Source: Candidatus Electronema halotolerans | GTDB taxonomy: Bacteria; Desulfobacterota; Desulfobulbia; Desulfobulbales; Desulfobulbaceae | Direction of reading: 5' to 3' | Length of the DNA: 32,000 nucleotides | Assembly (NCBI GenBank): GCA_942493095.1 | Contig: OW818675.1 | Location: 1,260,001 to 1,292,000, forward strand | Part shown: positions 1 to 32,000 of the stretch, piece by piece | Layout of the letters: each line of letters begins with the position of its first letter | Numbering within the stretch: position 1 is the stretch's first letter | Position numbers and translations under genes: made by a program | The notes under the pieces: model-generated | Database searches by the model: none | Told to the model about the DNA's origin: nothing | Seen by the model: the letters and a program-made list of their open reading frames with translations, nothing else

Positions 1-835
1 GCACCTCAACCTCTTGAATATTGGCCTCCTGCGCCTGGCTGAACACGGTTTCCAGTACCTCGATTTTCGAGGCCAGCAGTTCCGGGGCAAGCTGGACTTT
101 GATCACCTCGCCGCTGCGGGCCGCATCGGGCTGGGCCGGAGCCATGACATTGGGCCGCACCGTCGCCATTTGCGGGCGGGACTGCGGGCATTCAATGGTG
201 GCCATGATGTTGCCGCCAAAGGCCGGGCGGGTTTGCAGGAGCACGCCGTCTTCCGGGCGGACAGCCAAGGCAGTGCAGTCAGCGGTCAGACCCGCGCCTA
301 AAGCATTTGCCACCTGCGGGATGACCGAGCGGCCTATGGCGGTTGCTCCGGCCAGCACCACTTCCGGCTTGTACTGGACAATCATATATTCCAGCACCTT
401 GCCGTACACATCTTCTCGATACTGAGCCAAGGCCGGATCATCGGCCAGCAGGACTTTGTCCGCACCAGCAGCGATCAGGTCAGCAGTTTTATTCTCAACA
501 TCGGCTCCGAGCAAAACGGCGGTCAATGCAGTGCCGCGCTGGTCAGCCAGCTTTCTGCCAATGCCAAGCAGCTCAAAGGCCACTGGCGCAATGCTGCCGT
601 GCCGGGCTTCGGCAAAGACCCAGATGCCGGACCATGCAGACAGATCGCTTGGCGCGACTTTCTCGGCGGTTTCAATGCGCAGAGCACCCGGCTCGCAGTT
701 GTCCACGCAGGAGCCGCAGAGGGTGCAGTTGTCGCCGACTGCGGCAACGCCGTCTTTGAGGGTGATGGCTCCAAAGGCGCAGTTGGCTTCGCAAACTCCG
801 CAGCCGATACATAAGGTGGTGTCAATTATGAGCAT
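1..835 (-). CDS. etfA: Electron transfer flavoprotein alpha subunit (FixB/EtfA type) with N-terminal 2x[4Fe-4S] ferredoxin domain; 3' end lies beyond the window
   Basis: Absent from the ORF track because it runs off the edge. I translated the minus strand by hand from the ATG (complement of 833-835). The product reads MLIIDTTLCIGCGVCEANCAFGAITLKDGVAAVGDNCTLCGSCVDNCEPGALRIE (two CxxCxxCxxxC motifs), then IWVFAEARHGSIAPVAFELLGIGRKLADQRG...VLAGATAIGRSVIPQVANALGAGLTADC...RPAFGGNIMATIECP. I checked triplet by triplet and found no stop in this frame down to nt 2. The plus-strand ORFs listed here are Ala/Arg/Pro/Ser-rich antisense products. Confidence 0.85.
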   Translation of the reverse strand, partial: MLIIDTTLCIGCGVCEANCAFGAITLKDGVAAVGDNCTLCGSCVDNCEPGALRIETAEKVAPSDLSAWSGIWVFAEARHGSIAPVAFELLGIGRKLADQRGTALTAVLLGADVENKTADLIAAGADKVLLADDPALAQYREDVYGKVLEYMIVQYKPEVVLAGATAIGRSVIPQVANALGAGLTADCTALAVRPEDGVLLQTRPAFGGNIMATIECPQSRPQMATVRPNVMAPAQPDAARSGEVIKVQLAPELLASKIEVLETVFSQAQEANIQEVEV

Positions 836-841
836 ATTTCG

Positions 842-1408
842 TTATAAATTTCTAAAAAATTCTTCGCGTTCAGATTGGGGCATTGCTTTAATTGCTTTCA
901 TTTCATCCGCTGAAAAGACTTGACACCGTACTTCTGCGCTAATACCAACTGAGACTGCAACACCAACAAAAACTTTCTCTAAGAACCGTAAAACGTACTG
1001 ACTGGTCGTACTGCTTGGATTAAGAATAACATGATGAATATTTTCATGAGCGGCTATTTTTTTCGCTCCCTTCTGCAAATCAATGGGCGTAACAACAATC
1101 CCGCCTTGGGCACCTGTATCTTGAATACTGTAGGCAAGTGAGCCAAGTATTGCTTGATTAAGCCGACCTTTTCGATGCTTACATTCAACAATCAGAAAGC
1201 CTTCGCCATTCTTGGAAACACCTTTGGCATCAAGTTCCCAATCCGTGCCAGACGCTCCTGTAACACACTGCTTCCCTTCTACGCATTCAAGGCCAAAGTG
1301 CTCTGCAAATTCATTCAGCAGATACGTTGCAACCTCTTCGTATGATTGCCACGCTTTTTTTTCAGACATTGCCACACCTTCTATCAAATACCATAAATAA
1401 CCAATCAT
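842..1408 (-). CDS. Mrr-like PD-(D/E)xK restriction-endonuclease-fold protein
   Basis: WELDAKGVSKNGEGFLIVECKHRKGRLNQ gives a D...E-x-K nuclease core. It is followed by GGIVVTPIDLQKGAKKIA, as in Mrr_cat-type proteins. An ATGA overlap with the vapC stop (1405-1408) suggests translational coupling. An alternative start is M14 at 1369 (MSEKKAW). Confidence 0.6.
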   Translation of the reverse strand: MIGYLWYLIEGVAMSEKKAWQSYEEVATYLLNEFAEHFGLECVEGKQCVTGASGTDWELDAKGVSKNGEGFLIVECKHRKGRLNQAILGSLAYSIQDTGAQGGIVVTPIDLQKGAKKIAAHENIHHVILNPSSTTSQYVLRFLEKVFVGVAVSVGISAEVRCQVFSADEMKAIKAMPQSEREEFFRNL

Positions 1409-1830
1409 GCAAATGGATTGACTATTTTTGTCCTCTCAAGGACAAAACCATCTTGCATATCTTCGGAATATAAAATGTCTGCGCCGCTTTGGACAGCACA
1501 GACAACAACAAGGCTATCCCAGAAAGAAAAATTATGATTCTCGCGTAGCTCTGAAGATTTTATCAGAATTTCCTTGTCAATCCCTACTACTTCATATCTG
1601 TCATAAAAACTCTGAATAAGTTCTCTCGCTTCTCCCTCGGAAAACTTAACCTTTCTGATAAGATTGGAGCAAACTTCGTTTATTATCTGCGTACTGACCG
1701 CAATTGATTGATTTTGAATCAAAGCTGTTGCGATATTCGCCTTGCGAGCATCTTGTGTCTCGATAAAAGCATACAGCCAGATATTCGAGTCAACAAAGCA
1801 AATCCCGCTTTGTTCATCAGCCACGGTCAT
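1405..1830 (-). CDS. vapC: PIN-domain ribonuclease toxin (VapC family)
   Basis: Acidic PIN signature residues are present in FVDSNIW, IINEV, FWDSL and YSEDM. The size (141 aa) fits. It overlaps the upstream antitoxin ORF by 14 nt. Confidence 0.8.
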   Translation of the reverse strand: MTVADEQSGICFVDSNIWLYAFIETQDARKANIATALIQNQSIAVSTQIINEVCSNLIRKVKFSEGEARELIQSFYDRYEVVGIDKEILIKSSELRENHNFSFWDSLVVVCAVQSGADILYSEDMQDGFVLERTKIVNPFA

Positions 1831-2035
1831 ATATTTCTTCTCGCGTCAACGGTTTAAAATCAGGAATTTTCAAAGGGGATTTCAGCAAGCGGTCAATCAT
1901 GTCAGAAGCCGCTTCCACAGCATCCTCTTTCAGCAGGATCACCTTCACAGTGCTGCTTTGAATCTTCCTTCTGTAGCGTTCAGGAATTTCAATGACACCG
2001 TTTTTTATTCTTGTGCTGAATTCAATCGCATACAT
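1817..2035 (-). CDS. AbrB/SpoVT-like antitoxin (VapB-type) of the PIN toxin
   Basis: 72 aa. The N-terminus TRIKNGVIEIPERYRRKI..VKVILL resembles the looped-hinge-helix fold. It sits immediately upstream of the PIN gene and overlaps it. Confidence 0.55.
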   Translation of the reverse strand: MYAIEFSTRIKNGVIEIPERYRRKIQSSTVKVILLKEDAVEAASDMIDRLLKSPLKIPDFKPLTREEIYDRG

Positions 2036-2036
2036 A

Positions 2037-2816
2037 TCACAAATACCCCCGAATCTCCTCCACCAACTGCGCCACCTGCTCCGCTGCTGTACCGGAGAAC
2101 ATCCTCCGATTGCCGCGTGGCTCCGGCGAGAAGACCCGCGCTACTTTGGTCGGCGAACCAGCCAGACCGATGCACTGCGCATCCGCGTGAATATCCGCAG
2201 CAGAGAGCACCCGGATTTCCGCTTTCTTCGCCTTCATCTTGCCCTTGAGCGAAGCCACCCGTGGCTCGTTGATGTCCTTGACCACGGTCAGCAAGGCAGG
2301 CAGAGGCAGCTGCACAACGTCGTAGCCGTCATCCATCATCCGCTCCACCCGGAGAAAATCTGCCGTTGCCTCACGGGTTTTCTGCACACAGGTGATGTAG
2401 GGTAGCTTGAGCTGTGTCGCCATACCCGGCCCGACTTGGGCGGTGTCGCCATCAATGGCCTGCTTGCCGCAGAGAATCAGATCAAAGTCGCCCAAAGCCT
2501 GCACGGCCTTGGCCAAGGTGTAGGAAGTCGCCCACGTGTCCGCCCCGGCAAAGGCCCGGTCAGAAACCAGCACACCCTCATCCGCGCCACACGAGATCGC
2601 CTCCAGCAGCACATCCTTGGCTTGCGGCGGCCCCATAGACAGAACCGTCACGCTGCCGCCGAGCTGCTCCTTGAGCCGCACCGCCTCTTCCAAGGCATGA
2701 CGGTCAAAGGGATTCATGATCGCGGCCACGCCTTCCCGCGCCAAGGTGTTGGTCTTGGGATCAAGGCGCACATCCTTGGCATCCGGCACCTGCTTGATGC
2801 AGACAATGATCTTCAT
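2037..2816 (-). CDS. etfB: Electron transfer flavoprotein beta subunit
   Basis: MKIIVCIKQVPDAKDVRLDPKTNTLAREGVAAIMNPFDRHALEEA...LILCGKQAIDGDTAQVGP is canonical ETF-beta sequence. Confidence 0.9.
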   Translation of the reverse strand: MKIIVCIKQVPDAKDVRLDPKTNTLAREGVAAIMNPFDRHALEEAVRLKEQLGGSVTVLSMGPPQAKDVLLEAISCGADEGVLVSDRAFAGADTWATSYTLAKAVQALGDFDLILCGKQAIDGDTAQVGPGMATQLKLPYITCVQKTREATADFLRVERMMDDGYDVVQLPLPALLTVVKDINEPRVASLKGKMKAKKAEIRVLSAADIHADAQCIGLAGSPTKVARVFSPEPRGNRRMFSGTAAEQVAQLVEEIRGYL

Positions 2817-2824
2817 ATTCTTGT

Positions 2825-3976
2825 TTATGCGTATTCCCGATTGAGTTCCTGGCCAATGACGTTGCGCTGAATCTGATTGGTGCCCTCGTAAATCTGGAGG
2901 ATTTTCGCGTCGCGCATCATCTTTTCAACCGGATATTCCTTCATATAGCCATAGCCGCCCATGACCTGCACCGCGTCGGTGGTCACTTTCATGGCCACGT
3001 CCGTGGCAAAGACCTTGCATATTGACGAAACCTTGCTTGCGTCGCTGGGATGCGCGTCAATGTGCCGAGCCGCGCCATAAACTAAAGCGCGGGCTGCCTC
3101 AGTTTGTATAGCCATATCCGCCAAAAGATGCTGCACAGCCTGGAAGTGAATGACCGGCTTGCCGAACTGGACCCGCTGCTTGGCATACGTGGCGGCCTCA
3201 TCCAGCGCAGCCTGCGCCAGTCCCACGCCAAGGCTGGCAATGCCGGGCCGGGACACGTCCAGCGTTTTCATCACCGTGATGAAGCCAGTGCCTTTCCTGC
3301 CAATCAGCCGGTCTTTGGGAATCCGGCAGTCCTTCATGATCAGCTCGCGGGTGGCGGAAGAACGGATGCCCATCTTGTTTTCTTTCTTGCCGTAAGAAAA
3401 ACCAGGGTCGCCGTCCTCAACCACAAACATCGAGGCCCCGCGAATGCCTTTTTCCGGGTTGGTCAGGGCAATGACGGAATAAATCTGGGCCTCGCCGCCA
3501 TTGGTGATCCACTGCTTGGTCCCGTTCAGCACCCAATAATCACCGTCGTCAACCGCAGTGGTTTTGATGCCAGCGGCATCGGAGCCGGCATTGGCTTCGG
3601 TCAAACCAAAGGCGGCCAAGCTCTTGCCTTCAGCCACCGCAGGCAAATATTTCTGCTTCAGCTCCTCGCTGCCGGAAATGAGAATGGGCAGGATGCCAAG
3701 CCCGCAGGCGGCAAAGCTGGTGGCCACGCCGGTGCAGCCACGGGCCAGCTCCTCCAAGGCAAGGACAATGTCCAGCATGCCAGTGCCCATGCCGCCGTAT
3801 TGCTCCGGCACCAGCACGGAAAACAGGTCGGCCTTGGCAATGTCGCCCAGCAGCTCGGCAGCGAACTCGTTCTTCTCGTCCAGCTCGGCCCGCAGGGGAA
3901 TGATCTTCTCCTCAGCCAGCTCACGGGCGGTCTCCTTGATCATCCGCTGTTCTTCGCTCAGAAAATAATCCACCAT
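2825..3976 (-). CDS. Acyl-CoA dehydrogenase (short/medium-chain, butyryl-CoA dehydrogenase-like)
   Basis: FGLTEANAGSDAAGIKTTA, YWVLNGTKQWITNG and the C-terminal catalytic-Glu context ILQIYEGTNQIQR are present. Length is 383 aa. Confidence 0.9.
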   Translation of the reverse strand: MVDYFLSEEQRMIKETARELAEEKIIPLRAELDEKNEFAAELLGDIAKADLFSVLVPEQYGGMGTGMLDIVLALEELARGCTGVATSFAACGLGILPILISGSEELKQKYLPAVAEGKSLAAFGLTEANAGSDAAGIKTTAVDDGDYWVLNGTKQWITNGGEAQIYSVIALTNPEKGIRGASMFVVEDGDPGFSYGKKENKMGIRSSATRELIMKDCRIPKDRLIGRKGTGFITVMKTLDVSRPGIASLGVGLAQAALDEAATYAKQRVQFGKPVIHFQAVQHLLADMAIQTEAARALVYGAARHIDAHPSDASKVSSICKVFATDVAMKVTTDAVQVMGGYGYMKEYPVEKMMRDAKILQIYEGTNQIQRNVIGQELNREYA

Positions 3977-3992
3977 GTTCTCCTTTTGCTTT

Positions 3993-4964
3993 CTACCAAT
4001 CTATGAGCATCGAACCCCAAGTGAAGCCGCCGCCAAAGGCGCAGAGCAGCAGCTTGCCGCCGGGCCGCAGCCGCCCTGCGCGCACCGCCTCATCCAAGGC
4101 AATCGGGATGCTGGCCGCTGAGGTGTTGCCGTATTTGTCAACATTGCAGAAGACCTGCCCCGGCTGCGCGCCGAGCCGGTCTGCGAGATTGTCCAAGATG
4201 CGGATATTAGCCTGATGGGGAATGATCAGGTCAATGTCACTGATTGCAAGCTGCTGCCGCTTCAGCAGTTCCAGCACTGCATTTTCCATAGCCCGGACTG
4301 CATATTTGAACACGTCCCGGCCTGACATCTGGATGACGCAGCCCTTGCTTTCCGGGTCAAGCAGGTCAGGATTGGTGCTGGCCGGGCTGTCCATGCAGAG
4401 CAGCTTCCAGAGACTGCCGTCCGAGAACAGGCAGCTATCAATGATGCCGCGTCCTGCCGCGCTGCCAAGGACGCAGGCCCCGGCTCCGTCGCCGAAAAGA
4501 ATGCAGGTGTTGCGGTCTTCCCAATCCACCCGTGCCGACAAGGTTTCCGAACCGATCAGCAGCACCTTGATTGCCGGATCAGCGGCAATGTATTTTTGCG
4601 CCACATCCAGCCCATAGAGAAAACCTGAGCAGGCGGCGTTGAGGTCAAAGGCAAAGGCCTTGGCCGCGCCAAGCTCGGTTTGGACAAAGCAGGCGCAGGA
4701 CGGCATCAGCCTATGCGGGCTGATGGTGGCGACAATGATCAGACCAAGTTCTTCCGCCGTGACTTGGGCGGCTTCCAGAGCCTGTGCTGCCGCCCGCGAG
4801 GCAAGCTGATAGTTTTGCTCGTCCGGCCCGGCAATGCGCCGGGTGCGGATGCCGGTGCGGGCGGTGATCCACTCGTCCGAGGTCTCCACCATCCGCTCCA
4901 GCTCCGCATTGGTCAGGAGCCGCTCAGGCAGGGAGGAGCCGGTGCCAAGCACTGCCGCCCGCAT
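3993..4964 (-). CDS. fabH: 3-oxoacyl-ACP synthase III
   Basis: SDEWITARTGIRTRR, the active-site context DLNAACSGFLYGL, PHQANIRI and GFGGGFTWGS are present. The start overlaps the plsX stop (TGATG). Confidence 0.9.
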   Translation of the reverse strand: MRAAVLGTGSSLPERLLTNAELERMVETSDEWITARTGIRTRRIAGPDEQNYQLASRAAAQALEAAQVTAEELGLIIVATISPHRLMPSCACFVQTELGAAKAFAFDLNAACSGFLYGLDVAQKYIAADPAIKVLLIGSETLSARVDWEDRNTCILFGDGAGACVLGSAAGRGIIDSCLFSDGSLWKLLCMDSPASTNPDLLDPESKGCVIQMSGRDVFKYAVRAMENAVLELLKRQQLAISDIDLIIPHQANIRILDNLADRLGAQPGQVFCNVDKYGNTSAASIPIALDEAVRAGRLRPGGKLLLCAFGGGFTWGSMLIDW

Positions 4965-5974
4965 CAGCTCTGCCCCGCTTCCTGCTGAAGGTGCATGGTG
5001 ATGGCCCGGTTAACCCGGCATTCCACCATCTTGGCCGCCTCTTTGAGGGCGTTGCGGATCGCGACTGCCGAGGAGGTGCCGTGGCAGATGATGCCAACCC
5101 CGTTGATGCCGAGCAGGGGCGCGCCGCCGTATTCCGCATAATCCACCCGTTTGCGGAAGCTGTCAAAAGCAGGCCGAATAAAAAAGGAGGCCAAGCTGGC
5201 CTGCCATGATTTTTTGATTTCCGTCTTGAGCATCTGCTGCATCGCCTCTGCCAAACCCTCGCTGACCTTGAGAGCGATGTTGCCGACAAAGCCGTCACAG
5301 ATCACCACATCCACATTGCCGCCATAGACATCGCGGCCCTCGACATTGCCGATGAAATTCAAGCTGCTGTCCTTGAGCAAATCGTATGCCTCCTTGACTG
5401 CCGCATTGCCCTTGCCCGGCTCCTCGCCGATGCTGAGAAGACCGACACGGGGAGCGGCAGCCCGGTTGAGCAGCAGCTTGCAGCAGAACGAGGCCATGAC
5501 CGCGAACTGATAAAGATGCTGCGGACGGCAGTCAACATTGGCCCCAATGTCCGTGACCAGCACCGGCTCTTTGAGGGTGGGGAAAAAACTGGCAATGCTG
5601 GGCCGGGCAATGCCCTTGAGCCGACCAAGCTGAAGAATGGCGGCTGTCATGGTCGCCCCGGAATGACCAGCGGAAACCACAGCCTCGGCCTGGCCTTTTT
5701 TGACCAGATCAAAGCCGACCATGATGGTGGAGTCTTTTTTTCGGCGCACGGCCTCGACCGCCTCCTCTGCCATGGAAACGGTCTGAGGGGCATGAACAAT
5801 GGACAGACGCGGTTCGGCAGCTTTGCCCCGCAGGGCCAGCTCCTCACGCAGCAGCTCCTCCGGGCCGAGCAGGATCACCTCAATCCCGGAATGCTGCTCC
5901 ACCGCCTGCACTGCTCCGTCGATCAGCACCCTGCTGCCGCAGTCGCCGCCCATGGCATCAAGGGCTATTTTCAC
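4964..5974 (-). CDS. plsX: Phosphate acyltransferase PlsX
   Basis: MKIALDAMGGD..., GATMTAAIL, VCDGFVGNIALK and GAPLLGING are present. It sits in the conserved position after rpmF. Confidence 0.92.
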   Translation of the reverse strand: MKIALDAMGGDCGSRVLIDGAVQAVEQHSGIEVILLGPEELLREELALRGKAAEPRLSIVHAPQTVSMAEEAVEAVRRKKDSTIMVGFDLVKKGQAEAVVSAGHSGATMTAAILQLGRLKGIARPSIASFFPTLKEPVLVTDIGANVDCRPQHLYQFAVMASFCCKLLLNRAAAPRVGLLSIGEEPGKGNAAVKEAYDLLKDSSLNFIGNVEGRDVYGGNVDVVICDGFVGNIALKVSEGLAEAMQQMLKTEIKKSWQASLASFFIRPAFDSFRKRVDYAEYGGAPLLGINGVGIICHGTSSAVAIRNALKEAAKMVECRVNRAITMHLQQEAGQS

Positions 5975-5980
5975 TGCCGC

Positions 5981-6169
5981 CTATGCCAGCTCGTCCCCAA
6001 GCTGATAAATGGTTTTGCCTTTGTATTTGCCGCAGCCGGAGCAGAGCTGATGCGGCATTTTCGGCTCGCCGCACTCAGGGCAGCGGCCCACTGAGGGAGC
6101 GGTCAGGAAATCATGCGCCCGCCGGTTGCGGGTGCGGGAATGGGAATGTCTTCTTTTTGGCAGGGCCAT
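5981..6169 (-). CDS. rpmF: 50S ribosomal protein L32
   Basis: MALPKRRHSHSRTRNRRAH... with a CPECG...CSGCG zinc ribbon. Length is 62 aa. Confidence 0.92.
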   Translation of the reverse strand: MALPKRRHSHSRTRNRRAHDFLTAPSVGRCPECGEPKMPHQLCSGCGKYKGKTIYQLGDELA

Positions 6170-6221
6170 GAGTGTTTCTCCTTGAAAGTTCGTCTTCCTT
6201 TTGCAACAAGGAAGGAAAAAA

Positions 6222-6743
6222 TCATCTGTTCTTGTTCCATGCCGCCAAAGCGGCGAATGGAGAGTTTTCCGTCTCAGCCGCGCAGGCGCAGCTCTGGCTG
6301 TTCAAATTCGCGCCGCAGTTTGGACAAAGCCCCTGGCAGTCCGGCGAGCAGAGCTGCTTGACCGGCAGGCTGAGAAAAAGCTGCTGCCGGAGGATTTCAG
6401 TCAGATCCGCCGCAGGCTCATCCACTTCCAACAGCTCAAGCTCTGCGCTGTTGTCCAGCTCCTTGACGCTCCAGCCGTCCTCATCCTGCTCCGGCACTTC
6501 CAGCAGGAGATGGAACTCGGCAGCAACGGGAACGTCGTATTCCGTCAGGCAGCGGTCGCAGGTCAGCCGCAGCTTGGCGCGAAATGTTCCCTGCGCCTCA
6601 GCCCGGTGCGCTGCCTTGGGCCGCAGAGTCAGTTCTGCTTCTGTCGGACCAGCTACAGTCAGTCCGGCTGCGGTCAGCCACGCATCGTCAGTGAAACGGT
6701 AGTGACTGCCATTCTGAGCAATTTCGGCAAATGGAATCTTCAT
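6222..6743 (-). CDS. yceD: YceD/DUF177 family protein (23S rRNA accumulation protein)
   Basis: LTCDRCL...CSPDCQGLCPNCGANLN are the two Cys pairs typical of DUF177. Its position upstream of rpmF is conserved. I place the start at MKIPFAEI (complement of 6741-6743). The 274-aa version in the track adds a low-complexity extension that overlaps the divergent gene. Confidence 0.85.
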   Translation of the reverse strand: MKIPFAEIAQNGSHYRFTDDAWLTAAGLTVAGPTEAELTLRPKAAHRAEAQGTFRAKLRLTCDRCLTEYDVPVAAEFHLLLEVPEQDEDGWSVKELDNSAELELLEVDEPAADLTEILRQQLFLSLPVKQLCSPDCQGLCPNCGANLNSQSCACAAETENSPFAALAAWNKNR

Positions 6744-6930
6744 GCTGGCACCTGATGCAATCTGCGGACGGGCGGCTGAAGTAAAAAATAATACACAAAA
6801 AAGACAGCTCATGCCAAGAAAAAAAGCGCGAAGCGCCGGAAATGGTCTGGATTGCTCTTTTCTTGTTTGAGGCTGGTCAGCGATGCCGTACAATAGAAAT
6901 TGAGCAAAAGTTCTTAGGCGGAGGTGAGCG

Positions 6931-8856
6931 ATGAAAAACAAAGCGCAGGCGGCAGCCCCGGAAGTTGTCAGCGAATTTCTCGGCAAAATCATGCCGTTCA
7001 AGGAACTGGCCCCAGAAACCATCCAGCAGGTGGCCAGCCAGGTCAAGGTGGATTTCTATCCCAAGGGCACCCGTCTGTTTCAAGCGGGCAAAAGCAGGAT
7101 TGATTACCTTTACCTGATTCAGCAGGGCGGGGTCAAATCCTTTATTGTTGATGACGAAGGCGTTGAAACTCTGAAGGATTTCAGAGGGGAAGGCGACTAC
7201 ATCGGCGCGCTGGGCATTATTCGCGGCACGCTGGCCAGTCTTGAGGTGGAGATGGTTGAGGACACCTTCTGCTTTCTCCTGCCCAAAGAGGTTTTTCTTG
7301 ACCTGATCAAAACCCAGCCCGGCTTTTCCCAGTATTATCTAAAGAGCTTTTCGGAAAAAGTGGTGACTGCGGCCTACAGCGAGCTGCGGCGGCACCGAAT
7401 GGGCCGGAGCAGTGACAGCAATCTCCATCTTTTTTCCATTCAGGTCGGCGACATCATCCGTCAGCCGCCGCGCAAGATTGGCGCAGATCGCAGCATCCGC
7501 GAGGCCGCAGGCAGAATGGCCGAATACCGGGTCGCCTCGCTGCTTATTCATGCGCCGGAAGACGAGGAGCAGATCATCGGCATTGTCACGGACCGCGACC
7601 TGCGCAACAAGGTGCTGGCTCCGGGCCGGGACACCAACGAAGCTGTCCAAACGGTGATGTCCGCGCCAGTTGCGACCATTCTTTCCCAGTCAACCTGCTT
7701 TGATGCCCTGATCAAGATGATGTCCGCCTCCATTCACCACTTGGCTGTGGAGCAGAAAGACCGGATCATCGGCGTGATCACCTCGCACGACATCACTCTG
7801 ATTCAGGGCCATGCGCCATACTCCATGTTCAAGGAAATCGGCAGGCAGCAAGGAATTGAAGGGCTGCATCCCCTCTCCCGTCGGCTGCCTGAGATGATCC
7901 GCAATCTGATCCGGGAAGGTGCCAGAGCCGGACATATTGCCCGGATGATCGCCATTCTCAACGATCAGATCATCGAGCGGCTGCTCACCCTGCTGGAGGA
8001 AGAGCTGGGGCCGCCGCCAGTGGATTACTGCTGGCTCTTAGTTGGTTCCGAGGGCAGGCGCGAGCAGACCTTCCGCACTGATCAGGATAATGCCATCATT
8101 TACGAAGACCCGGCGGACGAAGCGCAGACAGAGGAATGTGAAGACTACTTTTCCAAATTTGCCCGCCGGGCCATTGGTCACTTAGTCCAGTGCGGCTATC
8201 CGCTCTGTCCGGGCGGCATCATGGCGGTCAATCCGCGCTGGCGGCAGCCGCTCTCAGTCTGGAAAGGTTATTTTGAAAACTGGGCGGCCATGCCTGAGCC
8301 AAAGGAGCTGCTCAATGCGACGATATTCTATGATTTCCGGCCAGGGTTCGGCAAGGCAGCCTTGGCGGACGAGCTGCGCCAGCATCTGAACGCGGTCACG
8401 CAGCGGCAGGAGTTGTACCTCTTCCATCTTGCCAAGCAATGCCTCGGAGCCAGAGTGCCGCTCTCCTTTTTCAAGAATTTCATTGTCGAAAAGAACGGCG
8501 AGCATAAGAACAAGCTCGATATCAAGACCCAAGGGCTGACTCCCTTTGTCAACTTTGCCCGCATTCTCGCCCTCAAGCACGGCATCAGGGAGACCAACAC
8601 CTTGGCCCGGCTGCAAGTGCTGGCCAAGGAGAGCTGCCTCAGCGAGGAGCTGGTCGCCAAGGCAGTTGATGCTTATGAAATGCAGATGCAGGTGCGGCTC
8701 GTCCATCAGCTCAACCAGATGGACGCAGGCCAGCAGCCGGACAACCACATTGATCCCGCTGACCTGTCCGAGCTGGACCGGCGGCTGCTCCGCGATGCCT
8801 TTGAAGTGATTGAACGGCTGCACGGGCTGCTGCGGACCCTGTTCCCCACTGCCTGA
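6931..8856 (+). CDS. Cyclic-nucleotide-binding / tandem CBS / DUF294 putative nucleotidyltransferase signalling protein
   Basis: N-terminal cNMP-binding-like region (FYPKGTRLFQAGKSRIDYLYLIQQG...GEGDYIGALG). Two CBS-like stretches (ASLLIH..IIGIVTDRDL; HHLAVEQKDRIIGVITSHDI). Then SEGRREQTFRTDQDNAII, the DUF294 nucleotidyltransferase motif, plus a C-terminal substrate-binding helical part. GGAGGTG lies 6 nt upstream of the ATG. Confidence 0.85.
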   Translation: MKNKAQAAAPEVVSEFLGKIMPFKELAPETIQQVASQVKVDFYPKGTRLFQAGKSRIDYLYLIQQGGVKSFIVDDEGVETLKDFRGEGDYIGALGIIRGTLASLEVEMVEDTFCFLLPKEVFLDLIKTQPGFSQYYLKSFSEKVVTAAYSELRRHRMGRSSDSNLHLFSIQVGDIIRQPPRKIGADRSIREAAGRMAEYRVASLLIHAPEDEEQIIGIVTDRDLRNKVLAPGRDTNEAVQTVMSAPVATILSQSTCFDALIKMMSASIHHLAVEQKDRIIGVITSHDITLIQGHAPYSMFKEIGRQQGIEGLHPLSRRLPEMIRNLIREGARAGHIARMIAILNDQIIERLLTLLEEELGPPPVDYCWLLVGSEGRREQTFRTDQDNAIIYEDPADEAQTEECEDYFSKFARRAIGHLVQCGYPLCPGGIMAVNPRWRQPLSVWKGYFENWAAMPEPKELLNATIFYDFRPGFGKAALADELRQHLNAVTQRQELYLFHLAKQCLGARVPLSFFKNFIVEKNGEHKNKLDIKTQGLTPFVNFARILALKHGIRETNTLARLQVLAKESCLSEELVAKAVDAYEMQMQVRLVHQLNQMDAGQQPDNHIDPADLSELDRRLLRDAFEVIERLHGLLRTLFPTA

Positions 8857-8868
8857 GCATCAAAAAAT

Positions 8869-9987
8869 TCAGCCGAGCCGGTGCATGAGCCAGAGGGCGG
8901 TGTTCAGAGCTGCACCCTGCTGAATCTGCTCGTTAAGCGAACCAGGTGGGATGACGGCTTTTTCCTTGCTGACTGCTTCCATGAGCAGTTGCCAGCTTTT
9001 TCTGAGCAGGGGCGGCAAGGCAAAGGAGGGTGACTCCTCTGCTCTGCCTGCGCCGGGCAGAAGCAGCTCCATGTCCGGCAGGCCGTCTAAATGCTGGGCC
9101 AGCTCTGCGGCTGCATCGACAAAGTCCGACTCTTGCAGCAGCCCGGCAGCATAGAGCGCGTTCATCGGGTTGAGCGGCTGCGCGGCGAGCAGATTTTGCA
9201 GGCCGTTTTGGCTGAGAACCTTGCGTCCATGCAGCAGGCCAAGACGGAGCTGCTCAGTCTGCCGGGCGGCAGGGCTGGCAGGATCAAAACCCTTGCCCAT
9301 CTCGTTCATCAGCACCGCAGCTTCCGGCAGATTGGCCCGCAGCAGCTGCACACCGGGCAGCCAGCCATCTTCAGCCACGGCAAAAATCTGCGTCTGCCAG
9401 CCCGCCAGCGTGAGCACGAACATTTCGTAAATCTCACCCTGCTCCTCCTCGACCCGCAGACAATAGGTGCCGGGGTTCAGTTCCAGATGCAGAACGCATA
9501 ACCGGCTTTCCGCATTGCAGATGCCGTGCTCCGCCTTGGCCATCAGCCCGCCGTCTAAATTATGCAGTGACACGCCCAGCCAAGGTTGGGCAGCAGCTTC
9601 TGTCAGTCCCCTGAGAACAAGAAAGAACTGACTGCCGTTTCCCGCTCGAAAAGGCGCAGTCTTGGCACGGGATAATTCCTGCGCCGCCTCGCCGTGCTCC
9701 TGTCGCCATGTCATGGTCTGGCGCAGGGGAACTGGGCTGGCAAACTGCACTGCCGGGCCGTCAAAGACCTTGACCGCAGCATCTGCCGGCACTTCGATCA
9801 GGCTGTCGCTCTGCACCTGCCCGACCCGGAAGCGGGCCTTGTACAGCCCCGGCGCAACCATCGCCTCAACACTGCCGATTCCGGCGGCAATTTTCTCAAA
9901 GCGGCGGTCCACCAGAAAAACTTCAGTCAGGCTGTCCGCCGCATTGACTCGGAGAGTCACCATGCTCTCAGACTGTGATCCGCTCAT
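8869..9987 (-). CDS. Hypothetical protein, last gene of the transglutaminase/caspase operon; beta-sandwich (PEGA/CarboxypepD_reg-like) N-terminal region and helical C-terminal region
   Basis: The ORF is long and non-repetitive. AMVAPGLYKARFRV and LELNPGTYCLRV echo LELEPGLYKIAV in the C-terminus of the upstream caspase. The start is uncertain. M26 (9987) has GAGGTG 7 nt upstream and a 20-nt overlap with the caspase gene. M34 (9963) lies 4 nt after the caspase stop. Confidence 0.5.
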   Translation of the reverse strand: MSGSQSESMVTLRVNAADSLTEVFLVDRRFEKIAAGIGSVEAMVAPGLYKARFRVGQVQSDSLIEVPADAAVKVFDGPAVQFASPVPLRQTMTWRQEHGEAAQELSRAKTAPFRAGNGSQFFLVLRGLTEAAAQPWLGVSLHNLDGGLMAKAEHGICNAESRLCVLHLELNPGTYCLRVEEEQGEIYEMFVLTLAGWQTQIFAVAEDGWLPGVQLLRANLPEAAVLMNEMGKGFDPASPAARQTEQLRLGLLHGRKVLSQNGLQNLLAAQPLNPMNALYAAGLLQESDFVDAAAELAQHLDGLPDMELLLPGAGRAEESPSFALPPLLRKSWQLLMEAVSKEKAVIPPGSLNEQIQQGAALNTALWLMHRLG

Positions 9988-11005
9988 TGTTCGGCACCTC
10001 GAAAATTTTCTGGCGGCCTGTGCTGCTGACCGCGATTTTATACAGTCCCGGCTCCAGCTCAAGGCTCAGGCTGGCGGCTGAGGCTTTTTCCTGCCGAATT
10101 TCCTTGAAGTCGCCATTGTAGAGCACCAGCGTTTCCGTGCCGCTGTAGGGCTGGAGATCAACCTGCACTGGCAGAGCTGCGGCCTTTTTCCGCTGAAAAA
10201 AGGTGATGTCGCGGTACGAGTCAAGACGGATTTCCGGGGGTTCAATTGTCACATCTCCGGCAAATTTGGCCAGACTGTTATGAATCTGATTTTTCAGCAG
10301 CCCGCCAGTCACGCGGCCCTGCTCATCCGGGCCGGTCACACGCAGGGCATCCAGAACCGCCTTGGTGAAAATGCCTGACTTTCTGCCGTCAGCAAAGCTC
10401 CGCTCTCTGGCCACTTGCCCCCTGCCCACGGCAAAGGCGTAAAAACAGCGCACTTTGTCCGCTGCCGGGCTGCCCGCGCTGACCACATACTGCGGCTCCC
10501 GGATTGAATGCCACGAGTTGACCGTGCGGCAGCAGTCCATGATTAGGACCAGCTCATCAAAGACCGCATGACGGTGCAGCCATTCCACATAATCTGTGAT
10601 TGCAACATGCCAAGGAAACATCCTTTTTGCATTGGCGGCGTAGAGAGCGGTCTGACTGATGTCACCCGGATCGCCAAAGCCGTGCCCGGCGACAAAAATG
10701 TAAAGCCGTTCGCCCTGCCGTCCCTGCACCCCGTTGACAATGAACGGCTCAAACAGGGCCTCGACCTGATTCGGGATCGGTCGGGCTTCTTCAGCAGAAA
10801 AATCTGAGGAGAGGATGCGCCGGATATTGCTTTCCGGCAGATTGCCGCCTGTCGGGTCGCGCAGCCAGGCATAAAAATCTTCCGCATCATTGACCGGCCC
10901 TTTGAGCGGTGCCAAACCGCTCAGAGGATAGTCGTTGATGCCAATGACAATGGCACAATGCTGCTTATTGGACATCATCCGGCACCTGTGCTTGAATGGA
11001 AACAT
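9968..11005 (-). CDS. Caspase-like (peptidase C14, orthocaspase) protein with C-terminal beta-sandwich domain
   Basis: CAIVIGINDYP...LKGPVNDAEDF, the His context YIFVAGHGFG and the Cys context LVLIMDCCRT give a C14 His/Cys dyad arrangement. Alternative starts are M10/M11 (10978/10975). Confidence 0.8.
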   Translation of the reverse strand: MFPFKHRCRMMSNKQHCAIVIGINDYPLSGLAPLKGPVNDAEDFYAWLRDPTGGNLPESNIRRILSSDFSAEEARPIPNQVEALFEPFIVNGVQGRQGERLYIFVAGHGFGDPGDISQTALYAANAKRMFPWHVAITDYVEWLHRHAVFDELVLIMDCCRTVNSWHSIREPQYVVSAGSPAADKVRCFYAFAVGRGQVARERSFADGRKSGIFTKAVLDALRVTGPDEQGRVTGGLLKNQIHNSLAKFAGDVTIEPPEIRLDSYRDITFFQRKKAAALPVQVDLQPYSGTETLVLYNGDFKEIRQEKASAASLSLELEPGLYKIAVSSTGRQKIFEVPNNERITV

Positions 11006-11056
11006 GATCAGGCAGGCTCCGGCGCAGTGTTGTCCACGCCGGAGCTGTTCAGCCGC

Positions 11057-12727
11057 TCAGTTGTTGGCCAATTCGATCAGCCGCTCGACAATGGCGGCCA
11101 ACGGCGCGCTGGAGCCGTTGGAAGCGCTTGCCGCTGCGGACTGCCAGTTTGCAGGCACTGCCTGTCCCTCGGCCCAGGAGCCGCCCGGTTCGTAGGAAGT
11201 CCGCGCCCGGTCGCCCGGCCCCGGAGTCCAGAGGAAGTCAGGATGGCGGTTCAGGTACCATTCTCCGCCAATGATCTTGCCGGAGAAATCCAGCTCCAGA
11301 TCATAGTAATAGCGGACTGTGTCAATCGCATCCGCAGCCGAGCTGTCAACCGTGCTCTGGCTGGGCGCAGTCTCGACCGTGTAGGAGACATCCATAGCAA
11401 TGCCGACCATGCTGTCTGTCTGCGGGCTGCGGTACTTGGCAAAACGGTCATTGCTGAAGCTGCTCTTGGACACCGTGGCCTCTGCCAGACTGTTGCGGTA
11501 CACCATTTCCTTGGGATTGAAATAGTAGTAGCGGTAGCCGACCATGGGCTGGTTCCAGACTTCGTAGTCAAAAGTCGCGTCAATGACCATGCTCCGCCCG
11601 GATGCGCCGATCTGATTGACCACGGCCAGATGCCAGGTGCCGGGATTGGTGTCAAAGCAGCGGTCAGAGAGAATCCGCTTGTTCTGCGGATCAGTCGGCG
11701 GATTTGTTTCATTGCAGCGGCCGCCGATGAATTTGACTTGGGGGCTGACTTTAGCCCAGAGCAAGGAGGCCAGTCCTTTGATGTCAGACGGATAAAAGGT
11801 CAGCCATGTTTGCCCGTCCGCAGCCAGGACTTTGACGGATTTTTGGGGCCGGGCCAGCATGTAGGCGGCTGTCGCCCAGCCGTGGCAGATGCCCATCCAA
11901 GCGGCCACGGAGCCGGATTGTCTGTGATAATATTCACCCTCAGCCCACATTTTTTTGGTCAGGGTGTAGTTGCTGTCGCCGACTAAGATGTCATATTTTT
12001 CCGAAGGCGAAAGCAGATCAATGGCCGCTGCATCGCCGCTGGCCAAAATGCTGGCTGCCGGACGGCTTTCAACATAATCGTTGCATTCCTTCCAGTCTAA
12101 TGAATCAGGAAAGCTGGGATCATCATACCGCTTGCCAAGAATGCCCCGGCAGATGGCCCAGTAGTCACAGGACCACGGCGTGTTCCGCAGCCGCACATTC
12201 CGCAGGCCGCTGCTCTCCATGCTTTGCAGACCGGAGTGGCTGAAGGTGTCCACCAAATTGACGGCCTGATCATTGTAATTCCATGCAGCCCGGCCTGCGG
12301 CATCCTCTTCTGATTCAAGAACCAGCTTGCGCTGCTCGTCGCGGGCCTCCACATAGGCCTTTTCCTCAAGCGCGGCCTGATCAAAAGGTGGCTGCGAGAC
12401 CTCGTTCTCTCCGGCCTGCTCCTTCTGCTTGGGCGGCTGCCGGTCCATGAATGCGCCAATATTGTTGACAAAACTCTGCAAATCCGCATTGACCGCCTGT
12501 TCGTCATTCTCAGTCTCAGACCCGGACGCAGCCGCAGCCGGTTTCGGTTCTGCTTCGTGACTGTGCGGATGTTCGTGATCATGATCATGAACATGGTCAT
12601 GCCCGCAGCAGGAATTGCCATGATCATGACTGTGATCAGCAGGTTTGGAGCTGCTGTCACAGCTGCAGCCACAGCTTTTGAAGAAGTTTAACAGAGGGCA
12701 GTTGTGTTTTTTTGACGAGTTGGACAT
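11057..12727 (-). CDS. GP42-type 'transglutaminase elicitor' family protein with His/Cys-rich N-terminal tract
   Basis: VWNQPMVGYRYYY (11522-11560) matches the oomycete Pep-13 peptide VWNQPVRGFKVYE at 7 of 13 positions, including W2 and P5 (11 of 13 if conservative M/V, Y/F, R/K and Y/V replacements are also counted). The candidate nucleophile context is WMGICHGWATAAY (11876-11893). The N-terminus reads MSNSSKKHNCPLLNFFKSCGCSCDSSSKPADHSHDHGNSCCGHDHVHDHDHEHPHSH. I chose the start at 12727 because AGGAGG lies 5 nt upstream; the track start at 12769 lacks this. Confidence 0.7.
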   Translation of the reverse strand: MSNSSKKHNCPLLNFFKSCGCSCDSSSKPADHSHDHGNSCCGHDHVHDHDHEHPHSHEAEPKPAAAASGSETENDEQAVNADLQSFVNNIGAFMDRQPPKQKEQAGENEVSQPPFDQAALEEKAYVEARDEQRKLVLESEEDAAGRAAWNYNDQAVNLVDTFSHSGLQSMESSGLRNVRLRNTPWSCDYWAICRGILGKRYDDPSFPDSLDWKECNDYVESRPAASILASGDAAAIDLLSPSEKYDILVGDSNYTLTKKMWAEGEYYHRQSGSVAAWMGICHGWATAAYMLARPQKSVKVLAADGQTWLTFYPSDIKGLASLLWAKVSPQVKFIGGRCNETNPPTDPQNKRILSDRCFDTNPGTWHLAVVNQIGASGRSMVIDATFDYEVWNQPMVGYRYYYFNPKEMVYRNSLAEATVSKSSFSNDRFAKYRSPQTDSMVGIAMDVSYTVETAPSQSTVDSSAADAIDTVRYYYDLELDFSGKIIGGEWYLNRHPDFLWTPGPGDRARTSYEPGGSWAEGQAVPANWQSAAASASNGSSAPLAAIVERLIELANN

Positions 12728-13024
12728 GATCTCCTCCTTGAATTGGATGGTGCTGCCGAAAAACTGCATAATTTGAATCTACTCCAAAATCAGCAGATCG
12801 CCAAGGCATTGCCTGAAAAATATCATAGTTCATCCTTGAGGCGGCTGAAAGGGCCTGCGGCGGCAAAAACAGGAATTTTTTCCGCAATGCGAGGAGGCAA
12901 GAGCGCTGTTCAACCTTGCCCGGATTTCTTAAATCTGGTAAAAGAATCCGCAGGATGACACGGACAGCCTCTTTTGAGAGGTATTTTTATAAAATACAAG
13001 ATGTTGCGTGACAAGCGGCAATAA

Positions 13025-13373
13025 GTGAAATTGACAAATTTTCTTCAAGAAACACAGAATTCATTAAAAAACAACTACCTTGCCGATGACAGGCCGTGGG
13101 TTGTCGCTTTTTCCGGCGGCAAGGACTCGACATTGGTTTTGCAACTTGTTTATGAGATGCTGCTTGAACTTGACGACCAAGCTGTGAAACCAGTGCATAT
13201 CGTCTGTTCAGACACCCGCGTGGAGCCGCCCAATGTTGCTGAATATCTTCACAACAGTCTGCGGCAGCTGGAAGAACATGCAAAGCAATGCCGTTTTCCT
13301 CTCTTTGTTCATATTGTTCAGCCAACACCTGATGAAAGTTTCTGGTTTATTCTGGTTTAATGTGATAGGGAAA
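13025..13373 (+). pseudogene. dndC: 5' remnant of DNA phosphorothioation gene dndC (PAPS-reductase-fold sulfurtransferase)
   Basis: DDRPWVVAFSGGKDSTLVLQLVYEML...VHIVCSDTRVEPPNV...PDESFW has the P-loop SGGKDS and SDT.VE motifs of DndC N-termini. A 10-bp tandem duplication (tctggtttat/tctggtttaa, 13341-13360) shifts the frame. Without it the reading continues FWFNVIGK, then ends. About 110 of roughly 500 codons remain. Confidence 0.75.
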
Positions 13374-13903
13374 GTTGCATGATGGATGGAATTAACAGAT
13401 ATTTTAAATTGTTTTATAATCTCCGGGCGGATACGAGCAAGAGACGATGGTCTGAAGCAACTTGCTGCCGGGCACCGCACAAGCCTCTTTTCTTGCTTTC
13501 TATTTTTGATCTGATAGCATCAGGTGGAATAGTTGACAATTTTATAACGCCTTCGTTTGAACTCTCTGATTCTTTCGCAGCATACTGGTCAGCTGTCATG
13601 CCTCTTGGAAGTACCGGTTTAATGTGTTTGCCATTTTACCATCTTGCCACATCTGGATTTTGGCACCTTATACCGCAGCCAGATATGTTAGATGAACGTG
13701 GCCGTTCTATCAAATCAATGAAGCGTTTTACTTTTTTCTATCAGGGAGCCAAATTTAGTGATGATTTGTTTTTGTTGTTGAAAAACGAGCATTTCTTAGA
13801 AAAGCTGAGAACAATCTTGATTAAAACTTATTTTTCTCCTGATGCTCAGATAGCTTTAGCGAAGCAATCAATAATAAATTTAGAGTCATCGAAATATAGC
13901 TGT

Positions 13904-14091
13904 GTGGATTCAACTCGCAAGTGCAACTTTTTTTGGTTATCCAAAAAGCATAGGTTGGCTGGCACTTTGAATACTTCATGTAAATTTTCAATTATTTTCT
14001 CTTAGTTAGCGACAAAAGCAAAGTTGTGACACTCCCGTAACTGCCTTTTCTTGCAACCAAAAAAAGTTGCACTTGGAACTTGAATTCACCC
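13904..14091. mobile_element. MITE-like element (about 188 bp) with 35-bp terminal inverted repeats
   Basis: 13904-13938 (gtggattcaactcgcaagtgcaactttttttggtt) matches the reverse complement of 14055-14089 at 31/35 positions. It is flanked by a direct repeat (c)tgt at 13900-13903 and 14091-14094. Excision restores the host reading frame. Confidence 0.65.
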
Positions 14092-14443
14092 TGTAAAATA
14101 CTTGGGACAAATGAAATAATAAAAAATTATGAATTAACAATAGAAGATGAAGGTGTAAAAAATAAAATTCGGAGTCGAGGATTTCGCAAAGCCATTGTTA
14201 AATTGTATGAGCACCGTTGTGCTCTATGCGGCCTTCGCATCTTGACACCAGAAGGGCATACAGTTGTTGAAGCTGCTCATATTATACCTTGGAGTGCAAG
14301 TAAAAATGATCAACCACAGAACGGCATGGCCTTGTGTCGATTATGTCATTGGTTTTTTGACGAAGGTTTGATGGGAGTAGGAAAGTGTTATGAGATTCTG
14401 ATTTCACCTCTTGTCCGTCAGGGTGACAATTATCCCGGCCATA

Positions 14444-14569
14444 TAGCGGTTATGGGTTGAACGGCTATCAAATATCTTTGCTTTGTCAAAATTTTTGTAT
14501 GTATAAATTCAACAAGTTAAATTAAGCATCAATATATCAGGGTGATCACCATTCGGCGTGTAACCGCTA
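14444..14569. mobile_element. 126-bp MITE derived from an IS630-family element, TA target duplication
   Basis: The termini are tagcggtta.../...taaccgcta, flanked by TA (14442-43 and 14570-71). The left end matches the left end of the IS630 copy at 24285 at 23/30 positions. The right end matches at 21/29. Excision plus one TA restores the host frame. Confidence 0.7.
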
Positions 14570-14837
14570 TATAGAGACTATGACCGGTCGGGGCATTTTA
14601 AAACCTGAGAAAAAGATGTTCTGGCCTGATTTAGAATATTTAGAAATCCATAGAAAAGAAATTTTCAGAAAAAATTGATGTTATAAGACTCAATCATTAA
14701 ATTCATAGTTACTCACTTATCGAAAATCCTTGCAGAGGTATATTTTATAACTCGCCTATTACAAAAAAAATGACGGTCAACCTCCTGATATACGATATGA
14801 ACTGATGCTGACCACTTTTGCCGTCACCGTGTACAAG

Positions 14838-16022
14838 ATGAACCCGCTTTTCCGCCGTTTTAGCGACCAGCTCCATGACCTTGACAGCCAGAACCTGCGC
14901 CGCAGGCTCGTGCCGGTGCGACCTCTTGCCAAAGGACTGATTGAGGTTGACGGCAGGCAGCATCTGAATCTCTCCGGTAACGACTATCTCGGCCTTGGCA
15001 GTGATGCCGTCCTGCTGGATGCGTTTTATGCGCATCTTCATAATGAAGACAGGCTGCAATGCTGCGCTCCGGGCAGCGGCGCATCCCGTCTGCTCACTGG
15101 CAGCCGGGCAAGCTGTCATCAGTTGGAGGACTCGTTGGCGCAGCTTTACGGTAAGGACGGCGCACTGCTCTTCAACTCCGGCTGGCAGCTCAACAGCGGC
15201 CTGCTGCCAGCTTTGCTCCGCAAGGGCGATCTGGTCTTGGCGGACAAACTCTGTCATGCCAGCCTGATCGACGGCCTGCGCCTCTCTGCGGCTAAGGTCA
15301 TCCGCTATCCCCATCTTGATTATGAGCGACTGGAAGAGCTGCTCCGGCAGCACAGCAGCCAGTCCGGCATGATCTTTGTGGTCACGGAATCCATATTTTC
15401 CATGGACGGCGACTGCGCTGACCTGCGGCTGCTGGCAGCCTTGCGGGACAACTACGGGGCCGTGCTCTATGTGGATGAGGCCCATGCGGTCGGAGTGCGC
15501 GGCGAACGCGGCTTGGGCCTGGCTGAAGAGCAGGGTGTCCTTGCGCAGATTGATCTGCTGATCGGCACCTTTGGCAAGGCGTGGGCTGGACAGGGGGCGT
15601 TCGTGGTCGGCAGCCGGATGCTCTGCGATTTTTTGATCAACATGGCCCGTTCCTTTATTTTCACCACCGCCCTGCCGCCGGTCAGCATTGCCTGGCTCAA
15701 CTTCATTCTGCCCAAGATAGTTGCCATGCGTTCCGAGCGGCAGCATCTGGCCAAGCTGGCGGAACAGCTTCGCCGCAGGCTGCACCACCTGAATATTACG
15801 ACTGGCGGCGCAAGCCAGATTGTTCCAGTCCTGCTGGGCGAGGCGGCGGCGGCCCTTGCGGCAGCAGAACGGCTGCGCAGCCAAGGCTGGTGGGTGCAGG
15901 CGGTCAGGCCACCGACCGTGCCGCCCAACACAGCCCGGCTCCGGCTTTCTTTGAGCGCGGCCATGCGCGAGGAGCAGCTGCGCAGCTTGGCCGACCAGCT
16001 TGCCGCCGCAGTCCTTTCCTGA
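14838..16022 (+). CDS. bioF: 8-amino-7-oxononanoate synthase (alpha-oxoamine synthase family)
   Basis: NLSGNDYLGLG, GSGASRLLTG, ESIFSMDGDCADL, YVDEAHAVGVRGERG and the PLP-lysine context GTFGKAWAGQG are present. I set the start at MNPLFRRF (14838) rather than 14805. Confidence 0.85.
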   Translation: MNPLFRRFSDQLHDLDSQNLRRRLVPVRPLAKGLIEVDGRQHLNLSGNDYLGLGSDAVLLDAFYAHLHNEDRLQCCAPGSGASRLLTGSRASCHQLEDSLAQLYGKDGALLFNSGWQLNSGLLPALLRKGDLVLADKLCHASLIDGLRLSAAKVIRYPHLDYERLEELLRQHSSQSGMIFVVTESIFSMDGDCADLRLLAALRDNYGAVLYVDEAHAVGVRGERGLGLAEEQGVLAQIDLLIGTFGKAWAGQGAFVVGSRMLCDFLINMARSFIFTTALPPVSIAWLNFILPKIVAMRSERQHLAKLAEQLRRRLHHLNITTGGASQIVPVLLGEAAAALAAAERLRSQGWWVQAVRPPTVPPNTARLRLSLSAAMREEQLRSLADQLAAAVLS

Positions 16023-16180
16023 AAATCTGTTTGCCGCCTCCGGAGGGCAGATTCCTCCCCTGCATTTTCTTTCCTGCTATAAATTTCTGTTCATTTCCTG
16101 CAAACTGTTATATTCTTTTTTTGATACAGATCGTTTTGTTGTTATTTGTTCCGCAGCTATTGTAACACGTATTTGGAAAA

Positions 16181-19060
16181 ATGATTATCTTTAACTCCAA
16201 ACAGTTTTCAACTGTTCTCTTTGCTGTATTCTTTGCATATCCTTCGCTGACTACCGCGAAAATCCTGCTGGTGCCGAATGAATATCCGACCATCAGCAAG
16301 GCAATGCAGGCTGCCGGGCCGAATGACACAGTTCGGGTGGCGGCGGGCGCCTACCCTGACAACGTCATCATGCGGCCCGGCGTGACCTTGGAAGGCGGCT
16401 GGGACAGCACTTTTCAGCAGCATGAGCCGACAGTGAACAGAACAATCATTGATGGCAGCATGCGGGGCGGCTATGTGGTCTTTGGCGCGGACAAGGCCGT
16501 GCTGGACGGCTTTCTCATCACTGGCGGCAAACCGCCGATGATGATGCCGGATTTGGATGTCGGGCCAGGGGTGTATTGCGACTCCGCCTCCTTCACGGTG
16601 CGGAACAGCTTCATCACTGGCAACAATACGGCTGGCATCTATGCCCGCAACTGTCAGCTCTCCGCCACAGGCAATGTCATTGCCGCCAATGGCAGGGCAG
16701 GCATTTTTCTTGAAGATGCCTGCGCGGCGGAGATCAAGGGCAACCTGATCAGCCGCAATCTCTGGGCAGGCATCAATGTTGGCGGCAAGGCGCCTTCAAA
16801 AGTGGATATTGCCAACAACGCGGTGTACAGCAATCAGAAGGCGGGCATCAATGTCGCCTTTGCTCAAGGTTCAGTCAGCAACAATCTGATTCACAAAAAC
16901 AGAGAGGCTGGAGTCCGCTGCGGGCTGGCACCCATGCAGATCATCAACAACACCATTGCTGACAATGGCTTGGCCGGTGTTTCCACGGCTGAATCCGCCG
17001 GACTGCTGACAGCGGCTGCGCCAGCAGGCCAATCTGGCAAGACAGATACATCCGCCACGTCAAAGCTGCCGATCATTAAAAACAATATCATTGCCAACAA
17101 TGGGCAGGCTGGCATCAAGTCCTACGGCAGCGGCTACACCTACAACCTGCTTTACGGCAACAACAAAGTGGAAGGCTTTTTCCCGAATTATCTCTGGTAT
17201 ATCCGCCTCCAGCTCGGCGGCTACGAAGATCAGGCCACCTTTGAGAAGACCAAGAACATTCTTGCTGCGCCGCTCTTTGTCAATCCTGCCCAGCATGACT
17301 ACCATCTTCGGCCCGGCTCGCCTGCCATTGACCAAGGCGACCCGGAGCAGCAATACAACGACAAGAATTTTGGCCCTTCTCTTGGTGCTGACCGCAATGA
17401 CATGGGAGTCTATGGCGGGCCAGGCACTGTGGCCGAGAAGAGGCCGCCCAATCAGCCGCCCCAAGCTGGCATTGAGCCGCTCAAGAAGCAGGTTTATGCT
17501 GGTGACAAAGTGGTGCTCAACGGCGCAGTCAGCCGTGATCCGAACGGCGATGAGATTCACTATCAGTGGCGGCTGACCGGCAAGCCCTTCCAAAGCACGG
17601 CTGCCTTGAAGCCGGAAAAGGACGGCACTTGCGCCTTCACCCCTGACAAGGGCGGGCAGTATGCGGTCCAGCTCACAGTCACAGACCGCTGGGGCATGCA
17701 AGGCAGGCCGGTTCGGCTGACCATCAATGCTGACCCGGACAAACCGCCCACAGCCAAGATCAGCAAGCCAATGGGACCGGTCAAGGTCGGCGAGGCGGTC
17801 AAACTGTCCGCCATTGACAAGAAAAAACAAAATGGCAGCGAGCTGACTTTTTCTTGGATGATGCTCAGGCGGCCCAGCGACAGTCAGGCCCTGCTTGATG
17901 ATGCGCAGGCCGAGCGGCCCAGTTTCACGCCGGACGCGCCCGGCTGCTACACCATGCGCCTGACCGTGGCCAATGGCAAGAAGTCGAGCCAGCCGGACAC
18001 CGTGCATTTCTGCACCCAGGAAAGCCGGGTGCCGGGCCGCCGGTCAGTGCCGGATGAATACCCGACCATTCAGGCGGCCATTGATGCTGCCAAGGCAGGC
18101 GAGGACATCCTTGTCCAGCCAGGCACCTACCGTGAGCACCTGATTGTTGACAAACCGGTCAATCTGATCGGCGCAGGCAGGCCAAGACCGGTGATTGACG
18201 GCGGCAGCAAGGAGGGTGACGAGGCCGCAGTCTTTGTCTGTTATTTGGACAATACTGCGCAGGGCCGGATTCAAGGCTTCAAAGTCACAGGCGGCGGCAC
18301 TGGTCAGTATGGGCACGGCATCCAGATCCTCAACTCCTCGCCGGAGATTGTTGACAATGAGATTGTCGGCAACCAGCATGTGGGCGTGGGCATCCACGGG
18401 CAGTACAAATTCACCAAGGACACTAGGATTCACCACAACGACATCCATGACAACGCCATTGGCGTGAGCAACGGCTTGGGCGCAGGCGGCATGATCTACA
18501 ATAATGCCATCTACAACAACAAAGTGACCGGCATTGGTGTGCGCGGTTTGGCAAGACCGATAGTCCGCAAGAACAATCTCTACGGCAACTACATCGGCAT
18601 TGGGGTCCGGGAAGAAGCGTATCCGCAGGTTGAAGACAACATTGTCCAAGACAATGTGGTGGGCATGGCAGTCAATCCCGGCGTTGCCGGAGCGATTTAT
18701 GCGGAAAAGAACAAGATCACGCTGCGGAACAATCAGATACTCAGCAACCGGCAGGCAGGCATCTTTATTTCCTCGCTCAACAAAAGCGAGGTTGTGGCGC
18801 AGGGAAATGCCATCCGAGGCAACAGCGAGGCGGCTGACCGCGACAGCCGCACCGGCGGAGTGGTGAGCGGCTATCCGCATGAAGCCTTGGTCAAAGTCCT
18901 GCTCAACAGCAACATGGTCAGCGGCAACAACGGGCGGGATGTTCAGCTCTACAAGGAACTGGGCGAATCTGCCGGAACCATTGGCAGTTCCGCTGGCCGC
19001 AAGCCCGACTTCCAAGGCATGGGAATGCCTATGGGCGGCCCAAGCGGCATGGCGCAGTGA
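16181..19060 (+). CDS. Secreted protein with two right-handed parallel beta-helix (PbH1/NosD-like) modules separated by PKD/Ig-like domains
   Basis: A signal-peptide-like N-terminus (MIIFNSKQFSTVLFAVFFAYPSLTTA). Two module heads (VPNEYPTISKAMQAAGPNDTVRVAAGAY and VPDEYPTIQAAIDAAKAGEDILVQPGTY). Many N-x-I/V-x-x-N beta-helix rungs (NNTAGIYA, NGRAGIFL, NQKAGINV and others). Two YQW/FSW Ig-like segments lie in the middle. Confidence 0.75.
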   Translation: MIIFNSKQFSTVLFAVFFAYPSLTTAKILLVPNEYPTISKAMQAAGPNDTVRVAAGAYPDNVIMRPGVTLEGGWDSTFQQHEPTVNRTIIDGSMRGGYVVFGADKAVLDGFLITGGKPPMMMPDLDVGPGVYCDSASFTVRNSFITGNNTAGIYARNCQLSATGNVIAANGRAGIFLEDACAAEIKGNLISRNLWAGINVGGKAPSKVDIANNAVYSNQKAGINVAFAQGSVSNNLIHKNREAGVRCGLAPMQIINNTIADNGLAGVSTAESAGLLTAAAPAGQSGKTDTSATSKLPIIKNNIIANNGQAGIKSYGSGYTYNLLYGNNKVEGFFPNYLWYIRLQLGGYEDQATFEKTKNILAAPLFVNPAQHDYHLRPGSPAIDQGDPEQQYNDKNFGPSLGADRNDMGVYGGPGTVAEKRPPNQPPQAGIEPLKKQVYAGDKVVLNGAVSRDPNGDEIHYQWRLTGKPFQSTAALKPEKDGTCAFTPDKGGQYAVQLTVTDRWGMQGRPVRLTINADPDKPPTAKISKPMGPVKVGEAVKLSAIDKKKQNGSELTFSWMMLRRPSDSQALLDDAQAERPSFTPDAPGCYTMRLTVANGKKSSQPDTVHFCTQESRVPGRRSVPDEYPTIQAAIDAAKAGEDILVQPGTYREHLIVDKPVNLIGAGRPRPVIDGGSKEGDEAAVFVCYLDNTAQGRIQGFKVTGGGTGQYGHGIQILNSSPEIVDNEIVGNQHVGVGIHGQYKFTKDTRIHHNDIHDNAIGVSNGLGAGGMIYNNAIYNNKVTGIGVRGLARPIVRKNNLYGNYIGIGVREEAYPQVEDNIVQDNVVGMAVNPGVAGAIYAEKNKITLRNNQILSNRQAGIFISSLNKSEVVAQGNAIRGNSEAADRDSRTGGVVSGYPHEALVKVLLNSNMVSGNNGRDVQLYKELGESAGTIGSSAGRKPDFQGMGMPMGGPSGMAQ

Positions 19061-19093
19061 TCTCACTCCGGCATTGAGCAGGGCGCTTGATGC

Positions 19094-19125
19094 CGGATTC
19101 AAATTGCACGTGCAACTTGAATCCG
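19094..19125. repeat. 32-nt near-perfect palindrome related to the termini of the MITE at 13904
   Basis: cggattcaaattgcac|gtgcaacttgaatccg has 16-nt arms with one mismatch. 19095-19118 matches 13906-13929 at 21/24 positions. It overlaps a second hairpin (tccggcat...atgccgga, 19067-19097). There is no T-tract, so it is not a classical terminator. Confidence 0.5.
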
Positions 19126-19144
19126 TAAGAGATAGAATCAGAGC

Positions 19145-19651
19145 ATGAACAAAAAAAATCTGCCTGGCAAAAAAGGGAATAAGGCGGACAAGGTTCAGGC
19201 ATCTGAATCCGATCTCCGGCTTTCCAAGGCCCAGCTTTTGAGCGTCATTGAATTTTCCCGTCAGTTTCCAGAGCTGACCCAGCATCTGGCAGTGGTGCGG
19301 GGAACTGACAGTGAGGCGGCAAAGCAGGGCAGCTCAGAAGAAAGCAGCAGTGAACCGCTTGAATTTCCTCCCTTAGTTGCGCCGGACCCAAGAGAAATCA
19401 AGCCGCGTGTCTCTGAGGACAGCTGCGAAGAGCCGGAACATTCCGCCTCAGAGGATGAATTTGCTCTTTTTGCCGCAGGCCGCCTGCCGCCGCCTGAACC
19501 TGCGGGCAGACAGAAGAAAAAGAGAAAAATTTGGAAATTGCTGCTGCCTCTGACGATGTTTCTGCTTTTTCTTTTCTGGCTGCACGAAGCTGCAAGCCCG
19601 GGCAGGCCGGTGAACAGCACCCAGCAGCGCAAGCTGCAGGCAAGCAAATAA
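19145..19651 (+). CDS. Hypothetical protein: Lys-rich N-terminus, acidic/Ser-rich middle, C-terminal transmembrane helix
   Basis: 168-aa ORF with one hydrophobic segment (IWKLLLPLTMFLLFLFWLH). A plus-strand terminator-like hairpin follows at 19743-19774. I recognised no family, and the RBS is weak. Confidence 0.4.
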   Translation: MNKKNLPGKKGNKADKVQASESDLRLSKAQLLSVIEFSRQFPELTQHLAVVRGTDSEAAKQGSSEESSSEPLEFPPLVAPDPREIKPRVSEDSCEEPEHSASEDEFALFAAGRLPPPEPAGRQKKKRKIWKLLLPLTMFLLFLFWLHEAASPGRPVNSTQQRKLQASK

Positions 19652-19742
19652 GCTGCTGCGCGCTTATTCAGACAGGAAGTCTTTGTTTTAACAGATAGCG
19701 CTGAAGCAGGATAAAATGACTCTGCCTGTCTCTCTCCCGTAG

Positions 19743-19774
19743 GGACGCGGCCCTCTGTGGCCGTCCGATTTTTT
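19743..19774 (+). terminator. Rho-independent terminator candidate
   Basis: ggacgcggcc-ctctgt-ggccgtcc forms a stem with a 2-nt bulge, followed by ga + TTTTTT. Confidence 0.5.
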
Positions 19775-19795
19775 CTCGTTATTCCGGTGTGCTGC

Positions 19796-19827
19796 AAAAA
19801 AAGCCGAAGACAGCTTCTGTCTCCGGC
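19796..19827 (-). terminator. Rho-independent terminator of the SYLF-domain gene
   Basis: The minus strand reads gccggagacag-aag-ctgtcttcggc (11-bp stem, one mismatch) followed by TTTTTTT. It lies about 25 nt downstream of the stop at 19852. Confidence 0.7.
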
Positions 19828-19851
19828 TCAATCTGTGCAGGCGGTCTTTGT

Positions 19852-20703
19852 TCAATAGCCCAGCGGCTCAACCTGCTTCCGATCAGGGTTCTGCCACGGA
19901 TTGGGAGCAGCATAACCTGTGCCCGGCTCCTTCTGCGCTGCGGGAGGAGGAGGACTTGGCAGATACGAGTCGGCACCGCCATAGTCCTGAGCCGGCGGCG
20001 GATAGGCAGGCAGGGGCTGCGGCCTGCTGCCCGGCATGGCTGAACGCAGCGGCTCGGCTTGAGAATTGCTGACCAAACGCCGCATGAGAACGTCCATCGG
20101 TGAAATCATGCCGCCGCCGTAATAGGCCTTGTTCCATTGGTTGCGGGGCGTGATCACCGCGCCTTCCACGGAAATGCCGCCAAATACGCCTTTGGAGCGG
20201 CCAAAGGCCAGCACATCCGCAGTCTGGGCCTTGGCATTCTTGCCCACCGGCCCGGCAGCCACGGAAATATCCGCGCCAACTTTCAGTTCTGTGGAGAGCA
20301 TGGCGTTCAAGCCCGCCTCGGTCATGATCATCAGGACCAGCTCAGAGGCATCCGCGCCTGCTTGGAAACCAAGCGACAGGGAACCCATCGTGTAAAAAGC
20401 CGGATAGCTCCATGTCCCGGTGCGCTGGTCGCGGACCAGCAAAACCCCGGAGCCGCCTGCGCCGCCGATAATGAAGCCGCCTCGGAGCATCTGCGGGACA
20501 ATGAAGATGCCATAGGCCTGATCCACGTTGTCATGAAACCAGACCATCTTGGGATCGTGCATGAAGCTGCTGAACACGGCCTGGCTTTTCAAAACCAAGC
20601 TCTGCGCTTCGTCAAGACTGTCTCCGGCAGCGGCAGGACGGGACAGGGGCAGGACAAGAAGGGAGAGCAGCAGGACGGCAGCAAAGAAGCGATGCGGAAA
20701 CAT
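19852..20703 (-). CDS. SYLF (Ysc84/DUF500) lipid-binding domain protein with signal peptide and Pro-rich C-terminal tail
   Basis: GGFIIGGAGGSGVLLVRD, YTMGSLSLGFQAGA, KVGADISVAAGPVG and FGRSKGVFGGISVEGAVI are SYLF repeats. I set the start at MFPHRFFAAVLLLSLLVLPLS (20703). The track ORF has an unsupported 40-aa extension. Confidence 0.8.
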   Translation of the reverse strand: MFPHRFFAAVLLLSLLVLPLSRPAAAGDSLDEAQSLVLKSQAVFSSFMHDPKMVWFHDNVDQAYGIFIVPQMLRGGFIIGGAGGSGVLLVRDQRTGTWSYPAFYTMGSLSLGFQAGADASELVLMIMTEAGLNAMLSTELKVGADISVAAGPVGKNAKAQTADVLAFGRSKGVFGGISVEGAVITPRNQWNKAYYGGGMISPMDVLMRRLVSNSQAEPLRSAMPGSRPQPLPAYPPPAQDYGGADSYLPSPPPPAAQKEPGTGYAAPNPWQNPDRKQVEPLGY

Positions 20704-20783
20704 GGTAAAATTCCTTGTCATAAAAATCATGAGGCGGCAATGCTGACCAGCAGGTGCTGGTAGCTGGTCAGCTGGGAACGCGG

Positions 20784-20942
20784 TCAGTCTGCCGGAAAAA
20801 AATGCTCTTTTTCCGCTTGGCATTTTGGGCAGACCCAGTCATCAGGCAAATCTGCAAAGGCCGTGCCCGGCTCAATGCCGTTGTCCAAATCGCCTTCTGC
20901 CGGATCGTAGATGTACCCGCAGGGGCACTCATATTTCTGCAT
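20784..20942 (-). CDS. Rubredoxin (atypical first Cys motif)
   Basis: [48 protein letters not shown] aligns with classical rubredoxins. GGAGGA lies 6 nt upstream of the ATG at 20942. The longer track ORF (to 21074) is an unsupported extension. Confidence 0.85.
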
Positions 20943-21107
20943 GATCTTTCCTCCGAAAATAGGTTGACAGGCCACTGCAGCCTTGCTGCGCAGCTCTGAA
21001 CGACATGAAAGGAGTATAATGAACAGGGCGGCATTAGGCAAGAAAAAGGGAGACAGCTTCGTGGTCACAAACAAAAGAGGTAACTACTCAGGCATCCGCC
21101 AAGCCTC

Positions 21108-22616
21108 TTGACAAAATCAACAGGTAAAGATTATGCTGCCGTTATGAATTTCAGTGTTCCTAGTGAAAAAGAAGTCCGTGCTGCATACGCAGAAGGCGAA
21201 GAAGCGGTCGTCGCCCTGTTTAGCAGTATAACTGCGCAGGTTGAAAACCTCGCCGCTCAGTCAGCCAAGCAGTCCGAGATATTGAAGGATTTGCAGGCCC
21301 GGCTGTCGAAAAACAGTCGGAACAGCGGGAAACCGCCTTCGAGCGATGGATACGGTAAAGCGAAGCGAACGGAAAGTCTGAGAGAGTCCGGCAGGAAGCC
21401 GAACGGCGGCCAGCCAGGTCATCAAGGGCATACTCTTGAGCGGTCTGCGGCGCCGGATTCTACGGAGAGGTATAAATCCGAGGAATGCGCGGCTTGCAAA
21501 ATGTCGCTTGCGGATGTCGTCGCTGTCGGAGAGGAGGAACGGCAGGTTTATGATATTCCGGCGATTCGGATTGAAGTGACCTCGCATCGAGCGGAAATAA
21601 AAATCTGTCCCGGCTGCGGCACGGAAAACAGAGGCAAATTCCCGGAAAACGTCGGACAGGGCATCCGTTACGGCACGGGGGTGAAAACTTGGGCGGCATA
21701 TTTCGCGAACCAGCATCATATTCCGCTTGAACGGGCTGCGCAGATTATCGAAGACCTGACCGGGCATTCCGTCTCCGAGGGTTCGCTGCTGAAGGCATCG
21801 GAAGAGCTTTGCGGATGCGTGCGTCCTTCAACGGAAGCAGTCGAAAAACTGCTCATGAATACCGATGTGTTACATGCCGATGAAAGCGGAGTCCGCGTGA
21901 AAGGGAAGCTGCACTGGCTGCATGTCGCTTCGACGAACTGCCTCACCCATTATTCGGTGCATGAAAAACGGGGAAAAGAGGCGATGGACGCAGCGGGAAT
22001 CCTTGGAAAGTTCACAGGAACAGCGACGCATGATCATTGGAAATCGTACTTCAGCTATGAAAACTGCGGTCATGCGCTGTGCAATGCGCATCATCTCCGG
22101 GAACTCAAGTTCATAGAAAAACAGTATGGACAAGTTTGGGCCGGCGAGATGGCCGAGCTGTTGCTTGAAATAAAAGGCGCGGCTGAAAAGCTGAAGCCGG
22201 ATCGGGACGGCTTCGCGCCGGAGAAGATCGAAGAATTTGAGCGGCGGTATGATGAAATCGTCCGACGGGGTTTTGCCGACAATCCGTTCACTCCGCCTAA
22301 GGAGAAAAAACGAGGACGGGCGAAGAAGACTCCGCCGCTCAATTTGCTGACACGGATGCGTGATTACAGGGCGGAGACCCTCGCATTCATGTATGATTTC
22401 CGGGTTCCGTTCGACAACAACGCGGCGGAAAGAGATGTGCGGATGATCAAGGTCAAGCAGAAGGTTTCCGGCTGCTTCCGAACACTTGAGGGGGCAGAAC
22501 GATTCGCCTGTATCCGGGGATATATCTCCACGGTCCGTAAAAATTCAAGAAACATTTTTGAAGCGATCAAAGATGCTTTCCTTGGAAGTCCTTTTATCCC
22601 CGATTCCGCAGTATAA
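21108..22616 (+). CDS. IS66-family transposase
   Basis: A zinc-finger region (CAACK...CPGCG), then HADESGVRVKGKLHWLHV, ATHDHWKSY, CNAHHLRELKF and PFDNNAAERDVRMIKVKQKVSG are present. The start is either TTG 21108 (track) or the in-frame ATG at 21144. Confidence 0.85.
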   Translation: MTKSTGKDYAAVMNFSVPSEKEVRAAYAEGEEAVVALFSSITAQVENLAAQSAKQSEILKDLQARLSKNSRNSGKPPSSDGYGKAKRTESLRESGRKPNGGQPGHQGHTLERSAAPDSTERYKSEECAACKMSLADVVAVGEEERQVYDIPAIRIEVTSHRAEIKICPGCGTENRGKFPENVGQGIRYGTGVKTWAAYFANQHHIPLERAAQIIEDLTGHSVSEGSLLKASEELCGCVRPSTEAVEKLLMNTDVLHADESGVRVKGKLHWLHVASTNCLTHYSVHEKRGKEAMDAAGILGKFTGTATHDHWKSYFSYENCGHALCNAHHLRELKFIEKQYGQVWAGEMAELLLEIKGAAEKLKPDRDGFAPEKIEEFERRYDEIVRRGFADNPFTPPKEKKRGRAKKTPPLNLLTRMRDYRAETLAFMYDFRVPFDNNAAERDVRMIKVKQKVSGCFRTLEGAERFACIRGYISTVRKNSRNIFEAIKDAFLGSPFIPDSAV

Positions 22617-22625
22617 AAAACGAGT

Positions 22626-22662
22626 AAGGCCGTCTTCAGCACTTCTGAAAACGGCCTTTTTT
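22626..22662 (+). terminator. Rho-independent terminator inside the right end of the IS66 element
   Basis: aaggccgt-c-ttcag...ctgaa-a-acggcctt followed by TTTT, 10 nt after the transposase stop. Confidence 0.7.
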
Positions 22663-23099
22663 GTCAGGCTGAGTAGTTACAGAGCTTGTTTGATGCAGTG
22701 GCTGCTGGTTCTTCTGAGCTGGAGGCAGCAGCCAAGTTTGTTCGGGGCATTGCCCGCAATGCGTGCCGTTTCACCTGAACACTAATTTTTCCGATAATTT
22801 ACGAGCTGCTTTCCCTGCGAGGTGATTCGACTGGGCCGTTTTGTGCTGTTGGCAGGATTGCGGATGGACGAGTAAAAAATACCTGCGATGTAAAGCAGAT
22901 ACCTTTTTCACAACTGACGCTGCACTTGCTGTACAACGGTCTGTCAATAATCCTTTAAAAAAGGAGGAGGCATCCTTGCAATAGGCATCCTTTTTTTGCT
23001 ATAAAAAGATATGACCTTATTGGTTTTATGTCGCATAGCAGCATAAAAAAGAAATGCTAAGCCTTTTAACAAAAAAAGGCGCAGCTCAAGGAGAGATTG

Positions 23100-24287
23100 A
23101 TGAATAAAAAGACCTTAACAGCATTATGTTTGGCATCACTGATGCTTACAGCTAAAATGGCGCAAGCGCAAGAAGAGCAGGCTCCTTCATGTGAAACTGC
23201 TTATGCGTTTGGTTCTAAAACCTTCAGCGATATTGGCTTTACTCGTTGGGGGTGGGAGATAGTTCTACAGGGAAATGAGTTTGTAAGCACCAAAGTTTAT
23301 GCTGGTGCGGGACAGACTGACATCTTGAAAGGAACGTATGTAGGGGATCTCGAAGTTACTAGGGACAACGATCTTGTCACCTTTCAACTCCAGATGCTGG
23401 ATGGCTTCTCTGTAAGCGAAACACATATTTATGTGGGAACTTCTGATCTCTCGAAATCAGCACCTGGGCAATATGCCAATCTTACTGAAGGTAAGATCAA
23501 TTCTTTTGGCAATGGCCTGTTTAAAGTTGAACTTAATGATACTGTCACCGAGGGCGCGAAGTTATATGTTGTCGTTCATGCAGTAGTTTGTACTGGTGGA
23601 GGGGATCCAAATAATGGTGGAGACGATCCAAATGCCGAATGTGACCCAGCAGACAGCCCGTGGAAAGGAATTTGGGACAGTGCTGTAGAGTACAAGGCTG
23701 ACGATGTTGTTGAATATGAAGGCAGCAGCTATGTCAACGTTTGCTGTGATCCGCAAACAGCAGGCACAGCACCTCCTGATGATTTGTTTAATTCCGTCAC
23801 TAACGAAGGTTGTTGGAAACTCGTAGCTGAGAAAGGCGATACTGGAGCGACAGGTGAAACAGGTCCGACCGGCGAGCAAGGTGAAGTAGGTCCCGAAGGT
23901 CCGCAAGGGCCAATAGGCCCCGCTGGCCCGCAAGGTCTGAAGGGTGATAAAGGTGACAAGGGCGACACCGGCGATCAGGGAGAAGTAGGTCCCGAAGGCC
24001 CGACCGGTGCTCAAGGCCCGCAGGGCGAAGTAGGCCCGATTGGCCCGCAAGGTCTGAAGGGTGATAAAGGTGACAAGGGCGACACCGGCGATCAGGGAGA
24101 AGTAGGTCCCGAAGGCCCGACCGGTGCTCAAGGCCCGCAGGGTGAAGTAGGCCCGATTGGCCCGCAAGGTCCCGAAGGCCCGACCGGTGCTCAAGGCCCG
24201 CAGGGCGAAGTAGGCCCGATTGGCCCGCAAGGTCTGAAGGGTGATAAAGGTGACAAGGGCGACACCGGCGATCAGGGAGAAGTATAG
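23100..24287 (+). CDS. 5' fragment of the collagen-like gene (signal peptide, N-terminal domain, first 50 G-X-Y triplets), terminated by a TAG supplied by the IS end
   Basis: This is the track ORF 23097..24287. ATG 23100 is preferred over TTG 23097. The stop TAG at 24285-24287 is the first three bases of the IS630 terminus. Confidence 0.85.
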
Positions 24288-25329
24288 CGGTTTCGTATTG
24301 AACAGATATCAAACCCAGCAATGACGGAAAAACGATTTGATTGATTTTGACTTAACCGTTTTCAGAGATATATCATAAGCTTCCATCAGCTCACGCTCTG
24401 TTCTCGGCTTCAATTTTCTTATAGTGTTTTTCATTACTGACCAGCAGTATTCAATAGGGTTCAGTTCAGGACGATAAGGAGGGAGGAAAATGATCTTCGC
24501 TCCTGTACTTCTGATCAAAGCGAGAGCTTCTTTGTTTTTATGAGGACTGGCATTGTCAAGAACGACTGTCTTGCTGCTGTCAAGATATTTCAAAAGATAA
24601 TTTTTTATATAGAAATAAAAGACATCTCCTGTCATGGTGCCTTTAAATTTCATGCACTTCAATATTTTTCCAAACTTTACAGCTCCTATCATGCTTATTC
24701 TTTTCCCTTTACCTGAAGGTCTTTTTGAAAAAGCTCTTGTTCCTTTTCTTGATCTTGCAAATTTTCTCGACATGTTCAAACAGCATCCTGTCTCATCAAT
24801 AAAGATGAAATTCTTTTTGTCAGCCTCGAGCAGGCCTGCAAGGTAATTAACTGTCTTTGCTATATTTTCCTCTTTATACGCCGCCGGATCGCGGAAAGTT
24901 TTTTTTTCCGGCTGATTTTCAGTCTGGCGAGAGTTTCGCACAGCGTGGAAGGTGCTATTTTTAAATTGAATTTCTCGTATAAGCGATCACACATCTCTTC
25001 AAGCGTAAGATCGTTCTCGTCATCAATCATGCTGGTCAGAAAAGGCATATGAACTTCCTTGATTTTCGGAGGATTTCCGCCTTTATGAGGCTTCGGCTCA
25101 AGCGTCCCCTCAGTCTTCCATCTTTTTACAAGACTTTGAACAAATTTATAGGAAACGTCAAGCAAATCTGCAGTTCTTCTCAATGATTTCTGTTTTTCAT
25201 AAACAGACAAGACTTTCTTTCTGAAATCAATAGAATAAATCATGGCAGACCTCCGTGTGTAAAAAAATGGAAAAAACAGACAAGTCAAGTTTAATCTTTT
25301 TCTGATAACCATACAACCTGAAACCGCTA
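24285..25329 (-). mobile_element. IS630-family (Tc1/mariner-like) insertion sequence, 1045 bp, TA target-site duplication
   Basis: The termini are tagcggtttc.../...gaaaccgcta: 10 bp perfect, about 27 bp imperfect. TA occurs at 24283-84 and 25330-31. The uninterrupted array motif gagaagTAggtccc is reconstituted on excision. The element is visibly AT-rich relative to the host repeat. Confidence 0.85.
24309..25243 (-). CDS. IS630-family DDE transposase, encoded in two overlapping frames joined at an A9 run
   Basis: orfA (25243..24860) carries the HTH part, MIYSIDFRKKVLSVYEKQKSLRRTADLL, with GGAGG 6 nt upstream. orfB (24941..24309) carries FIFIDETG, VVLDNASPH and PPYRPELNPIEYCW, the DD(35)E triad. 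A -1 shift on AAAAAAAAA (24899-24907) would give ...KISRKKKTFRDPAAYKEE... and a 311-aa fusion. Confidence 0.8.
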
Positions 25330-25331
25330 TA

Positions 25332-28300
25332 GGTCCCGAAGGCCCGACCGGTGCTCAAGGCCCGCAAGGCGAAGTAGGCCCGATTGGCCCGCAAGGTCTG
25401 AAGGGTGACAAGGGCGACACTGGCGATCAGGGTCTGCCTGGCAACGACGGTGCTCAAGGCCCGCAGGGTGAAGTAGGCCCGATTGGCCCGCAAGGTCTGA
25501 AGGGTGACAAGGGCGACACTGGCGATCAGGGTCTGCCTGGCAACGACGGTGCTCAAGGCCCGCAGGGTGAAGTAGGCCCGATTGGCCCGCAAGGTCTGAA
25601 GGGTGACAAGGGCGACACTGGCGATCAGGGTCTGCCTGGCAACGACGGTGCTCAAGGCCCGCAGGGCGAAGTAGGCCCGATTGGCCCGCAAGGTCTGAAG
25701 GGTGATAAAGGTGACAAGGGCGACACCGGCGATCAGGGAGAAGTAGGTCCCGAAGGCCCGACCGGTGCTCAAGGCCCGCAAGGCGAAGTAGGCCCGATTG
25801 GCCCGCAAGGTCTGAAGGGTGATAAAGGTGACAAGGGCGACACTGGCGATCAGGGTCTGCCTGGCAACGACGGTGCTCAAGGCCCGCAGGGTGAAGTAGG
25901 CCCGATTGGCCCGCAAGGTCCCGAAGGCCCGACCGGTGCTCAAGGCCCGCAGGGCGAAGTAGGCCCGATTGGCCCGCAAGGTCTGAAGGGTGATAAAGGT
26001 GACAAGGGCGACACTGGCGATCAGGGTCTGCCTGGCAACGACGGTGCTCAAGGCCCGCAGGGTGAAGTAGGCCCGATTGGCCCGCAAGGTCTGAAGGGTG
26101 ATAAAGGTGACAAGGGCGACACCGGCGATCAGGGAGAAGTAGGTCCCGAAGGCCCGACCGGTGCTCAAGGCCCGCAGGGTGAAGTAGGCCCGATTGGCCC
26201 GCAAGGTCTGAAGGGTGATAAAGGTGACAAGGGCGACACTGGCGATCAGGGTCTGCCTGGCAACGACGGTGCTCAAGGCCTGCAGGGTGAAGTAGGCCCG
26301 ATTGGCCCGCAAGGTCTGAAGGGTGATAAAGGTGACAAGGGCGACACTGGCGATCAGGGTCTGCCTGGCAACGACGGTGCTCAAGGCCCGCAGGGTGAAG
26401 TAGGCCCGATTGGCCCGCAAGGTCCCGAAGGCCCGACCGGTGCTCAAGGCCCGCAGGGCGAAGTAGGCCCGATTGGCCCGCAAGGTCTGAAGGGTGATAA
26501 AGGTGACAAGGGCGACACTGGCGATCAGGGTCTGCCTGGCAACGACGGTGCTCAAGGCCCGCAGGGTGAAGTAGGCCCGATTGGCCCGCAAGGTCTGAAG
26601 GGTGATAAAGGTGACAAGGGCGACACCGGCGATCAGGGAGAAGTAGGTCCCGAAGGCCCGACCGGTGCTCAAGGCCCGCAGGGTGAAGTAGGCCCGATTG
26701 GCCCGCAAGGTCTGAAGGGTGATAAAGGTGACAAGGGCGACACTGGCGATCAGGGTCTGCCTGGCAACGACGGTGCTCAAGGCCTGCAGGGTGAAGTAGG
26801 CCCGATTGGCCCGCAAGGTCTGAAGGGTGATAAAGGTGACAAGGGCGACACTGGCGATCAGGGTCTGCCTGGCAACGACGGTGCTCAAGGCCCGCAGGGT
26901 GAAGTAGGCCCGATTGGCCCGCAAGGTCCCGAAGGCCCGACCGGTGCTCAAGGCCCGCAGGGTGAAGTAGGCCCGATTGGCCCGCAAGGTCTGAAGGGTG
27001 ATAAAGGTGACAAGGGCGACACCGGCGATCAGGGTCTGCCTGGCAACGACGGTGCTCAAGGCCCGCAGGGTGAAGTAGGCCCGATTGGCCCGCAAGGTCT
27101 GAAGGGTGATAAAGGTGACAAGGGCGACACCGGCGATCAGGGAGAAGTAGGTCCCGAAGGCCCGACCGGTGCTCAAGGCCCGCAGGGTGAAGTAGGCCCG
27201 ATTGGCCCGCAAGGTCCCGAAGGCCCGACCGGTGCTCAAGGCCCGCAGGGCGAAGTAGGCCCGATTGGCCCGCAAGGTCTGAAGGGTGACAAGGGCGACA
27301 CTGGCGATCAGGGTCTGCCTGGCAACGACGGTGCTCAAGGCCCGCAGGGTGAAGTAGGCCCGATTGGCCCGCAAGGTCCCGAAGGCCCGACCGGTGCTCA
27401 AGGCCCGCAGGGTGAAGTAGGCCCGATTGGCCCGCAAGGTCTGAAGGGTGATAAAGGTGACAAGGGCGACACCGGCGATCAGGGAGAAGTAGGTCCCGAA
27501 GGCCCGACCGGTGCTCAAGGCCCGCAGGGTGAAGTAGGCCCGATTGGCCCGCAAGGTCTGAAGGGTGATAAAGGTGACAAGGGCGACACTGGCGATCAGG
27601 GTCTGCCTGGCAACGACGGTGCTCAAGGCCTGCAGGGTGAAGTAGGCCCGATTGGCCCGCAAGGTCTGAAGGGTGATAAAGGTGACAAGGGCGACACTGG
27701 CGATCAGGGTCTGCCTGGCAACGACGGTGCTCAAGGCCCGCAGGGTGAAGTAGGCCCGATTGGCCCGCAAGGTCCCGAAGGCCCGACCGGTGCTCAAGGC
27801 CCGCAGGGCGAAGTAGGCCCGATTGGCCCGCAAGGTCTGAAGGGTGATAAAGGTGACAAGGGCGACACTGGCGATCAGGGTCTGCCTGGCAACGACGGTG
27901 CTCAAGGCCCGCAGGGTGAAGTAGGCCCGATTGGCCCGCAAGGTCTGAAGGGTGATAAAGGTGACAAGGGCGACACCGGCGATCAGGGAGAAGTAGGTCC
28001 CGAAGGCCCGACCGGTGCTCAAGGCCCGCAGGGTGAAGTAGGCCCGATTGGCCCGCAAGGTCTGAAGGGTGATAAAGGTGACAAGGGCGACACTGGCGAT
28101 CAGGGTCTGCCTGGCAACGACGGTGCTCAAGGCCTGCAGGGTGAAGTAGGCCCGATTGGCCCGCAAGGTCTGAAGGGTGATAAAGGTGACAAGGGCGACA
28201 CTGGCGATCAGGGTCTGCCTGGCAACGACGGTGCTCAAGGCCCGCAGGGTGAAGTAGGCCCGATTGGCCCGCAAGGTCTGAAGGGTGATAAAGGTGACAA

Positions 28301-29036
28301 GGGCGACACTGGCGATCAGGGTCTGCCTGGCAACGACGGTGCTCAAGGCCCGCAGGGTGAAGTAGGCCCGATTGGCCCGCAAGGTCTGAAGGGTGATAAA
28401 GGTGACAAGGGCGACACCGGCGATCAGGGAGAAGTAGGTCCCGAAGGCCCGACCGGTGCTCAAGGCCCGCAGGGTGAAGTAGGCCCGATTGGCCCGCAAG
28501 GTCTGAAGGGTGATAAAGGTGACAAGGGCGACACTGGCGATCAGGGTCTGCCTGGCAACGACGGTGCTCAAGGCCTGCAGGGTGAAGTAGGCCCGATTGG
28601 CCCGCAAGGTCCCGAAGGCCCGACCGGTGCTCAAGGCCCGCAGGGCGAAGTAGGCCCGATTGGCCCGCAAGGTCTGAAGGGTGACAAGGGCGACACTGGC
28701 GATCAGGGTCTGCCTGGCAACGACGGTGCTCAAGGCCCGCAGGGTGAAGTAGGCCCGATTGGCCCGCAAGGTCCCGAAGGCCCGACCGGTGCTCAAGGCC
28801 CGCAGGGTGAAGTAGGCCCGATTGGCCCGCAAGGTCTGAAGGGTGATAAAGGTGACAAGGGCGACACCGGCGATCAGGGAGAAGTAGGTCCCGAAGGCCC
28901 GACCGGTGCTCAAGGCCCGCAGGGTGAAGTAGGCCCGATTGGCCCGCAAGGTCTGAAGGGTGATAAAGGTGACAAGGGCGACACTGGCGATCAGGGTCTG
29001 CCTGGCAACGACCGGTGCTCAAGGCCCGCAGGGTGA
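25332..29036 (+). pseudogene. Middle fragment of the collagen-like gene (409 G-X-Y triplets, phase 0), ending at a frameshift-induced TGA
   Basis: ggt ccc gaa ggc ccg acc ggt gct caa... reads [42 protein letters not shown]... The sense frame contains no ATG, GTG or TTG codon. After the extra C at 29012/13 it reads NDRCSRPAG, then TGA at 29034-29036. Confidence 0.8.
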
Positions 29037-32000
29037 AGTAGGCCCGATTGGCCCGCAAGGTCTGAAGGGTGATAAAGGTGACAAGGGCGACACTGGCGAT
29101 CAGGGTCTGCCTGGCAACGACGGTGCTCAAGGCCCGCAGGGTGAAGTAGGCCCGATTGGCCCGCAAGGTCCCGAAGGCCCGACCGGTGCTCAAGGCCCGC
29201 AGGGCGAAGTAGGCCCGATTGGCCCGCAAGGTCTGAAGGGTGATAAAGGTGACAAGGGCGACACTGGCGATCAGGGTCTGCCTGGCAACGACGGTGCTCA
29301 AGGCCCGCAGGGCGAAGTAGGCCCGATTGGCCCGCAAGGTCTGAAGGGTGATAAAGGTGACAAGGGCGACACTGGCGATCAGGGAGAAGTAGGTCCCGAA
29401 GGCCCGACCGGTGCTCAAGGCCCGCAGGGCGAAGTAGGCCCGATTGGCCCGCAAGGTCTGAAGGGTGATAAAGGTGACAAGGGCGACACTGGCGATCAGG
29501 GTCTGCCTGGCAACGACGGTGCTCAAGGCCCGCAGGGTGAAGTAGGCCCGATTGGCCCGCAAGGTCTGAAGGGTGATAAAGGTGACAAGGGCGACACCGG
29601 CGATCAGGGAGAAGTAGGTCCCGAAGGCCCGACCGGTGCTCAAGGCCCGCAAGGCGAAGTAGGCCCGATTGGCCCGCAAGGTCTGAAGGGTGACAAGGGC
29701 GACACTGGCGATCAGGGTCTGCCTGGCAACGACGGTGCTCAAGGCCTGCAGGGTGAAGTAGGCCCGATTGGCCCGCAAGGTCTGAAGGGTGATAAAGGTG
29801 ACAAGGGCGACACCGGCGATCAGGGAGAAGTAGGTCCCGAAGGCCCGACCGGTGCTCAAGGCCCGCAAGGTGAAGTAGGCCCGATTGGCCCGCAAGGTCT
29901 GAAGGGTGATAAAGGTGATAAAGGTGACAAGGGCGACACTGGCGATCAGGGAGAAGTAGGTCCCGAAGGCCCGACCGGTGCTCAAGGCCCGCAGGGTGAA
30001 GTAGGCCCGATTGGCCCGCAAGGTCTGAAGGGTGATAAAGGTGACAAGGGCGACACCGGCGATCAGGGAGAAGTAGGTCCCGAAGGCCCGACCGGTGCTC
30101 AAGGCCCGCAGGGCGAAGTAGGCCCGATTGGCCCGCAAGGTCTGAAGGGTGATAAAGGTGACAAGGGCGACACTGGCGATCAGGGTCTGCCTGGCAACGA
30201 CGGTGCTCAAGGCCCGCAGGGTGAAGTAGGCCCGATTGGCCCGCAAGGTCTGAAGGGTGACAAGGGCGACACTGGCGATCAGGGTCTGCCTGGCAACGAC
30301 GGTGCTCAAGGCCCGCAGGGTGAAGTAGGCCCGATTGGCCCGCAAGGTCTGAAGGGTGACAAGGGCGACACTGGCGATCAGGGTCTGCCTGGCAACGACG
30401 GTGCTCAAGGCCCGCAGGGCGAAGTAGGCCCGATTGGCCCGCAAGGTCTGAAGGGTGATAAAGGTGACAAGGGCGACACCGGCGATCAGGGAGAAGTAGG
30501 TCCCGAAGGCCCGACCGGTGCTCAAGGCCCGCAAGGCGAAGTAGGCCCGATTGGCCCGCAAGGTCTGAAGGGTGACAAGGGCGACACTGGCGATCAGGGT
30601 CTGCCTGGCAACGACGGTGCTCAAGGCCCGCAGGGTGAAGTAGGCCCGATTGGCCCGCAAGGTCTGAAGGGTGACAAGGGCGACACTGGCGATCAGGGTC
30701 TGCCTGGCAACGACGGTGCTCAAGGCCCGCAGGGCGAAGTAGGCCCGATTGGCCCGCAAGGTCTGAAGGGTGATAAAGGTGACAAGGGCGACACCGGCGA
30801 TCAGGGAGAAGTAGGTCCCGAAGGCCCGACCGGTGCTCAAGGCCCGCAAGGCGAAGTAGGCCCGATTGGCCCGCAAGGCCCGCAGGGCGAAGTAGGCCCG
30901 ATTGGCCCCGAAGGCCCGCAAGGTCTGAAGGGTGATAAAGGTGACAAGGGCGACACCGGCGATCAGGGTCTGCCTGGCAACGACGGCGCTCAAGGCCCGC
31001 AGGGCGAAGTAGGCCCGATTGGCCCGCAAGGTCTGAAGGGTGATAAAGGTGACAAGGGCGACACTGGCGATCAGGGTCTGCCTGGCAACGACGGTGCTCA
31101 AGGCCCGCAGGGTGAAGTAGGCCCGATTGGCCCGCAAGGTCCCGAAGGCCCGACCGGTGCTCAAGGCCCGCAGGGTGAAGTAGGCCCGATTGGCCCGCAA
31201 GGTCTGAAGGGTGATAAAGGTGACAAGGGCGACACTGGCGATCAGGGTCTGCCTGGCAACGACGGTGCTCAAGGCCTGCAGGGTGAAGTAGGCCCGCAGG
31301 GTGAAGTAGGCCCGATTGGCCCGCAAGGTCCCGAAGGCCCGCAAGGTCTGAAAGGTGACAAGGGCGACACCGGCGATCAGGGAGAAGTAGGTCCCGAAGG
31401 CCCGACCGGTGCTCAAGGCCCGCAGGGTGAAGTAGGCCCCGAAGGCCCGCAAGGTCCCGCTGGTCCTGAAGGCCCGCAGGGGGCAACTGGTCCGCAGGGT
31501 GAACAAGGTCCGCAAGGTCCGAAGGGTGACACCGGCGAATGCGAGTTGCCGTCAGTTCAGTGTGACTTCGGCCAGATATTGACTGGTTGGATCAATGGTC
31601 AACCAATCTGTGAAGATATGCCGGTTAACCTGATCGGTGGCTGCGAAACTGCCTTTGCTTACGGTGACACGACACTGAATTCCTTCCTCAACACCAATCG
31701 TTGGGGATGGCAAAACACTGTAGCCCCAGGAACGACGCTGACTCAGCCGATTTATGCCGGAGCTGGACAGAATGATATAACCAAGGGAACCAAGGTTGGT
31801 GATCTGACTATAGATTACACCGATACCACCAAAGTGACCGTCACCTACACCATGACAGCAGATGATATTATCATGAAGGAAACCCATCTGTATGTGGGTG
31901 AGGAGAGTGTCACAACGGCTGCACCGGGTCAGTATGGCCTTCAGGATGAAGGTTTGCTCAACGCAACCACTGACAGCTACACAGTGAATGTCAGCGGCAA
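29014..32000 (+). pseudogene. 3' fragment of the collagen-like gene (280 further triplets in phase +1, Cys-rich linker, C-terminal globular domain), partial at window end
   Basis: Phase-1 reading from ggt at 29014 continues [19 protein letters not shown]... to ...[69 protein letters not shown]...[20 protein letters not shown]... No stop occurs before nt 32000. Confidence 0.8.

Follow-up and report, generated by a model that had tools for sequence, protein, structure and literature searches.

Gene order between etfB and etfA

The window analysed here, a stretch of 32,000 nucleotides from Candidatus (Ca.) Electronema halotolerans, contains a minus-strand run of genes in the order etfB, a 72-amino-acid antitoxin-like open reading frame (ORF), a PIN toxin gene, an Mrr_cat nuclease gene, and etfA. 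The features of the locus are:

2037–2816, minus strand: etfB, 259 aa; stop codon TGA at 2039–2037; matches to PF01012 (ETF, 1.7e-48) and NF040731 (2.6e-94)
836–2036, minus strand: cargo of 1201 nt from the etfB stop to the etfA ATG; low GC content, composite (toxin-antitoxin (TA) module and nuclease module)
1817–2035, minus strand: 72-aa antitoxin-like ORF, ATG at 2035–2033; AbrB/SpoVT-like by NCBI name and the motif NGVIEIPERYRRKI
1405–1830, minus strand: PIN-domain (VapC-like) toxin, 141 aa; PF01850, 4.5e-11
1370–1404, minus strand: spacer from the PIN stop to the Mrr_cat ATG, a module boundary; contains the Shine-Dalgarno (SD)-like motif AAGGTG
842–1369, minus strand: stand-alone Mrr_cat protein, 175 aa, with predicted PD-(D/E)xK nuclease fold; PF04471, 4e-6
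836–841, minus strand: spacer of 6 nt between Mrr_cat and etfA, TAA cgaaat ATG
3–835, minus strand: 5' part of etfA, truncated by the window edge; PF01012 (1.5e-52) and Fer4 families

The etfB product shares 93–94% identity with its counterparts in other Ca. Electronema genomes, and the part of etfA inside the window encodes an N-terminal 2x[4Fe-4S] ferredoxin domain and the ETF domain. The two genes of cable bacteria belong to the cluster plsX-fabH-acd-etfB|etfA-fabG-acpP-fabF. The left edge of the cargo is formed by the final etfB codons, TAT TTG TGA, and the ATG of the antitoxin-like ORF is located 1 nt from this stop. The antitoxin-like and PIN ORFs overlap by 14 nt, and the TAA of Mrr_cat (844–842) is positioned 6 nt ahead of the etfA ATG (835–833), in the same frame as etfA. 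All three cargo genes are co-oriented with the operon and are separated by inter-ORF spacers of −14 to 38 nt. The etfB stop, the ORF starts and stops, and the etfA ATG given in a preliminary description of the locus were re-derived without change, and its view that the insert has taken over the initiation site behind etfB is supported.

The cargo has a GC content of about 0.39–0.42 (0.41 for the whole 1201 nt), compared to about 0.60–0.61 in the flanks, which bears out the AT-rich composition described earlier and marks the three genes between etfB and etfA as foreign in composition. Domain and repeat searches also corroborate the earlier report of an insert free of integrases, insertion sequences (IS), and long repeats: the domain matches of the cargo include no transposase or integrase, and it contains no long direct or inverted repeats and no terminal inverted repeats. 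No Rfam family was matched in the cargo, and no significant duplicate of the flanks was found in it. A consensus scan, which is crude and leaves room for a promoter within etfB, identified no promoter-like site upstream of the antitoxin-like ORF. A terminator-like hairpin with a T-run is located within the PIN gene (1504–1476), and such sites are no commoner than in shuffled sequence. The spacer at 1370–1404 displays a short likeness to the etfB 3' end, GGTATTTG, which is not significant. The dN/dS values of 0.1–0.3 for all three cargo genes indicate that they are intact and under purifying selection.

Predicted products of the cargo genes

The PIN protein matches PF01850 with 43.8 bits (cutoff 23.6) and is 100% identical to a Ca. 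E. halotolerans protein. Its acidic quartet D14, E52, D105, and D124 is invariant in 31 homologs. The closest homologs, with 84% and 78% identity, are encoded at the same etfB|etfA junction in loci L100 and L103, where the antitoxin-like ORF and the PIN gene are kept as a pair. A protein identical to the 72-aa product carries the NCBI name 'SpoVT-AbrB domain-containing protein [Ca. Electronema halotolerans]'; the homolog search yielded 39 sequences. The N-terminal part of the 72-aa protein includes the motif G-x-[VI]-x-IP, its C-terminal tail is conserved, and its gene has a dN/dS of ~0.1 relative to L100. It has no match in Pfam, NCBIfam, or PADLOC, a sequence search of the PDB gave no match, and its fold model (pLDDT 84) has no PDB fold match; the hhalign comparison with AbrB is weak, with only 15 residues aligned (E = 0.06). 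The position of the ORF, its database name, and the short motif make it a putative antitoxin, which together with the PIN protein would form a type II TA pair with a VapC-like RNase toxin. The pair resembles VapBC-type systems in the overlap of a small upstream ORF with a PIN gene that retains its four acidic residues, and in the purifying selection on both genes. It differs from them in that the antitoxin is unrecognised by Pfam and toxicity is putative. In addition, the placement of the antitoxin ATG 1 nt behind the stop codon of a metabolic gene leaves no evident promoter or operator for the pair.

The Mrr_cat protein matches PF04471 with 27.4 bits (cutoff 21). Among its 52 homologs, K49 is invariant, and D47 and E62 are nearly so; the catalytic region reads E62-C-K64 in the window and ECR in most homologs. 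The AlphaFold model (pLDDT 80) has AF1548 as its top Foldseek match (1y88, 3.5e-6), and further matches are the nuclease domains of Can2, MspJI, and EcoT38I. The protein is therefore predicted to be a nuclease with a PD-(D/E)xK restriction-endonuclease-like fold and a conserved D..ExK region. Its identification as a full Mrr type IV restriction enzyme was rejected, since the 175 residues hold a single Pfam domain and no Mrr_N winged-helix domain. Gene callers choose the 175-aa product, and the alignment of homologs likewise favours the start at 1369; use of an alternative ATG at 1408 would extend the product to 188 aa. None of the three cargo proteins was recognised by PADLOC as a defence component. 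Individually, the VapBC-like pair and the Mrr_cat nuclease are ordinary.

Junctions of cable bacteria and their relatives

The junction set comprised 19 etfB|etfA junctions of cable bacteria, 17 of them complete, from eight named genomes and 11 metagenome contigs. The metagenome scan used the etfB 3' end as its key and was therefore blind to cargo. Sampling is skewed to Electronema-like sequences, and many described Electrothrix species are absent from the set. Low-GC cargo is present in all 19 junctions and has a length of 641–1791 nt in the complete ones. None of the 17 complete junctions is empty, and the unoccupied TGATATG site that the preliminary description anticipated in related genomes was sought among them and not found. 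Its premise that etfB and etfA are normally adjacent is upheld by 58 loci from non-cable relatives, in which the spacer has a median length of 20.5 nt and does not exceed 51 nt in 51 loci. The closest cargo-free relative (L074) has the junction TAAgaATG.

At least 12 cargo configurations occur among the 19 junctions, with the families DUF2281/PIN, RHH/PIN, BrnT, HicA, AbiJ_NTD4, Abi_C, AAA_21, DUF2188, DUF6794, and Mrr_cat. Pairs of the VapBC-like, BrnTA, and HicAB kinds occur alongside AbiJ and Abi_C proteins and an AAA_21 ATPase, and orphan fragments of antitoxins are numerous. The genes are co-oriented and tightly packed. The first cargo ORF overlaps the etfB stop or begins within 4 nt of it in 15 of the 19 junctions, and 13 have an ATGA, GTGA, or TGATG fusion at this stop, the (A/G)TGA overlap being used by unrelated genes; four junctions have left spacers of 9–54 nt. 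A nuclease gene adjoins etfA in eight junctions, and ten have no Mrr-type gene. There is no integrase or IS among the neighbouring genes of the examined loci. Searches for a mobile vehicle of the cargo found no matching DNA in the plasmid and phage collections, and viral contigs contain only distant Mrr relatives.

The constancy of the flanking core genes and the variability of what they enclose characterise the junction as a core-gene-flanked TA/defence hotspot. Positions 836–2036 of the window are likely to be what this genome carries in a swappable cargo slot shared by all sampled cable bacteria (Ca. Electronema and Ca. Electrothrix). As regards ancestral genes of native composition at this position, relatives do carry the genes here, but the composition is not native (GC about 0.40).

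Modular composition of the cargo

The homology of the window cargo to other junctions splits into two blocks, positions −4 to 633 and 665 to 1201, which stop at ORF boundaries; homology to the Mrr-bearing junctions starts 3 nt before the Mrr ATG. The AbrB-like/PIN pair is present without Mrr_cat at the junctions of L100 and L103, where DUF6794 or a 95-aa membrane protein takes the place of Mrr. Orthologs of Mrr_cat (63–93% identity) immediately precede etfA at six other junctions (VV, JC, F4, E. laxa, L093, and L095) with other left-hand partners, Mrr being accompanied by BrnT/BrnA-like genes or only by antitoxin fragments. These arrangements indicate that the slot of Ca. E. halotolerans holds two independently inherited modules. 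They also make it very improbable that the antitoxin, PIN, and Mrr nuclease genes constitute one tripartite defence or TA system in which all parts are needed. Such a system would be in keeping with the co-orientation of the genes, the lack of space for independent control, and the ATGA-type overlap that a start of Mrr at 1408 would create, but the start at 1369 is preferred by gene callers and alignment, and no PADLOC model corresponds to the three genes.

The preliminary description interpreted the insert as a single 1200-bp three-gene cassette, a unit inserted once at TGA-T-ATG with duplication of the 5-bp sequence CATAT. The pentamer is indeed present at both cargo ends, exactly 1200 nt apart (833 and 2033, plus strand), the removal of the insert with one copy leaves a plausible coupled junction, and the closest cargo-free relative reads TAAgaATG. 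However, CATAT is no more frequent than expected by chance: it recurs at 1456, 1593, and 1828, ATATG is found three times on the coding strand of the cargo against 2.2 expected, and AT precedes 12% of the cargo ATGs. Furthermore, L100, which contains the same TA pair, reads TGATG where the window has TGATATG (tttGTGATGTATGC and tttGTGATATGTATGC, respectively), which makes the left-hand AT an indel of 2 nt between orthologous junctions. The right-hand cgaaatATG is common to genomes with unrelated left modules, as in the Mrr-TAAcgaaatATG edge of VV, JC, and L093. With the TA pair and Mrr_cat also found apart, insertion in one event is not borne out and is scarcely credible. CATAT was rejected as a target-site duplication because of its chance frequency and its absence from the L100 junction, and transposon or IS insertion was rejected on account of the chance-level CATAT and the lack of a transposase and of terminal inverted repeats.

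Probable exchange between lineages

Between the window and L100, the flanks have a nucleotide identity of 75–78% (dS 1.1–2.3), whereas the antitoxin gene is 93% identical (dS 0.28) and the PIN gene 86% (dS 0.49). Similarly, the flanks of the window and E. laxa are 74–75% identical and their Mrr genes 84% (dS 0.46), and a 300-nt tract of Mrr is 98–100% identical between the window and VV. The high-identity cross-genus tract begins right at the etfB stop. Cargo GC content is 0.37–0.43 regardless of host GC3 values of 0.52–0.85. Because the cargo is far less diverged between genera than its flanks, it appears to have been exchanged horizontally between cable-bacterial lineages.

A purely vertical history, in which cargo entered once, long ago, in the ancestor of cable bacteria and thereafter only diverged in place and was differentially lost, would account for the occupation of every cable-bacterial junction, for the presence of BrnT/BrnA-like/Mrr_cat (VV, E. 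laxa) and RHH remnants in both genera, and for recurrent chimeric fragments whose identical breakpoints look inherited. It is nevertheless improbable, given the low cross-genus divergence of the cargo (dS 0.3–0.5, compared to 1.1–2.3 for the flanks), the GC content unameliorated toward the host GC3 of 0.75, and Mrr identities that are incongruent with those of Etf (81% to E. laxa but 72% to the congeneric JC).

Duplicates of the etfB 3' end are present within the cargo of L002 (33 nt) and L084 (47 nt), and a duplicate of the etfA 5' end within that of L003 (54 nt), each with p ≤ 0.005; direct repeats of the etfB 3' end flank the TA module in L002 and E. laxa. The duplicates are interpreted as scars of recombination. 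The partial fragments in the slots are almost all antitoxin pieces, and no partial copies of the TA toxins PIN, BrnT, and HicA were detected among them. In the swappable slot that we favour, modules would be gained and lost by recombination between cable-bacterial lineages, either homologous or microhomology-mediated and homology-facilitated illegitimate, at the junction, and not by transposition or an integrase. Toxin genes would be lost preferentially, so that antitoxin fragments remain, and the essential flanks may shield the slot from large deletions. The cargo would most likely provide addiction or abortive-infection type defence.

Transfer across genera to the same nucleotide position fits homologous recombination poorly, as the flanks are only about 75% identical. 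A site-specific mechanism is possible because of this low identity and because the high-identity tract starts at the etfB stop. In a dedicated form, Mrr_cat or another nuclease would cut unoccupied or foreign junctions and repair would copy the cargo, as in intronless homing, or an unlinked recombinase would use the etfB 3' end (GGGTATTTRTRA) as an att site. The nucleotide-precise fusion of unrelated genes to the etfB stop, the transfer between such divergent flanks, the attL/attR-like repeats around the TA module in L002 and E. laxa, the adjacency of a nuclease gene to etfA in eight of the 19 junctions, and the lack of empty sites are consistent with this. We give it little credence, since no recombinase is found within or beside the slot, flank duplicates occur in just three of 19 junctions and differ in length, more than half of the junctions have no Mrr-type gene, and four have longer left spacers. 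Moreover, selection for coupling and compactness could give equal precision, and Mrr homologs elsewhere (Kuenenia, prophage-like contigs) occur in unrelated contexts. Also rather unlikely is a slot without an integrase that captures promoterless TA, Abi, and nuclease genes with nucleotide precision, joins their start codons to the etfB stop as ATGA, GTGA, or TGATG, and exchanges them across genera by an undescribed site-specific or homing-like mechanism, with the metabolic operon as an obligatory expression platform. If it were true, suicide or defence modules could be linked to cellular energy state within a multicellular filament.

Expression of the cargo and of etfA

The etfA start at 835–833 proposed earlier is the conserved one and appears secure, with homologs aligning from residue 1 in almost all loci. 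No SD core is present at −20 to −4 of the window etfA, in agreement with the preliminary description, yet etfB, plsX, and three other long window ORFs also have no SD. An SD core precedes etfA in one of 16 junctions from cable bacteria, compared to 27 of the 58 loci from non-cable relatives (Fisher p = 0.003). The median minimum free energy (MFE) of the etfA leader is −3.6 kcal/mol in cable bacteria and −7.2 kcal/mol in non-cable relatives (p = 1e-5). The window leader is A/U-rich and weakly structured, with an MFE of −1.7 kcal/mol for −30 to +30. The TAA-cgaaat-ATG spacer is identical in the window, VV, JC, and L093, and that of F4 is also 6 nt long.

The geometry of the locus suggests that the cargo genes, which have no evident promoter, are transcribed by read-through of the operon and that translation of the antitoxin is coupled to termination at the etfB stop. 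For EtfA, ribosomes may re-initiate 6 nt past the Mrr_cat stop, or initiation may take place without an SD on the unstructured A/U-rich leader. EtfA synthesis may depend on re-initiation but need not do so.

Relation to known systems

Defence and TA hotspots (genomic islets) between conserved core genes have been described for E. coli, Pseudomonas, and Vibrio. TA/defence hotspots are usually described between operons and are tied to integrases or prophages. The cable-bacterial slot is similar to the islets in its recurrent flanking core genes, highly variable TA/Abi/nuclease cargo, foreign composition, and horizontal turnover. It differs in its tiny size (0.6–1.8 kb) and in its position within an operon, where the translationally coupled genes for two subunits of a single enzyme meet, and in being always occupied by co-oriented cargo, without integrase, satellite, or prophage hallmarks.

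Phage 'morons' are accessory genes, often TA, at fixed intergenic sites between conserved co-transcribed genes. SXT/R391 integrative and conjugative elements have hotspots of variable DNA in a conserved backbone (PMC2791158). The slot shares with both the accessory genes, often TA, at fixed sites that leave the flanking co-transcribed genes undisrupted. Its host locus is a chromosomal central-metabolism/lipid cluster, unlike the mobile SXT/R391 elements, and its cargo apparently has no promoters and terminators of its own, unlike classical morons. The TA-rich arrays of chromosomal integrons similarly consist of compact, co-oriented, promoterless cassettes driven from an upstream promoter, with TA genes common, but the slot has no intI and its spacers of −14 to 38 nt offer no space for attC. 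An integron cassette array was also rejected because no integrase is present among the neighbouring genes of any locus and no imperfect inverted repeats were found in the window cargo.

The T4 seg and mob genes encode free-standing homing endonucleases and are located between conserved genes of the phage. Mrr_cat is likewise a small nuclease gene wedged between two conserved genes, co-oriented and with minimal spacers. However, it belongs to the PD-(D/E)xK family, homing cleavage by it is only hypothetical, roughly half of the junctions lack it, and no empty alleles are found in the 17 complete ones.

What sets the locus apart is an always-occupied miniature slot at the coupled stop/start junction of the subunit genes for an electron-transfer flavoprotein in both cable genera, the cargo of which appears to move between lineages and leave orphan antitoxin fragments behind. 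The slot may serve as a natural system for the acquisition of promoterless selfish or defence genes without mobile-element machinery. It also offers a test case for the balance of heterodimer subunits when 0.6–1.8 kb of foreign genes separate their cistrons and the downstream SD is lost, and a highly variable marker for strain typing of uncultured cable bacteria.

Organization of the etfB–etfA junction

In Ca. Electronema halotolerans, the low-GC DNA between the etfB stop codon and the etfA start codon (window 836–2036, 1201 nt), referred to here as cargo, contains three ORFs. The junction is formed by the following features:

3976..2825, minus strand, acyl-CoA dehydrogenase gene (acd)
2816..2037, minus strand, etfB, ETF family, stop codon TGA at 2039–2037
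2035..1817, minus strand, 72-aa ORF, no match in family searches
1830..1405, minus strand, PIN ORF (PF01850, 4.5e-11)
1369 (or 1408)..842, minus strand, Mrr_cat ORF (PF04471, 4e-6)
835–833, minus strand, ATG of etfA, ETF family, the gene extending past the window edge

The GC profile of the window drops from ~0.60 to 0.39–0.42, and the drop is confined exactly to the insert. ORF calls, family searches and GC content thus agree with the coordinates and genes reported in the preliminary description. Independent read-set assemblies contain the same arrangement, which is therefore not an assembly artefact. The PIN and 72-aa proteins are 100% identical to Candidatus Electronema halotolerans proteins. 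The acd-etfB-etfA genes are nested in a fatty-acid synthesis cluster, yceD-rpmF-plsX-fabH-[acd-etfB..etfA]-fabG-acpP-fabF (window 1–6000; also in Ca. Electronema sp. VV and JC and Ca. Electrothrix laxa), and the cargo is therefore also located upstream of fabG, acpP, and fabF. No RNA family was detected in window 600–2300 (Rfam, E≤1), and neither PADLOC nor NCBIfam assigned the window cargo to a system.

The PIN protein contains the acidic quartet. The Mrr_cat protein has a PD-(D/E)xK fold with conserved D, K, and E residues and is devoid of the Mrr N-terminal domain. Searches with the 72-aa protein using a PDB sequence profile, an AlphaFold model with Foldseek, and hhalign against AbrB provided no informative match, and its designation as a putative antitoxin is based on its position and database name. 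Both parts of the window cargo, a stand-alone Mrr_cat nuclease and a VapBC-like toxin-antitoxin (TA) pair, are new representatives of known families. In Ca. Kuenenia stuttgartiensis (L106–L108), an overlapping 69–72-aa ORF of no known family precedes a Mrr_cat homolog in a context unrelated to etf, adjoining sugar-nucleotide genes. The two may constitute a module with the nuclease as its toxin.

A cargo slot in cable bacteria

A genome scan with EtfB identified 80 loci. In 58 relatives outside the cable bacteria (Ca. Electronema and Ca. Electrothrix), with EtfA aligned from residue 1, the etfB–etfA spacer has a median length of 20.5 nt, is at most 51 nt in 51, and reaches a maximum of 340 nt, which bears out the expectation that the two genes are normally adjacent. 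The cable-type junction was found in eight named genomes: that of the window, Ca. Electronema sp. JM (L001), UBA5173 (L002), Ca. Electrothrix marina (L003), Ca. Electronema sp. VV (L083), Ca. Electrothrix laxa (L084), Ca. Electronema sp. JC (L086), and 'Desulfobulbus sp. F4' (L109). Eleven metagenome contigs were added, nine of them through a DNA-pattern scan keyed on the cable-type etfB 3' end alone, and hence blind to cargo. Four further pattern hits (L089, L092, L094, and L099), considered as displaced etfB 3' ends, are chance matches in unrelated genes.

Every cable junction recovered is filled (n=19). The 17 complete junctions contain 641–1791 nt of cargo with a GC content of 0.37–0.43, and the two cut by contig ends contain at least 330 nt each. 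The preliminary description had predicted an empty site, and the hypothetical empty junction can be written as ..GGGTATTTGTGA(T)ATGCTCATAGTTGAC.. The closest cargo-free relative (L074, EtfB 83% identical) has a similar junction, TAAgaATG, but none of the complete cable junctions is empty. The junction is thus a lineage-wide cargo slot in cable bacteria.

The window cargo is composite

The window antitoxin (94% and 88%) and PIN protein (84% and 78%) have their closest homologs at the same junction in two loci, L100 and L103, where the TA pair is followed not by Mrr_cat but by DUF6794 and an orphan RHH gene, or by a gene for a 95-aa membrane protein. Orthologs of Mrr_cat (63–93%) are positioned immediately 5' of etfA in VV, JC, F4, and locus L093, and occur also in E. 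laxa and locus L095; in all six the left-hand partners differ from that of the window. The window Mrr_cat stop codon is in frame with etfA (TAA CGA AAT ATG, window 833–844). The 6-nt in-frame spacing is retained in VV, JC, L093, and F4, and VV, JC, and L093 share the spacer TAAcgaaatATG with the window. Pairwise DNA alignments end exactly at ORF edges: the TA block extends from the etfB stop codon to that of PIN (cargo positions -4..633), and the Mrr block starts at position 665, 3 nt 5' of the Mrr ATG. The window cargo is therefore a composite of a TA module and a Mrr_cat module, which contradicts its earlier reading as one 1200-bp cassette.

That reading had drawn on a CATAT pentamer at both ends. 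The pentamer is indeed present at 833 and 2033; however, three further copies lie within the insert, and coding-strand ATATG is near expectation in the cargo (3 observed, 2.2 expected). The repeat is thus no evidence for a target duplication. AT precedes ~12% of cargo ATGs. The left edge reads tttGTGATGTATGC in L100 and tttGTGATATGTATGC in the window, so that the left 'AT' of the supposed duplication is a 2-nt indel. The spacing of exactly 1200 is a coincidence. A GGTATTTG motif between PIN and Mrr_cat was considered as a remnant of the etfB 3' end and is not significant (Smith-Waterman against shuffles).

Cargo repertoire and possible scars

Cargo content varies among the junctions, and every recognisable cargo gene is oriented in the direction of the operon. 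PIN toxins are paired with AbrB-like, DUF2281, RHH, or 81-aa partners, and other TA cargo consists of BrnT with a BrnA-like protein and HicB-like with HicA. Mrr-type cargo is represented by Mrr_cat and, separately, a 304-aa Mrr-like protein. Larger, defence-type genes in loci L088 (cargo 5–1770), L096, L098, and L091 encode two divergent AbiJ_NTD4 proteins, one Abi_C protein, and a 432-aa AAA_21 ATPase whose 156-aa partner belongs to no known family. The remaining cargo comprises DUF2188, DUF6794, and small membrane or secreted proteins.

Duplicates of flanking DNA are present in the cargo of three junctions (each p≤0.005 against shuffles): copies of the etfB 3' end in L002 (33 nt) and E. laxa (47 nt), and a copy of the etfA 5' end in E. 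marina (54 nt). The window cargo contains no flank duplicate significant against shuffles. Chimeric small ORFs with identical breakpoints recur among the junctions and combine BrnA-like N-termini, HicB-like N-termini, DUF2281 C-termini, and the C-terminal tail of the window-type antitoxin (KPLTREEIY..). This tail is located directly 5' of Mrr_cat in JC (out of frame), L093, and L095, and DNA similar to the tail region precedes Mrr_cat in VV and F4. Nearly all partial fragments are antitoxin-derived, full-length orphan RHH antitoxins occur too, and no partial copies of the toxins PIN, BrnT, or HicA were detected among the junctions. The flank duplicates, chimeric ORFs, and antitoxin fragments look like scars of an exchange process. 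Addiction modules tolerate the loss of the toxin but not that of the antitoxin, and the bias towards antitoxin fragments would match the order of decay expected of them.

Probable exchange of modules among lineages

The window and L100, which belongs to an Electrothrix-like lineage, share 75–78% nucleotide identity in the flanking acd, etfB, and etfA (dS 1.1–2.3), as against 93% in the antitoxin (dS 0.28) and 86% in PIN (dS 0.49). Compared with E. laxa, the flanks are 74–75% identical and Mrr_cat 84% (dS 0.46); compared with VV, a 300-nt tract of Mrr_cat is 98–100% identical and the flanks 77–92%. Mrr and Etf identities are incongruent, with Mrr at 81% in E. laxa and just 72% in the congeneric JC. 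Cargo GC is ~0.40 throughout, whereas host GC3 ranges from 0.52–0.58 (Electrothrix-like) to 0.70–0.85 (Electronema). The lower divergence of cargo than of flanks, the incongruence, and the constant cargo GC argue against a single ancient insertion followed by vertical descent alone, and for modules that are still being exchanged horizontally among cable bacteria. The dN/dS ratios of 0.1–0.3 for all three window cargo genes indicate that selection maintains them.

Transposition and integron capture failed their defining tests. Neither terminal repeats nor any repeat structure turned up in the cargo, in agreement with the initial observation that IS ends and long repeats are absent. Cargo DNA has no match in plasmid and phage collections, and a scan of viral contigs with the Mrr alignment retrieved relatives of 46–51% only, and no vehicle. 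The best fit would be recombination among cable-bacterial lineages, by homologous, microhomology-mediated (at ATGA/GTGA overlaps), or homology-facilitated illegitimate routes, the last of which would leave flank duplicates, with selection against operon-breaking changes as an added layer. Recombination and selection would account for the mosaic cargo, its scars, and its uniform orientation. However, it is hard to see how they would bring modules to the identical nucleotide position in lineages whose flanks share only ~75% identity, and for this reason a site-specific or nuclease-driven acquisition mechanism, improbable as we consider it, retains some weight.

Expression of the cargo and the start of etfA

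In 15 of the 19 junctions, the cargo begins with an ORF that overlaps the etfB stop codon or lies at most 4 nt from it. Unrelated first genes share an (A/G)TGA or TGATG overlap provided by the etfB codons TAT-TT(G/A)-TGA. The antitoxin is probably translationally coupled to etfB, and the cargo is probably transcribed by read-through from the operon promoter. A promoter/terminator scan found no promoter-like site in the cargo, and the number of sites was not above that in shuffled sequence. Within the PIN coding region, a terminator-like hairpin of 12 pairs followed by TTTTATATT is located at 1476–1504 of the coding (minus) strand; it might attenuate transcription toward Mrr_cat and etfA, such sites being no commoner than in shuffles.

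The assignment of the etfA start codon is secure, since homolog alignments begin at residue 1 and residue 9 is the first cysteine of the ferredoxin domain. The lack of a Shine-Dalgarno (SD) sequence before etfA, pointed out earlier, holds for the window but is by itself unremarkable, since several other native window genes, including etfB and plsX, also lack one. An SD core precedes etfA in 1 of 16 cable junctions and in about half (27/58) of the non-cable loci (Fisher p=0.003). The -30..+30 region of etfA has a median folding energy of -3.6 kcal/mol in cable bacteria versus -7.2 kcal/mol in the others (p=1e-5; window -1.7). With leaders so SD-poor and weakly structured, EtfA could be produced by termination-reinitiation 6 nt past the Mrr_cat stop or, alternatively, by initiation that needs no SD, on a leader that is A/U-rich and open.

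Comparison with known systems

The cable etf slot behaves like defence/TA hotspots flanked by core genes, and resembles phage morons and the variable hotspots of ICE backbones (PMC2791158). Unlike these, it is intra-operonic, at the junction of coupled subunits, miniature, always filled, and without mobile-element hallmarks. Our literature search found nothing on TA genes in cable bacteria or on etfB–etfA junction cargo, and the Ca. E. halotolerans genome paper mentions neither toxins, mobile elements, nor Etf.

Other features of the window

A second low-GC islet (0.35–0.44) at 12800–14800 contains a 208-aa ORF of no family and resembles the degraded remains of a defence or mobile element. Features of the islet and of the rest of the window are:

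11057–12769, minus strand, 570-aa protein, His-rich at its N-terminus, with a transglutaminase-elicitor domain (PF16683, 5.5e-35)
13025–13360, weak PP-loop fragment
14080–14460, HNH_2 endonuclease ORF (2.7e-12)
21108–22616, IS66-family transposase (DDE_Tnp_IS66, 6e-48)
23097–24287, collagen-triple-helix repeat protein (PF01391, 4e-24)
24309–25312, minus strand, low-GC IS630-type element with overlapping HTH_Tnp_IS630 and DDE_3 ORFs

The two ORFs of the IS630-type element are probably joined through a frameshift. Past the collagen-triple-helix gene come ~6 kb of highly repetitive sequence (~25300–31500) with strong GC and AT skew, which probably encodes a giant collagen-like repeat protein; the long minus-strand ORFs in this region look like shadows.

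Follow-up and report, generated by a model that had tools for sequence, protein, structure and literature searches.

A candidate proteolysis-gated effector module composed of transglutaminase, caspase-like protease and shared-domain partner in Candidatus Electronema halotolerans

Three adjacent genes in the analysed window, a stretch of 32,000 nucleotides from the cable bacterium Candidatus Electronema halotolerans, encode a transglutaminase-like protein (A), a caspase-like protease (B) and a partner protein (C). As judged from sequence comparisons across genomes, A-B-C is one effector variant of a widespread core, formed by the caspase and C, whose enzyme partner is exchangeable. On balance, we favour the view that A-B-C constitutes an effector module that is gated by proteolysis and belongs to the systems of biological conflict or programmed death. 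According to this model, C would bind B, probably via their homologous beta-sandwiches, and A would be kept latent by a conserved N-terminal segment (residues 69-138). For the subsequent steps, we infer that B would become active in response to a trigger (phage infection or damage to the cell, for example) and would then cut A in an exposed linker at Arg146-Ala147, and perhaps a second time at Arg507-Ala508. The freed papain-fold enzyme would cross-link, deamidate or cleave cell proteins, and the affected filament cell would be arrested or killed.

Features of the A-B-C locus (positions in the window)
Feature	Position	Strand	Description or basis
Gene A, transglutaminase	11057-12727	minus	556 aa; GP42-type (TGase_elicitor) transglutaminase-like; putative latent effector
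A residues 1-68, disordered leader	12524..12727	minus	pLDDT <50
A residues 69-138, folded N-terminal segment, candidate pro-segment	12314..12523	minus	pLDDT 70-96
A residues 139-148, disordered linker, candidate cleavage site Arg146-Ala147	12284..12313	minus	pLDDT <50
A catalytic Cys281-His282, CH motif in WMGICHGW	11882..11887	minus	conservation in relatives; alignment with 3TW5_A
Gene B, C14 caspase-like protease	9968-11005	minus	345 aa; metacaspase/orthocaspase-type cysteine protease
B catalytic dyad, His108 (AGHG, 10684-10682) and Cys158/Cys159 (MDCCR, 10534-10529)	10529..10684	minus	alignment
B residues 275-345, C-terminal beta-sandwich with PGLYK motif	9971..10183	minus	hhalign to C
Gene C, partner protein	8869-9987	minus	372 aa; without annotation; putative adaptor/sensor of the caspase

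Gene starts and junctions

The ORF calls placed the three genes next to each other on the same strand, separated by the short junctions described in an earlier note on this DNA. The ATG of gene A at 12727 directly follows AAGGAGG, and its homologues also begin there; an in-frame ATG further upstream (12769) was rejected, as it has no SD sequence and homologues use 12727 instead. For gene B, the majority of homologues use an alternative start behind AGGTG, and the true start is therefore likely to be 10978 or 10975 and not 11005. The gap behind the stop codon of A measures 51 nt to the first ATG of B and approximately 80 nt to the alternative start. The junction between B and C had previously been read as either a 4-nt gap or a 20-nt overlap, and it is the overlap that was retained. 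With the TGA of B at 9970-9968, the overlap follows from a start of C at 9987, which we take to be the real one on the basis of the preceding GAGGTG, the conservation of the N-terminus (MSxSxS) and the calling of the same overlap in relatives, the identical 20 nt being found in E. aureum and E. scaldis. The ATG at 9963, which would leave the 4-nt gap, was disfavoured on the same grounds. A consensus scan of A-B-C for internal promoters or terminators yielded none that was convincing above shuffle expectation, which is weak evidence either way. One operon comprising A, B and C is part of the overall explanation that we consider best, and we lean towards it to the same degree.

The caspase-like protease and its partner

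Protein B matched the Peptidase_C14 family (Pfam PF00656; E 1.1e-8, 35.4 bits with a cut-off of 21.4), while its profile matched the metacaspases 6W8S, 9N3D and 4AF8. Altogether, 181 homologues of B were found. In an alignment of 27 homologues His108 and Cys158/159 were invariant, in agreement with the initial view that the His/Cys dyad (AGHG, DCCR) is intact. Invariant acidic residues were Asp157, which adjoins the Cys pair, and Asp40 upstream of the dyad span. Protein B is thus expected to be of the metacaspase type, cutting after Arg or Lys.

Protein C had no match in Pfam, NCBIfam or PADLOC. The AF2 model of C (pLDDT 89.9) consists of two beta-sandwiches (residues 10-76 and 119-229) followed by a helical domain (residues 239-356), for which Foldseek returned generic sandwich matches only. 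The family, which is without a Pfam model, comprises 2,334 clusters at E<=1e-10. When B and C were compared by hhalign, residues 275-345 of B aligned with residues 5-75 of C (probability 93.8%, E 1.7e-7). The PG-x-Y beta-sandwich that had been noticed in both proteins therefore reflects real homology.

Genomic neighbours were surveyed with a simple ORF caller in the best 80 loci per scan. Among the best 80 loci of the scan for B and C, these genes were neighbours in all 75 informative ones, distributed over many phyla, with C always located 3' of B; in ten of these loci the two were fused into a single protein. These arrangements indicate that B plus C is the conserved core of the module. Long homologues of C bear NACHT, TPR-S, Trypsin_2+PLDc_2 or Trypsin_2+Endonuclease_NS domains, which substantiates the conflict-type setting proposed in the earlier note. 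Protein C itself is putatively a non-enzymatic adaptor or sensor of caspase B. A chance adjacency of A, B and C as three unrelated genes has a virtually negligible probability and is in fact already refuted by the B-C fusions and by the recurrence of the linkage in several phyla with different gene orders; the overlapping reading frames also speak against it.

The transglutaminase and its candidate cleavage site

From residue 180 onwards, protein A matched TGase_elicitor (Pfam PF16683; E 5e-35, 121 bits with a cut-off of 25). Its relationship to GP42 of Phytophthora sojae (PDB 3TW5) was evident both from the sequence (E 4e-28) and from the fold, 3TW5 being the sole Foldseek match of the AF2 model of A (pLDDT 80.6; E 1.5e-14, TM 0.63). 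Of the catalytic pair, the Cys was present in 78/78 relatives and the His in 75/78, and the pair aligned with SH of chain 3TW5_A. The catalytic Cys-His of A is thus intact. This unusual CH motif, described for GP42 (PMC10318531), and the fold are shared with GP42 and its marine Vibrio relatives. In contrast to GP42, protein A is bacterial, lacks a signal peptide, has about 180 additional N-terminal residues and is genomically tied to proteases; none of these features is described in the transglutaminase-elicitor literature that we found, all of which concerns oomycetes.

None of the three proteins showed a signal-peptide-like or transmembrane segment, hydropathy over 15 residues reaching 1.36 at most, and we infer that A is a cytoplasmic, latent transglutaminase of the GP42 type. 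Oomycete GP42 is a cell-wall enzyme. Conceivably, the transglutaminase could be secreted and, once matured by the protease, cross-link proteins of the surface or matrix, for instance the nearby collagen-like giant, or the His/Cys leader of A could handle a metal, for example nickel, for the conductive fibres. Such an extracellular or envelope role would fit the location of GP42, the presence of collagen-repeat genes at 10-18 kb from the module and the 12 His and 6 Cys within the 68-residue leader. Nevertheless, we consider it very improbable, since export signals are lacking in all three proteins, the surroundings of the module in E. aureum, E. scaldis and Crocosphaera lack collagen genes, and the His-rich tract is confined to Electronema, with acidic or Ser-rich tracts in its place in Electrothrix. 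The collagen-like protein, once suggested as a conceivable cross-linking substrate, accordingly finds no support. The same applies to the suggestion that the protease removes the His/Cys-rich leader: the tract, which follows a conserved KHNC(P/F)LLN motif, is limited to Electronema and absent from the downstream-type transglutaminase paralogues.

A different site in A is a better candidate for proteolysis. Residues 69-138 are conserved, lie outside the Pfam transglutaminase core and contain the invariant K100 and R133. In the linker behind this segment, R146 (codon 12292-12290) was kept in 50/51 homologues and followed by Ala in 48/51. Each of the 40 transglutaminases with a clan-CD protease linkage has R or K at this position; the S8-linked ones, which represent a single lineage, have Pro. 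Conservation together with predicted disorder thus marks Arg146-Ala147 as a candidate cleavage site. In addition, of the 44 metagenome loci (best 80 per scan) that were informative for bacterial relatives of A, 39 had a neighbouring protease, namely C11 in 19, C14 plus C in 11, CHAT in seven and S8 in two. The transglutaminase clade of A is therefore near-obligately paired with proteases. These near-constant protease neighbours and the conserved Arg-Ala in a disordered linker lend strong indirect support to the idea that the protease activates transglutaminase A by cleavage.

Gene linkage by itself gives no direction. Instead of being cleaved, A might act on the protease as a regulator or modifier, for example through cross-linking, deamidation or trimming, or both enzymes might hit a common target, in which case A would use its papain fold as a peptidase or deamidase and not for cross-linking. 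The papain/transglutaminase fold allows peptidase and deamidase chemistry (PMC10318531), and in Thiocystis and Electrothrix the transglutaminase is accompanied by a further candidate effector or by a paralogue. However, A lies directly 5' of B, in the slot of a hydrolase that is a cleaved zymogen in a related system, and the conserved basic residue in the disordered linker of A fits a substrate. We therefore regard a reversed or parallel action as decidedly unlikely.

Conservation across genomes and relation to known systems

The A-B-C order was held in 18/19 cable-bacterial loci with differing flanking genes. In one cable bacterium, Electronema sp. JM, B and C were present and the transglutaminase was not nearby. 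Pairwise identities of A, B and C co-varied (r 0.85-0.88). Among the best 80 loci, 28 encoded an alpha/beta-hydrolase (nucleophile GHSTG) as the enzyme 5' of B and 21 an astacin-like metalloprotease (HExxHxxGxxHE); in cable bacteria it is the transglutaminase. Crocosphaera and several metagenome contigs displayed the order B-C-transglutaminase. Linkage of the three families is thus clearly conserved in other genomes, and of the undescribed three-gene module originally proposed the conserved unit stood, but not the stand-alone three-gene invention, given the exchangeable enzyme on a B-C core. In Thiocystis, a convergent transglutaminase gene was located beside a complete hydrolase-B-C set, which could mean that the transglutaminase was added to the set and did not simply replace the effector.

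The pairing of hydrolases with caspases was noted by Kaur et al. 2020 (PMC7159879), and the LcCaspase of Lysobacter capsici cuts the LcHydrolase zymogen at two Arg-Gly sites, which renders it toxic (Evans et al. 2025, bioRxiv 10.1101/2025.11.14.688446). The locus studied here resembles such modules in that the gene immediately 5' of the caspase-like protease encodes an enzyme, in the coupling of this protease to a sensor part, in the hydrolase occupying this slot in the 28 B-C loci mentioned, and in a latent effector that would be licensed by proteolysis. Moreover, the hydrolases 5' of B contain a conserved pair of (R/K)-(G/S) sites with a spacing of about 30 residues, reminiscent of the published double cleavage, although at ~500 aa they are set apart from LcHydrolase as described (~300 aa). 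Differences are that the sensor or adaptor is a separate protein of the unannotated C family, and that GP42-type transglutaminases are not among the ten protease-associated effector families of the LcHydrolase/LcCaspase paper. The hydrolase-caspase form of this logic has thus already been published (PMC7159879; bioRxiv 10.1101/2025.11.14.688446), and in A-B-C the output would likely be a protein cross-linker. With the EACC1-caspase and EACC2-caspase systems (PMC7159879, PMC8195603), which are two-gene conflict systems enriched in multicellular bacteria, A-B-C shares a constant caspase component and a constant partner with variable C-terminal domains. Protein B even matched the NCBIfam model caspase_w_EACC1, albeit weakly and far under the cut-off (score 48.6 versus 140). 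However, the small one-TM EACC1 protein is missing from A-B-C, and C is soluble with two sandwiches and a helical domain.

Bacterial gasdermins with their caspase-like protease and the CRISPR-linked Craspase/Csx30 likewise involve a dedicated protease that cuts a neighbouring latent effector in defence. Effector A, in contrast, is a papain/transglutaminase-fold enzyme and not a pore former or sigma-factor regulator, and A-B-C has no CRISPR link. Factor XIII, acted on by thrombin, and Streptomyces pro-MTG are transglutaminases activated by proteolysis, and TG2 cross-links proteins in apoptotic animal cells. Both zymogen activation and the coupling of a death protease to protein cross-linking are thus familiar, but the folds and lineages are unrelated or only distantly related, and the parallel with A-B-C is one of analogy and not of homology.

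Direct signs of a defence role came neither from PADLOC, which has no model for A or C, nor from viral contigs, among which a single, distant copy was found. Anti-phage systems tend to be patchily distributed. Both genera of cable bacteria carried the module in practically every genome sampled, at different loci, and such retention across two whole genera is unusual for these systems, so that a housekeeping or developmental role is possible. The same machinery could then serve cell death during development or after damage in the multicellular filament, and not defence against phages. It would generate 'ghost' cells without metabolism, or sites of controlled breakage, and the transglutaminase would fix the contents of the dying cell so as to preserve the shared envelope and the conductive fibres. 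The distribution resembles a lineage trait more than the patchiness of a defence island. Cable bacteria are known to contain ghost cells, and their caspase-domain genes have been flagged as of unknown function (PMC12163305); multicellular prokaryotes, moreover, are enriched in related conflict systems (PMC7159879). We nonetheless consider this role unlikely, as nothing connects A-B-C with ghost cells, many bacteria without known filamentous growth have the B-C core, and the C-terminal fusions of C to NACHT, TPR-S, nuclease and PLD domains are typical of invader sensing.

Layout of the module and its conservation in cable bacteria

The window carries three co-oriented open reading frames on the minus strand, encoding a transglutaminase (A), a C14 caspase-like protease (B) and a partner protein (C), and the top matches of all three proteins belong to Candidatus Electronema and Electrothrix, i.e. 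to cable bacteria, which assigns the window to an Electronema-like cable bacterium. The junctions described in the earlier note agree with the sequence, as 51 nt separate A from the first ATG of B, and the last 20 nt of B are shared with C. A second ATG of B at position 10978, ∼80 nt from A, is preceded by AGGTG and is the start used by most homologues. The start of C was assigned to position 9987 on the basis of an upstream GAGGTG, a conserved N-terminus and an identical overlap in two further genomes. A consensus scan for promoters and terminators inside the module gave nothing convincing above the level of shuffled sequence, which is weak evidence in either direction. The order A-B-C was found in 18 of 19 cable-bacterial loci, and the flanks of the module differed among the window, E. 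aureum and E. scaldis, the loci in which the surroundings were examined. A chance adjacency of the three genes is very improbable, and we regard A-B-C as a real, conserved feature. The pairwise identities of A, B and C are also correlated (r 0.85–0.88), as shared descent alone would give likewise. In Electronema sp. JM (locus L021, 7959–10140; L-numbers denote loci from our genome, metagenome and viral-contig scans), the caspase and C are present, and no transglutaminase was detected within 8 kb upstream or 3.7 kb downstream. Electrothrix has a second transglutaminase 3′ of C, giving the order A-B-C-A2.

Features of the module and its surroundings in the window
Feature	Coordinates	Strand	Product or match	Remarks
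A	11057–12727	-	556 aa; Pfam TGase_elicitor, E 5e-35	transglutaminase
Start of A	12524–12727			N-terminal motif and low-complexity tract
B	9968–11005	-	345 aa; Peptidase_C14, E 1.1e-8	caspase-like protease
C	8869–9987	-	372 aa	ORF; no family match
Neighbour of C	6931–8856		cNMP-binding + CBS + DUF294 nucleotidyltransferase	convergent with C, 12 nt between ends
Low-GC patch	13000–14700			GC 0.40 vs ∼0.58; directly upstream of A
PP-loop fragment	13025–13360		DndC/PAPS-reductase-like	in low-GC patch
ORF	13379–14005		unannotated	in low-GC patch
HNH_2 endonuclease	14080–14460		HNH_2	in low-GC patch
IS66 transposase	21108–22616		IS66	one flank of collagen-repeat gene
Collagen-repeat gene	23097–24287		collagen repeats	between IS66 and DDE_3
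DDE_3 transposase	24309–24941		DDE_3	other flank of collagen-repeat gene
Giant repeat ORFs	25227–31515		overlapping ORFs	strong GC and AT skew; beyond the transposases

The surroundings of the module contain several further features. The linkage of C to the convergent nucleotidyltransferase gene is not kept in other genomes, and the low-GC patch upstream of A resembles a mobile or defence element in decay. A collagen-like protein had been put forward as a possible cross-linking substrate. This candidate was rejected for lack of export signals and of conserved linkage: no link between the module and the entire region from 21108 to 31515 was found in other genomes, and A, B and C look cytoplasmic, with neither a signal-peptide-like nor a transmembrane stretch in a hydropathy scan.

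Properties of the transglutaminase and the protease

Protein A matched Pfam PF16683 (TGase_elicitor) over residues 180–515 with 121.4 bits (cut-off 25), and its relationship to the GP42 transglutaminase of Phytophthora was evident both from the sequence (PDB 3TW5, E 4e-28) and from the fold (Foldseek match 3TW5_A, E 1.5e-14, target TM score 0.63), no other Foldseek match being obtained at E < 0.1. The catalytic pair is unusual in consisting of the adjacent Cys and His residues in WMGICHGW, of which Cys281 was found in 78/78 relatives and His282 in 75/78. For GP42, such a ‘CH’ catalytic motif on a helix N-terminus has been described (PMC10318531). The ‘SH’ present in chain 3TW5_A probably reflects a Cys-to-Ser mutant. 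According to the AlphaFold model of A (pLDDT 80.6), the protein comprises four regions, namely a disordered leader (residues 1–68), a conserved and confidently folded N-terminal segment outside the Pfam core (69–138), a disordered linker (139–148) and, after this linker, the enzyme body.

An envelope or metal role of the module was considered as a rival explanation. While GP42 of oomycetes is secreted and cell-wall-associated, A has no hydrophobic N-terminal segment, the peak hydropathy over its first 60 residues being 0.58 in a crude hydropathy test (not SignalP). As for metals, the upstream-type transglutaminases of cable bacteria share an N-terminal KHNC(P/F)(L/I)LN that is followed by a variable low-complexity tract, and this tract is rich in His and Cys in Electronema only. 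The leader was thus rejected as a generally conserved pro-peptide or nickel-handling element, and a role for it as the conserved regulatory element is unlikely.

Protein B scored 35.4 bits against Peptidase_C14 (cut-off 21.4). Its dyad, formed by His108 (AGHG) and Cys158/159 (MDCCR), showed no variation among 27 sequences, and its closest solved relatives in the PDB are metacaspases, which cut after Arg or Lys. Furthermore, Asp40 (GPVND) and Asp157 (DCC) are both invariant, and they may be equivalent to the acidic S1-pocket residues of the metacaspase TbMCA2, which would give B a specificity for Arg/Lys.

Pairing of B with C and the exchangeable gene upstream

Protein C had no match in Pfam, NCBIfam or PADLOC. 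Its AlphaFold model (pLDDT 89.9) shows two β-sandwiches and a helical domain, for which the Foldseek matches in the PDB were confined to generic sandwiches (Ig, transthyretin or CarboxypepD_reg-like), none of them an analogue of the whole protein. In the homologue alignment, no Cys, His or Ser was invariant in a way that would hint at catalysis. The PGxY signature reported earlier as common to B and C was confirmed as homology, since the C-terminal sandwich of B and the first sandwich of C aligned in hhalign with a probability of 93.8% (E 1.7e-7).

When genomes were scanned with the alignment of the caspase, 242 relatives were confirmed among the pattern matches, and the best 80 of these were analysed as loci; here, as for the best 80 loci of each scan, a simple longest-ORF caller was combined with HMMs built for this work. 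Among these best 80 of 242, a C homologue directly followed B in 75/75 loci not cut short, and B and C were a single fused protein in 10 loci. The hosts included Acidobacteriota, Chloroflexota, Myxococcota, Planctomycetota, Actinomycetota, Alpha-, Beta- and Gammaproteobacteria, Chlorobium, Gemmatimonadota, Abditibacteria and Cyanobacteria. A HMMER search extended the C family to 2,334 clusters (E ≤ 1e-10), and long members carried an extra NACHT/STAND, TPR-S, Trypsin_2+PLDc_2, Trypsin_2+Endonuclease_NS or amylase domain. Conflict systems typically show such an exchange of sensor and toxin domains, and C would most plausibly be the sensor or regulatory part of protease B. Viral contigs yielded one distant caspase and C pair only (∼31% identity; L174, 6001–8179, on a 33-kb IMG/VR contig), which argues that the system is not phage-borne.

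Clustering of the gene directly 5′ of B in the same best 80 of 242 loci distinguished three classes. An α/β-hydrolase of ∼500 aa with HGG and GHSTG motifs was encoded in 28 loci (Abhydrolase_6 in 18/25), an astacin-like metzincin of ∼230 aa with invariant HEFGHxxGxxHEH and SIMMY in 21, and a transglutaminase in 19, exclusively from cable bacteria. Accordingly, the stand-alone three-gene module envisaged in the earlier note was not borne out, and A-B-C represents one variant within a broad family. In the hydrolases, a pair of basic-Gly/Ser sites with a spacing of ∼30 residues is conserved. In the astacin-like proteins, Cys8 is invariant and position 23 always basic (e.g. L008, 993–1676, and L058, 4467–5150). 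Both residues precede the HExxHxxGxxHE domain and, judged from the sequences, could mark a cysteine-switch propeptide that the caspase takes off. The astacin operons of L070 and L074 also contain trypsin+nuclease or trypsin+PLD domains fused to C; the combination of an astacin-like partner with these trypsin fusions hints at a protease cascade. A different arrangement was seen in Thiocystis violacea (L090, 419–6094), where a transglutaminase gene is convergent with an adjoining complete hydrolase-caspase-C set; the transglutaminase can thus co-exist with a hydrolase partner rather than replace it.

Transglutaminases beside proteases and a candidate activation mechanism

To approach the pairing from the side of the enzyme, a metagenome scan was performed with a transglutaminase alignment headed by the Thiocystis sequence, and neighbours were analysed in the best 80 loci, 73 of which had an intact transglutaminase ORF. 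B and C adjoined the transglutaminase in 11/73 loci, and the order B-C-transglutaminase was observed in Crocosphaera and on the non-cable contigs L094, L097, L098 and L104. A Peptidase_C11 (clostripain) gene directly followed the transglutaminase in 19/73 loci, a giant protein with DUF7379, lipase-like hydrolase, CHAT and TPR-S domains adjoined it in 7/73, and a Peptidase_S8 and MBL-fold pair preceded it in 2/73 (L109 and L139; L091, from the same contig as L109, is also S8-linked). Examples are L143 (8471–10072), L113 (792–6941) and L091 (780–5768), with similar arrangements across L094–L173. None of these proteases lay near the transglutaminase in 5/73 loci that extend 2.5 kb or more to both sides, and 29/73 loci were too short to judge. 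A protease neighbour was therefore present in 39 of the 44 informative loci, a clan CD member in 37 of these 39. No other finding argues as strongly for a joint action of transglutaminase and protease.

The linker of A contains Arg146, which was conserved in 50/51 homologues and followed by Ala in 48/51. In the AlphaFold model, a single disordered loop connects the N-terminal segment to the enzyme body, and Arg146 resides in it. Among 78 relatives, position 146 was Arg or Lys in 40/40 members linked to C14, C11 or CHAT, and Pro in the S8-linked lineage; as there is a single such lineage, the Arg-to-Pro difference is suggestive. From its conservation and predicted disorder, we consider R146-A a candidate cleavage site. 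As the most likely mechanism, we propose that C, as adaptor or sensor, would form a complex with the protease B, and that a trigger would cause B to cut the latent cytoplasmic A in the Arg146 linker. The freed transglutaminase might then cross-link or otherwise damage cell proteins, so that the cell would be arrested or killed. Proximity of the two genes would also fit a less probable, reversed direction of action, with A acting on B; the basic residue at position 146 is a feature that speaks for cleavage of A by B. A, B and C are soluble proteins of a size that suits direct biochemical work, and the predictions are directly testable.

The proposed activation of A by B resembles systems described previously. 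A neighbouring α/β-hydrolase has been noted as a constant companion of the caspase domains in several conflict systems (Kaur et al., PMC7159879), and a Lysobacter caspase-like protease cuts its own hydrolase at two Arg-Gly sites, rendering it toxic (Evans et al., bioRxiv 10.1101/2025.11.14.688446). The latter study lists ten protease-associated effector families, with neither a transglutaminase nor an astacin among them. As in these hydrolase-caspase modules, the effector gene in the window adjoins the protease gene, is co-oriented with it (A-B 51–80 nt) and is conserved; there a sensor or regulatory part is attached to the protease, and here the putative sensor C follows B or is fused to it. 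The effector, however, is a transglutaminase instead of an α/β-hydrolase. The EACC1-caspase systems (NCBIfam NF047832, caspase_w_EACC1) are also different, as B scores 48.6 bits, far under the cut-off of 140, and the product of their 5′ gene is EACC1, a small protein with a single TM segment, in place of a 556-aa transglutaminase lacking a TM segment; no EACC1-like protein is present at the window locus. PADLOC matched B to its generic ‘caspase’ model only and returned nothing for A, C or the hydrolase, astacin and C11 neighbours. Among the papers found, those on the transglutaminase-elicitor family dealt with oomycetes throughout, and none joined cable bacteria with a transglutaminase; searches on CATRA and CATASP led to unrelated papers.

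Death effectors licensed by a protease are coming to be seen as a central principle of bacterial immunity, and the published effector catalogue consists of nucleases, a hydrolase and pore formers. To this, the locus adds a protein cross-linker as candidate output, from a bacterial family nearly always tied to cysteine proteases that are presumably of the Arg/Lys type, a second candidate output in the astacin-like metalloprotease, which hints at protease cascades, and an unannotated family of putative adaptors or sensors (∼2,300 clusters) that is always found beside one caspase clade. According to a 2025 paper on ghost cells (PMC12163305), the caspase-domain genes of cable bacteria have still to be studied, and the module provides a first concrete, testable candidate for such ‘caspase-domain genes of unknown function’ with respect to ghost cells and filament breakage. 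A role in developmental death is a less probable, rival explanation that would draw on the same ghost cells, and the domain shuffling on C points to conflict. We think it improbable, though worth stating, that in cable bacteria, some cyanobacteria and sulfur bacteria a caspase-activated cytoplasmic transglutaminase acts as a non-lytic death effector that gives rise to ghost cells. If so, infection or damage would lead the protease to free the cross-linker and the cell contents would be ‘fixed’, the ghost cells of the filament being the metabolically dead, structurally intact products. The invader would be contained, and the shared envelope and conductive fibres would stay functional. Protease-licensed effectors would then gain two new classes, GP42-type transglutaminases and astacin-like proteases, both relying on an adaptor family that had no name before. 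Transglutaminase cross-linking occurs in apoptotic animal cells, of which this would be the bacterial counterpart.

Follow-up and report, generated by a model that had tools for sequence, protein, structure and literature searches.

Organization of the locus

The window analysed here is a 32,000-nucleotide stretch of the genome of Candidatus Electronema halotolerans. It carries an operon that begins with a gene for a protein of the GP42 transglutaminase family (hereafter TGase) and continues with genes for a caspase-like protease (C14) and for a third protein that we call UNK (Table 1). The operon was absent from the original prediction made for this DNA, which described the TGase gene and left its strand (minus) unstated.

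Table 1. Features of the TGase–C14–UNK operon, in window coordinates
Feature	Coordinates	Strand	Basis and remarks
TGase gene (GP42 family, PF16683)	11057..12727	-	556 aa; first gene of the operon; ORF and Pfam match
Shine–Dalgarno sequence AAGGAGGAG	12731..12739	-	Strong; 3 nt upstream of ATG 12727; sequence reading
Conserved N-terminal peptide, residues 1–17 (MSNSSKKHNCPLLNFFK)	12677..12727	-	Alignment and leader comparison
His/Cys/Asp-rich tract, residues 18–58 (SCGCSCD...HSHDHGNSCCGHDHVHDHDHEHPHSHE)	12554..12676	-	Composition
Ala/Glu-rich linker, residues 59–82	12482..12553	-	Joins leader to conserved core; composition
Conserved segment, residues 83–150	12278..12481	-	N-terminal of the mature-GP42-equivalent part; invariant columns
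Catalytic Cys281-His282 (CH in WMGICHGW)	11882..11887	-	Aligned with GISHAW of 3tw5
D359-T-N-P362, candidate third catalytic residue	11642..11653	-	Invariant; opposite GP42 R-D-L-N-P
Pep-13-equivalent VWNQPMVGYRYYY, residues 390–402	11522..11560	-	HMMER alignment to GP42 VWNQPVRGFKVYE
Caspase-like protease gene (Peptidase_C14)	9968..11005	-	Second gene; 51 nt downstream of TGase stop; PF00656
UNK gene	8869..9987	-	Third gene, 372 aa; start overlaps caspase stop by 20 nt

The TGase start is fixed at 12727 by its Shine–Dalgarno sequence and by conservation among orthologues. All long orthologues share the same Met start (MSxxxKKHNCP...), in several of them a stop codon lies a few codons before this Met, and the region just before the start translates as the same EE[IA]M. 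An alternative in-frame ATG at 12769 lacks a Shine–Dalgarno sequence and adds just MQFFGSTIQFKEEI, with no hydrophobic segment; the earlier suggestion that a better start codon might expose a signal peptide therefore finds no support there.

TGase belongs to the GP42 family and keeps its core motifs

TGase is a GP42-fold enzyme with the Cys–His centre of the papain superfamily, and all its recognisable core motifs are intact. Structural comparison places GP42 within the papain-like cysteine peptidases (PMC10318531). The Pfam profile PF16683 (TGase_elicitor) matches TGase at 121.2 bits (E = 5.5e-35, profile positions 26–345 of 361) against a gathering cut-off of 25 bits, and the sole phmmer match in the PDB is GP42 (3tw5_A, E = 4.2e-28). 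A Foldseek search of the PDB with the AF2 model (pTM 0.77) returned 3tw5_A as the single match at E ≤ 0.001 (E = 1.6e-14, probability 1.00, target-normalised TM 0.66), the structurally aligned residues being about 20% identical. The GP42-type assignment made in the original prediction, and the profile search proposed there to check it, are thus borne out by profile, sequence and fold.

The CH motif described for GP42 (PMC10318531) has its counterpart in C281–H282, which is invariant in the 23 sequences of the bacterial alignment. Of the Cys–His–Asp triad expected at the outset, the Cys–His pair stands; the third position, to be filled by an Asp of a non-core helix or an Asn of beta-2, has two candidates, D359 (DTNP), which aligns with GP42 RDLNP, and N392 (VWNQP), both likewise invariant in that alignment. 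In GP42 numbering the catalytic pair is presumably Cys290–His291, and we take 3tw5 to be the C290S mutant. Two cysteines, C338 and C357, are invariant in the bacterial clade at positions where GP42 has Phe and Tyr.

The Pep-13-like segment was located exactly by the original prediction, its conserved W2 and P5 included. Between VWNQPMVGYRYYY and GP42 VWNQPVRGFKVYE, 7 of 13 residues are identical, VWNQP matches Pep-13 column for column, and V390, W391, N392, Q393 and P394 are invariant across the 23 bacterial sequences. Because the segment aligns with its GP42 equivalent and VWNQP is invariant in these bacterial relatives, the likeness reflects homology and not chance. Brunner et al. reportedly found in 2002 that W2 and P5 are critical in Pep-13 and that this segment is needed for GP42 transamidase activity. 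In the AF2 model of TGase it lies on a confident beta-strand (E393–404). An elicitor-related meaning is not sustained, since sediment and sulfur bacteria, which have no contact with plants, all keep the segment unchanged; it belongs to the conserved core of the fold and has no elicitor role.

Close relatives of TGase occur in at least 589 GTDB species-representative genomes, including those of Desulfobulbaceae, Thiotrichaceae, Chromatiaceae, Cyanobacteria, myxobacteria and others, and relatives form 2381 clusters at 90% identity. Identity to TGase is 49–76% among the best 77 loci and 49–62% across phyla, the nearest named organism being Ca. Electronema (76%). The Electrothrix copies are already named "Transglutaminase elicitor" in NCBI records through automatic annotation. 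With so many carriers and with annotated copies on record, a GP42-type gene in this genomic background loses the singularity first attributed to it. The published distribution, given as oomycetes and some Vibrio in the summary of Reiss et al. 2011 by PMC4915311, is far too narrow; the marine Vibrio homologues, which enter our comparison through that summary, are bacterial members of the same family as TGase, and on them rests the published idea of a family common to oomycetes and bacteria. In the literature searched, "transglutaminase elicitor" referred to oomycetes in every case, and nothing linked cable bacteria or orthocaspases with transglutaminase. TGase and P. sojae GP42 (3TW5) share Pfam family, fold, adjacent Cys–His, VWNQP and D-x-N-P; unlike GP42, TGase has the segment at residues 83–150, a disordered leader and a caspase operon, and it has no signal peptide and no plant link.

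TGase is linked to a caspase-like protease and UNK

The product of the second gene matches Peptidase_C14 (E = 1.1e-8) and the generic PADLOC 'caspase' model (E = 1.3e-15), retains the catalytic His (AGHG, H108) and Cys (MDCC, C158/C159), and ends in a beta-sandwich-like tail. UNK consists of two beta-sandwich domains and a helical C-terminal domain (AF2 pLDDT 87). It has no Pfam or PADLOC match, none of its 64 homologues carries a Pfam domain, and Foldseek gave it no identity beyond domain-level matches of low TM to Ig-like, pilin and TIE-adhesin folds. A known defence system was considered and set aside: PADLOC has no match for TGase or UNK, and C14 matches the generic caspase model only. None of the three operon proteins contains a sensor domain such as a STAND NTPase.

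The operon occupies one strand with short intergenic gaps, and its C14–UNK pair is translationally coupled. At three cable-bacterial loci with unrelated flanks, both the gene order and the 20-nt C14/UNK overlap are the same. Among the genome matches, 17 cable-bacterial loci bear the leader and every one of them continues with C14 and UNK, and the three genes are kept together in every cable-bacterial genome sampled (Electronema, Electrothrix) despite differing flanks. Outside this group, a leaderless TGase adjoins C14–UNK in Crocosphaera, Thiocystis and Desulfobacca, and Roseobacter has the C14–UNK pair with no TGase. In Thiocystis and at locus L099, a protein of 491 or 525 residues is encoded upstream of C14–UNK; the two copies share 41% identity and show weak alpha/beta-hydrolase matches (E 1e-3 to 1e-2) that lie below Pfam thresholds. 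They were considered as divergent transglutaminases and rejected on finding no match to the TGase alignment profile. The neighbour of C14–UNK at locus L100 is weakly zincin-like, within that E range and again below the Pfam threshold.

We propose, at roughly even odds (a probability of about 0.5), that TGase is a putative effector of a caspase-governed module, performing intracellular acyl transfer or cross-linking under licence of the protease and with the assistance of UNK. An unlikely alternative is that TGase is a stand-alone cytoplasmic cross-linker with a housekeeping or structural task, for example on cytoskeletal or storage structures, and that its place beside a caspase is a lineage-specific accident. 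Of the relatives at the best 77 loci, most (Thiotrichaceae, myxobacteria, short Electronema paralogues) have no caspase within 6 kb, so TGase can function without an adjacent protease; cable bacteria also retain, at five loci, a paralogue that has no leader and is not next to the caspase, and the cross-phylum conservation of the core is extreme, as for an autonomous enzyme. An accident is nevertheless hard to square with adjacency in four unrelated lineages with differing gene orders (Desulfobulbaceae, Cyanobacteria, Chromatiaceae and Desulfobacca), with a linkage that persists through Electronema and Electrothrix while the flanks differ completely, or with the compact, single-strand, coupled layout of the genes.

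For a protease-licensed effector, the segment at residues 83–150 offers possible points of control. It contains a low-confidence loop at about residues 105–150 (pLDDT <50 at 109–113, 126–145 and 147–149) and three invariant basic residues, K100, R133 and R146, which sequence and model together mark as candidate protease sites. Both the first position of the Pfam profile and residue 1 of the 3tw5 chain extrapolate to about query residue 150–155. Protease-activated zymogens are familiar among transglutaminases, as in the Streptomyces microbial transglutaminase (MTG) pro-enzyme, factor XIII with thrombin and the GP42 precursor. TGase resembles them in having a region ahead of the catalytic domain, an adjoining protease gene, and conserved Arg/Lys in a flexible loop near the equivalent of the mature GP42 N terminus; MTG and factor XIII belong to other fold families, and the likeness is one of gene layout and sequence. 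The candidate cleavage residues are also conserved in relatives that have no neighbouring caspase.

A disordered leader with a conserved tip and a variable tract

Cable-bacterial TGases alone carry a leader of about 80 residues, which is predicted to be disordered (pLDDT 26–31 over residues 1–70) apart from a short helix at residues 13–17 of the AF2 model; short, leaderless homologues start at about query residue 72–83. The original prediction described a metal-binding-looking N terminus of 55 residues followed by an acidic linker. The His/Cys tract and an Ala/Glu linker are indeed present, and the leader as a whole extends to about 80 residues.

Conservation within the leader is limited to the first 17 residues (KKHNCPLLNFFK), whose K-H-x-C...L-N-x-x-K pattern is present in all cable-bacterial long forms. 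This conserved 17-mer had not been described in the original prediction. A metagenome-wide scan with the back-translated tip motif gave 12 matches, 6 at the N termini of long TGases and 6 by chance outside open reading frames. Phmmer with residues 1–82 found no match in 1.84 billion representatives, leaving no support for the leader as a portable module, and about 1 Mb of examined loci held no further copy of it.

The spacer after the tip is far more variable. In TGase its residues 18–58, 41 in all, include 11 His, 5 Cys and 6 Asp and contain CGC and CC-G-H motifs; the spacer is His/Cys/Asp-rich in most Electronema-type genomes and acidic and Ser/Pro-rich in Electrothrix. The leaders of orthologues contain between 1 and 31 His, and by leader comparison the tract is absent from Electronema PJ and all Electrothrix, so that its standing as a conserved functional element does not hold up. 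The swing in His number makes the tract a dispensable add-on. A weak 6-nt repeat within it (TGATCA, ×4.3, score 38) is suggestive of an origin by slippage-driven expansion.

It could still be argued that this tract is the key novelty of the gene, a putative Ni (or Zn/Co) domain like those of HypB, SlyD and UreE that serves metal regulation or, in an organism needing much nickel, as a nickel buffer. Besides the composition of the tract, the CGCG element persists throughout Electronema, members without the His run included, the conductive fibres of cable bacteria carry a Ni–S cofactor according to work cited in PMC12163305, and the sole resemblances of the leader in NCBIfam are to the nickel-handling UreE, RcnA, SlyD tail and HypB prefix. 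Like the HypB, SlyD and UreE tails and the RcnA loop, the leader has HxH/HD repeats and CGC and CC motifs, and it shares with the three tails a terminal, disordered location. The NCBIfam matches are compositional and non-significant (E 0.2–0.9; about 11 bits against cut-offs of 30–237), and the best PDB match of the leader is no better than E = 1.1. Unlike those tails, the leader sits on a transglutaminase and not a metallochaperone, and its tract is unconserved among orthologues. We regard this reading as unlikely: no metal-binding family shows significant homology to the leader, Electronema PJ and all Electrothrix dispense with the tract in an otherwise unchanged operon, the repeat hints at slippage over selection, and the region is predicted to be disordered.

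Activity and cellular location of TGase

A cross-linking effector presupposes transferase chemistry, and TGase might in vivo be no transglutaminase at all but a papain-like peptidase, deamidase or amidase with the same Cys–His centre. The superfamily placement of GP42, the low identity of TGase to it and the hydrolytic look of the other enzymes adjoining C14–UNK all lend this some weight. We nonetheless find it quite doubtful, as every motif held in common with GP42, the sole characterised relative and itself a transglutaminase, is retained, including the Pep-13 segment, and TGase displays no hydrolase-distinguishing feature.

Hydropathy and inspection for an RR motif revealed no signal peptide or transmembrane segment in TGase, as the original prediction had stated: on the Kyte–Doolittle scale the most hydrophobic 10-residue stretch of the first 70 residues averages 0.96 and the most hydrophobic 19-residue stretch of the whole protein 1.15, and the first 60 residues contain no RR motif. 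The 22 aligned bacterial relatives (cable bacteria, Thiotrichaceae, Thiocystis, Crocosphaera) are likewise all without a signal peptide, so the lack of one is neither a start-codon artefact nor, as had been supposed, an oddity of this gene. The location predicted for TGase, as for these relatives, is thus the cytoplasm, in contrast to the oomycete enzyme, which is secreted. A GP42-like, Ca-dependent transglutaminase outside the cell or on its surface, exported non-classically with a His/Cys leader that binds metal and serves in export or anchoring, is very improbable. In its favour, characterised family members are extracellular (PMC4915311), filamentous or multicellular taxa with elaborate envelopes (cable bacteria, Thiothrix, Leucothrix, myxobacteria) are prominent among the closest relatives in the genome search, and a targeting signal of an unrecognised kind might reside in the conserved tip. 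Against it, neither TGase nor its aligned relatives have a recognisable export signal, most of those relatives lack any N-terminal extension, the co-operonic proteins show neither a signal peptide nor a match to a secretion-system family, and the tip motif is confined to these enzymes where a general export signal would recur in other families.

Discussion

We favour a model in which TGase is a protease-licensed intracellular effector. TGase would carry out intracellular acyl transfer, most likely Gln–Lys protein cross-linking, and the co-encoded protease, taken to be Arg/Lys-specific, would license or target this activity, possibly by cleavage at K100, R133 or R146 in the flexible conserved loop upstream of the mature-GP42-equivalent region. 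The beta-sandwich protein UNK may be a substrate, scaffold or regulator, and the conserved N-terminal tip may be a peptide for docking or tethering, carried on a flexible leash. The His/Cys tract would be an optional, putatively Ni/Zn/Co-binding embellishment outside the catalytic mechanism.

Precedents for such an arrangement exist. In the systems described by Kaur et al. 2020, a caspase-superfamily domain always neighbours an alpha/beta-hydrolase gene (PMC7159879), and Evans et al. 2025 report a caspase-like protease that cuts an alpha/beta-hydrolase zymogen after Arg and thereby unleashes a death effector (PMC12642450). The operon resembles these protease–effector modules in the tight linkage of a caspase-family protease gene to an enzyme gene, in the prominence of multicellular taxa among the carriers sampled, and possibly in an enzyme slot that TGase or, depending on the genome, the sub-threshold alpha/beta-hydrolase-like or zincin-like proteins would fill. 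It differs from them in having no fused or adjacent sensor and in having UNK as an obligate partner of the protease. GP42-type transglutaminases are not named among protease-linked effector families in the literature searched.

The protease-licensed model can be extended more boldly, though we consider this improbable, to a "kill and fix" module of multicellular bacteria that resembles apoptosis: the caspase would activate TGase and cellular proteins would become cross-linked, leaving the cell dead but mechanically intact. A damage or infection signal would act through the caspase-like protease on TGase, UNK would perhaps be polymerised, and a leader resembling Ni-chaperone tails would add metal control in Electronema-type species. 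Cable bacteria form "ghost cells" that have lost their cytoplasm while keeping envelope integrity and conduction (PMC12163305). If true, "kill and fix" could explain these cells and would parallel animal apoptosis and cornification, in which caspase and transglutaminase also come together.

For the family, the bacterial clade is large, highly conserved, unstudied and without a secretion signal. It reframes where the oomycete enzyme and Pep-13 come from, Pep-13 being a strand in the conserved core of an old bacterial fold. The His/Cys leader, the least important part of the protein, could serve as a natural metal-binding tag and as a marker of Electronema-type genomes. A transglutaminase would be a new kind of effector in protease-linked bacterial modules. 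In cable bacteria, a 2025 paper raises the genetic control of ghost-cell formation or filament breakage as a question and notes that caspase genes await a function; the fixed linkage of TGase to a caspase-like protease is a concrete candidate for that control.

The transglutaminase belongs to the GP42 family

The transglutaminase (TGase) is a member of the known GP42/PF16683 family. The Pfam profile PF16683 (TGase_elicitor) matches it at 121 bits against a cut-off of 25 (E = 5.5e-35, model positions 26-345 of 361), confirming the family named in the original prediction, and its sole sequence match in the PDB is GP42 of Phytophthora sojae (3tw5_A, E = 4.2e-28). An AlphaFold2 model computed from 23 sequences (pTM 0.77, core confident) likewise matches no PDB structure significantly except 3tw5_A (Foldseek E = 1.6e-14, probability 1.00, TM 0.66 target-normalised). 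The TGase motif WMGICHGW lies opposite WFGISHAW of 3tw5, in which the Ser would be due to the C290S mutation that we take the crystallised protein to carry. Within the papain-like superfamily, GP42 is unusual in that its catalytic Cys and His are adjacent residues (PMC10318531). Across an alignment of TGase with 22 bacterial relatives, C281, H282, D359-T-N-P362 and V390-W-N-Q-P394 are invariant; of the expected Cys-His-Asp triad the Cys-His pair is present, and the alignment offers D359 and N392 as further invariant residues. The chemistry may be hydrolytic instead of transamidating. Two additional cysteines, C338 and C357, are invariant in 23/23 bacterial sequences, whereas GP42 has Phe and Tyr at these columns; the pair may be a metal or redox site peculiar to the clade. 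In the 3tw5_A alignment EVWNQPMVGYRYY stands opposite EVWNQPVRGFKVY of GP42, which is Pep-13, so that the likeness noticed from the sequence is genuine; it falls on a conserved core strand (E393-404 of the model) and is unconnected with plants.

The gene had been described accurately except that its strand, which is minus, was left unstated. A longer in-frame version of the ORF starts at 12769. The start at 12727 is secure because AAGGAGGAG precedes this ATG at 12731-12739, the equivalent Met begins every long orthologue (MSxxxKKHNCP... or MATPExKHNCF...), and stop codons lie a few codons upstream of that Met in some of them. None of the possible starts exposes a signal peptide, ruling out an alternative start that would do so. 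With the start fixed, the predicted lack of a signal peptide agrees with hydropathy (the highest Kyte-Doolittle means are 0.96 for 10-residue stretches in residues 1-70 and 1.15 for 19-residue stretches in the whole protein) and with the absence of a twin-arginine motif from residues 1-60.

Features of the window and of related loci (L-numbers denote fetched genome or metagenome loci)
Feature	Sequence	Coordinates	Strand	Remarks
TGase ORF	window	11057-12727	minus	556 aa
TGase C338	window	11712-11714	minus	
TGase C357	window	11655-11657	minus	
Peptidase_C14 (caspase-like)	window	9968-11005	minus	51 nt downstream of TGase; His (AGHG) and Cys (MDCC) motifs
UNK	window	8869-9987	minus	372-aa ORF; start overlaps caspase stop by 20 nt
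Truncated PP-loop/PAPS-reductase-like ORF	window	13025-13360		low-GC patch 13000-15000
ORF without assignment	window	13379-14005		low-GC patch 13000-15000
HNH_2 endonuclease ORF	window	14080-14460		low-GC patch 13000-15000
Second low-GC patch	window	842-1830	minus	42% GC
Beta-helix/PKD protein	window	16181-19060	plus	959 aa
IS66-family transposase	window	21108-22616	plus	
First collagen-repeat ORF	window	23097-24287	plus	Pfam Collagen match
DDE_3 transposase	window	24309-24941	minus	
Tandem array	window	25330-31460	plus	~6 kb; periods 99, 108, 117 nt
Leaderless TGase paralogue	L004	12098-13567		after UNK; also L011, L015-L018, L020, L021, L027, L036, L037
491-aa protein	L008 (Thiocystis)	4526-6001	minus	upstream of C14-UNK
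525-aa protein	L099 (metagenome contig)	3382-4959	plus	upstream of C14-UNK

The N-terminal leader is specific to cable bacteria

Comparison of 17 long orthologues from genome loci, together with the 23-sequence alignment, divides the leader into a tip, a spacer and a junction to the conserved core. Nearly every long form from Electronema and Electrothrix keeps the tip consensus M-[SA]-x(3-4)-K-H-[NDK]-C-[PF]-[LI]-[LF]-[ND]-[FL]-[FLI]-K, which is slightly diverged in two Electrothrix (L015, L016). As originally predicted, a His/Cys-rich tract follows in TGase (11 His, 5 Cys and 6 Asp in residues 18-58, SCGCSCD...HSHDHGNSCCGHDHVHDHDHEHPHSHE), with an Ala/Glu-rich linker directly after it; residues 1-70 are modelled at pLDDT 26-31 with a short helix at 13-17 only. 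A weak TGATCA x4.3 repeat lies beneath part of the His-Asp run, and the tract probably expands easily. Spacer composition is free among the long orthologues: the spacer holds 8-31 His and 5-6 Cys in most Electronema-type genomes, Electronema PJ lacks the His run and retains CGCGC, and Electrothrix has 1-2 His in an acidic/Ser/Pro-rich spacer. A role centred on nickel or another metal is compatible with the composition of the leader but is contradicted by this missing conservation. We read the His/Cys tract as a putative lineage-specific metal-binding embellishment, a look-alike of nickel-chaperone tails dispensable for the conserved function, and the tip would serve, at the end of a flexible leash, for docking or tethering.

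Among the matches listed, the leader is confined to the operon-linked TGase paralogue of cable bacteria. Searched on its own, this leader has no homologues among 1.84 billion representatives, and its sole likenesses, which are to nickel-handling proteins (UreE, RcnA, the tail of SlyD and the prefix of HypB), are non-significant and compositional (E 0.2-0.9). We rejected the tip as a portable motif: a metagenome-wide scan with the back-translated motif gave 12 matches, half of them N-termini of long TGases and the other 6 chance occurrences outside ORFs, and the motif is absent elsewhere in ~1 Mb of fetched loci. Thiothrix relatives (P0067, P0118; locus L006) have no N-terminal leader; the C-termini of P0067 and P0118 carry a Pro/Thr-rich spacer and then an amphipathic tail (LPWWRRLLNALFGG / LTWWERLLAALRGGR), the same design of a short peptide on a disordered leash at the opposite end of the protein.

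TGase has a caspase-like protease and a new protein as operon partners

TGase heads a three-gene operon, followed by a caspase-like protease (C14) and an uncharacterised beta-sandwich protein (UNK). The same order recurs between unrelated flanks in Electronema KV, Electronema VV and Electrothrix aarhusensis, and is found in 17/17 leader-bearing loci among the matches listed from the genome scan. In Electrothrix and E. nielsenii, UNK is followed by a fourth gene for a leaderless TGase paralogue of ~489 aa, which other Electronema genomes carry at an unrelated locus and of which the window has none. Beyond cable bacteria, C14-UNK adjoins a leaderless TGase in Crocosphaera (in the order C14-UNK-TGase), Thiocystis (convergent) and Desulfobacca; Thiotrichaceae and myxobacterial TGase copies among the matches listed have no caspase within 6 kb. 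It is possible that TGase is an autonomous housekeeping cross-linker with an accidental caspase neighbour, but accident is hard to reconcile with recurrence in four lineages.

A search detected 64 homologues of UNK; Pfam domains were found neither in UNK nor in them. The confident model of UNK (pLDDT 87) comprises a pair of beta-sandwich domains plus a C-terminal domain that is helical, and it matches Ig-like, pilin and TIE-adhesin structures at the domain level only. A Roseobacter genome has the C14-UNK pair with no TGase nearby. Upstream of the pair in Thiocystis and in a metagenome contig lie proteins of 491 and 525 aa, 41% identical to each other and unrelated to TGase, with weak alpha/beta-hydrolase matches around residues 296-399; this family may be an alternative effector of the pair. 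At a further locus (L100) a weakly zincin-like protein lies beside C14-UNK. By analogy, such contexts would fit a logic known from prokaryotic protease-effector modules, in which a constant protease unit is combined with interchangeable enzymes.

A widespread bacterial clade is predicted to be cytoplasmic

A protein search with TGase returned 2381 clusters at 90% identity (E <= 1e-5), and at least 589 loci with relatives emerged from a scan that took one genome for each GTDB species, so that the genomic background originally thought notable is not exceptional. A review limiting homologues to oomycetes and some Vibrio (PMC4915311) is outdated; we found no literature on non-Vibrio bacterial members. 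Electrothrix entries already carry the NCBI name "Transglutaminase elicitor". The best 77 of the at least 589 loci fall in Ca. Electronema, Ca. Electrothrix, many Thiotrichaceae (Thiothrix, Thiolinea, Leucothrix, Thiofilum, Cocleimonas), Crocosphaera, Thiocystis, Desulfobacca, Methylococcales and myxobacteria, and across their phyla the core from about residue 83 is 49-62% identical. The closest named genome among the matches listed is Ca. Electronema sp. KV (76%), which assigns the window to a freshwater cable bacterium of Electronema type. Most aligned relatives begin "MS..EEQINADLQAF", level with TGase residue ~72-83. Because 0/22 aligned relatives has a signal peptide, its absence is a property of the bacterial group and not, as first supposed, a peculiarity of this gene, and the clade is predicted to be cytoplasmic. 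Secretion by a non-classical route, the frame of the original prediction, is unlikely, as export signals are missing from all the aligned relatives.

Genomic setting of the operon

Immediately upstream of the operon lies a low-GC patch (40% versus ~57-60%) that resembles the remains of a DNA-modification or restriction-type island. The second patch, with an Mrr_cat restriction-endonuclease-like ORF and a PIN-domain ORF, is inserted beside ETF, acyl-CoA dehydrogenase, fabH and plsX genes. A right-handed beta-helix (NosD/DUF1565-like) and PKD domains mark the 959-aa protein as probably a surface protein. The two transposase genes flank the first collagen-repeat ORF. From its 33-residue plus-strand consensus we read the tandem array as a giant collagen-like G-X-Y repeat gene, which probably extends past the window end; very long minus-strand 'ORFs' (25327-31515, 2062 aa; 25227-28949; 28991-31486) were dismissed as antisense artefacts of the repeat.

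A candidate caspase-governed effector

The conserved TGase segment 83-150 precedes the region that corresponds to mature GP42: extrapolated alignments put residue 1 of the 3tw5 chain and Pfam position 1 at about residue 150-155. Within the segment is a loop, modelled at low confidence, with invariant K100, R133 and R146. Orthocaspases cleave specifically at Arg/Lys, and these residues are plausible candidate sites for such a protease. In systems described by Kaur et al. (2020), an alpha/beta-hydrolase is always encoded beside the caspase-superfamily domain (PMC7159879), and Evans et al. (2025) reported a caspase-like protease that activates an alpha/beta-hydrolase zymogen by cleavage after Arg (PMC12642450). 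By analogy with these modules, TGase would be an effector governed by the caspase: it would cross-link proteins inside the cell, or catalyse some other acyl transfer, when licensed or targeted by the caspase-like protease, with UNK as substrate, scaffold or regulator. Three observations count against licensing: the majority of relatives among the matches listed have no caspase next door and nevertheless keep K100, R133 and R146, a sensor domain is absent from the operon proteins, and PADLOC recognised neither TGase nor UNK. We hold the descriptive part of this account with a probability of about 0.9; licensing by the caspase is a tentative proposal that we would sooner doubt than assert.

New here are a large bacterial TGase clade without a secretion signal, its conserved linkage with a caspase-like protease and a new partner protein, and a leader specific to cable bacteria. 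A 2025 study found that cable-bacterial "ghost cells" retain envelope integrity and that cable bacteria have caspase-domain genes of unknown function (PMC12163305). Caspase-triggered cross-linking as a "fixation" of dying cells would be a speculative and improbable extension. The TGase-C14-UNK operon is a concrete candidate for a role in ghost cells and for the function of caspase genes in cable bacteria.

Follow-up and report, generated by a model that had tools for sequence, protein, structure and literature searches.

A sulfur-binding HNH nuclease gene interrupted by two unrelated MITEs beside the remains of a dnd operon in Candidatus Electronema halotolerans

Among the nucleases which depend on phosphorothioated (PT) DNA, EcoWI, SprMcrA and Ksp11411I have an N-terminal sulfur-binding winged-helix domain (SBD), a linker and a C-terminal HNH domain (PMC7461809, PMC7470945). 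They are usually encoded by stand-alone genes: SBD-HNH genes rarely adjoin dnd clusters (under 3.6%), and such dnd clusters are predicted to be non-functional (PMC7461809). ScoMcrA (PDB 5ZMM/5ZMO; PMC6224610) also combines an SBD with an HNH domain, together with an SRA domain and an N-terminal head domain. In Hga from Hahella ganghwensis the SBD (SBDHga, PDB 8H0L) recognises PT DNA independently of its sequence and is fused to a PD-(D/E)XK nuclease; the residues of its sulfur pocket are H25, K26, L75, P76 and H79 (PMC10602919). Another arrangement is found in hundreds of taxa, where PT-sensing wHTH-SRA-HNH genes lie directly 3' of working dnd modules (PMC10853773).

The locus described here belongs to Candidatus Electronema halotolerans. 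The window, that is the whole stretch of DNA which we have analysed, has a length of 32 kb. We are fairly confident that the locus is a wrecked PT DNA-modification operon: an SBD-HNH cassette took over the core of a dnd operon, and two MITEs, E1 and E2, later broke the nuclease gene. The features are collected in Table 1.

Table 1. Position and nature of the features found in the window
Feature	Position	Strand	Description
dndC remnant	13025..13360	+	N-terminal ~115 of ~445 codons, DNA phosphorothioation sulfurtransferase
SBD-HNH gene, piece A	13379..13903	+	Codons 1-175; sulfur-binding domain and most of linker helix; 8H0L match
MITE E1	13904..14090	.	187 bp, 37% GC, 35-nt terminal inverted repeats
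SBD-HNH gene, piece B	14095..14443	+	Codon 176 to first base of codon 292; HNH_2 nuclease core
MITE E2	14444..14569	.	126 bp, 35% GC, ends TAGCGGTTA...TAACCGCTA; IS630/Tc1-mariner type
SBD-HNH gene, piece C	14572..14678	+	Remainder of codon 292 to codon 326 and stop; conserved C-terminal tail
dndE::ftsK relic	14718..14743	+	26 nt, TATCGAAAATCCTTGCAGAGGTATAT; right junction of nuclease cassette with former dnd operon
IS630-family insertion sequence	24285..25329	-	1045 bp; TA duplication 24283-24284 and 25330-25331; Pfam HTH_Tnp_IS630, DDE_3

In the window the nuclease gene appears as two ORFs (13379–14005 and 14080–14460) and a tail in frame at 14572–14678. Excision of 13904–14094 (191 nt) and 14444–14571 (128 nt) gives a 981-nt ORF of 326 codons, with protein junctions ...SKYSC/KILG... 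and ...PGHI/ETMTG... A first-pass annotation had claimed that the ORF can be rebuilt by these two deletions. It is exact to the nucleotide, as it is apparent from the uninterrupted alleles in two independent metagenomic contigs, assembled from other samples: L001 (Logan SRR21856587) is 99% identical to the window, with 6 substitutions in 1195 nt, and L055 (ENA ERZ23499198) is 95% identical. Positions 1–623 of L001 correspond to window positions 13271–13903, 620–975 to 14091–14446 and 967–1195 to 14566–14794; in L055 both sites are empty at the same positions. Since the two contigs carry exactly the uninterrupted gene, both are true empty sites. In the window the SBD-HNH gene is now a pseudogene.

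It might be thought that the three ORFs are naturally separate, coding for a sulfur-binding protein, an HNH nuclease and a small peptide, and that the elements are ordinary intergenic DNA: piece A alone contains a complete sulfur-binding domain, with 175 residues followed by 33 element-encoded residues. This has practically no probability. The empty-site alleles refute it, and the DNA between the pieces is bounded by inverted ends and target duplications and recurs at unrelated loci. We have found about 1,700 homologues of the rebuilt protein at E ≤ 1e-5; the 120 listed are all single proteins of 298–345 aa, mostly near 325 aa, and nearly all of them span 97–100% of the query. Their conservation continues over both junctions (G290, H291, T294, R298).

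E1 has inverted ends at 13904–13938 and 14055–14089 (35 nt, 89% complementary). Its target duplication is the 4-bp sequence CTGT, at 13900–13903 and 14091–14094. There is one copy of CTGT in L001 and L055, where the overlap at the empty site is exactly CTGT, and there are two in the window. The 191 nt originally proposed for excision are right, while the element proper is shorter (13904–14090, 187 bp), with the 4-bp duplication counted apart. The element has no coding capacity; it interrupts the linker that joins the two domains, behind codon 175. A genome collection was scanned with a 19-nt E1 core, which gave 14 loci: 12 are single chance matches and two, from Electronema, are real. The full-length copies, two besides the one in the window, belong to Ca. 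Electronema sp. JC (L011, L020), with 84–85% identity; they lie on two contigs and have flanking repeats of 3–4 bp. Within the 32-kb window there is no second copy of E1 at ≤3 mismatches, and an autonomous parent with E1 ends was found neither in the window nor in the other loci fetched. The E1 insertion is seen in the window assembly alone; an independent contig, L009, begins 5 nt past E1.

The inverted ends of E2 are imperfect, 27–30 nt long, and its TA target duplication is found at 14442–14443 and 14570–14571. This site is empty in L001 and L055. L009, an independent assembly, has E2 inserted at the same place. As with E1, the excised length (128 nt) proposed at first was correct, and the element proper is 14444–14569 (126 bp) plus TA. 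E2 lies in codon 292, so that the conserved C-terminal tail, with residues R298, P303, W309, P310 and H318, is severed. Full copies with a TA duplication occur at unrelated sites in the metagenome contigs L041 (Ga0316588_1011638) and L051 (Ga0450797_017486). When metagenomes were scanned for a degenerate pattern of the E2 ends, 19 loci came up, of which L041 alone is real; the L051 copy was found separately. No further copy was detected within the window at ≤3 mismatches. The empty-site alleles and the outside copies with the same ends bear out the earlier view of two insertions by unrelated MITEs.

Another reading is that the gene still works because RNA or protein processing takes the interruptions out, as an intron, an intein or through programmed recoding. 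In its favour, both insertions are small and 2 mod 3 long. We give it hardly any chance: E1 and E2 have the hallmarks of transposons and are found elsewhere in non-coding contexts, and E1 contains in-frame stops. A search with Rfam over the whole window matched no family, intron families included.

The window also has an IS630-family element, which lies 10 kb downstream of E2. It has inverted ends, and these agree with each other at 20 of 27 positions; the ends of E2 are identical to both ends of this element at 21 of 27 (P about 1e-8). In this respect E2 is like the MITEs derived from IS630/Tc1-mariner elements: it is small, AT-rich and non-coding, duplicates TA and has ends like those of an IS630-family element present alongside it, whereas its interior is unrelated in sequence to that element. 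Most likely E2 was mobilised in trans by an IS630-family transposase whose element has the same ends, with the element in the window as the candidate source. Its own transposase is split in two overlapping ORFs (24860–25312 and 24309–24941), so that this copy may be inactive. Other copies, with 85–93% identity, are found in L051, L052 and L055; there is no match to the element in the plasmid collection.

The rebuilt protein has the same layout as EcoWI, SprMcrA and Ksp11411I. It has in common with them the signature KPxxLL...PF...L...W, and the genes of its relatives likewise usually stand alone. The NCBIfam model PT-DNA_restrict (NF045808) matches it over the full length, up to residue 324 at the end of the model (E 7e-37). 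It differs from that family in its score, 127 bits, which is below the curated cut-off of 180, and in being a pseudogene here. Intact relatives also score below the cut-off (131–136 bits), which indicates a divergent clade and not the EcoWI-type clade behind the model; the full-length alignment speaks for divergence rather than for a different architecture.

The best match of the SBD, both in sequence and in fold, is SBDHga. With a single sequence phmmer finds 8H0L with E 1.7e-10 (residues 31–148), and with a family profile the value is 3e-18; ScoMcrA is also matched, weakly. In sequence the SBDs of SprMcrA and ScoMcrA are more distant from the domain than that of Hga. A Foldseek search with the AlphaFold model (pLDDT 87.9) gives 8H0L with TM 0.88 and rmsd 2.2 Å, 7CCD with TM 0.68 and 5ZMO with TM 0.61. 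Thus the N-terminal domain has an SBD fold, and the comparison with SprMcrA and ScoMcrA suggested in the first-pass annotation shows that the model matches both SBDs. When the domain is aligned to 8H0L (chain offset +3), residues H34, K35, L84, P85 and H88 correspond to the five pocket residues of SBDHga and all five are identical. The motifs RAPHKP and LPFYHL, which the annotation had pointed out, both align to this sulfur pocket. The window protein has, like SBDHga, a small leucine where the Sco and Spr domains have tyrosine: the Y164-P165 position of the ScoMcrA pocket aligns with L84-P85. With ScoMcrA it has in common the SBD fold and the HNH domain, at a very low identity of 10–17% in the alignments with 5ZMM, 5ZMN and 5ZMO. 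It has neither the SRA domain nor the N-terminal head domain, and it differs from Hga in that its SBD is fused to HNH.

The nuclease core is matched by Pfam HNH_2 at residues 217–270 (E 1.2e-11). The core is of the beta-beta-alpha-metal type, and the residues of its catalytic H/N/H and of its Cys4 zinc site (C217, C220, H237, N251, C256, C259, H260) are intact. In an alignment of 42 sequences of the family these residues are invariant or nearly so, and K35 and P85 of the pocket are invariant. Pfam PF26340 is listed for many homologues. Sequence and predicted structure thus identify the rebuilt protein as an SBD-HNH enzyme, as had been proposed. The intact enzyme would probably cleave DNA in a PT-dependent manner: the SBD would dock on PT-modified DNA and the fused HNH domain would cut it. 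By analogy with Hga, it might also recognise PT sites independently of their sequence.

Upstream of the nuclease there is what is left of dndC. The annotation had noted a dead dndC at this place; of the full gene for a PAPS-reductase-like sulfurtransferase no more than a remnant is left, which matches positions 3–102 of the 447 in the TIGR03183 DndC model (E 1.2e-27, 96.9 bits, below the cut-off of 290 bits). The PP-loop motif SGGKDS is kept, and the Fe-S cysteines and everything beyond about codon 115 are deleted. Over residues 1–111 it has 90% amino-acid identity with the intact 444-aa DndC of L049. At its very end the frame is shifted by a 10-nt tandem duplication, TTCTGGTTTA x2, at 13340–13359. 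This duplication is specific to the window, whereas the deletion is common to the window, L001 and L055.

In relatives the operon has the order dndC-dndD-dndE::ftsK. In L043 the nuclease gene occupies the place of the dnd core: positions 7094–7982 correspond to the 5' part of dndC in L051, positions 9019–10211 correspond to dndE::ftsK of L051 from codon 114, and the 1036 nt between these arms stand in place of 2797 nt. The window has the same right junction, which an alignment of its sequence with both L043 and L051 defines together with the dndE::ftsK relic. The left ends of the cassette differ: codon 297 of dndC in L043 and codon ~115 in the window. Past the 26-nt relic, tblastn finds no dndD or ftsK coding remnant in the window. 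L043 and L044 represent a more distant lineage, with an intact reader, the nuclease, within a gutted dnd operon. We also considered that the 303-aa DndC of L043 could be short by nature and act together with the nuclease. This was rejected: homologues with 81–90% identity have 441–448 aa and sit in full dndC-dndD-dndE::ftsK operons, and its last 6 residues are read-through. Like the wHTH-SRA-HNH loci, this dnd locus includes a gene for a PT-binding HNH nuclease; in those the nuclease follows an intact module, whereas in the lineage of the window it lies inside the module, replaces the core and has no SRA domain.

In the history which we favour, a cassette of roughly 1 kb, little more than the SBD-HNH gene, came into the middle of a dnd operon in the ancestor, where it displaced the last third of dndC, dndD as a whole and the DndE portion of dndE::ftsK. 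As the cassette replaced the dnd core, the writer died and the reader survived as a stand-alone nuclease, which presumably restricted incoming PT-modified DNA in a type-IV-like manner. In the lineage of the window, a deletion, apparently between short GAAAA repeats, would then have shortened dndC to its first ~115 codons, and the portion coding for FtsK was lost. The 10-nt duplication in the dndC remnant probably followed, and very recently E1 and E2 landed in the nuclease gene.

Across lineages the nuclease gene has a dN/dS of 0.14–0.18: by this measure it has been under purifying selection over its longer history. The allele in the window has one derived amino-acid change only (polarised with L055), which, with the 6 substitutions against L001, speaks for a recent break. 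In the dndC arms selection is not relaxed, with dN/dS 0.04–0.09 between truncated and intact alleles and 0.03–0.09 between intact ones. Copies of the cassette differ by a dS of about 0.9. Together with the unrelaxed dndC arms, this is not easily reconciled with one old replacement after which the arms decayed neutrally. The dndC arm of the window has a dS of 0.34 to intact dndC and of 1.0 to the other cassette-bearing allele.

The dS between cassette copies and the unrelaxed dndC arms are jointly explained, with the shared right junction, if the nuclease originally entered an otherwise working operon at the point where DndE adjoins FtsK (dndC-dndD-dndE-HNH-ftsK'). Writer and reader would have coexisted, and the writer would have been lost later, independently in each lineage, through deletions from inside dndC to just 5' of the start codon of the nuclease. 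The different left ends agree with such an order, and so do the wHTH-SRA-HNH genes 3' of working dnd modules (PMC10853773). We consider it possible, although rather doubtful: the intermediate arrangement which it predicts was not found among the contexts examined, and the left junction of the window is equally derivable from an L043-like ancestor via the GAAAA-repeat deletion. The same three features, as well as the proximity of the window arm to intact dndC, would also be explained if the cassette were a selfish "anti-writer" element, repeatedly targeted to dnd operons. It would spread into dnd+ cells by recombination through the dndC and ftsK flanks or by repair of PT-dependent self-cleavage, so that the reader would be installed and the writer deleted in one step. 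This appears quite improbable.

The first-pass annotation had proposed a conflict between writer and reader resolved by loss of both. On such a reading a PT-writing dnd system and a PT-cutting nuclease cannot coexist within a cell, and both were eliminated by selection. In the window dndC and the nuclease are indeed both dead, SBD-HNH genes beside dnd are rare and adjoin clusters predicted to be non-functional (PMC7461809), and the nuclease is physically in place of the dnd core, which is consistent with incompatibility. From this replacement, the gain of the reader and the loss of the writer were probably one event. Nevertheless the reader is intact after the death of the writer in L043/L044, L001 and L055, under purifying selection; incompatibility could explain the first loss and not the second, as there was no writer at the locus when the MITEs came. 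We regard it as unlikely, and the loss of both as one resolution is not supported as it was stated. The dndC truncation is present in L001 and L055, where the reader is intact, so that the writer died first and the reader was broken recently in the strain of the window: the two losses are separate in time. No working writer was left at the locus when the MITEs landed; the window covers 32 kb of a 3.2-Mb genome, and a second, functional dnd or ssp system may lie elsewhere in it. The loss of the reader is thus better read as recent collateral damage, in a genome rich in transposons, or as an effect of relaxed selection than as a conflict being resolved; the breakage itself was probably not selected.

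The locus is a clean and fairly ordinary case of defence-gene decay, which does not overturn current understanding. It provides a natural series, exact to the nucleotide, of the decay of a modification-based defence locus, with all the stages in closely related environmental genomes: the intact dnd operon, the replacement of the writer core by the reader, the trimming of the leftovers and the interruption of the reader by the pair of MITEs. The locus speaks for the published prediction according to which a dead writer is to be expected where an SBD-HNH gene adjoins dnd. It also brings to notice an HNH enzyme whose sulfur pocket resembles that of Hga and which could serve for the mapping of PT sites if it is as sequence-tolerant as Hga. 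Finally, two MITE families which had no name are defined, apparently from Desulfobulbaceae similar to the cable bacteria; for one of them the probable IS630 parent lies within the window, a help in annotating these transposon-rich genomes.

Removal of nucleotides 13904–14094 (191 nt) and 14444–14571 (128 nt) leaves the nuclease gene as an open reading frame of 981 nt and 326 codons, with the junctions ...SKYSC/KILG... and ...PGHI/ETMTG.... The first-pass annotation had rebuilt this frame by excising two MITEs, here called E1 (187 bp) and E2 (126 bp), and alleles with empty sites confirm it. A search of protein sequences with the rebuilt product as query found P0001, which has 326 aa and is 99% identical. 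P0001 is encoded on contig L001 (Logan SRR21856587), which runs collinear with the window except for both inserts, with 6 substitutions in total. The 4-nt overlap CTGT in this alignment is the target duplication of E1. The empty site of E2 is CCATATAGAG: a TA duplication around TAGCGGTTA...TAACCGCTA is the sole symmetrical solution. A more distant allele, L055 (ENA ERZ23499198; 95% identical, 328 aa), has both empty sites as in L001. The inverted ends of E1 have 35 nt and are 89% complementary; those of E2 are weaker (27–30 nt). E1 follows codon 175, within the long interdomain helix, and E2 interrupts codon 292, where it cuts off a tail with five invariant residues. In an independent Logan assembly (L009) E2 has the identical position and the contig starts 5 nt past E1; another one (L008) starts within E2. 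Such breaks are usual for assemblers at repeats.

Features of the nuclease locus, its alignment with the uninterrupted allele L001, and transposons of the window
Feature	Window position	Strand	Basis
ORF, nuclease piece	13379–14005	+	ORF listing
ORF, nuclease piece	14080–14460	+	ORF listing
Nuclease tail, in frame	14572 to stop at 14678	+	translation
L001 1–623	13271–13903		DNA alignment
L001 620–975	14091–14446		DNA alignment
L001 967–1195	14566–14794		DNA alignment
IS66-family transposase	21108–22616		DDE_Tnp_IS66, zf-IS66
IS630-family element	24285–25329		HTH_Tnp_IS630 and DDE_3 ORFs, TA duplication

Both elements also have copies elsewhere, as members of dispersed families, and the MITE diagnosis is confirmed. 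With a 19-nt core taken from the E1 ends, full-length copies were found in Ca. Electronema sp. JC, one at each of two loci (84–85% identity, flanking repeats 3–4 bp). A degenerate pattern of the E2 ends found a full copy with TA duplication in L041, a JGI metagenome contig, and a further copy is present in L051 (6579–6704), immediately downstream of a dnd operon. The ends of the IS630 element of the window, which has copies in L051, L052 and L055, are identical to those of E2 in 21/27 positions, while its own two ends agree with each other in only 20/27. These ends and the TA duplication identify E2 as a MITE of IS630 type, whose plausible parent is within the same 32 kb.

Closed genomes of cable bacteria are reported to be rich in insertion sequences (PMC10030654). 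The window has four mobile elements: IS66, IS630 and the two MITEs. The IS630 element disrupts a + strand gene for collagen-like repeats (flanks examined 23097–29030; Pfam Collagen E 4e-24 for 23097–24287); once it is excised with one TA, the frame stays open for 1639 codons over the junction. In the surrounding region, 25.3–31.5 kb, GC and AT skew are extreme and both strands have long open frames. Right after the stop of a 959-aa beta-helix gene, at 19093–19125, there is a near-perfect 33-nt palindrome (CGGATTCAAATTGCAC/GTGCAACTTGAATCCG). The arms of this palindrome are similar to the outer ~24 nt of the E1 ends (87% identity); a terminator hairpin and a minimal relic of E1 are both possible readings of it. 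The same IS630 family is present in L055 (1479–1566), ~130 nt 3' of the intact nuclease gene, and in L051 the dnd operon is flanked by an IS630 end (1–236) and the E2-family MITE. This transposon family seems often to target these loci or to lie next to them.

The rebuilt protein is a member of a divergent SBD-HNH clade. As proposed from the sequence, it has an HNH_2 core (Pfam, residues 217–270), with the full set of catalytic and zinc-binding residues kept. The NCBIfam model PT-DNA_restrict aligns with the whole protein (E 7e-37), but the score of 127 bits does not reach the cut-off of 180; intact relatives score 131–136 bits. The sulfur-binding domain proposed in the first-pass annotation is confirmed by sequence, profile, model and pocket. 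The N-terminal domain matches the SBD of Hga (PDB 8H0L) with E 1.7e-10. When 42 family members are combined in a profile, the match improves to 3e-18 and ScoMcrA is reached as well. An AlphaFold model (pLDDT 87.9) superposes on 8H0L with TM 0.88 and rmsd 2.2 Å, and also on the SBDs of SprMcrA (TM 0.68) and ScoMcrA (TM 0.61); for its C-terminal half the matches are VcaM4I and TagI. Of the solved structures, Hga is the closest relative, not ScoMcrA or SprMcrA. The residues H25, K26, L75, P76 and H79, which hold the sulfur in SBDHga (PMC10602919), align with H34, K35, L84, P85 and H88. Enzymes of this type, such as EcoWI, restrict PT-modified plasmids (PMC7461809).

The gene is found in a low-GC patch, ~12.9–14.75 kb, with 36–48% GC against mostly 53–66% elsewhere (500-nt windows), which begins with a dndC fragment matching positions 3–102 of 447 in TIGR03183. 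In a second such patch, 842–1830 (41–43% GC), the minus strand encodes a Mrr_cat restriction-endonuclease-like protein and a PIN-domain protein; this patch, too, is probably a small island of acquired defence or toxin genes. Among related nucleases with usable context P0005 (L043/L044, 76% identical) is the nearest, with a 303-aa DndC ahead of it and a 403-aa FtsK-like protein after it. A protein search with this DndC gave homologues of 441–448 aa (81–90% identity), which in two contig pairs, L049/L050 and L051/L052, head a dndC-dndD-dndE::ftsK operon with a 508-aa fusion product. The layout of this operon (L049 2202–7089; L051 1582–6478) is unusual, with the DndE domain fused to an FtsK/SpoIIIE ATPase; no dndA or dndB is adjacent to it in L049 or L051, and L051 has dndD split into ORFs of 490 and 198 aa. 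DNA alignment shows that L043 is the same operon with 1036 nt in place of 2797 nt: dndC from codon 298 on, the whole dndD and dndE::ftsK through codon 113 are missing. The replacing segment, or cassette, contains the nuclease gene alone with 18 nt upstream and 37 nt downstream. At this right junction the window retains 26 nt on the ftsK side (14718–14743), followed by bioF. The dndC of the window is cut back to ~codon 115, as in L001 and L055; the apparent cause is a deletion between GAAAA repeats. No dnd is found beside the nuclease in Ca. Electrothrix marina (L002–L007), L053/L054 (P0004), L046/L047 (P0008) or Desulfolithobacter (L048). SBD-HNH genes adjoin dnd in <3.6% of cases, where the authors suggest that dnd is non-functional (PMC7461809); this locus is one such case. 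Intact dnd modules commonly have PT-sensing wHTH-SRA-HNH proteins downstream (PMC10853773), but this nuclease is inside the module.

The nuclease gene has dN/dS 0.14–0.18 with dS ~0.9–1.0 (window or L001 against L043 or E. marina), so it was functional for most of its history. Polarising the differences from L001 with L055 leaves a single derived amino-acid change in the window, S13Y. With so few differences and perfect target duplications, both insertions are very recent. All six substitutions are confined to the SBD half, within the initial 413 nt of the gene (13416–13791, codons 13–138), and four are nonsynonymous; the other 568 nt have none. Chance or a small tract of recombination could explain this clustering. 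The dndC remnant has in its tail a 10-nt tandem duplication (TTCTGGTTTA twice, 13340–13359) that L001 and L055 lack, and which is therefore a further recent strain-specific lesion. The dndC truncation is older than the insertions, because it is common to alleles with an intact nuclease. It had been suggested that losing both writer (dnd) and reader (nuclease) resolved a conflict between them. Half of this stands: incompatibility can explain the place of the reader inside a dead writer operon, but the reader died later and its death requires no conflict.

The dndC arms which flank the cassette have dN/dS 0.04–0.09, the range found between intact genes, and show no relaxation. The window arm is nearer to the intact dndC of L051 (dS 0.34) than to the L043 arm (dS 1.0). 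If one ancient replacement had been followed only by neutral decay, the arms would be expected to look otherwise, so this account fits poorly. The writer may have been lost recently and independently in each lineage, from an arrangement where both coexisted; the arms may recombine with working dnd alleles; or the cassette may be targeted repeatedly to dnd operons. SBD-HNH enzymes and MITEs are known kinds; what is new here is the divergent clade member and two unnamed MITE families. The locus presents an instructive evolutionary series, together with a small puzzle: how the cassette arrived in dnd operons.

Follow-up and report, generated by a model that had tools for sequence, protein, structure and literature searches.

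A collagen-like gene of Candidatus Electronema halotolerans, interrupted by an insertion sequence and a frameshift, and its proposed family in cable bacteria

The window analyzed here is a stretch of 32,000 nucleotides from Candidatus Electronema halotolerans (GCA_942493095.1 OW818675.1:1260001-1292000), whose last part, from position 23100 to 32000, gave a match to Pfam Collagen on the plus strand (E 1e-192). Stop-free stretches are found on this strand at 23070-24284 and 25263-29033, in one phase, and at 28957-31998, in another phase. A preliminary description made from the sequence had proposed a collagen-like gene with a perfect Gly-X-Y repeat, and this reading is true of all three stretches, with no stop codon in the phases proposed for it. 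The profile check suggested at that time was run on the plus-strand translations, and the three collagen pieces scored 84.6, 624 and 435 bits against PF01391, all above the gathering cut-off of 27.2 bits. The sense strand is therefore the plus strand and the product is collagen-like. As had also been noticed, the ORF track shows no plus-strand ORF of at least 100 aa after 24287, and lists instead three minus-strand ORFs of 2062, 1240 and 831 aa (25327-31515, 25227-28949 and 28991-31486, respectively). The tract uses a small set of 28 codons, about 19 of them common, and contains no in-frame ATG, GTG or TTG, which leaves a start-dependent ORF finder blind to the sense frame.

The gene starts with an ATG at 23100, and a ribosome-binding site, AGGAG (23089-23093, plus strand), is read from the sequence 6 nt before it. 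The first 24 residues (23100-23171) read by eye as a Sec-type signal peptide, in agreement with the preliminary description, and their core has been conserved in both paralogues and orthologues from cable bacteria. A lipoprotein signal was ruled out, since the Cys is preceded by Leu, which does not form a canonical lipobox. Signals for outer-membrane export or for anchoring were not recognised in the protein either, so that it may end up in the periplasm, at the surface or in the medium. Next comes an N-terminal globular domain (23178-23639) with the motifs CETA(F/Y)A.G, RWGW, YAGAGQ.D, ETH.Y.G and AHAVVC, followed by a junction module (23634-23834) that contains cysteines and a CBM5/12-like motif. 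This module scored 20.9 bits against CBM_5_12 (PF02839), below the cut-off of 26.2 bits, and covered positions 2-22 of the 44 in the profile. It is kept in the proteins of Ca. Electronema aureum and Ca. Electrothrix sp. YB6, and a PDB sequence search with it returned spurious matches only. The collagen tract is present in three pieces, of 50 Gly-X-Y triplets (23835-24284), 409 triplets in the same phase (25332-29012) and 281 triplets, the last being GEC (29014-31542). The tract stops at 31542, short of the window end, and positions 31543-32000 are non-collagen. They encode a Cys-containing junction (31543-31641, read from the translation), with a C..G...G......IC(E/D) pattern also found in the proteins of YB6, Ca. 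E. aureum and Ca. E. aarhusensis, and a C-terminal globular domain (31642-32000), of the same type as the N-terminal domain and cut by the window end. The end of the gene was inferred from the near-identical protein P0133 and its contig, L054. The C-terminal end in the window matches that of P0133 at 100% identity, and P0133 goes on with ...VNVSGKPVKVVAHAVTCTKD-stop; about 16 codons and the stop are thus expected beyond the window.

The coding sequence of the gene is interrupted in the assembly by an IS630-family element and by one extra C. The element (1,045 bp, 24285-25329, minus strand) lies inside a repeat unit, has terminal inverted repeats (TAGCGGTTTC) and is flanked by a duplicated TA at 24283-24284 and 25330-25331. 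Its ORFs matched DDE_3 (E 8e-34) and HTH_Tnp_IS630; the DDE_3 domain with an N-terminal helix-turn-helix, the short inverted repeats and the insertion at TA with TA duplication are all present, as in other members of the IS630 family. Unlike in the family, the transposase frame is broken around an A9 run (24899-24907), giving two overlapping ORFs (25312-24860 and 24941-24309) that match positions 2-116 and 124-295 of the NCBIfam model transpos_IS630. Programmed frameshifting could explain this split, as could decay or a sequencing error in the homopolymer. The element and its target duplication (24285-25331) span 1,047 bp, a multiple of three, and when the element and one TA are taken out, the flanks again form a 40-nt junction found 16 more times in the array. 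The extra C (29013, plus strand) gives GGCAACGAC-C-GGTGCTCAA and shifts the frame by +1. It is found in one of 33 junctions of that type, the 32 others lacking it (31 read GGCAACGACGGTGCTCAA and one reads GGCAACGACGGCGCTCAA), and the variant resembles a chimera with the 30 copies of CCGACCGGTGCTCAA. Judged from sequence alone, it could be either a real mutation or a polishing artefact. Another insertion sequence, of the IS66 family (DDE_Tnp_IS66, E 6e-48), is located at 21080-22680 on the plus strand; a rubredoxin gene precedes it, and the ATG of the collagen-like gene follows after about 420 bp. This segment is absent from contig L054, which is otherwise collinear and 90-99% identical.

Subject to the accuracy of the assembly, the window allele is broken by the insertion of an IS630-family element at a TA in the repeat and by a +1 frameshift. 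Since the gene is broken in the window, the bacterium may not make the collagen-like protein at all. When 24285-25331 and the C at 29013 were removed, conceptual translation gave 2,618 aa up to the window end with no stop codon, and a product of about 2,634 aa is expected from the unbroken gene. The parts of this product would be arranged in the order Sec signal peptide, all-beta domain, Cys junction with the CBM5/12-like motif, 740 triplets, Cys junction and second all-beta domain. The plus-strand gene is a real gene of Ca. Electronema halotolerans, and its product is a collagen-like protein predicted to be a secreted rod.

The preliminary description gave 739 consecutive triplets; we counted 740 (50 + 409 + 281), and they are consecutive only after the conceptual repair, which yields a Gly-X-Y tract with zero interruptions. 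Pro occupies 35% of the X positions and Gln 34% of the Y positions, and each chain has a net charge of -210. The earlier idea that charge pairs stabilise the helix is plausible, with 147 K-G-D motifs per chain. These pairs are not conserved in the tracts of YB6 or Ca. E. aureum, suggesting that this means of stabilisation is specific to the window allele. The array is built of six short modules, whose variants follow each other in an irregular, non-periodic order, and it contains exact DNA repeats of up to 887 bp. Such a structure implies that the length of the tract changes quickly by unequal recombination.

Several features of the protein have counterparts in characterized bacterial collagen-like proteins. 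BclA, the collagen-like glycoprotein of the exosporium of Bacillus anthracis, a Gram-positive spore former, has an exosporium-targeting N-terminus, 17-91 triplets and a C1q/TNF-like C-terminal trimerisation domain; its triplet number is highly polymorphic and sets the length of the surface fibres. The window protein similarly combines a collagen-like tract, as a putative spacer, with a globular end domain, but has 740 triplets, two copies of an all-beta domain unrelated to that of BclA and without a PDB match, and a Gram-negative host. The surface proteins Scl1 and Scl2 of Streptococcus pyogenes, with about 50-80 triplets, carry a helical V domain at the N-terminus and are anchored to the wall through LPXTG. 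Their triple helix does without hydroxyproline and is stabilised by charged residues, and a non-collagen domain nucleates the trimer; the window protein is predicted to share these features. It differs in having neither the V domain nor LPXTG, as its N-terminal domain is all-beta and its C-terminus, read from P0133, ends in ...AHAVTCTKD. The argument that the tract is exceptional in size is weaker than first claimed, since chains of up to about 2,000 triplets, broken by many interruptions, have already been described among predicted prokaryotic collagen-like proteins (review by Qiu et al., as cited in PMC11923368), and size alone is therefore no record. Like these very long proteins, the window protein is much longer than animal collagen chains, whereas its tract is shorter than theirs and uninterrupted, has its own end domains and occurs only in cable bacteria in our sample. 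When 600 aa of the tract served as the query, many collagen-like proteins were found, none of the best 120 exceeding 1,045 aa; since the score saturates with query length and no more than 8,000 candidates were scored, this gives no firm indication of the longest database proteins.

The C-terminal and N-terminal domains share 38-39% identity when aligned. The N-terminal domain had no match in Pfam or NCBIfam; it has 219 homologues at E<=1e-5, with no Pfam domain on this region among the matches listed. A confident AlphaFold2 model of this domain (pLDDT 89.4, pTM 0.82), with nine strands, predicts an all-beta fold of an uncharacterised family. Foldseek searches against the PDB and BFVD (viral structures) found nothing at E<=0.001, the best viral match being a Pithovirus protein (E 3e-3, TM 0.49) that is borderline and uninformative. 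A C1q/TNF-like jelly-roll of the BclA/ExsJ type was not detected on the end domains, either by Pfam or by Foldseek against the PDB at E<=0.001.

The N-terminal part of the protein is 100% identical to the hypothetical protein GCAAIG_05880 of Ca. Electronema halotolerans. The closed genomes of Ca. Electronema aureum and Ca. Electrothrix sp. YB6 encode intact proteins built like the repaired window protein, the former with 698 aa and 92 triplets (P0130), the latter with 1,287 aa and 291 triplets. P0133 has 544 aa and 44 triplets, and its end domains are 99-100% identical to those of the window protein. We propose a family of cable-bacteria collagen-like proteins with this domain, named CETA, at both ends. 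The order of its parts (signal peptide, CETA, CBM-like junction, collagen, Cys junction, CETA) was found in the repaired window protein, in P0130 and in the YB6 protein. Across these three species the tract has 740, 92 and 291 triplets, respectively, and the end domains share 30-61% (N-terminal) and 50-81% (C-terminal) identity. Most likely, the length of the tract shifts by repeat recombination while the end domains are conserved. Among 53 loci scanned, a collagen tract adjoins the end domain in only five, all from cable bacteria. A genome scan seeded by a four-sequence domain alignment missed the Ca. E. halotolerans genome and used patterns unable to match the Ca. E. aureum sequence. No synteny was found between the window gene and the YB6 or Ca. 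E. aureum loci, and the proposed relationship to these proteins is drawn only from architecture and end-domain similarity. A literature search found no published description of collagen-like proteins in cable bacteria, and neither the word "collagen" nor the orthologue accessions appear in the supplements of two cable-bacteria studies (PMC11976967 and PMC13047784).

The long minus-strand ORFs could be taken for genes, as they reach 831-2062 aa and each has a start codon. They are, however, a low-complexity mirror of the Gly-X-Y frame, and the antisense peptide quoted in the preliminary description is found in the minus-strand reading. Their only Pfam matches, Telethonin and Phage_holin_3_2, have no single stretch above threshold and are spurious, compared with 435-624 bits for Collagen on the sense strand. 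The ribosome-binding site, signal peptide, conserved end domains and orthologues all belong to the plus strand. There is practically no chance that one or more of these ORFs are real genes, and they were rightly described as antisense artefacts, produced by the codon bias of the Gly-X-Y frame. A repeat frame free of start codons can thus lead ORF callers to output antisense phantoms, and repeat genes of this kind can be split by IS insertions and long-read errors. The same locus could encode a phage tail fibre in a prophage remnant, as collagen-like repeats are common in tail fibres and residues 180-257, in the junction module, match PHROG 5073 "tail fiber protein" (E 7e-12), which shares the CBM5/12-like module found just before the collagen tract. 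The window gene differs from these fibres in its chromosomal context, its signal peptide, read by eye, and its other terminal domains, which have no significant viral structure match. No phage genes are present near the locus; Ysc84, rubredoxin and beta-helix/PKD protein genes lie upstream, and TPR, HTH, MMPL and RNase H genes lie downstream on the collinear contig L054. The neighboring genes are chromosomal and the locus is not a prophage, which makes a tail-fibre gene very improbable.

Two other explanations concern the assembly, which was made from Nanopore R9.4.1 metagenome reads and then polished with short reads (PMC10030654). The gene could be intact and functional in the living population, with the C at 29013 being a polishing error and the IS630-family element being present in part of the population or misplaced by the assembler. 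Racon short-read polishing was applied to the R9.4.1 Flye assembly, the string with the extra C is that expected if short reads of the 30 CCGACCGGTGCTCAA units were mis-mapped onto a AACGACGGTGCTCAA unit, and two other closed genomes carry intact orthologues. We consider this unlikely, because the inverted repeats of the element are clean and the TA is duplicated at a canonical junction of the array, as in a real transposition, the IS66-family element sits just upstream and insertion sequences are reported to abound in closed genomes of cable bacteria (PMC10030654). The length of the array could also be artefactual, the true gene being much shorter, like that of P0133, whose end domains are nearly identical and which has 44 triplets only. 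The exact repeats of up to 887 bp are compatible with this possibility, and the copy number in the window depends on the Nanopore metagenome assembly. Yet the contig that encodes P0133 (record k119_2449209) is a k-mer assembly of short reads, in which tandem repeats normally collapse, the window array has an irregular order of module variants rather than simple reiteration, and the closed YB6 genome has a 291-triplet tract as well. A much shorter true gene therefore appears quite unlikely.

We consider it probable that the locus is the Ca. Electronema halotolerans copy of the cable-bacteria collagen-like family, a Sec-exported trimeric rod whose length is set by repeats, in an allele that is inactivated here. 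Three chains would be nucleated by the terminal domains or the junctions and would then zip into a homotrimeric triple helix of about 0.63 um (2,220 residues x 0.286 nm). Stability without hydroxyproline could be provided by Pro at X, Gln at Y and Lys-Gly-Asp charge pairs. The product would be a rod with the shape of a dumbbell, strongly acidic, and would reach the cell envelope by export; there its end domains would bind partners and its collagen part would serve as a spacer or fibre. Cable bacteria have an envelope with a shared periplasm, conductive fibres and junction structures, of which, to our knowledge, few protein parts are known. It is a long shot that the family is an envelope element specific to cable bacteria, in which a strongly acidic rod of sub-micrometre length, with a binding head at either end, ties or spaces parts of the shared periplasm or sheath, perhaps around the conductive fibres or at the cell junctions, each species setting the length by expansion or contraction of the repeats. 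A length-variable collagen-like protein that is predicted to be secreted and has an uncharacterised domain in two copies is a concrete candidate for an envelope component. With 740 triplets in an unbroken row, 147 K-G-D pairs and no hydroxyproline, its tract also offers a natural test case for the folding and register of long triple helices.

The plus strand of the window encodes a collagen-like protein that starts with a signal peptide and has a conserved domain at either end. In the assembly, an IS element and a frameshift break its gene. As the preliminary description had claimed, the gene is absent from the ORF track. The window ORF list holds minus-strand ORFs of 2062, 1240 and 831 aa and, beyond 24287, no plus-strand ORF of at least 100 aa. 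Dropping the requirement for a start codon reveals three stop-free stretches on the plus strand, two in one phase (23070-24284 and 25263-29033) and one in another (28957-31998). Translations of all three stretches gave perfect Gly-X-Y, and the Pfam Collagen search suggested in that description, now run, matched each of them (84.6, 624 and 435 bits). The minus-strand ORFs matched only Telethonin or holin in Pfam, with no single stretch above threshold, and they are therefore antisense artefacts. A codon count bore out that ATG, GTG and TTG never occur in the sense frame, where only 28 codons are used, and a start-dependent ORF finder is thus blind to it.

Once the IS element and the extra C are taken out, 2,618 aa can be read without a stop up to the window end. 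The near-identical protein P0133 has 16 further residues and a stop beyond that point, giving an estimated full length of about 2,634 aa in which the last 16 codons, outside the window, are taken from P0133. A ribosome-binding site (AGGAG, 23089-23093) precedes the ATG at 23100. The N-terminal Sec-type signal peptide, already recognised in the preliminary description, is followed by a domain of about 140 aa and by a junction with a CBM5/12-like motif, which falls below the Pfam threshold; this junction matched PHROG 5073 “tail fiber protein” (E 7e-12). The collagen tract comes next (23835-24284, 25332-29012 and 29014-31542), with 50 + 409 + 281 = 740 triplets. The 739 consecutive triplets counted earlier were thus close in number, but they are consecutive only once the IS element and the extra C are removed. 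The collagen does not run to the window end: the tract stops at 31542, followed by a second junction, a cysteine-containing linker, and by a C-terminal domain (from 31642, cut by the window end) that shares 38-39% identity with its N-terminal homologue. A C..G.(I/M/L).G......IC(E/D) motif lies right after the tract in the window (31543-31641), in locus L018 of Ca. Electrothrix sp. YB6, in the Ca. Electronema aureum protein P0130 and in locus L002. It is present in all cable-bacteria collagen-like proteins seen and may act as a nucleation or disulfide-knot element at the C-terminus.

The interruption at 24285-25329 (1,045 bp, minus strand) is an IS630-family insertion sequence. Its overlapping pair of ORFs hits HTH_Tnp_IS630 and DDE_3 in Pfam and the two halves of transpos_IS630 in NCBIfam; the ends of the element carry the inverted repeat TAGCGGTTTC, and a TA is duplicated on both sides (24283-24284 and 25330-25331). 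Together with one TA the element measures 1,047 bp, which is divisible by three, and their excision restores a 40-nt junction of which the array holds 16 further copies. The insertion site thus lies exactly within a canonical repeat unit. An A9 run (24899-24907, minus strand) in the overlap of the two transposase ORFs could be a programmed -1 frameshift site, element decay or a Nanopore homopolymer error.

The second lesion is one surplus C at 29013 (GGCAACGAC-C-GGTGCTCAA), missing from the other 32 junctions of the same type; this variant resembles a chimera with the CCGACCGGTGCTCAA units, of which the array has 30. The genome was assembled with Flye from Nanopore R9.4.1 metagenome data of a brackish-sediment sample (Sereika et al. 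2023), and Racon was used to polish it with short reads (PMC10030654), so this C may be either a mutation or a polishing error. Array length, IS occupancy and the frameshift all rest on this one long-read metagenome assembly. Upstream, an IS66-family element (21080-22680, transposase ORF 21108-22616) has inserted between a minus-strand rubredoxin gene (about 20784-20942) and the collagen-like gene, and may separate the latter from its native promoter region. The collinear contig L054, 90-99% identical, lacks this element.

The tract is built from six modules: two of 15 residues, a version of the second that is one triplet shorter, GLPGND, GEVGPEGPT and GPEGPT. Their irregular order and exact DNA repeats of up to 887 bp point to recent unequal recombination. 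Pro makes up 35% of the residues at X and Gln 34% of those at Y, no G-P-P triplet occurs in the tract, and each chain carries a net charge of -210. The tract contains 147 K-G-D motifs, sequences that stabilise triple helices via interchain Lys-Asp pairs. PMC11923368 contains related discussion. The predicted helix is about 0.63 um long (0.286 nm per residue).

The end domain belongs to an uncharacterised domain family. A profile search gave 219 homologues, mostly secreted proteins of small size, with many from cable bacteria. No Pfam domain covered this region among the matches listed, and no NCBIfam match was found. AlphaFold2 (68 sequences) produced a confident all-beta model (pLDDT 89.4, pTM 0.82), for which Foldseek returned no match at E<=0.001 in PDB and BFVD. 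Stand-alone secreted end-domain proteins of 150-250 aa exist in several cable bacteria, including P0034 (GCAAIG_03310) of the same Ca. E. halotolerans genome, and the domain is also found in Bacteroidota, Bdellovibrionota, Myxococcota and Clostridia. In loci L004 and L012 and proteins P0003-P0005, another conserved unannotated domain precedes it.

The N-terminal part of the window protein matches hypothetical protein GCAAIG_05880 of the cable bacterium Candidatus Electronema halotolerans at 100% identity. Its architecture is shared by two intact proteins, one from the complete genome of YB6 (1,287 aa, 291 triplets; N- and C-domains 61% and 81% identical to those of the repaired window protein) and P0130 from the closed genome of Ca. 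E. aureum (698 aa, 92 triplets; 30% and 50%). The orthologue in Ca. E. aureum GS is LDFHOB_13345 (CAK8723660.1). P0133, on L054, has nearly the same domains (99% and 100%) and 544 aa with 44 triplets; L054 is a short-read k-mer contig, in which tandem repeats are expected to collapse. The gene is in two pieces in the Ca. E. aureum short-read assembly, and the contigs of two other cable bacteria end within collagen tracts. Tract length is hypervariable between species, and the collagen-like loci share no synteny between species. Among the 53 loci scanned, a collagen tract adjoins the end domain in only five, all from cable bacteria. In YB6, a second collagen-like gene (L018, 12525-15689) lies about 1.4 kb downstream of the window-gene counterpart; its product shares the signal peptide core and further contains the charged coiled-coil-like repeat KEEKLKQKELDR, a single end domain of this (CETA) type, roughly 146 triplets and a Cys-rich C-terminal region of a different kind.

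Bacterial collagen-like proteins are already a known kind. What is new here is the presence of two copies of an uncharacterised all-beta domain, one on each side of the collagen tract, a fusion confined to cable bacteria in the loci sampled; no published link between cable bacteria and collagen-like proteins was found in the literature searched. The length argument made earlier loses some of its force. Predicted prokaryotic examples reach about 2,000 triplets, with interruptions, according to PMC11923368, and size alone is therefore not unprecedented, but 740 triplets without one interruption are unusual.

The chains would assemble into a homotrimeric rod, with the end domains or the cysteine junctions as nucleation sites, and the Sec pathway would export this rod to the envelope. 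The collagen part could provide a fibre or spacer, and binding of partners could fall to the end domains. In BclA, repeat number sets fibre length, a pattern that the conserved ends and variable tract of this family fit. Signals for outer-membrane export or anchoring were not recognised, and no expression or localisation data for the gene or its orthologues were found in the literature checked. Because the allele is broken in the assembly, the protein is probably dispensable for Ca. E. halotolerans, which speaks against a central role in conducting electrons.

Elsewhere in the window, two AT-rich islands (842-1830 and 13000-15000; GC about 0.40-0.42 vs about 0.58 elsewhere) are probably acquired defence or toxin-antitoxin cassettes. 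The former has PIN and Mrr_cat-like ORFs on its minus strand (842-1408 and 1405-1830), the latter an unannotated 208-aa ORF (13379-14005) and an HNH endonuclease ORF (14080-14460). The neighbouring region 8869-12769 encodes a caspase-domain protein (9968-11005) and a transglutaminase-elicitor-like protein (11057-12769), both on the minus strand, and a 959-aa beta-helix/PKD protein is encoded on the plus strand at 16181-19060.
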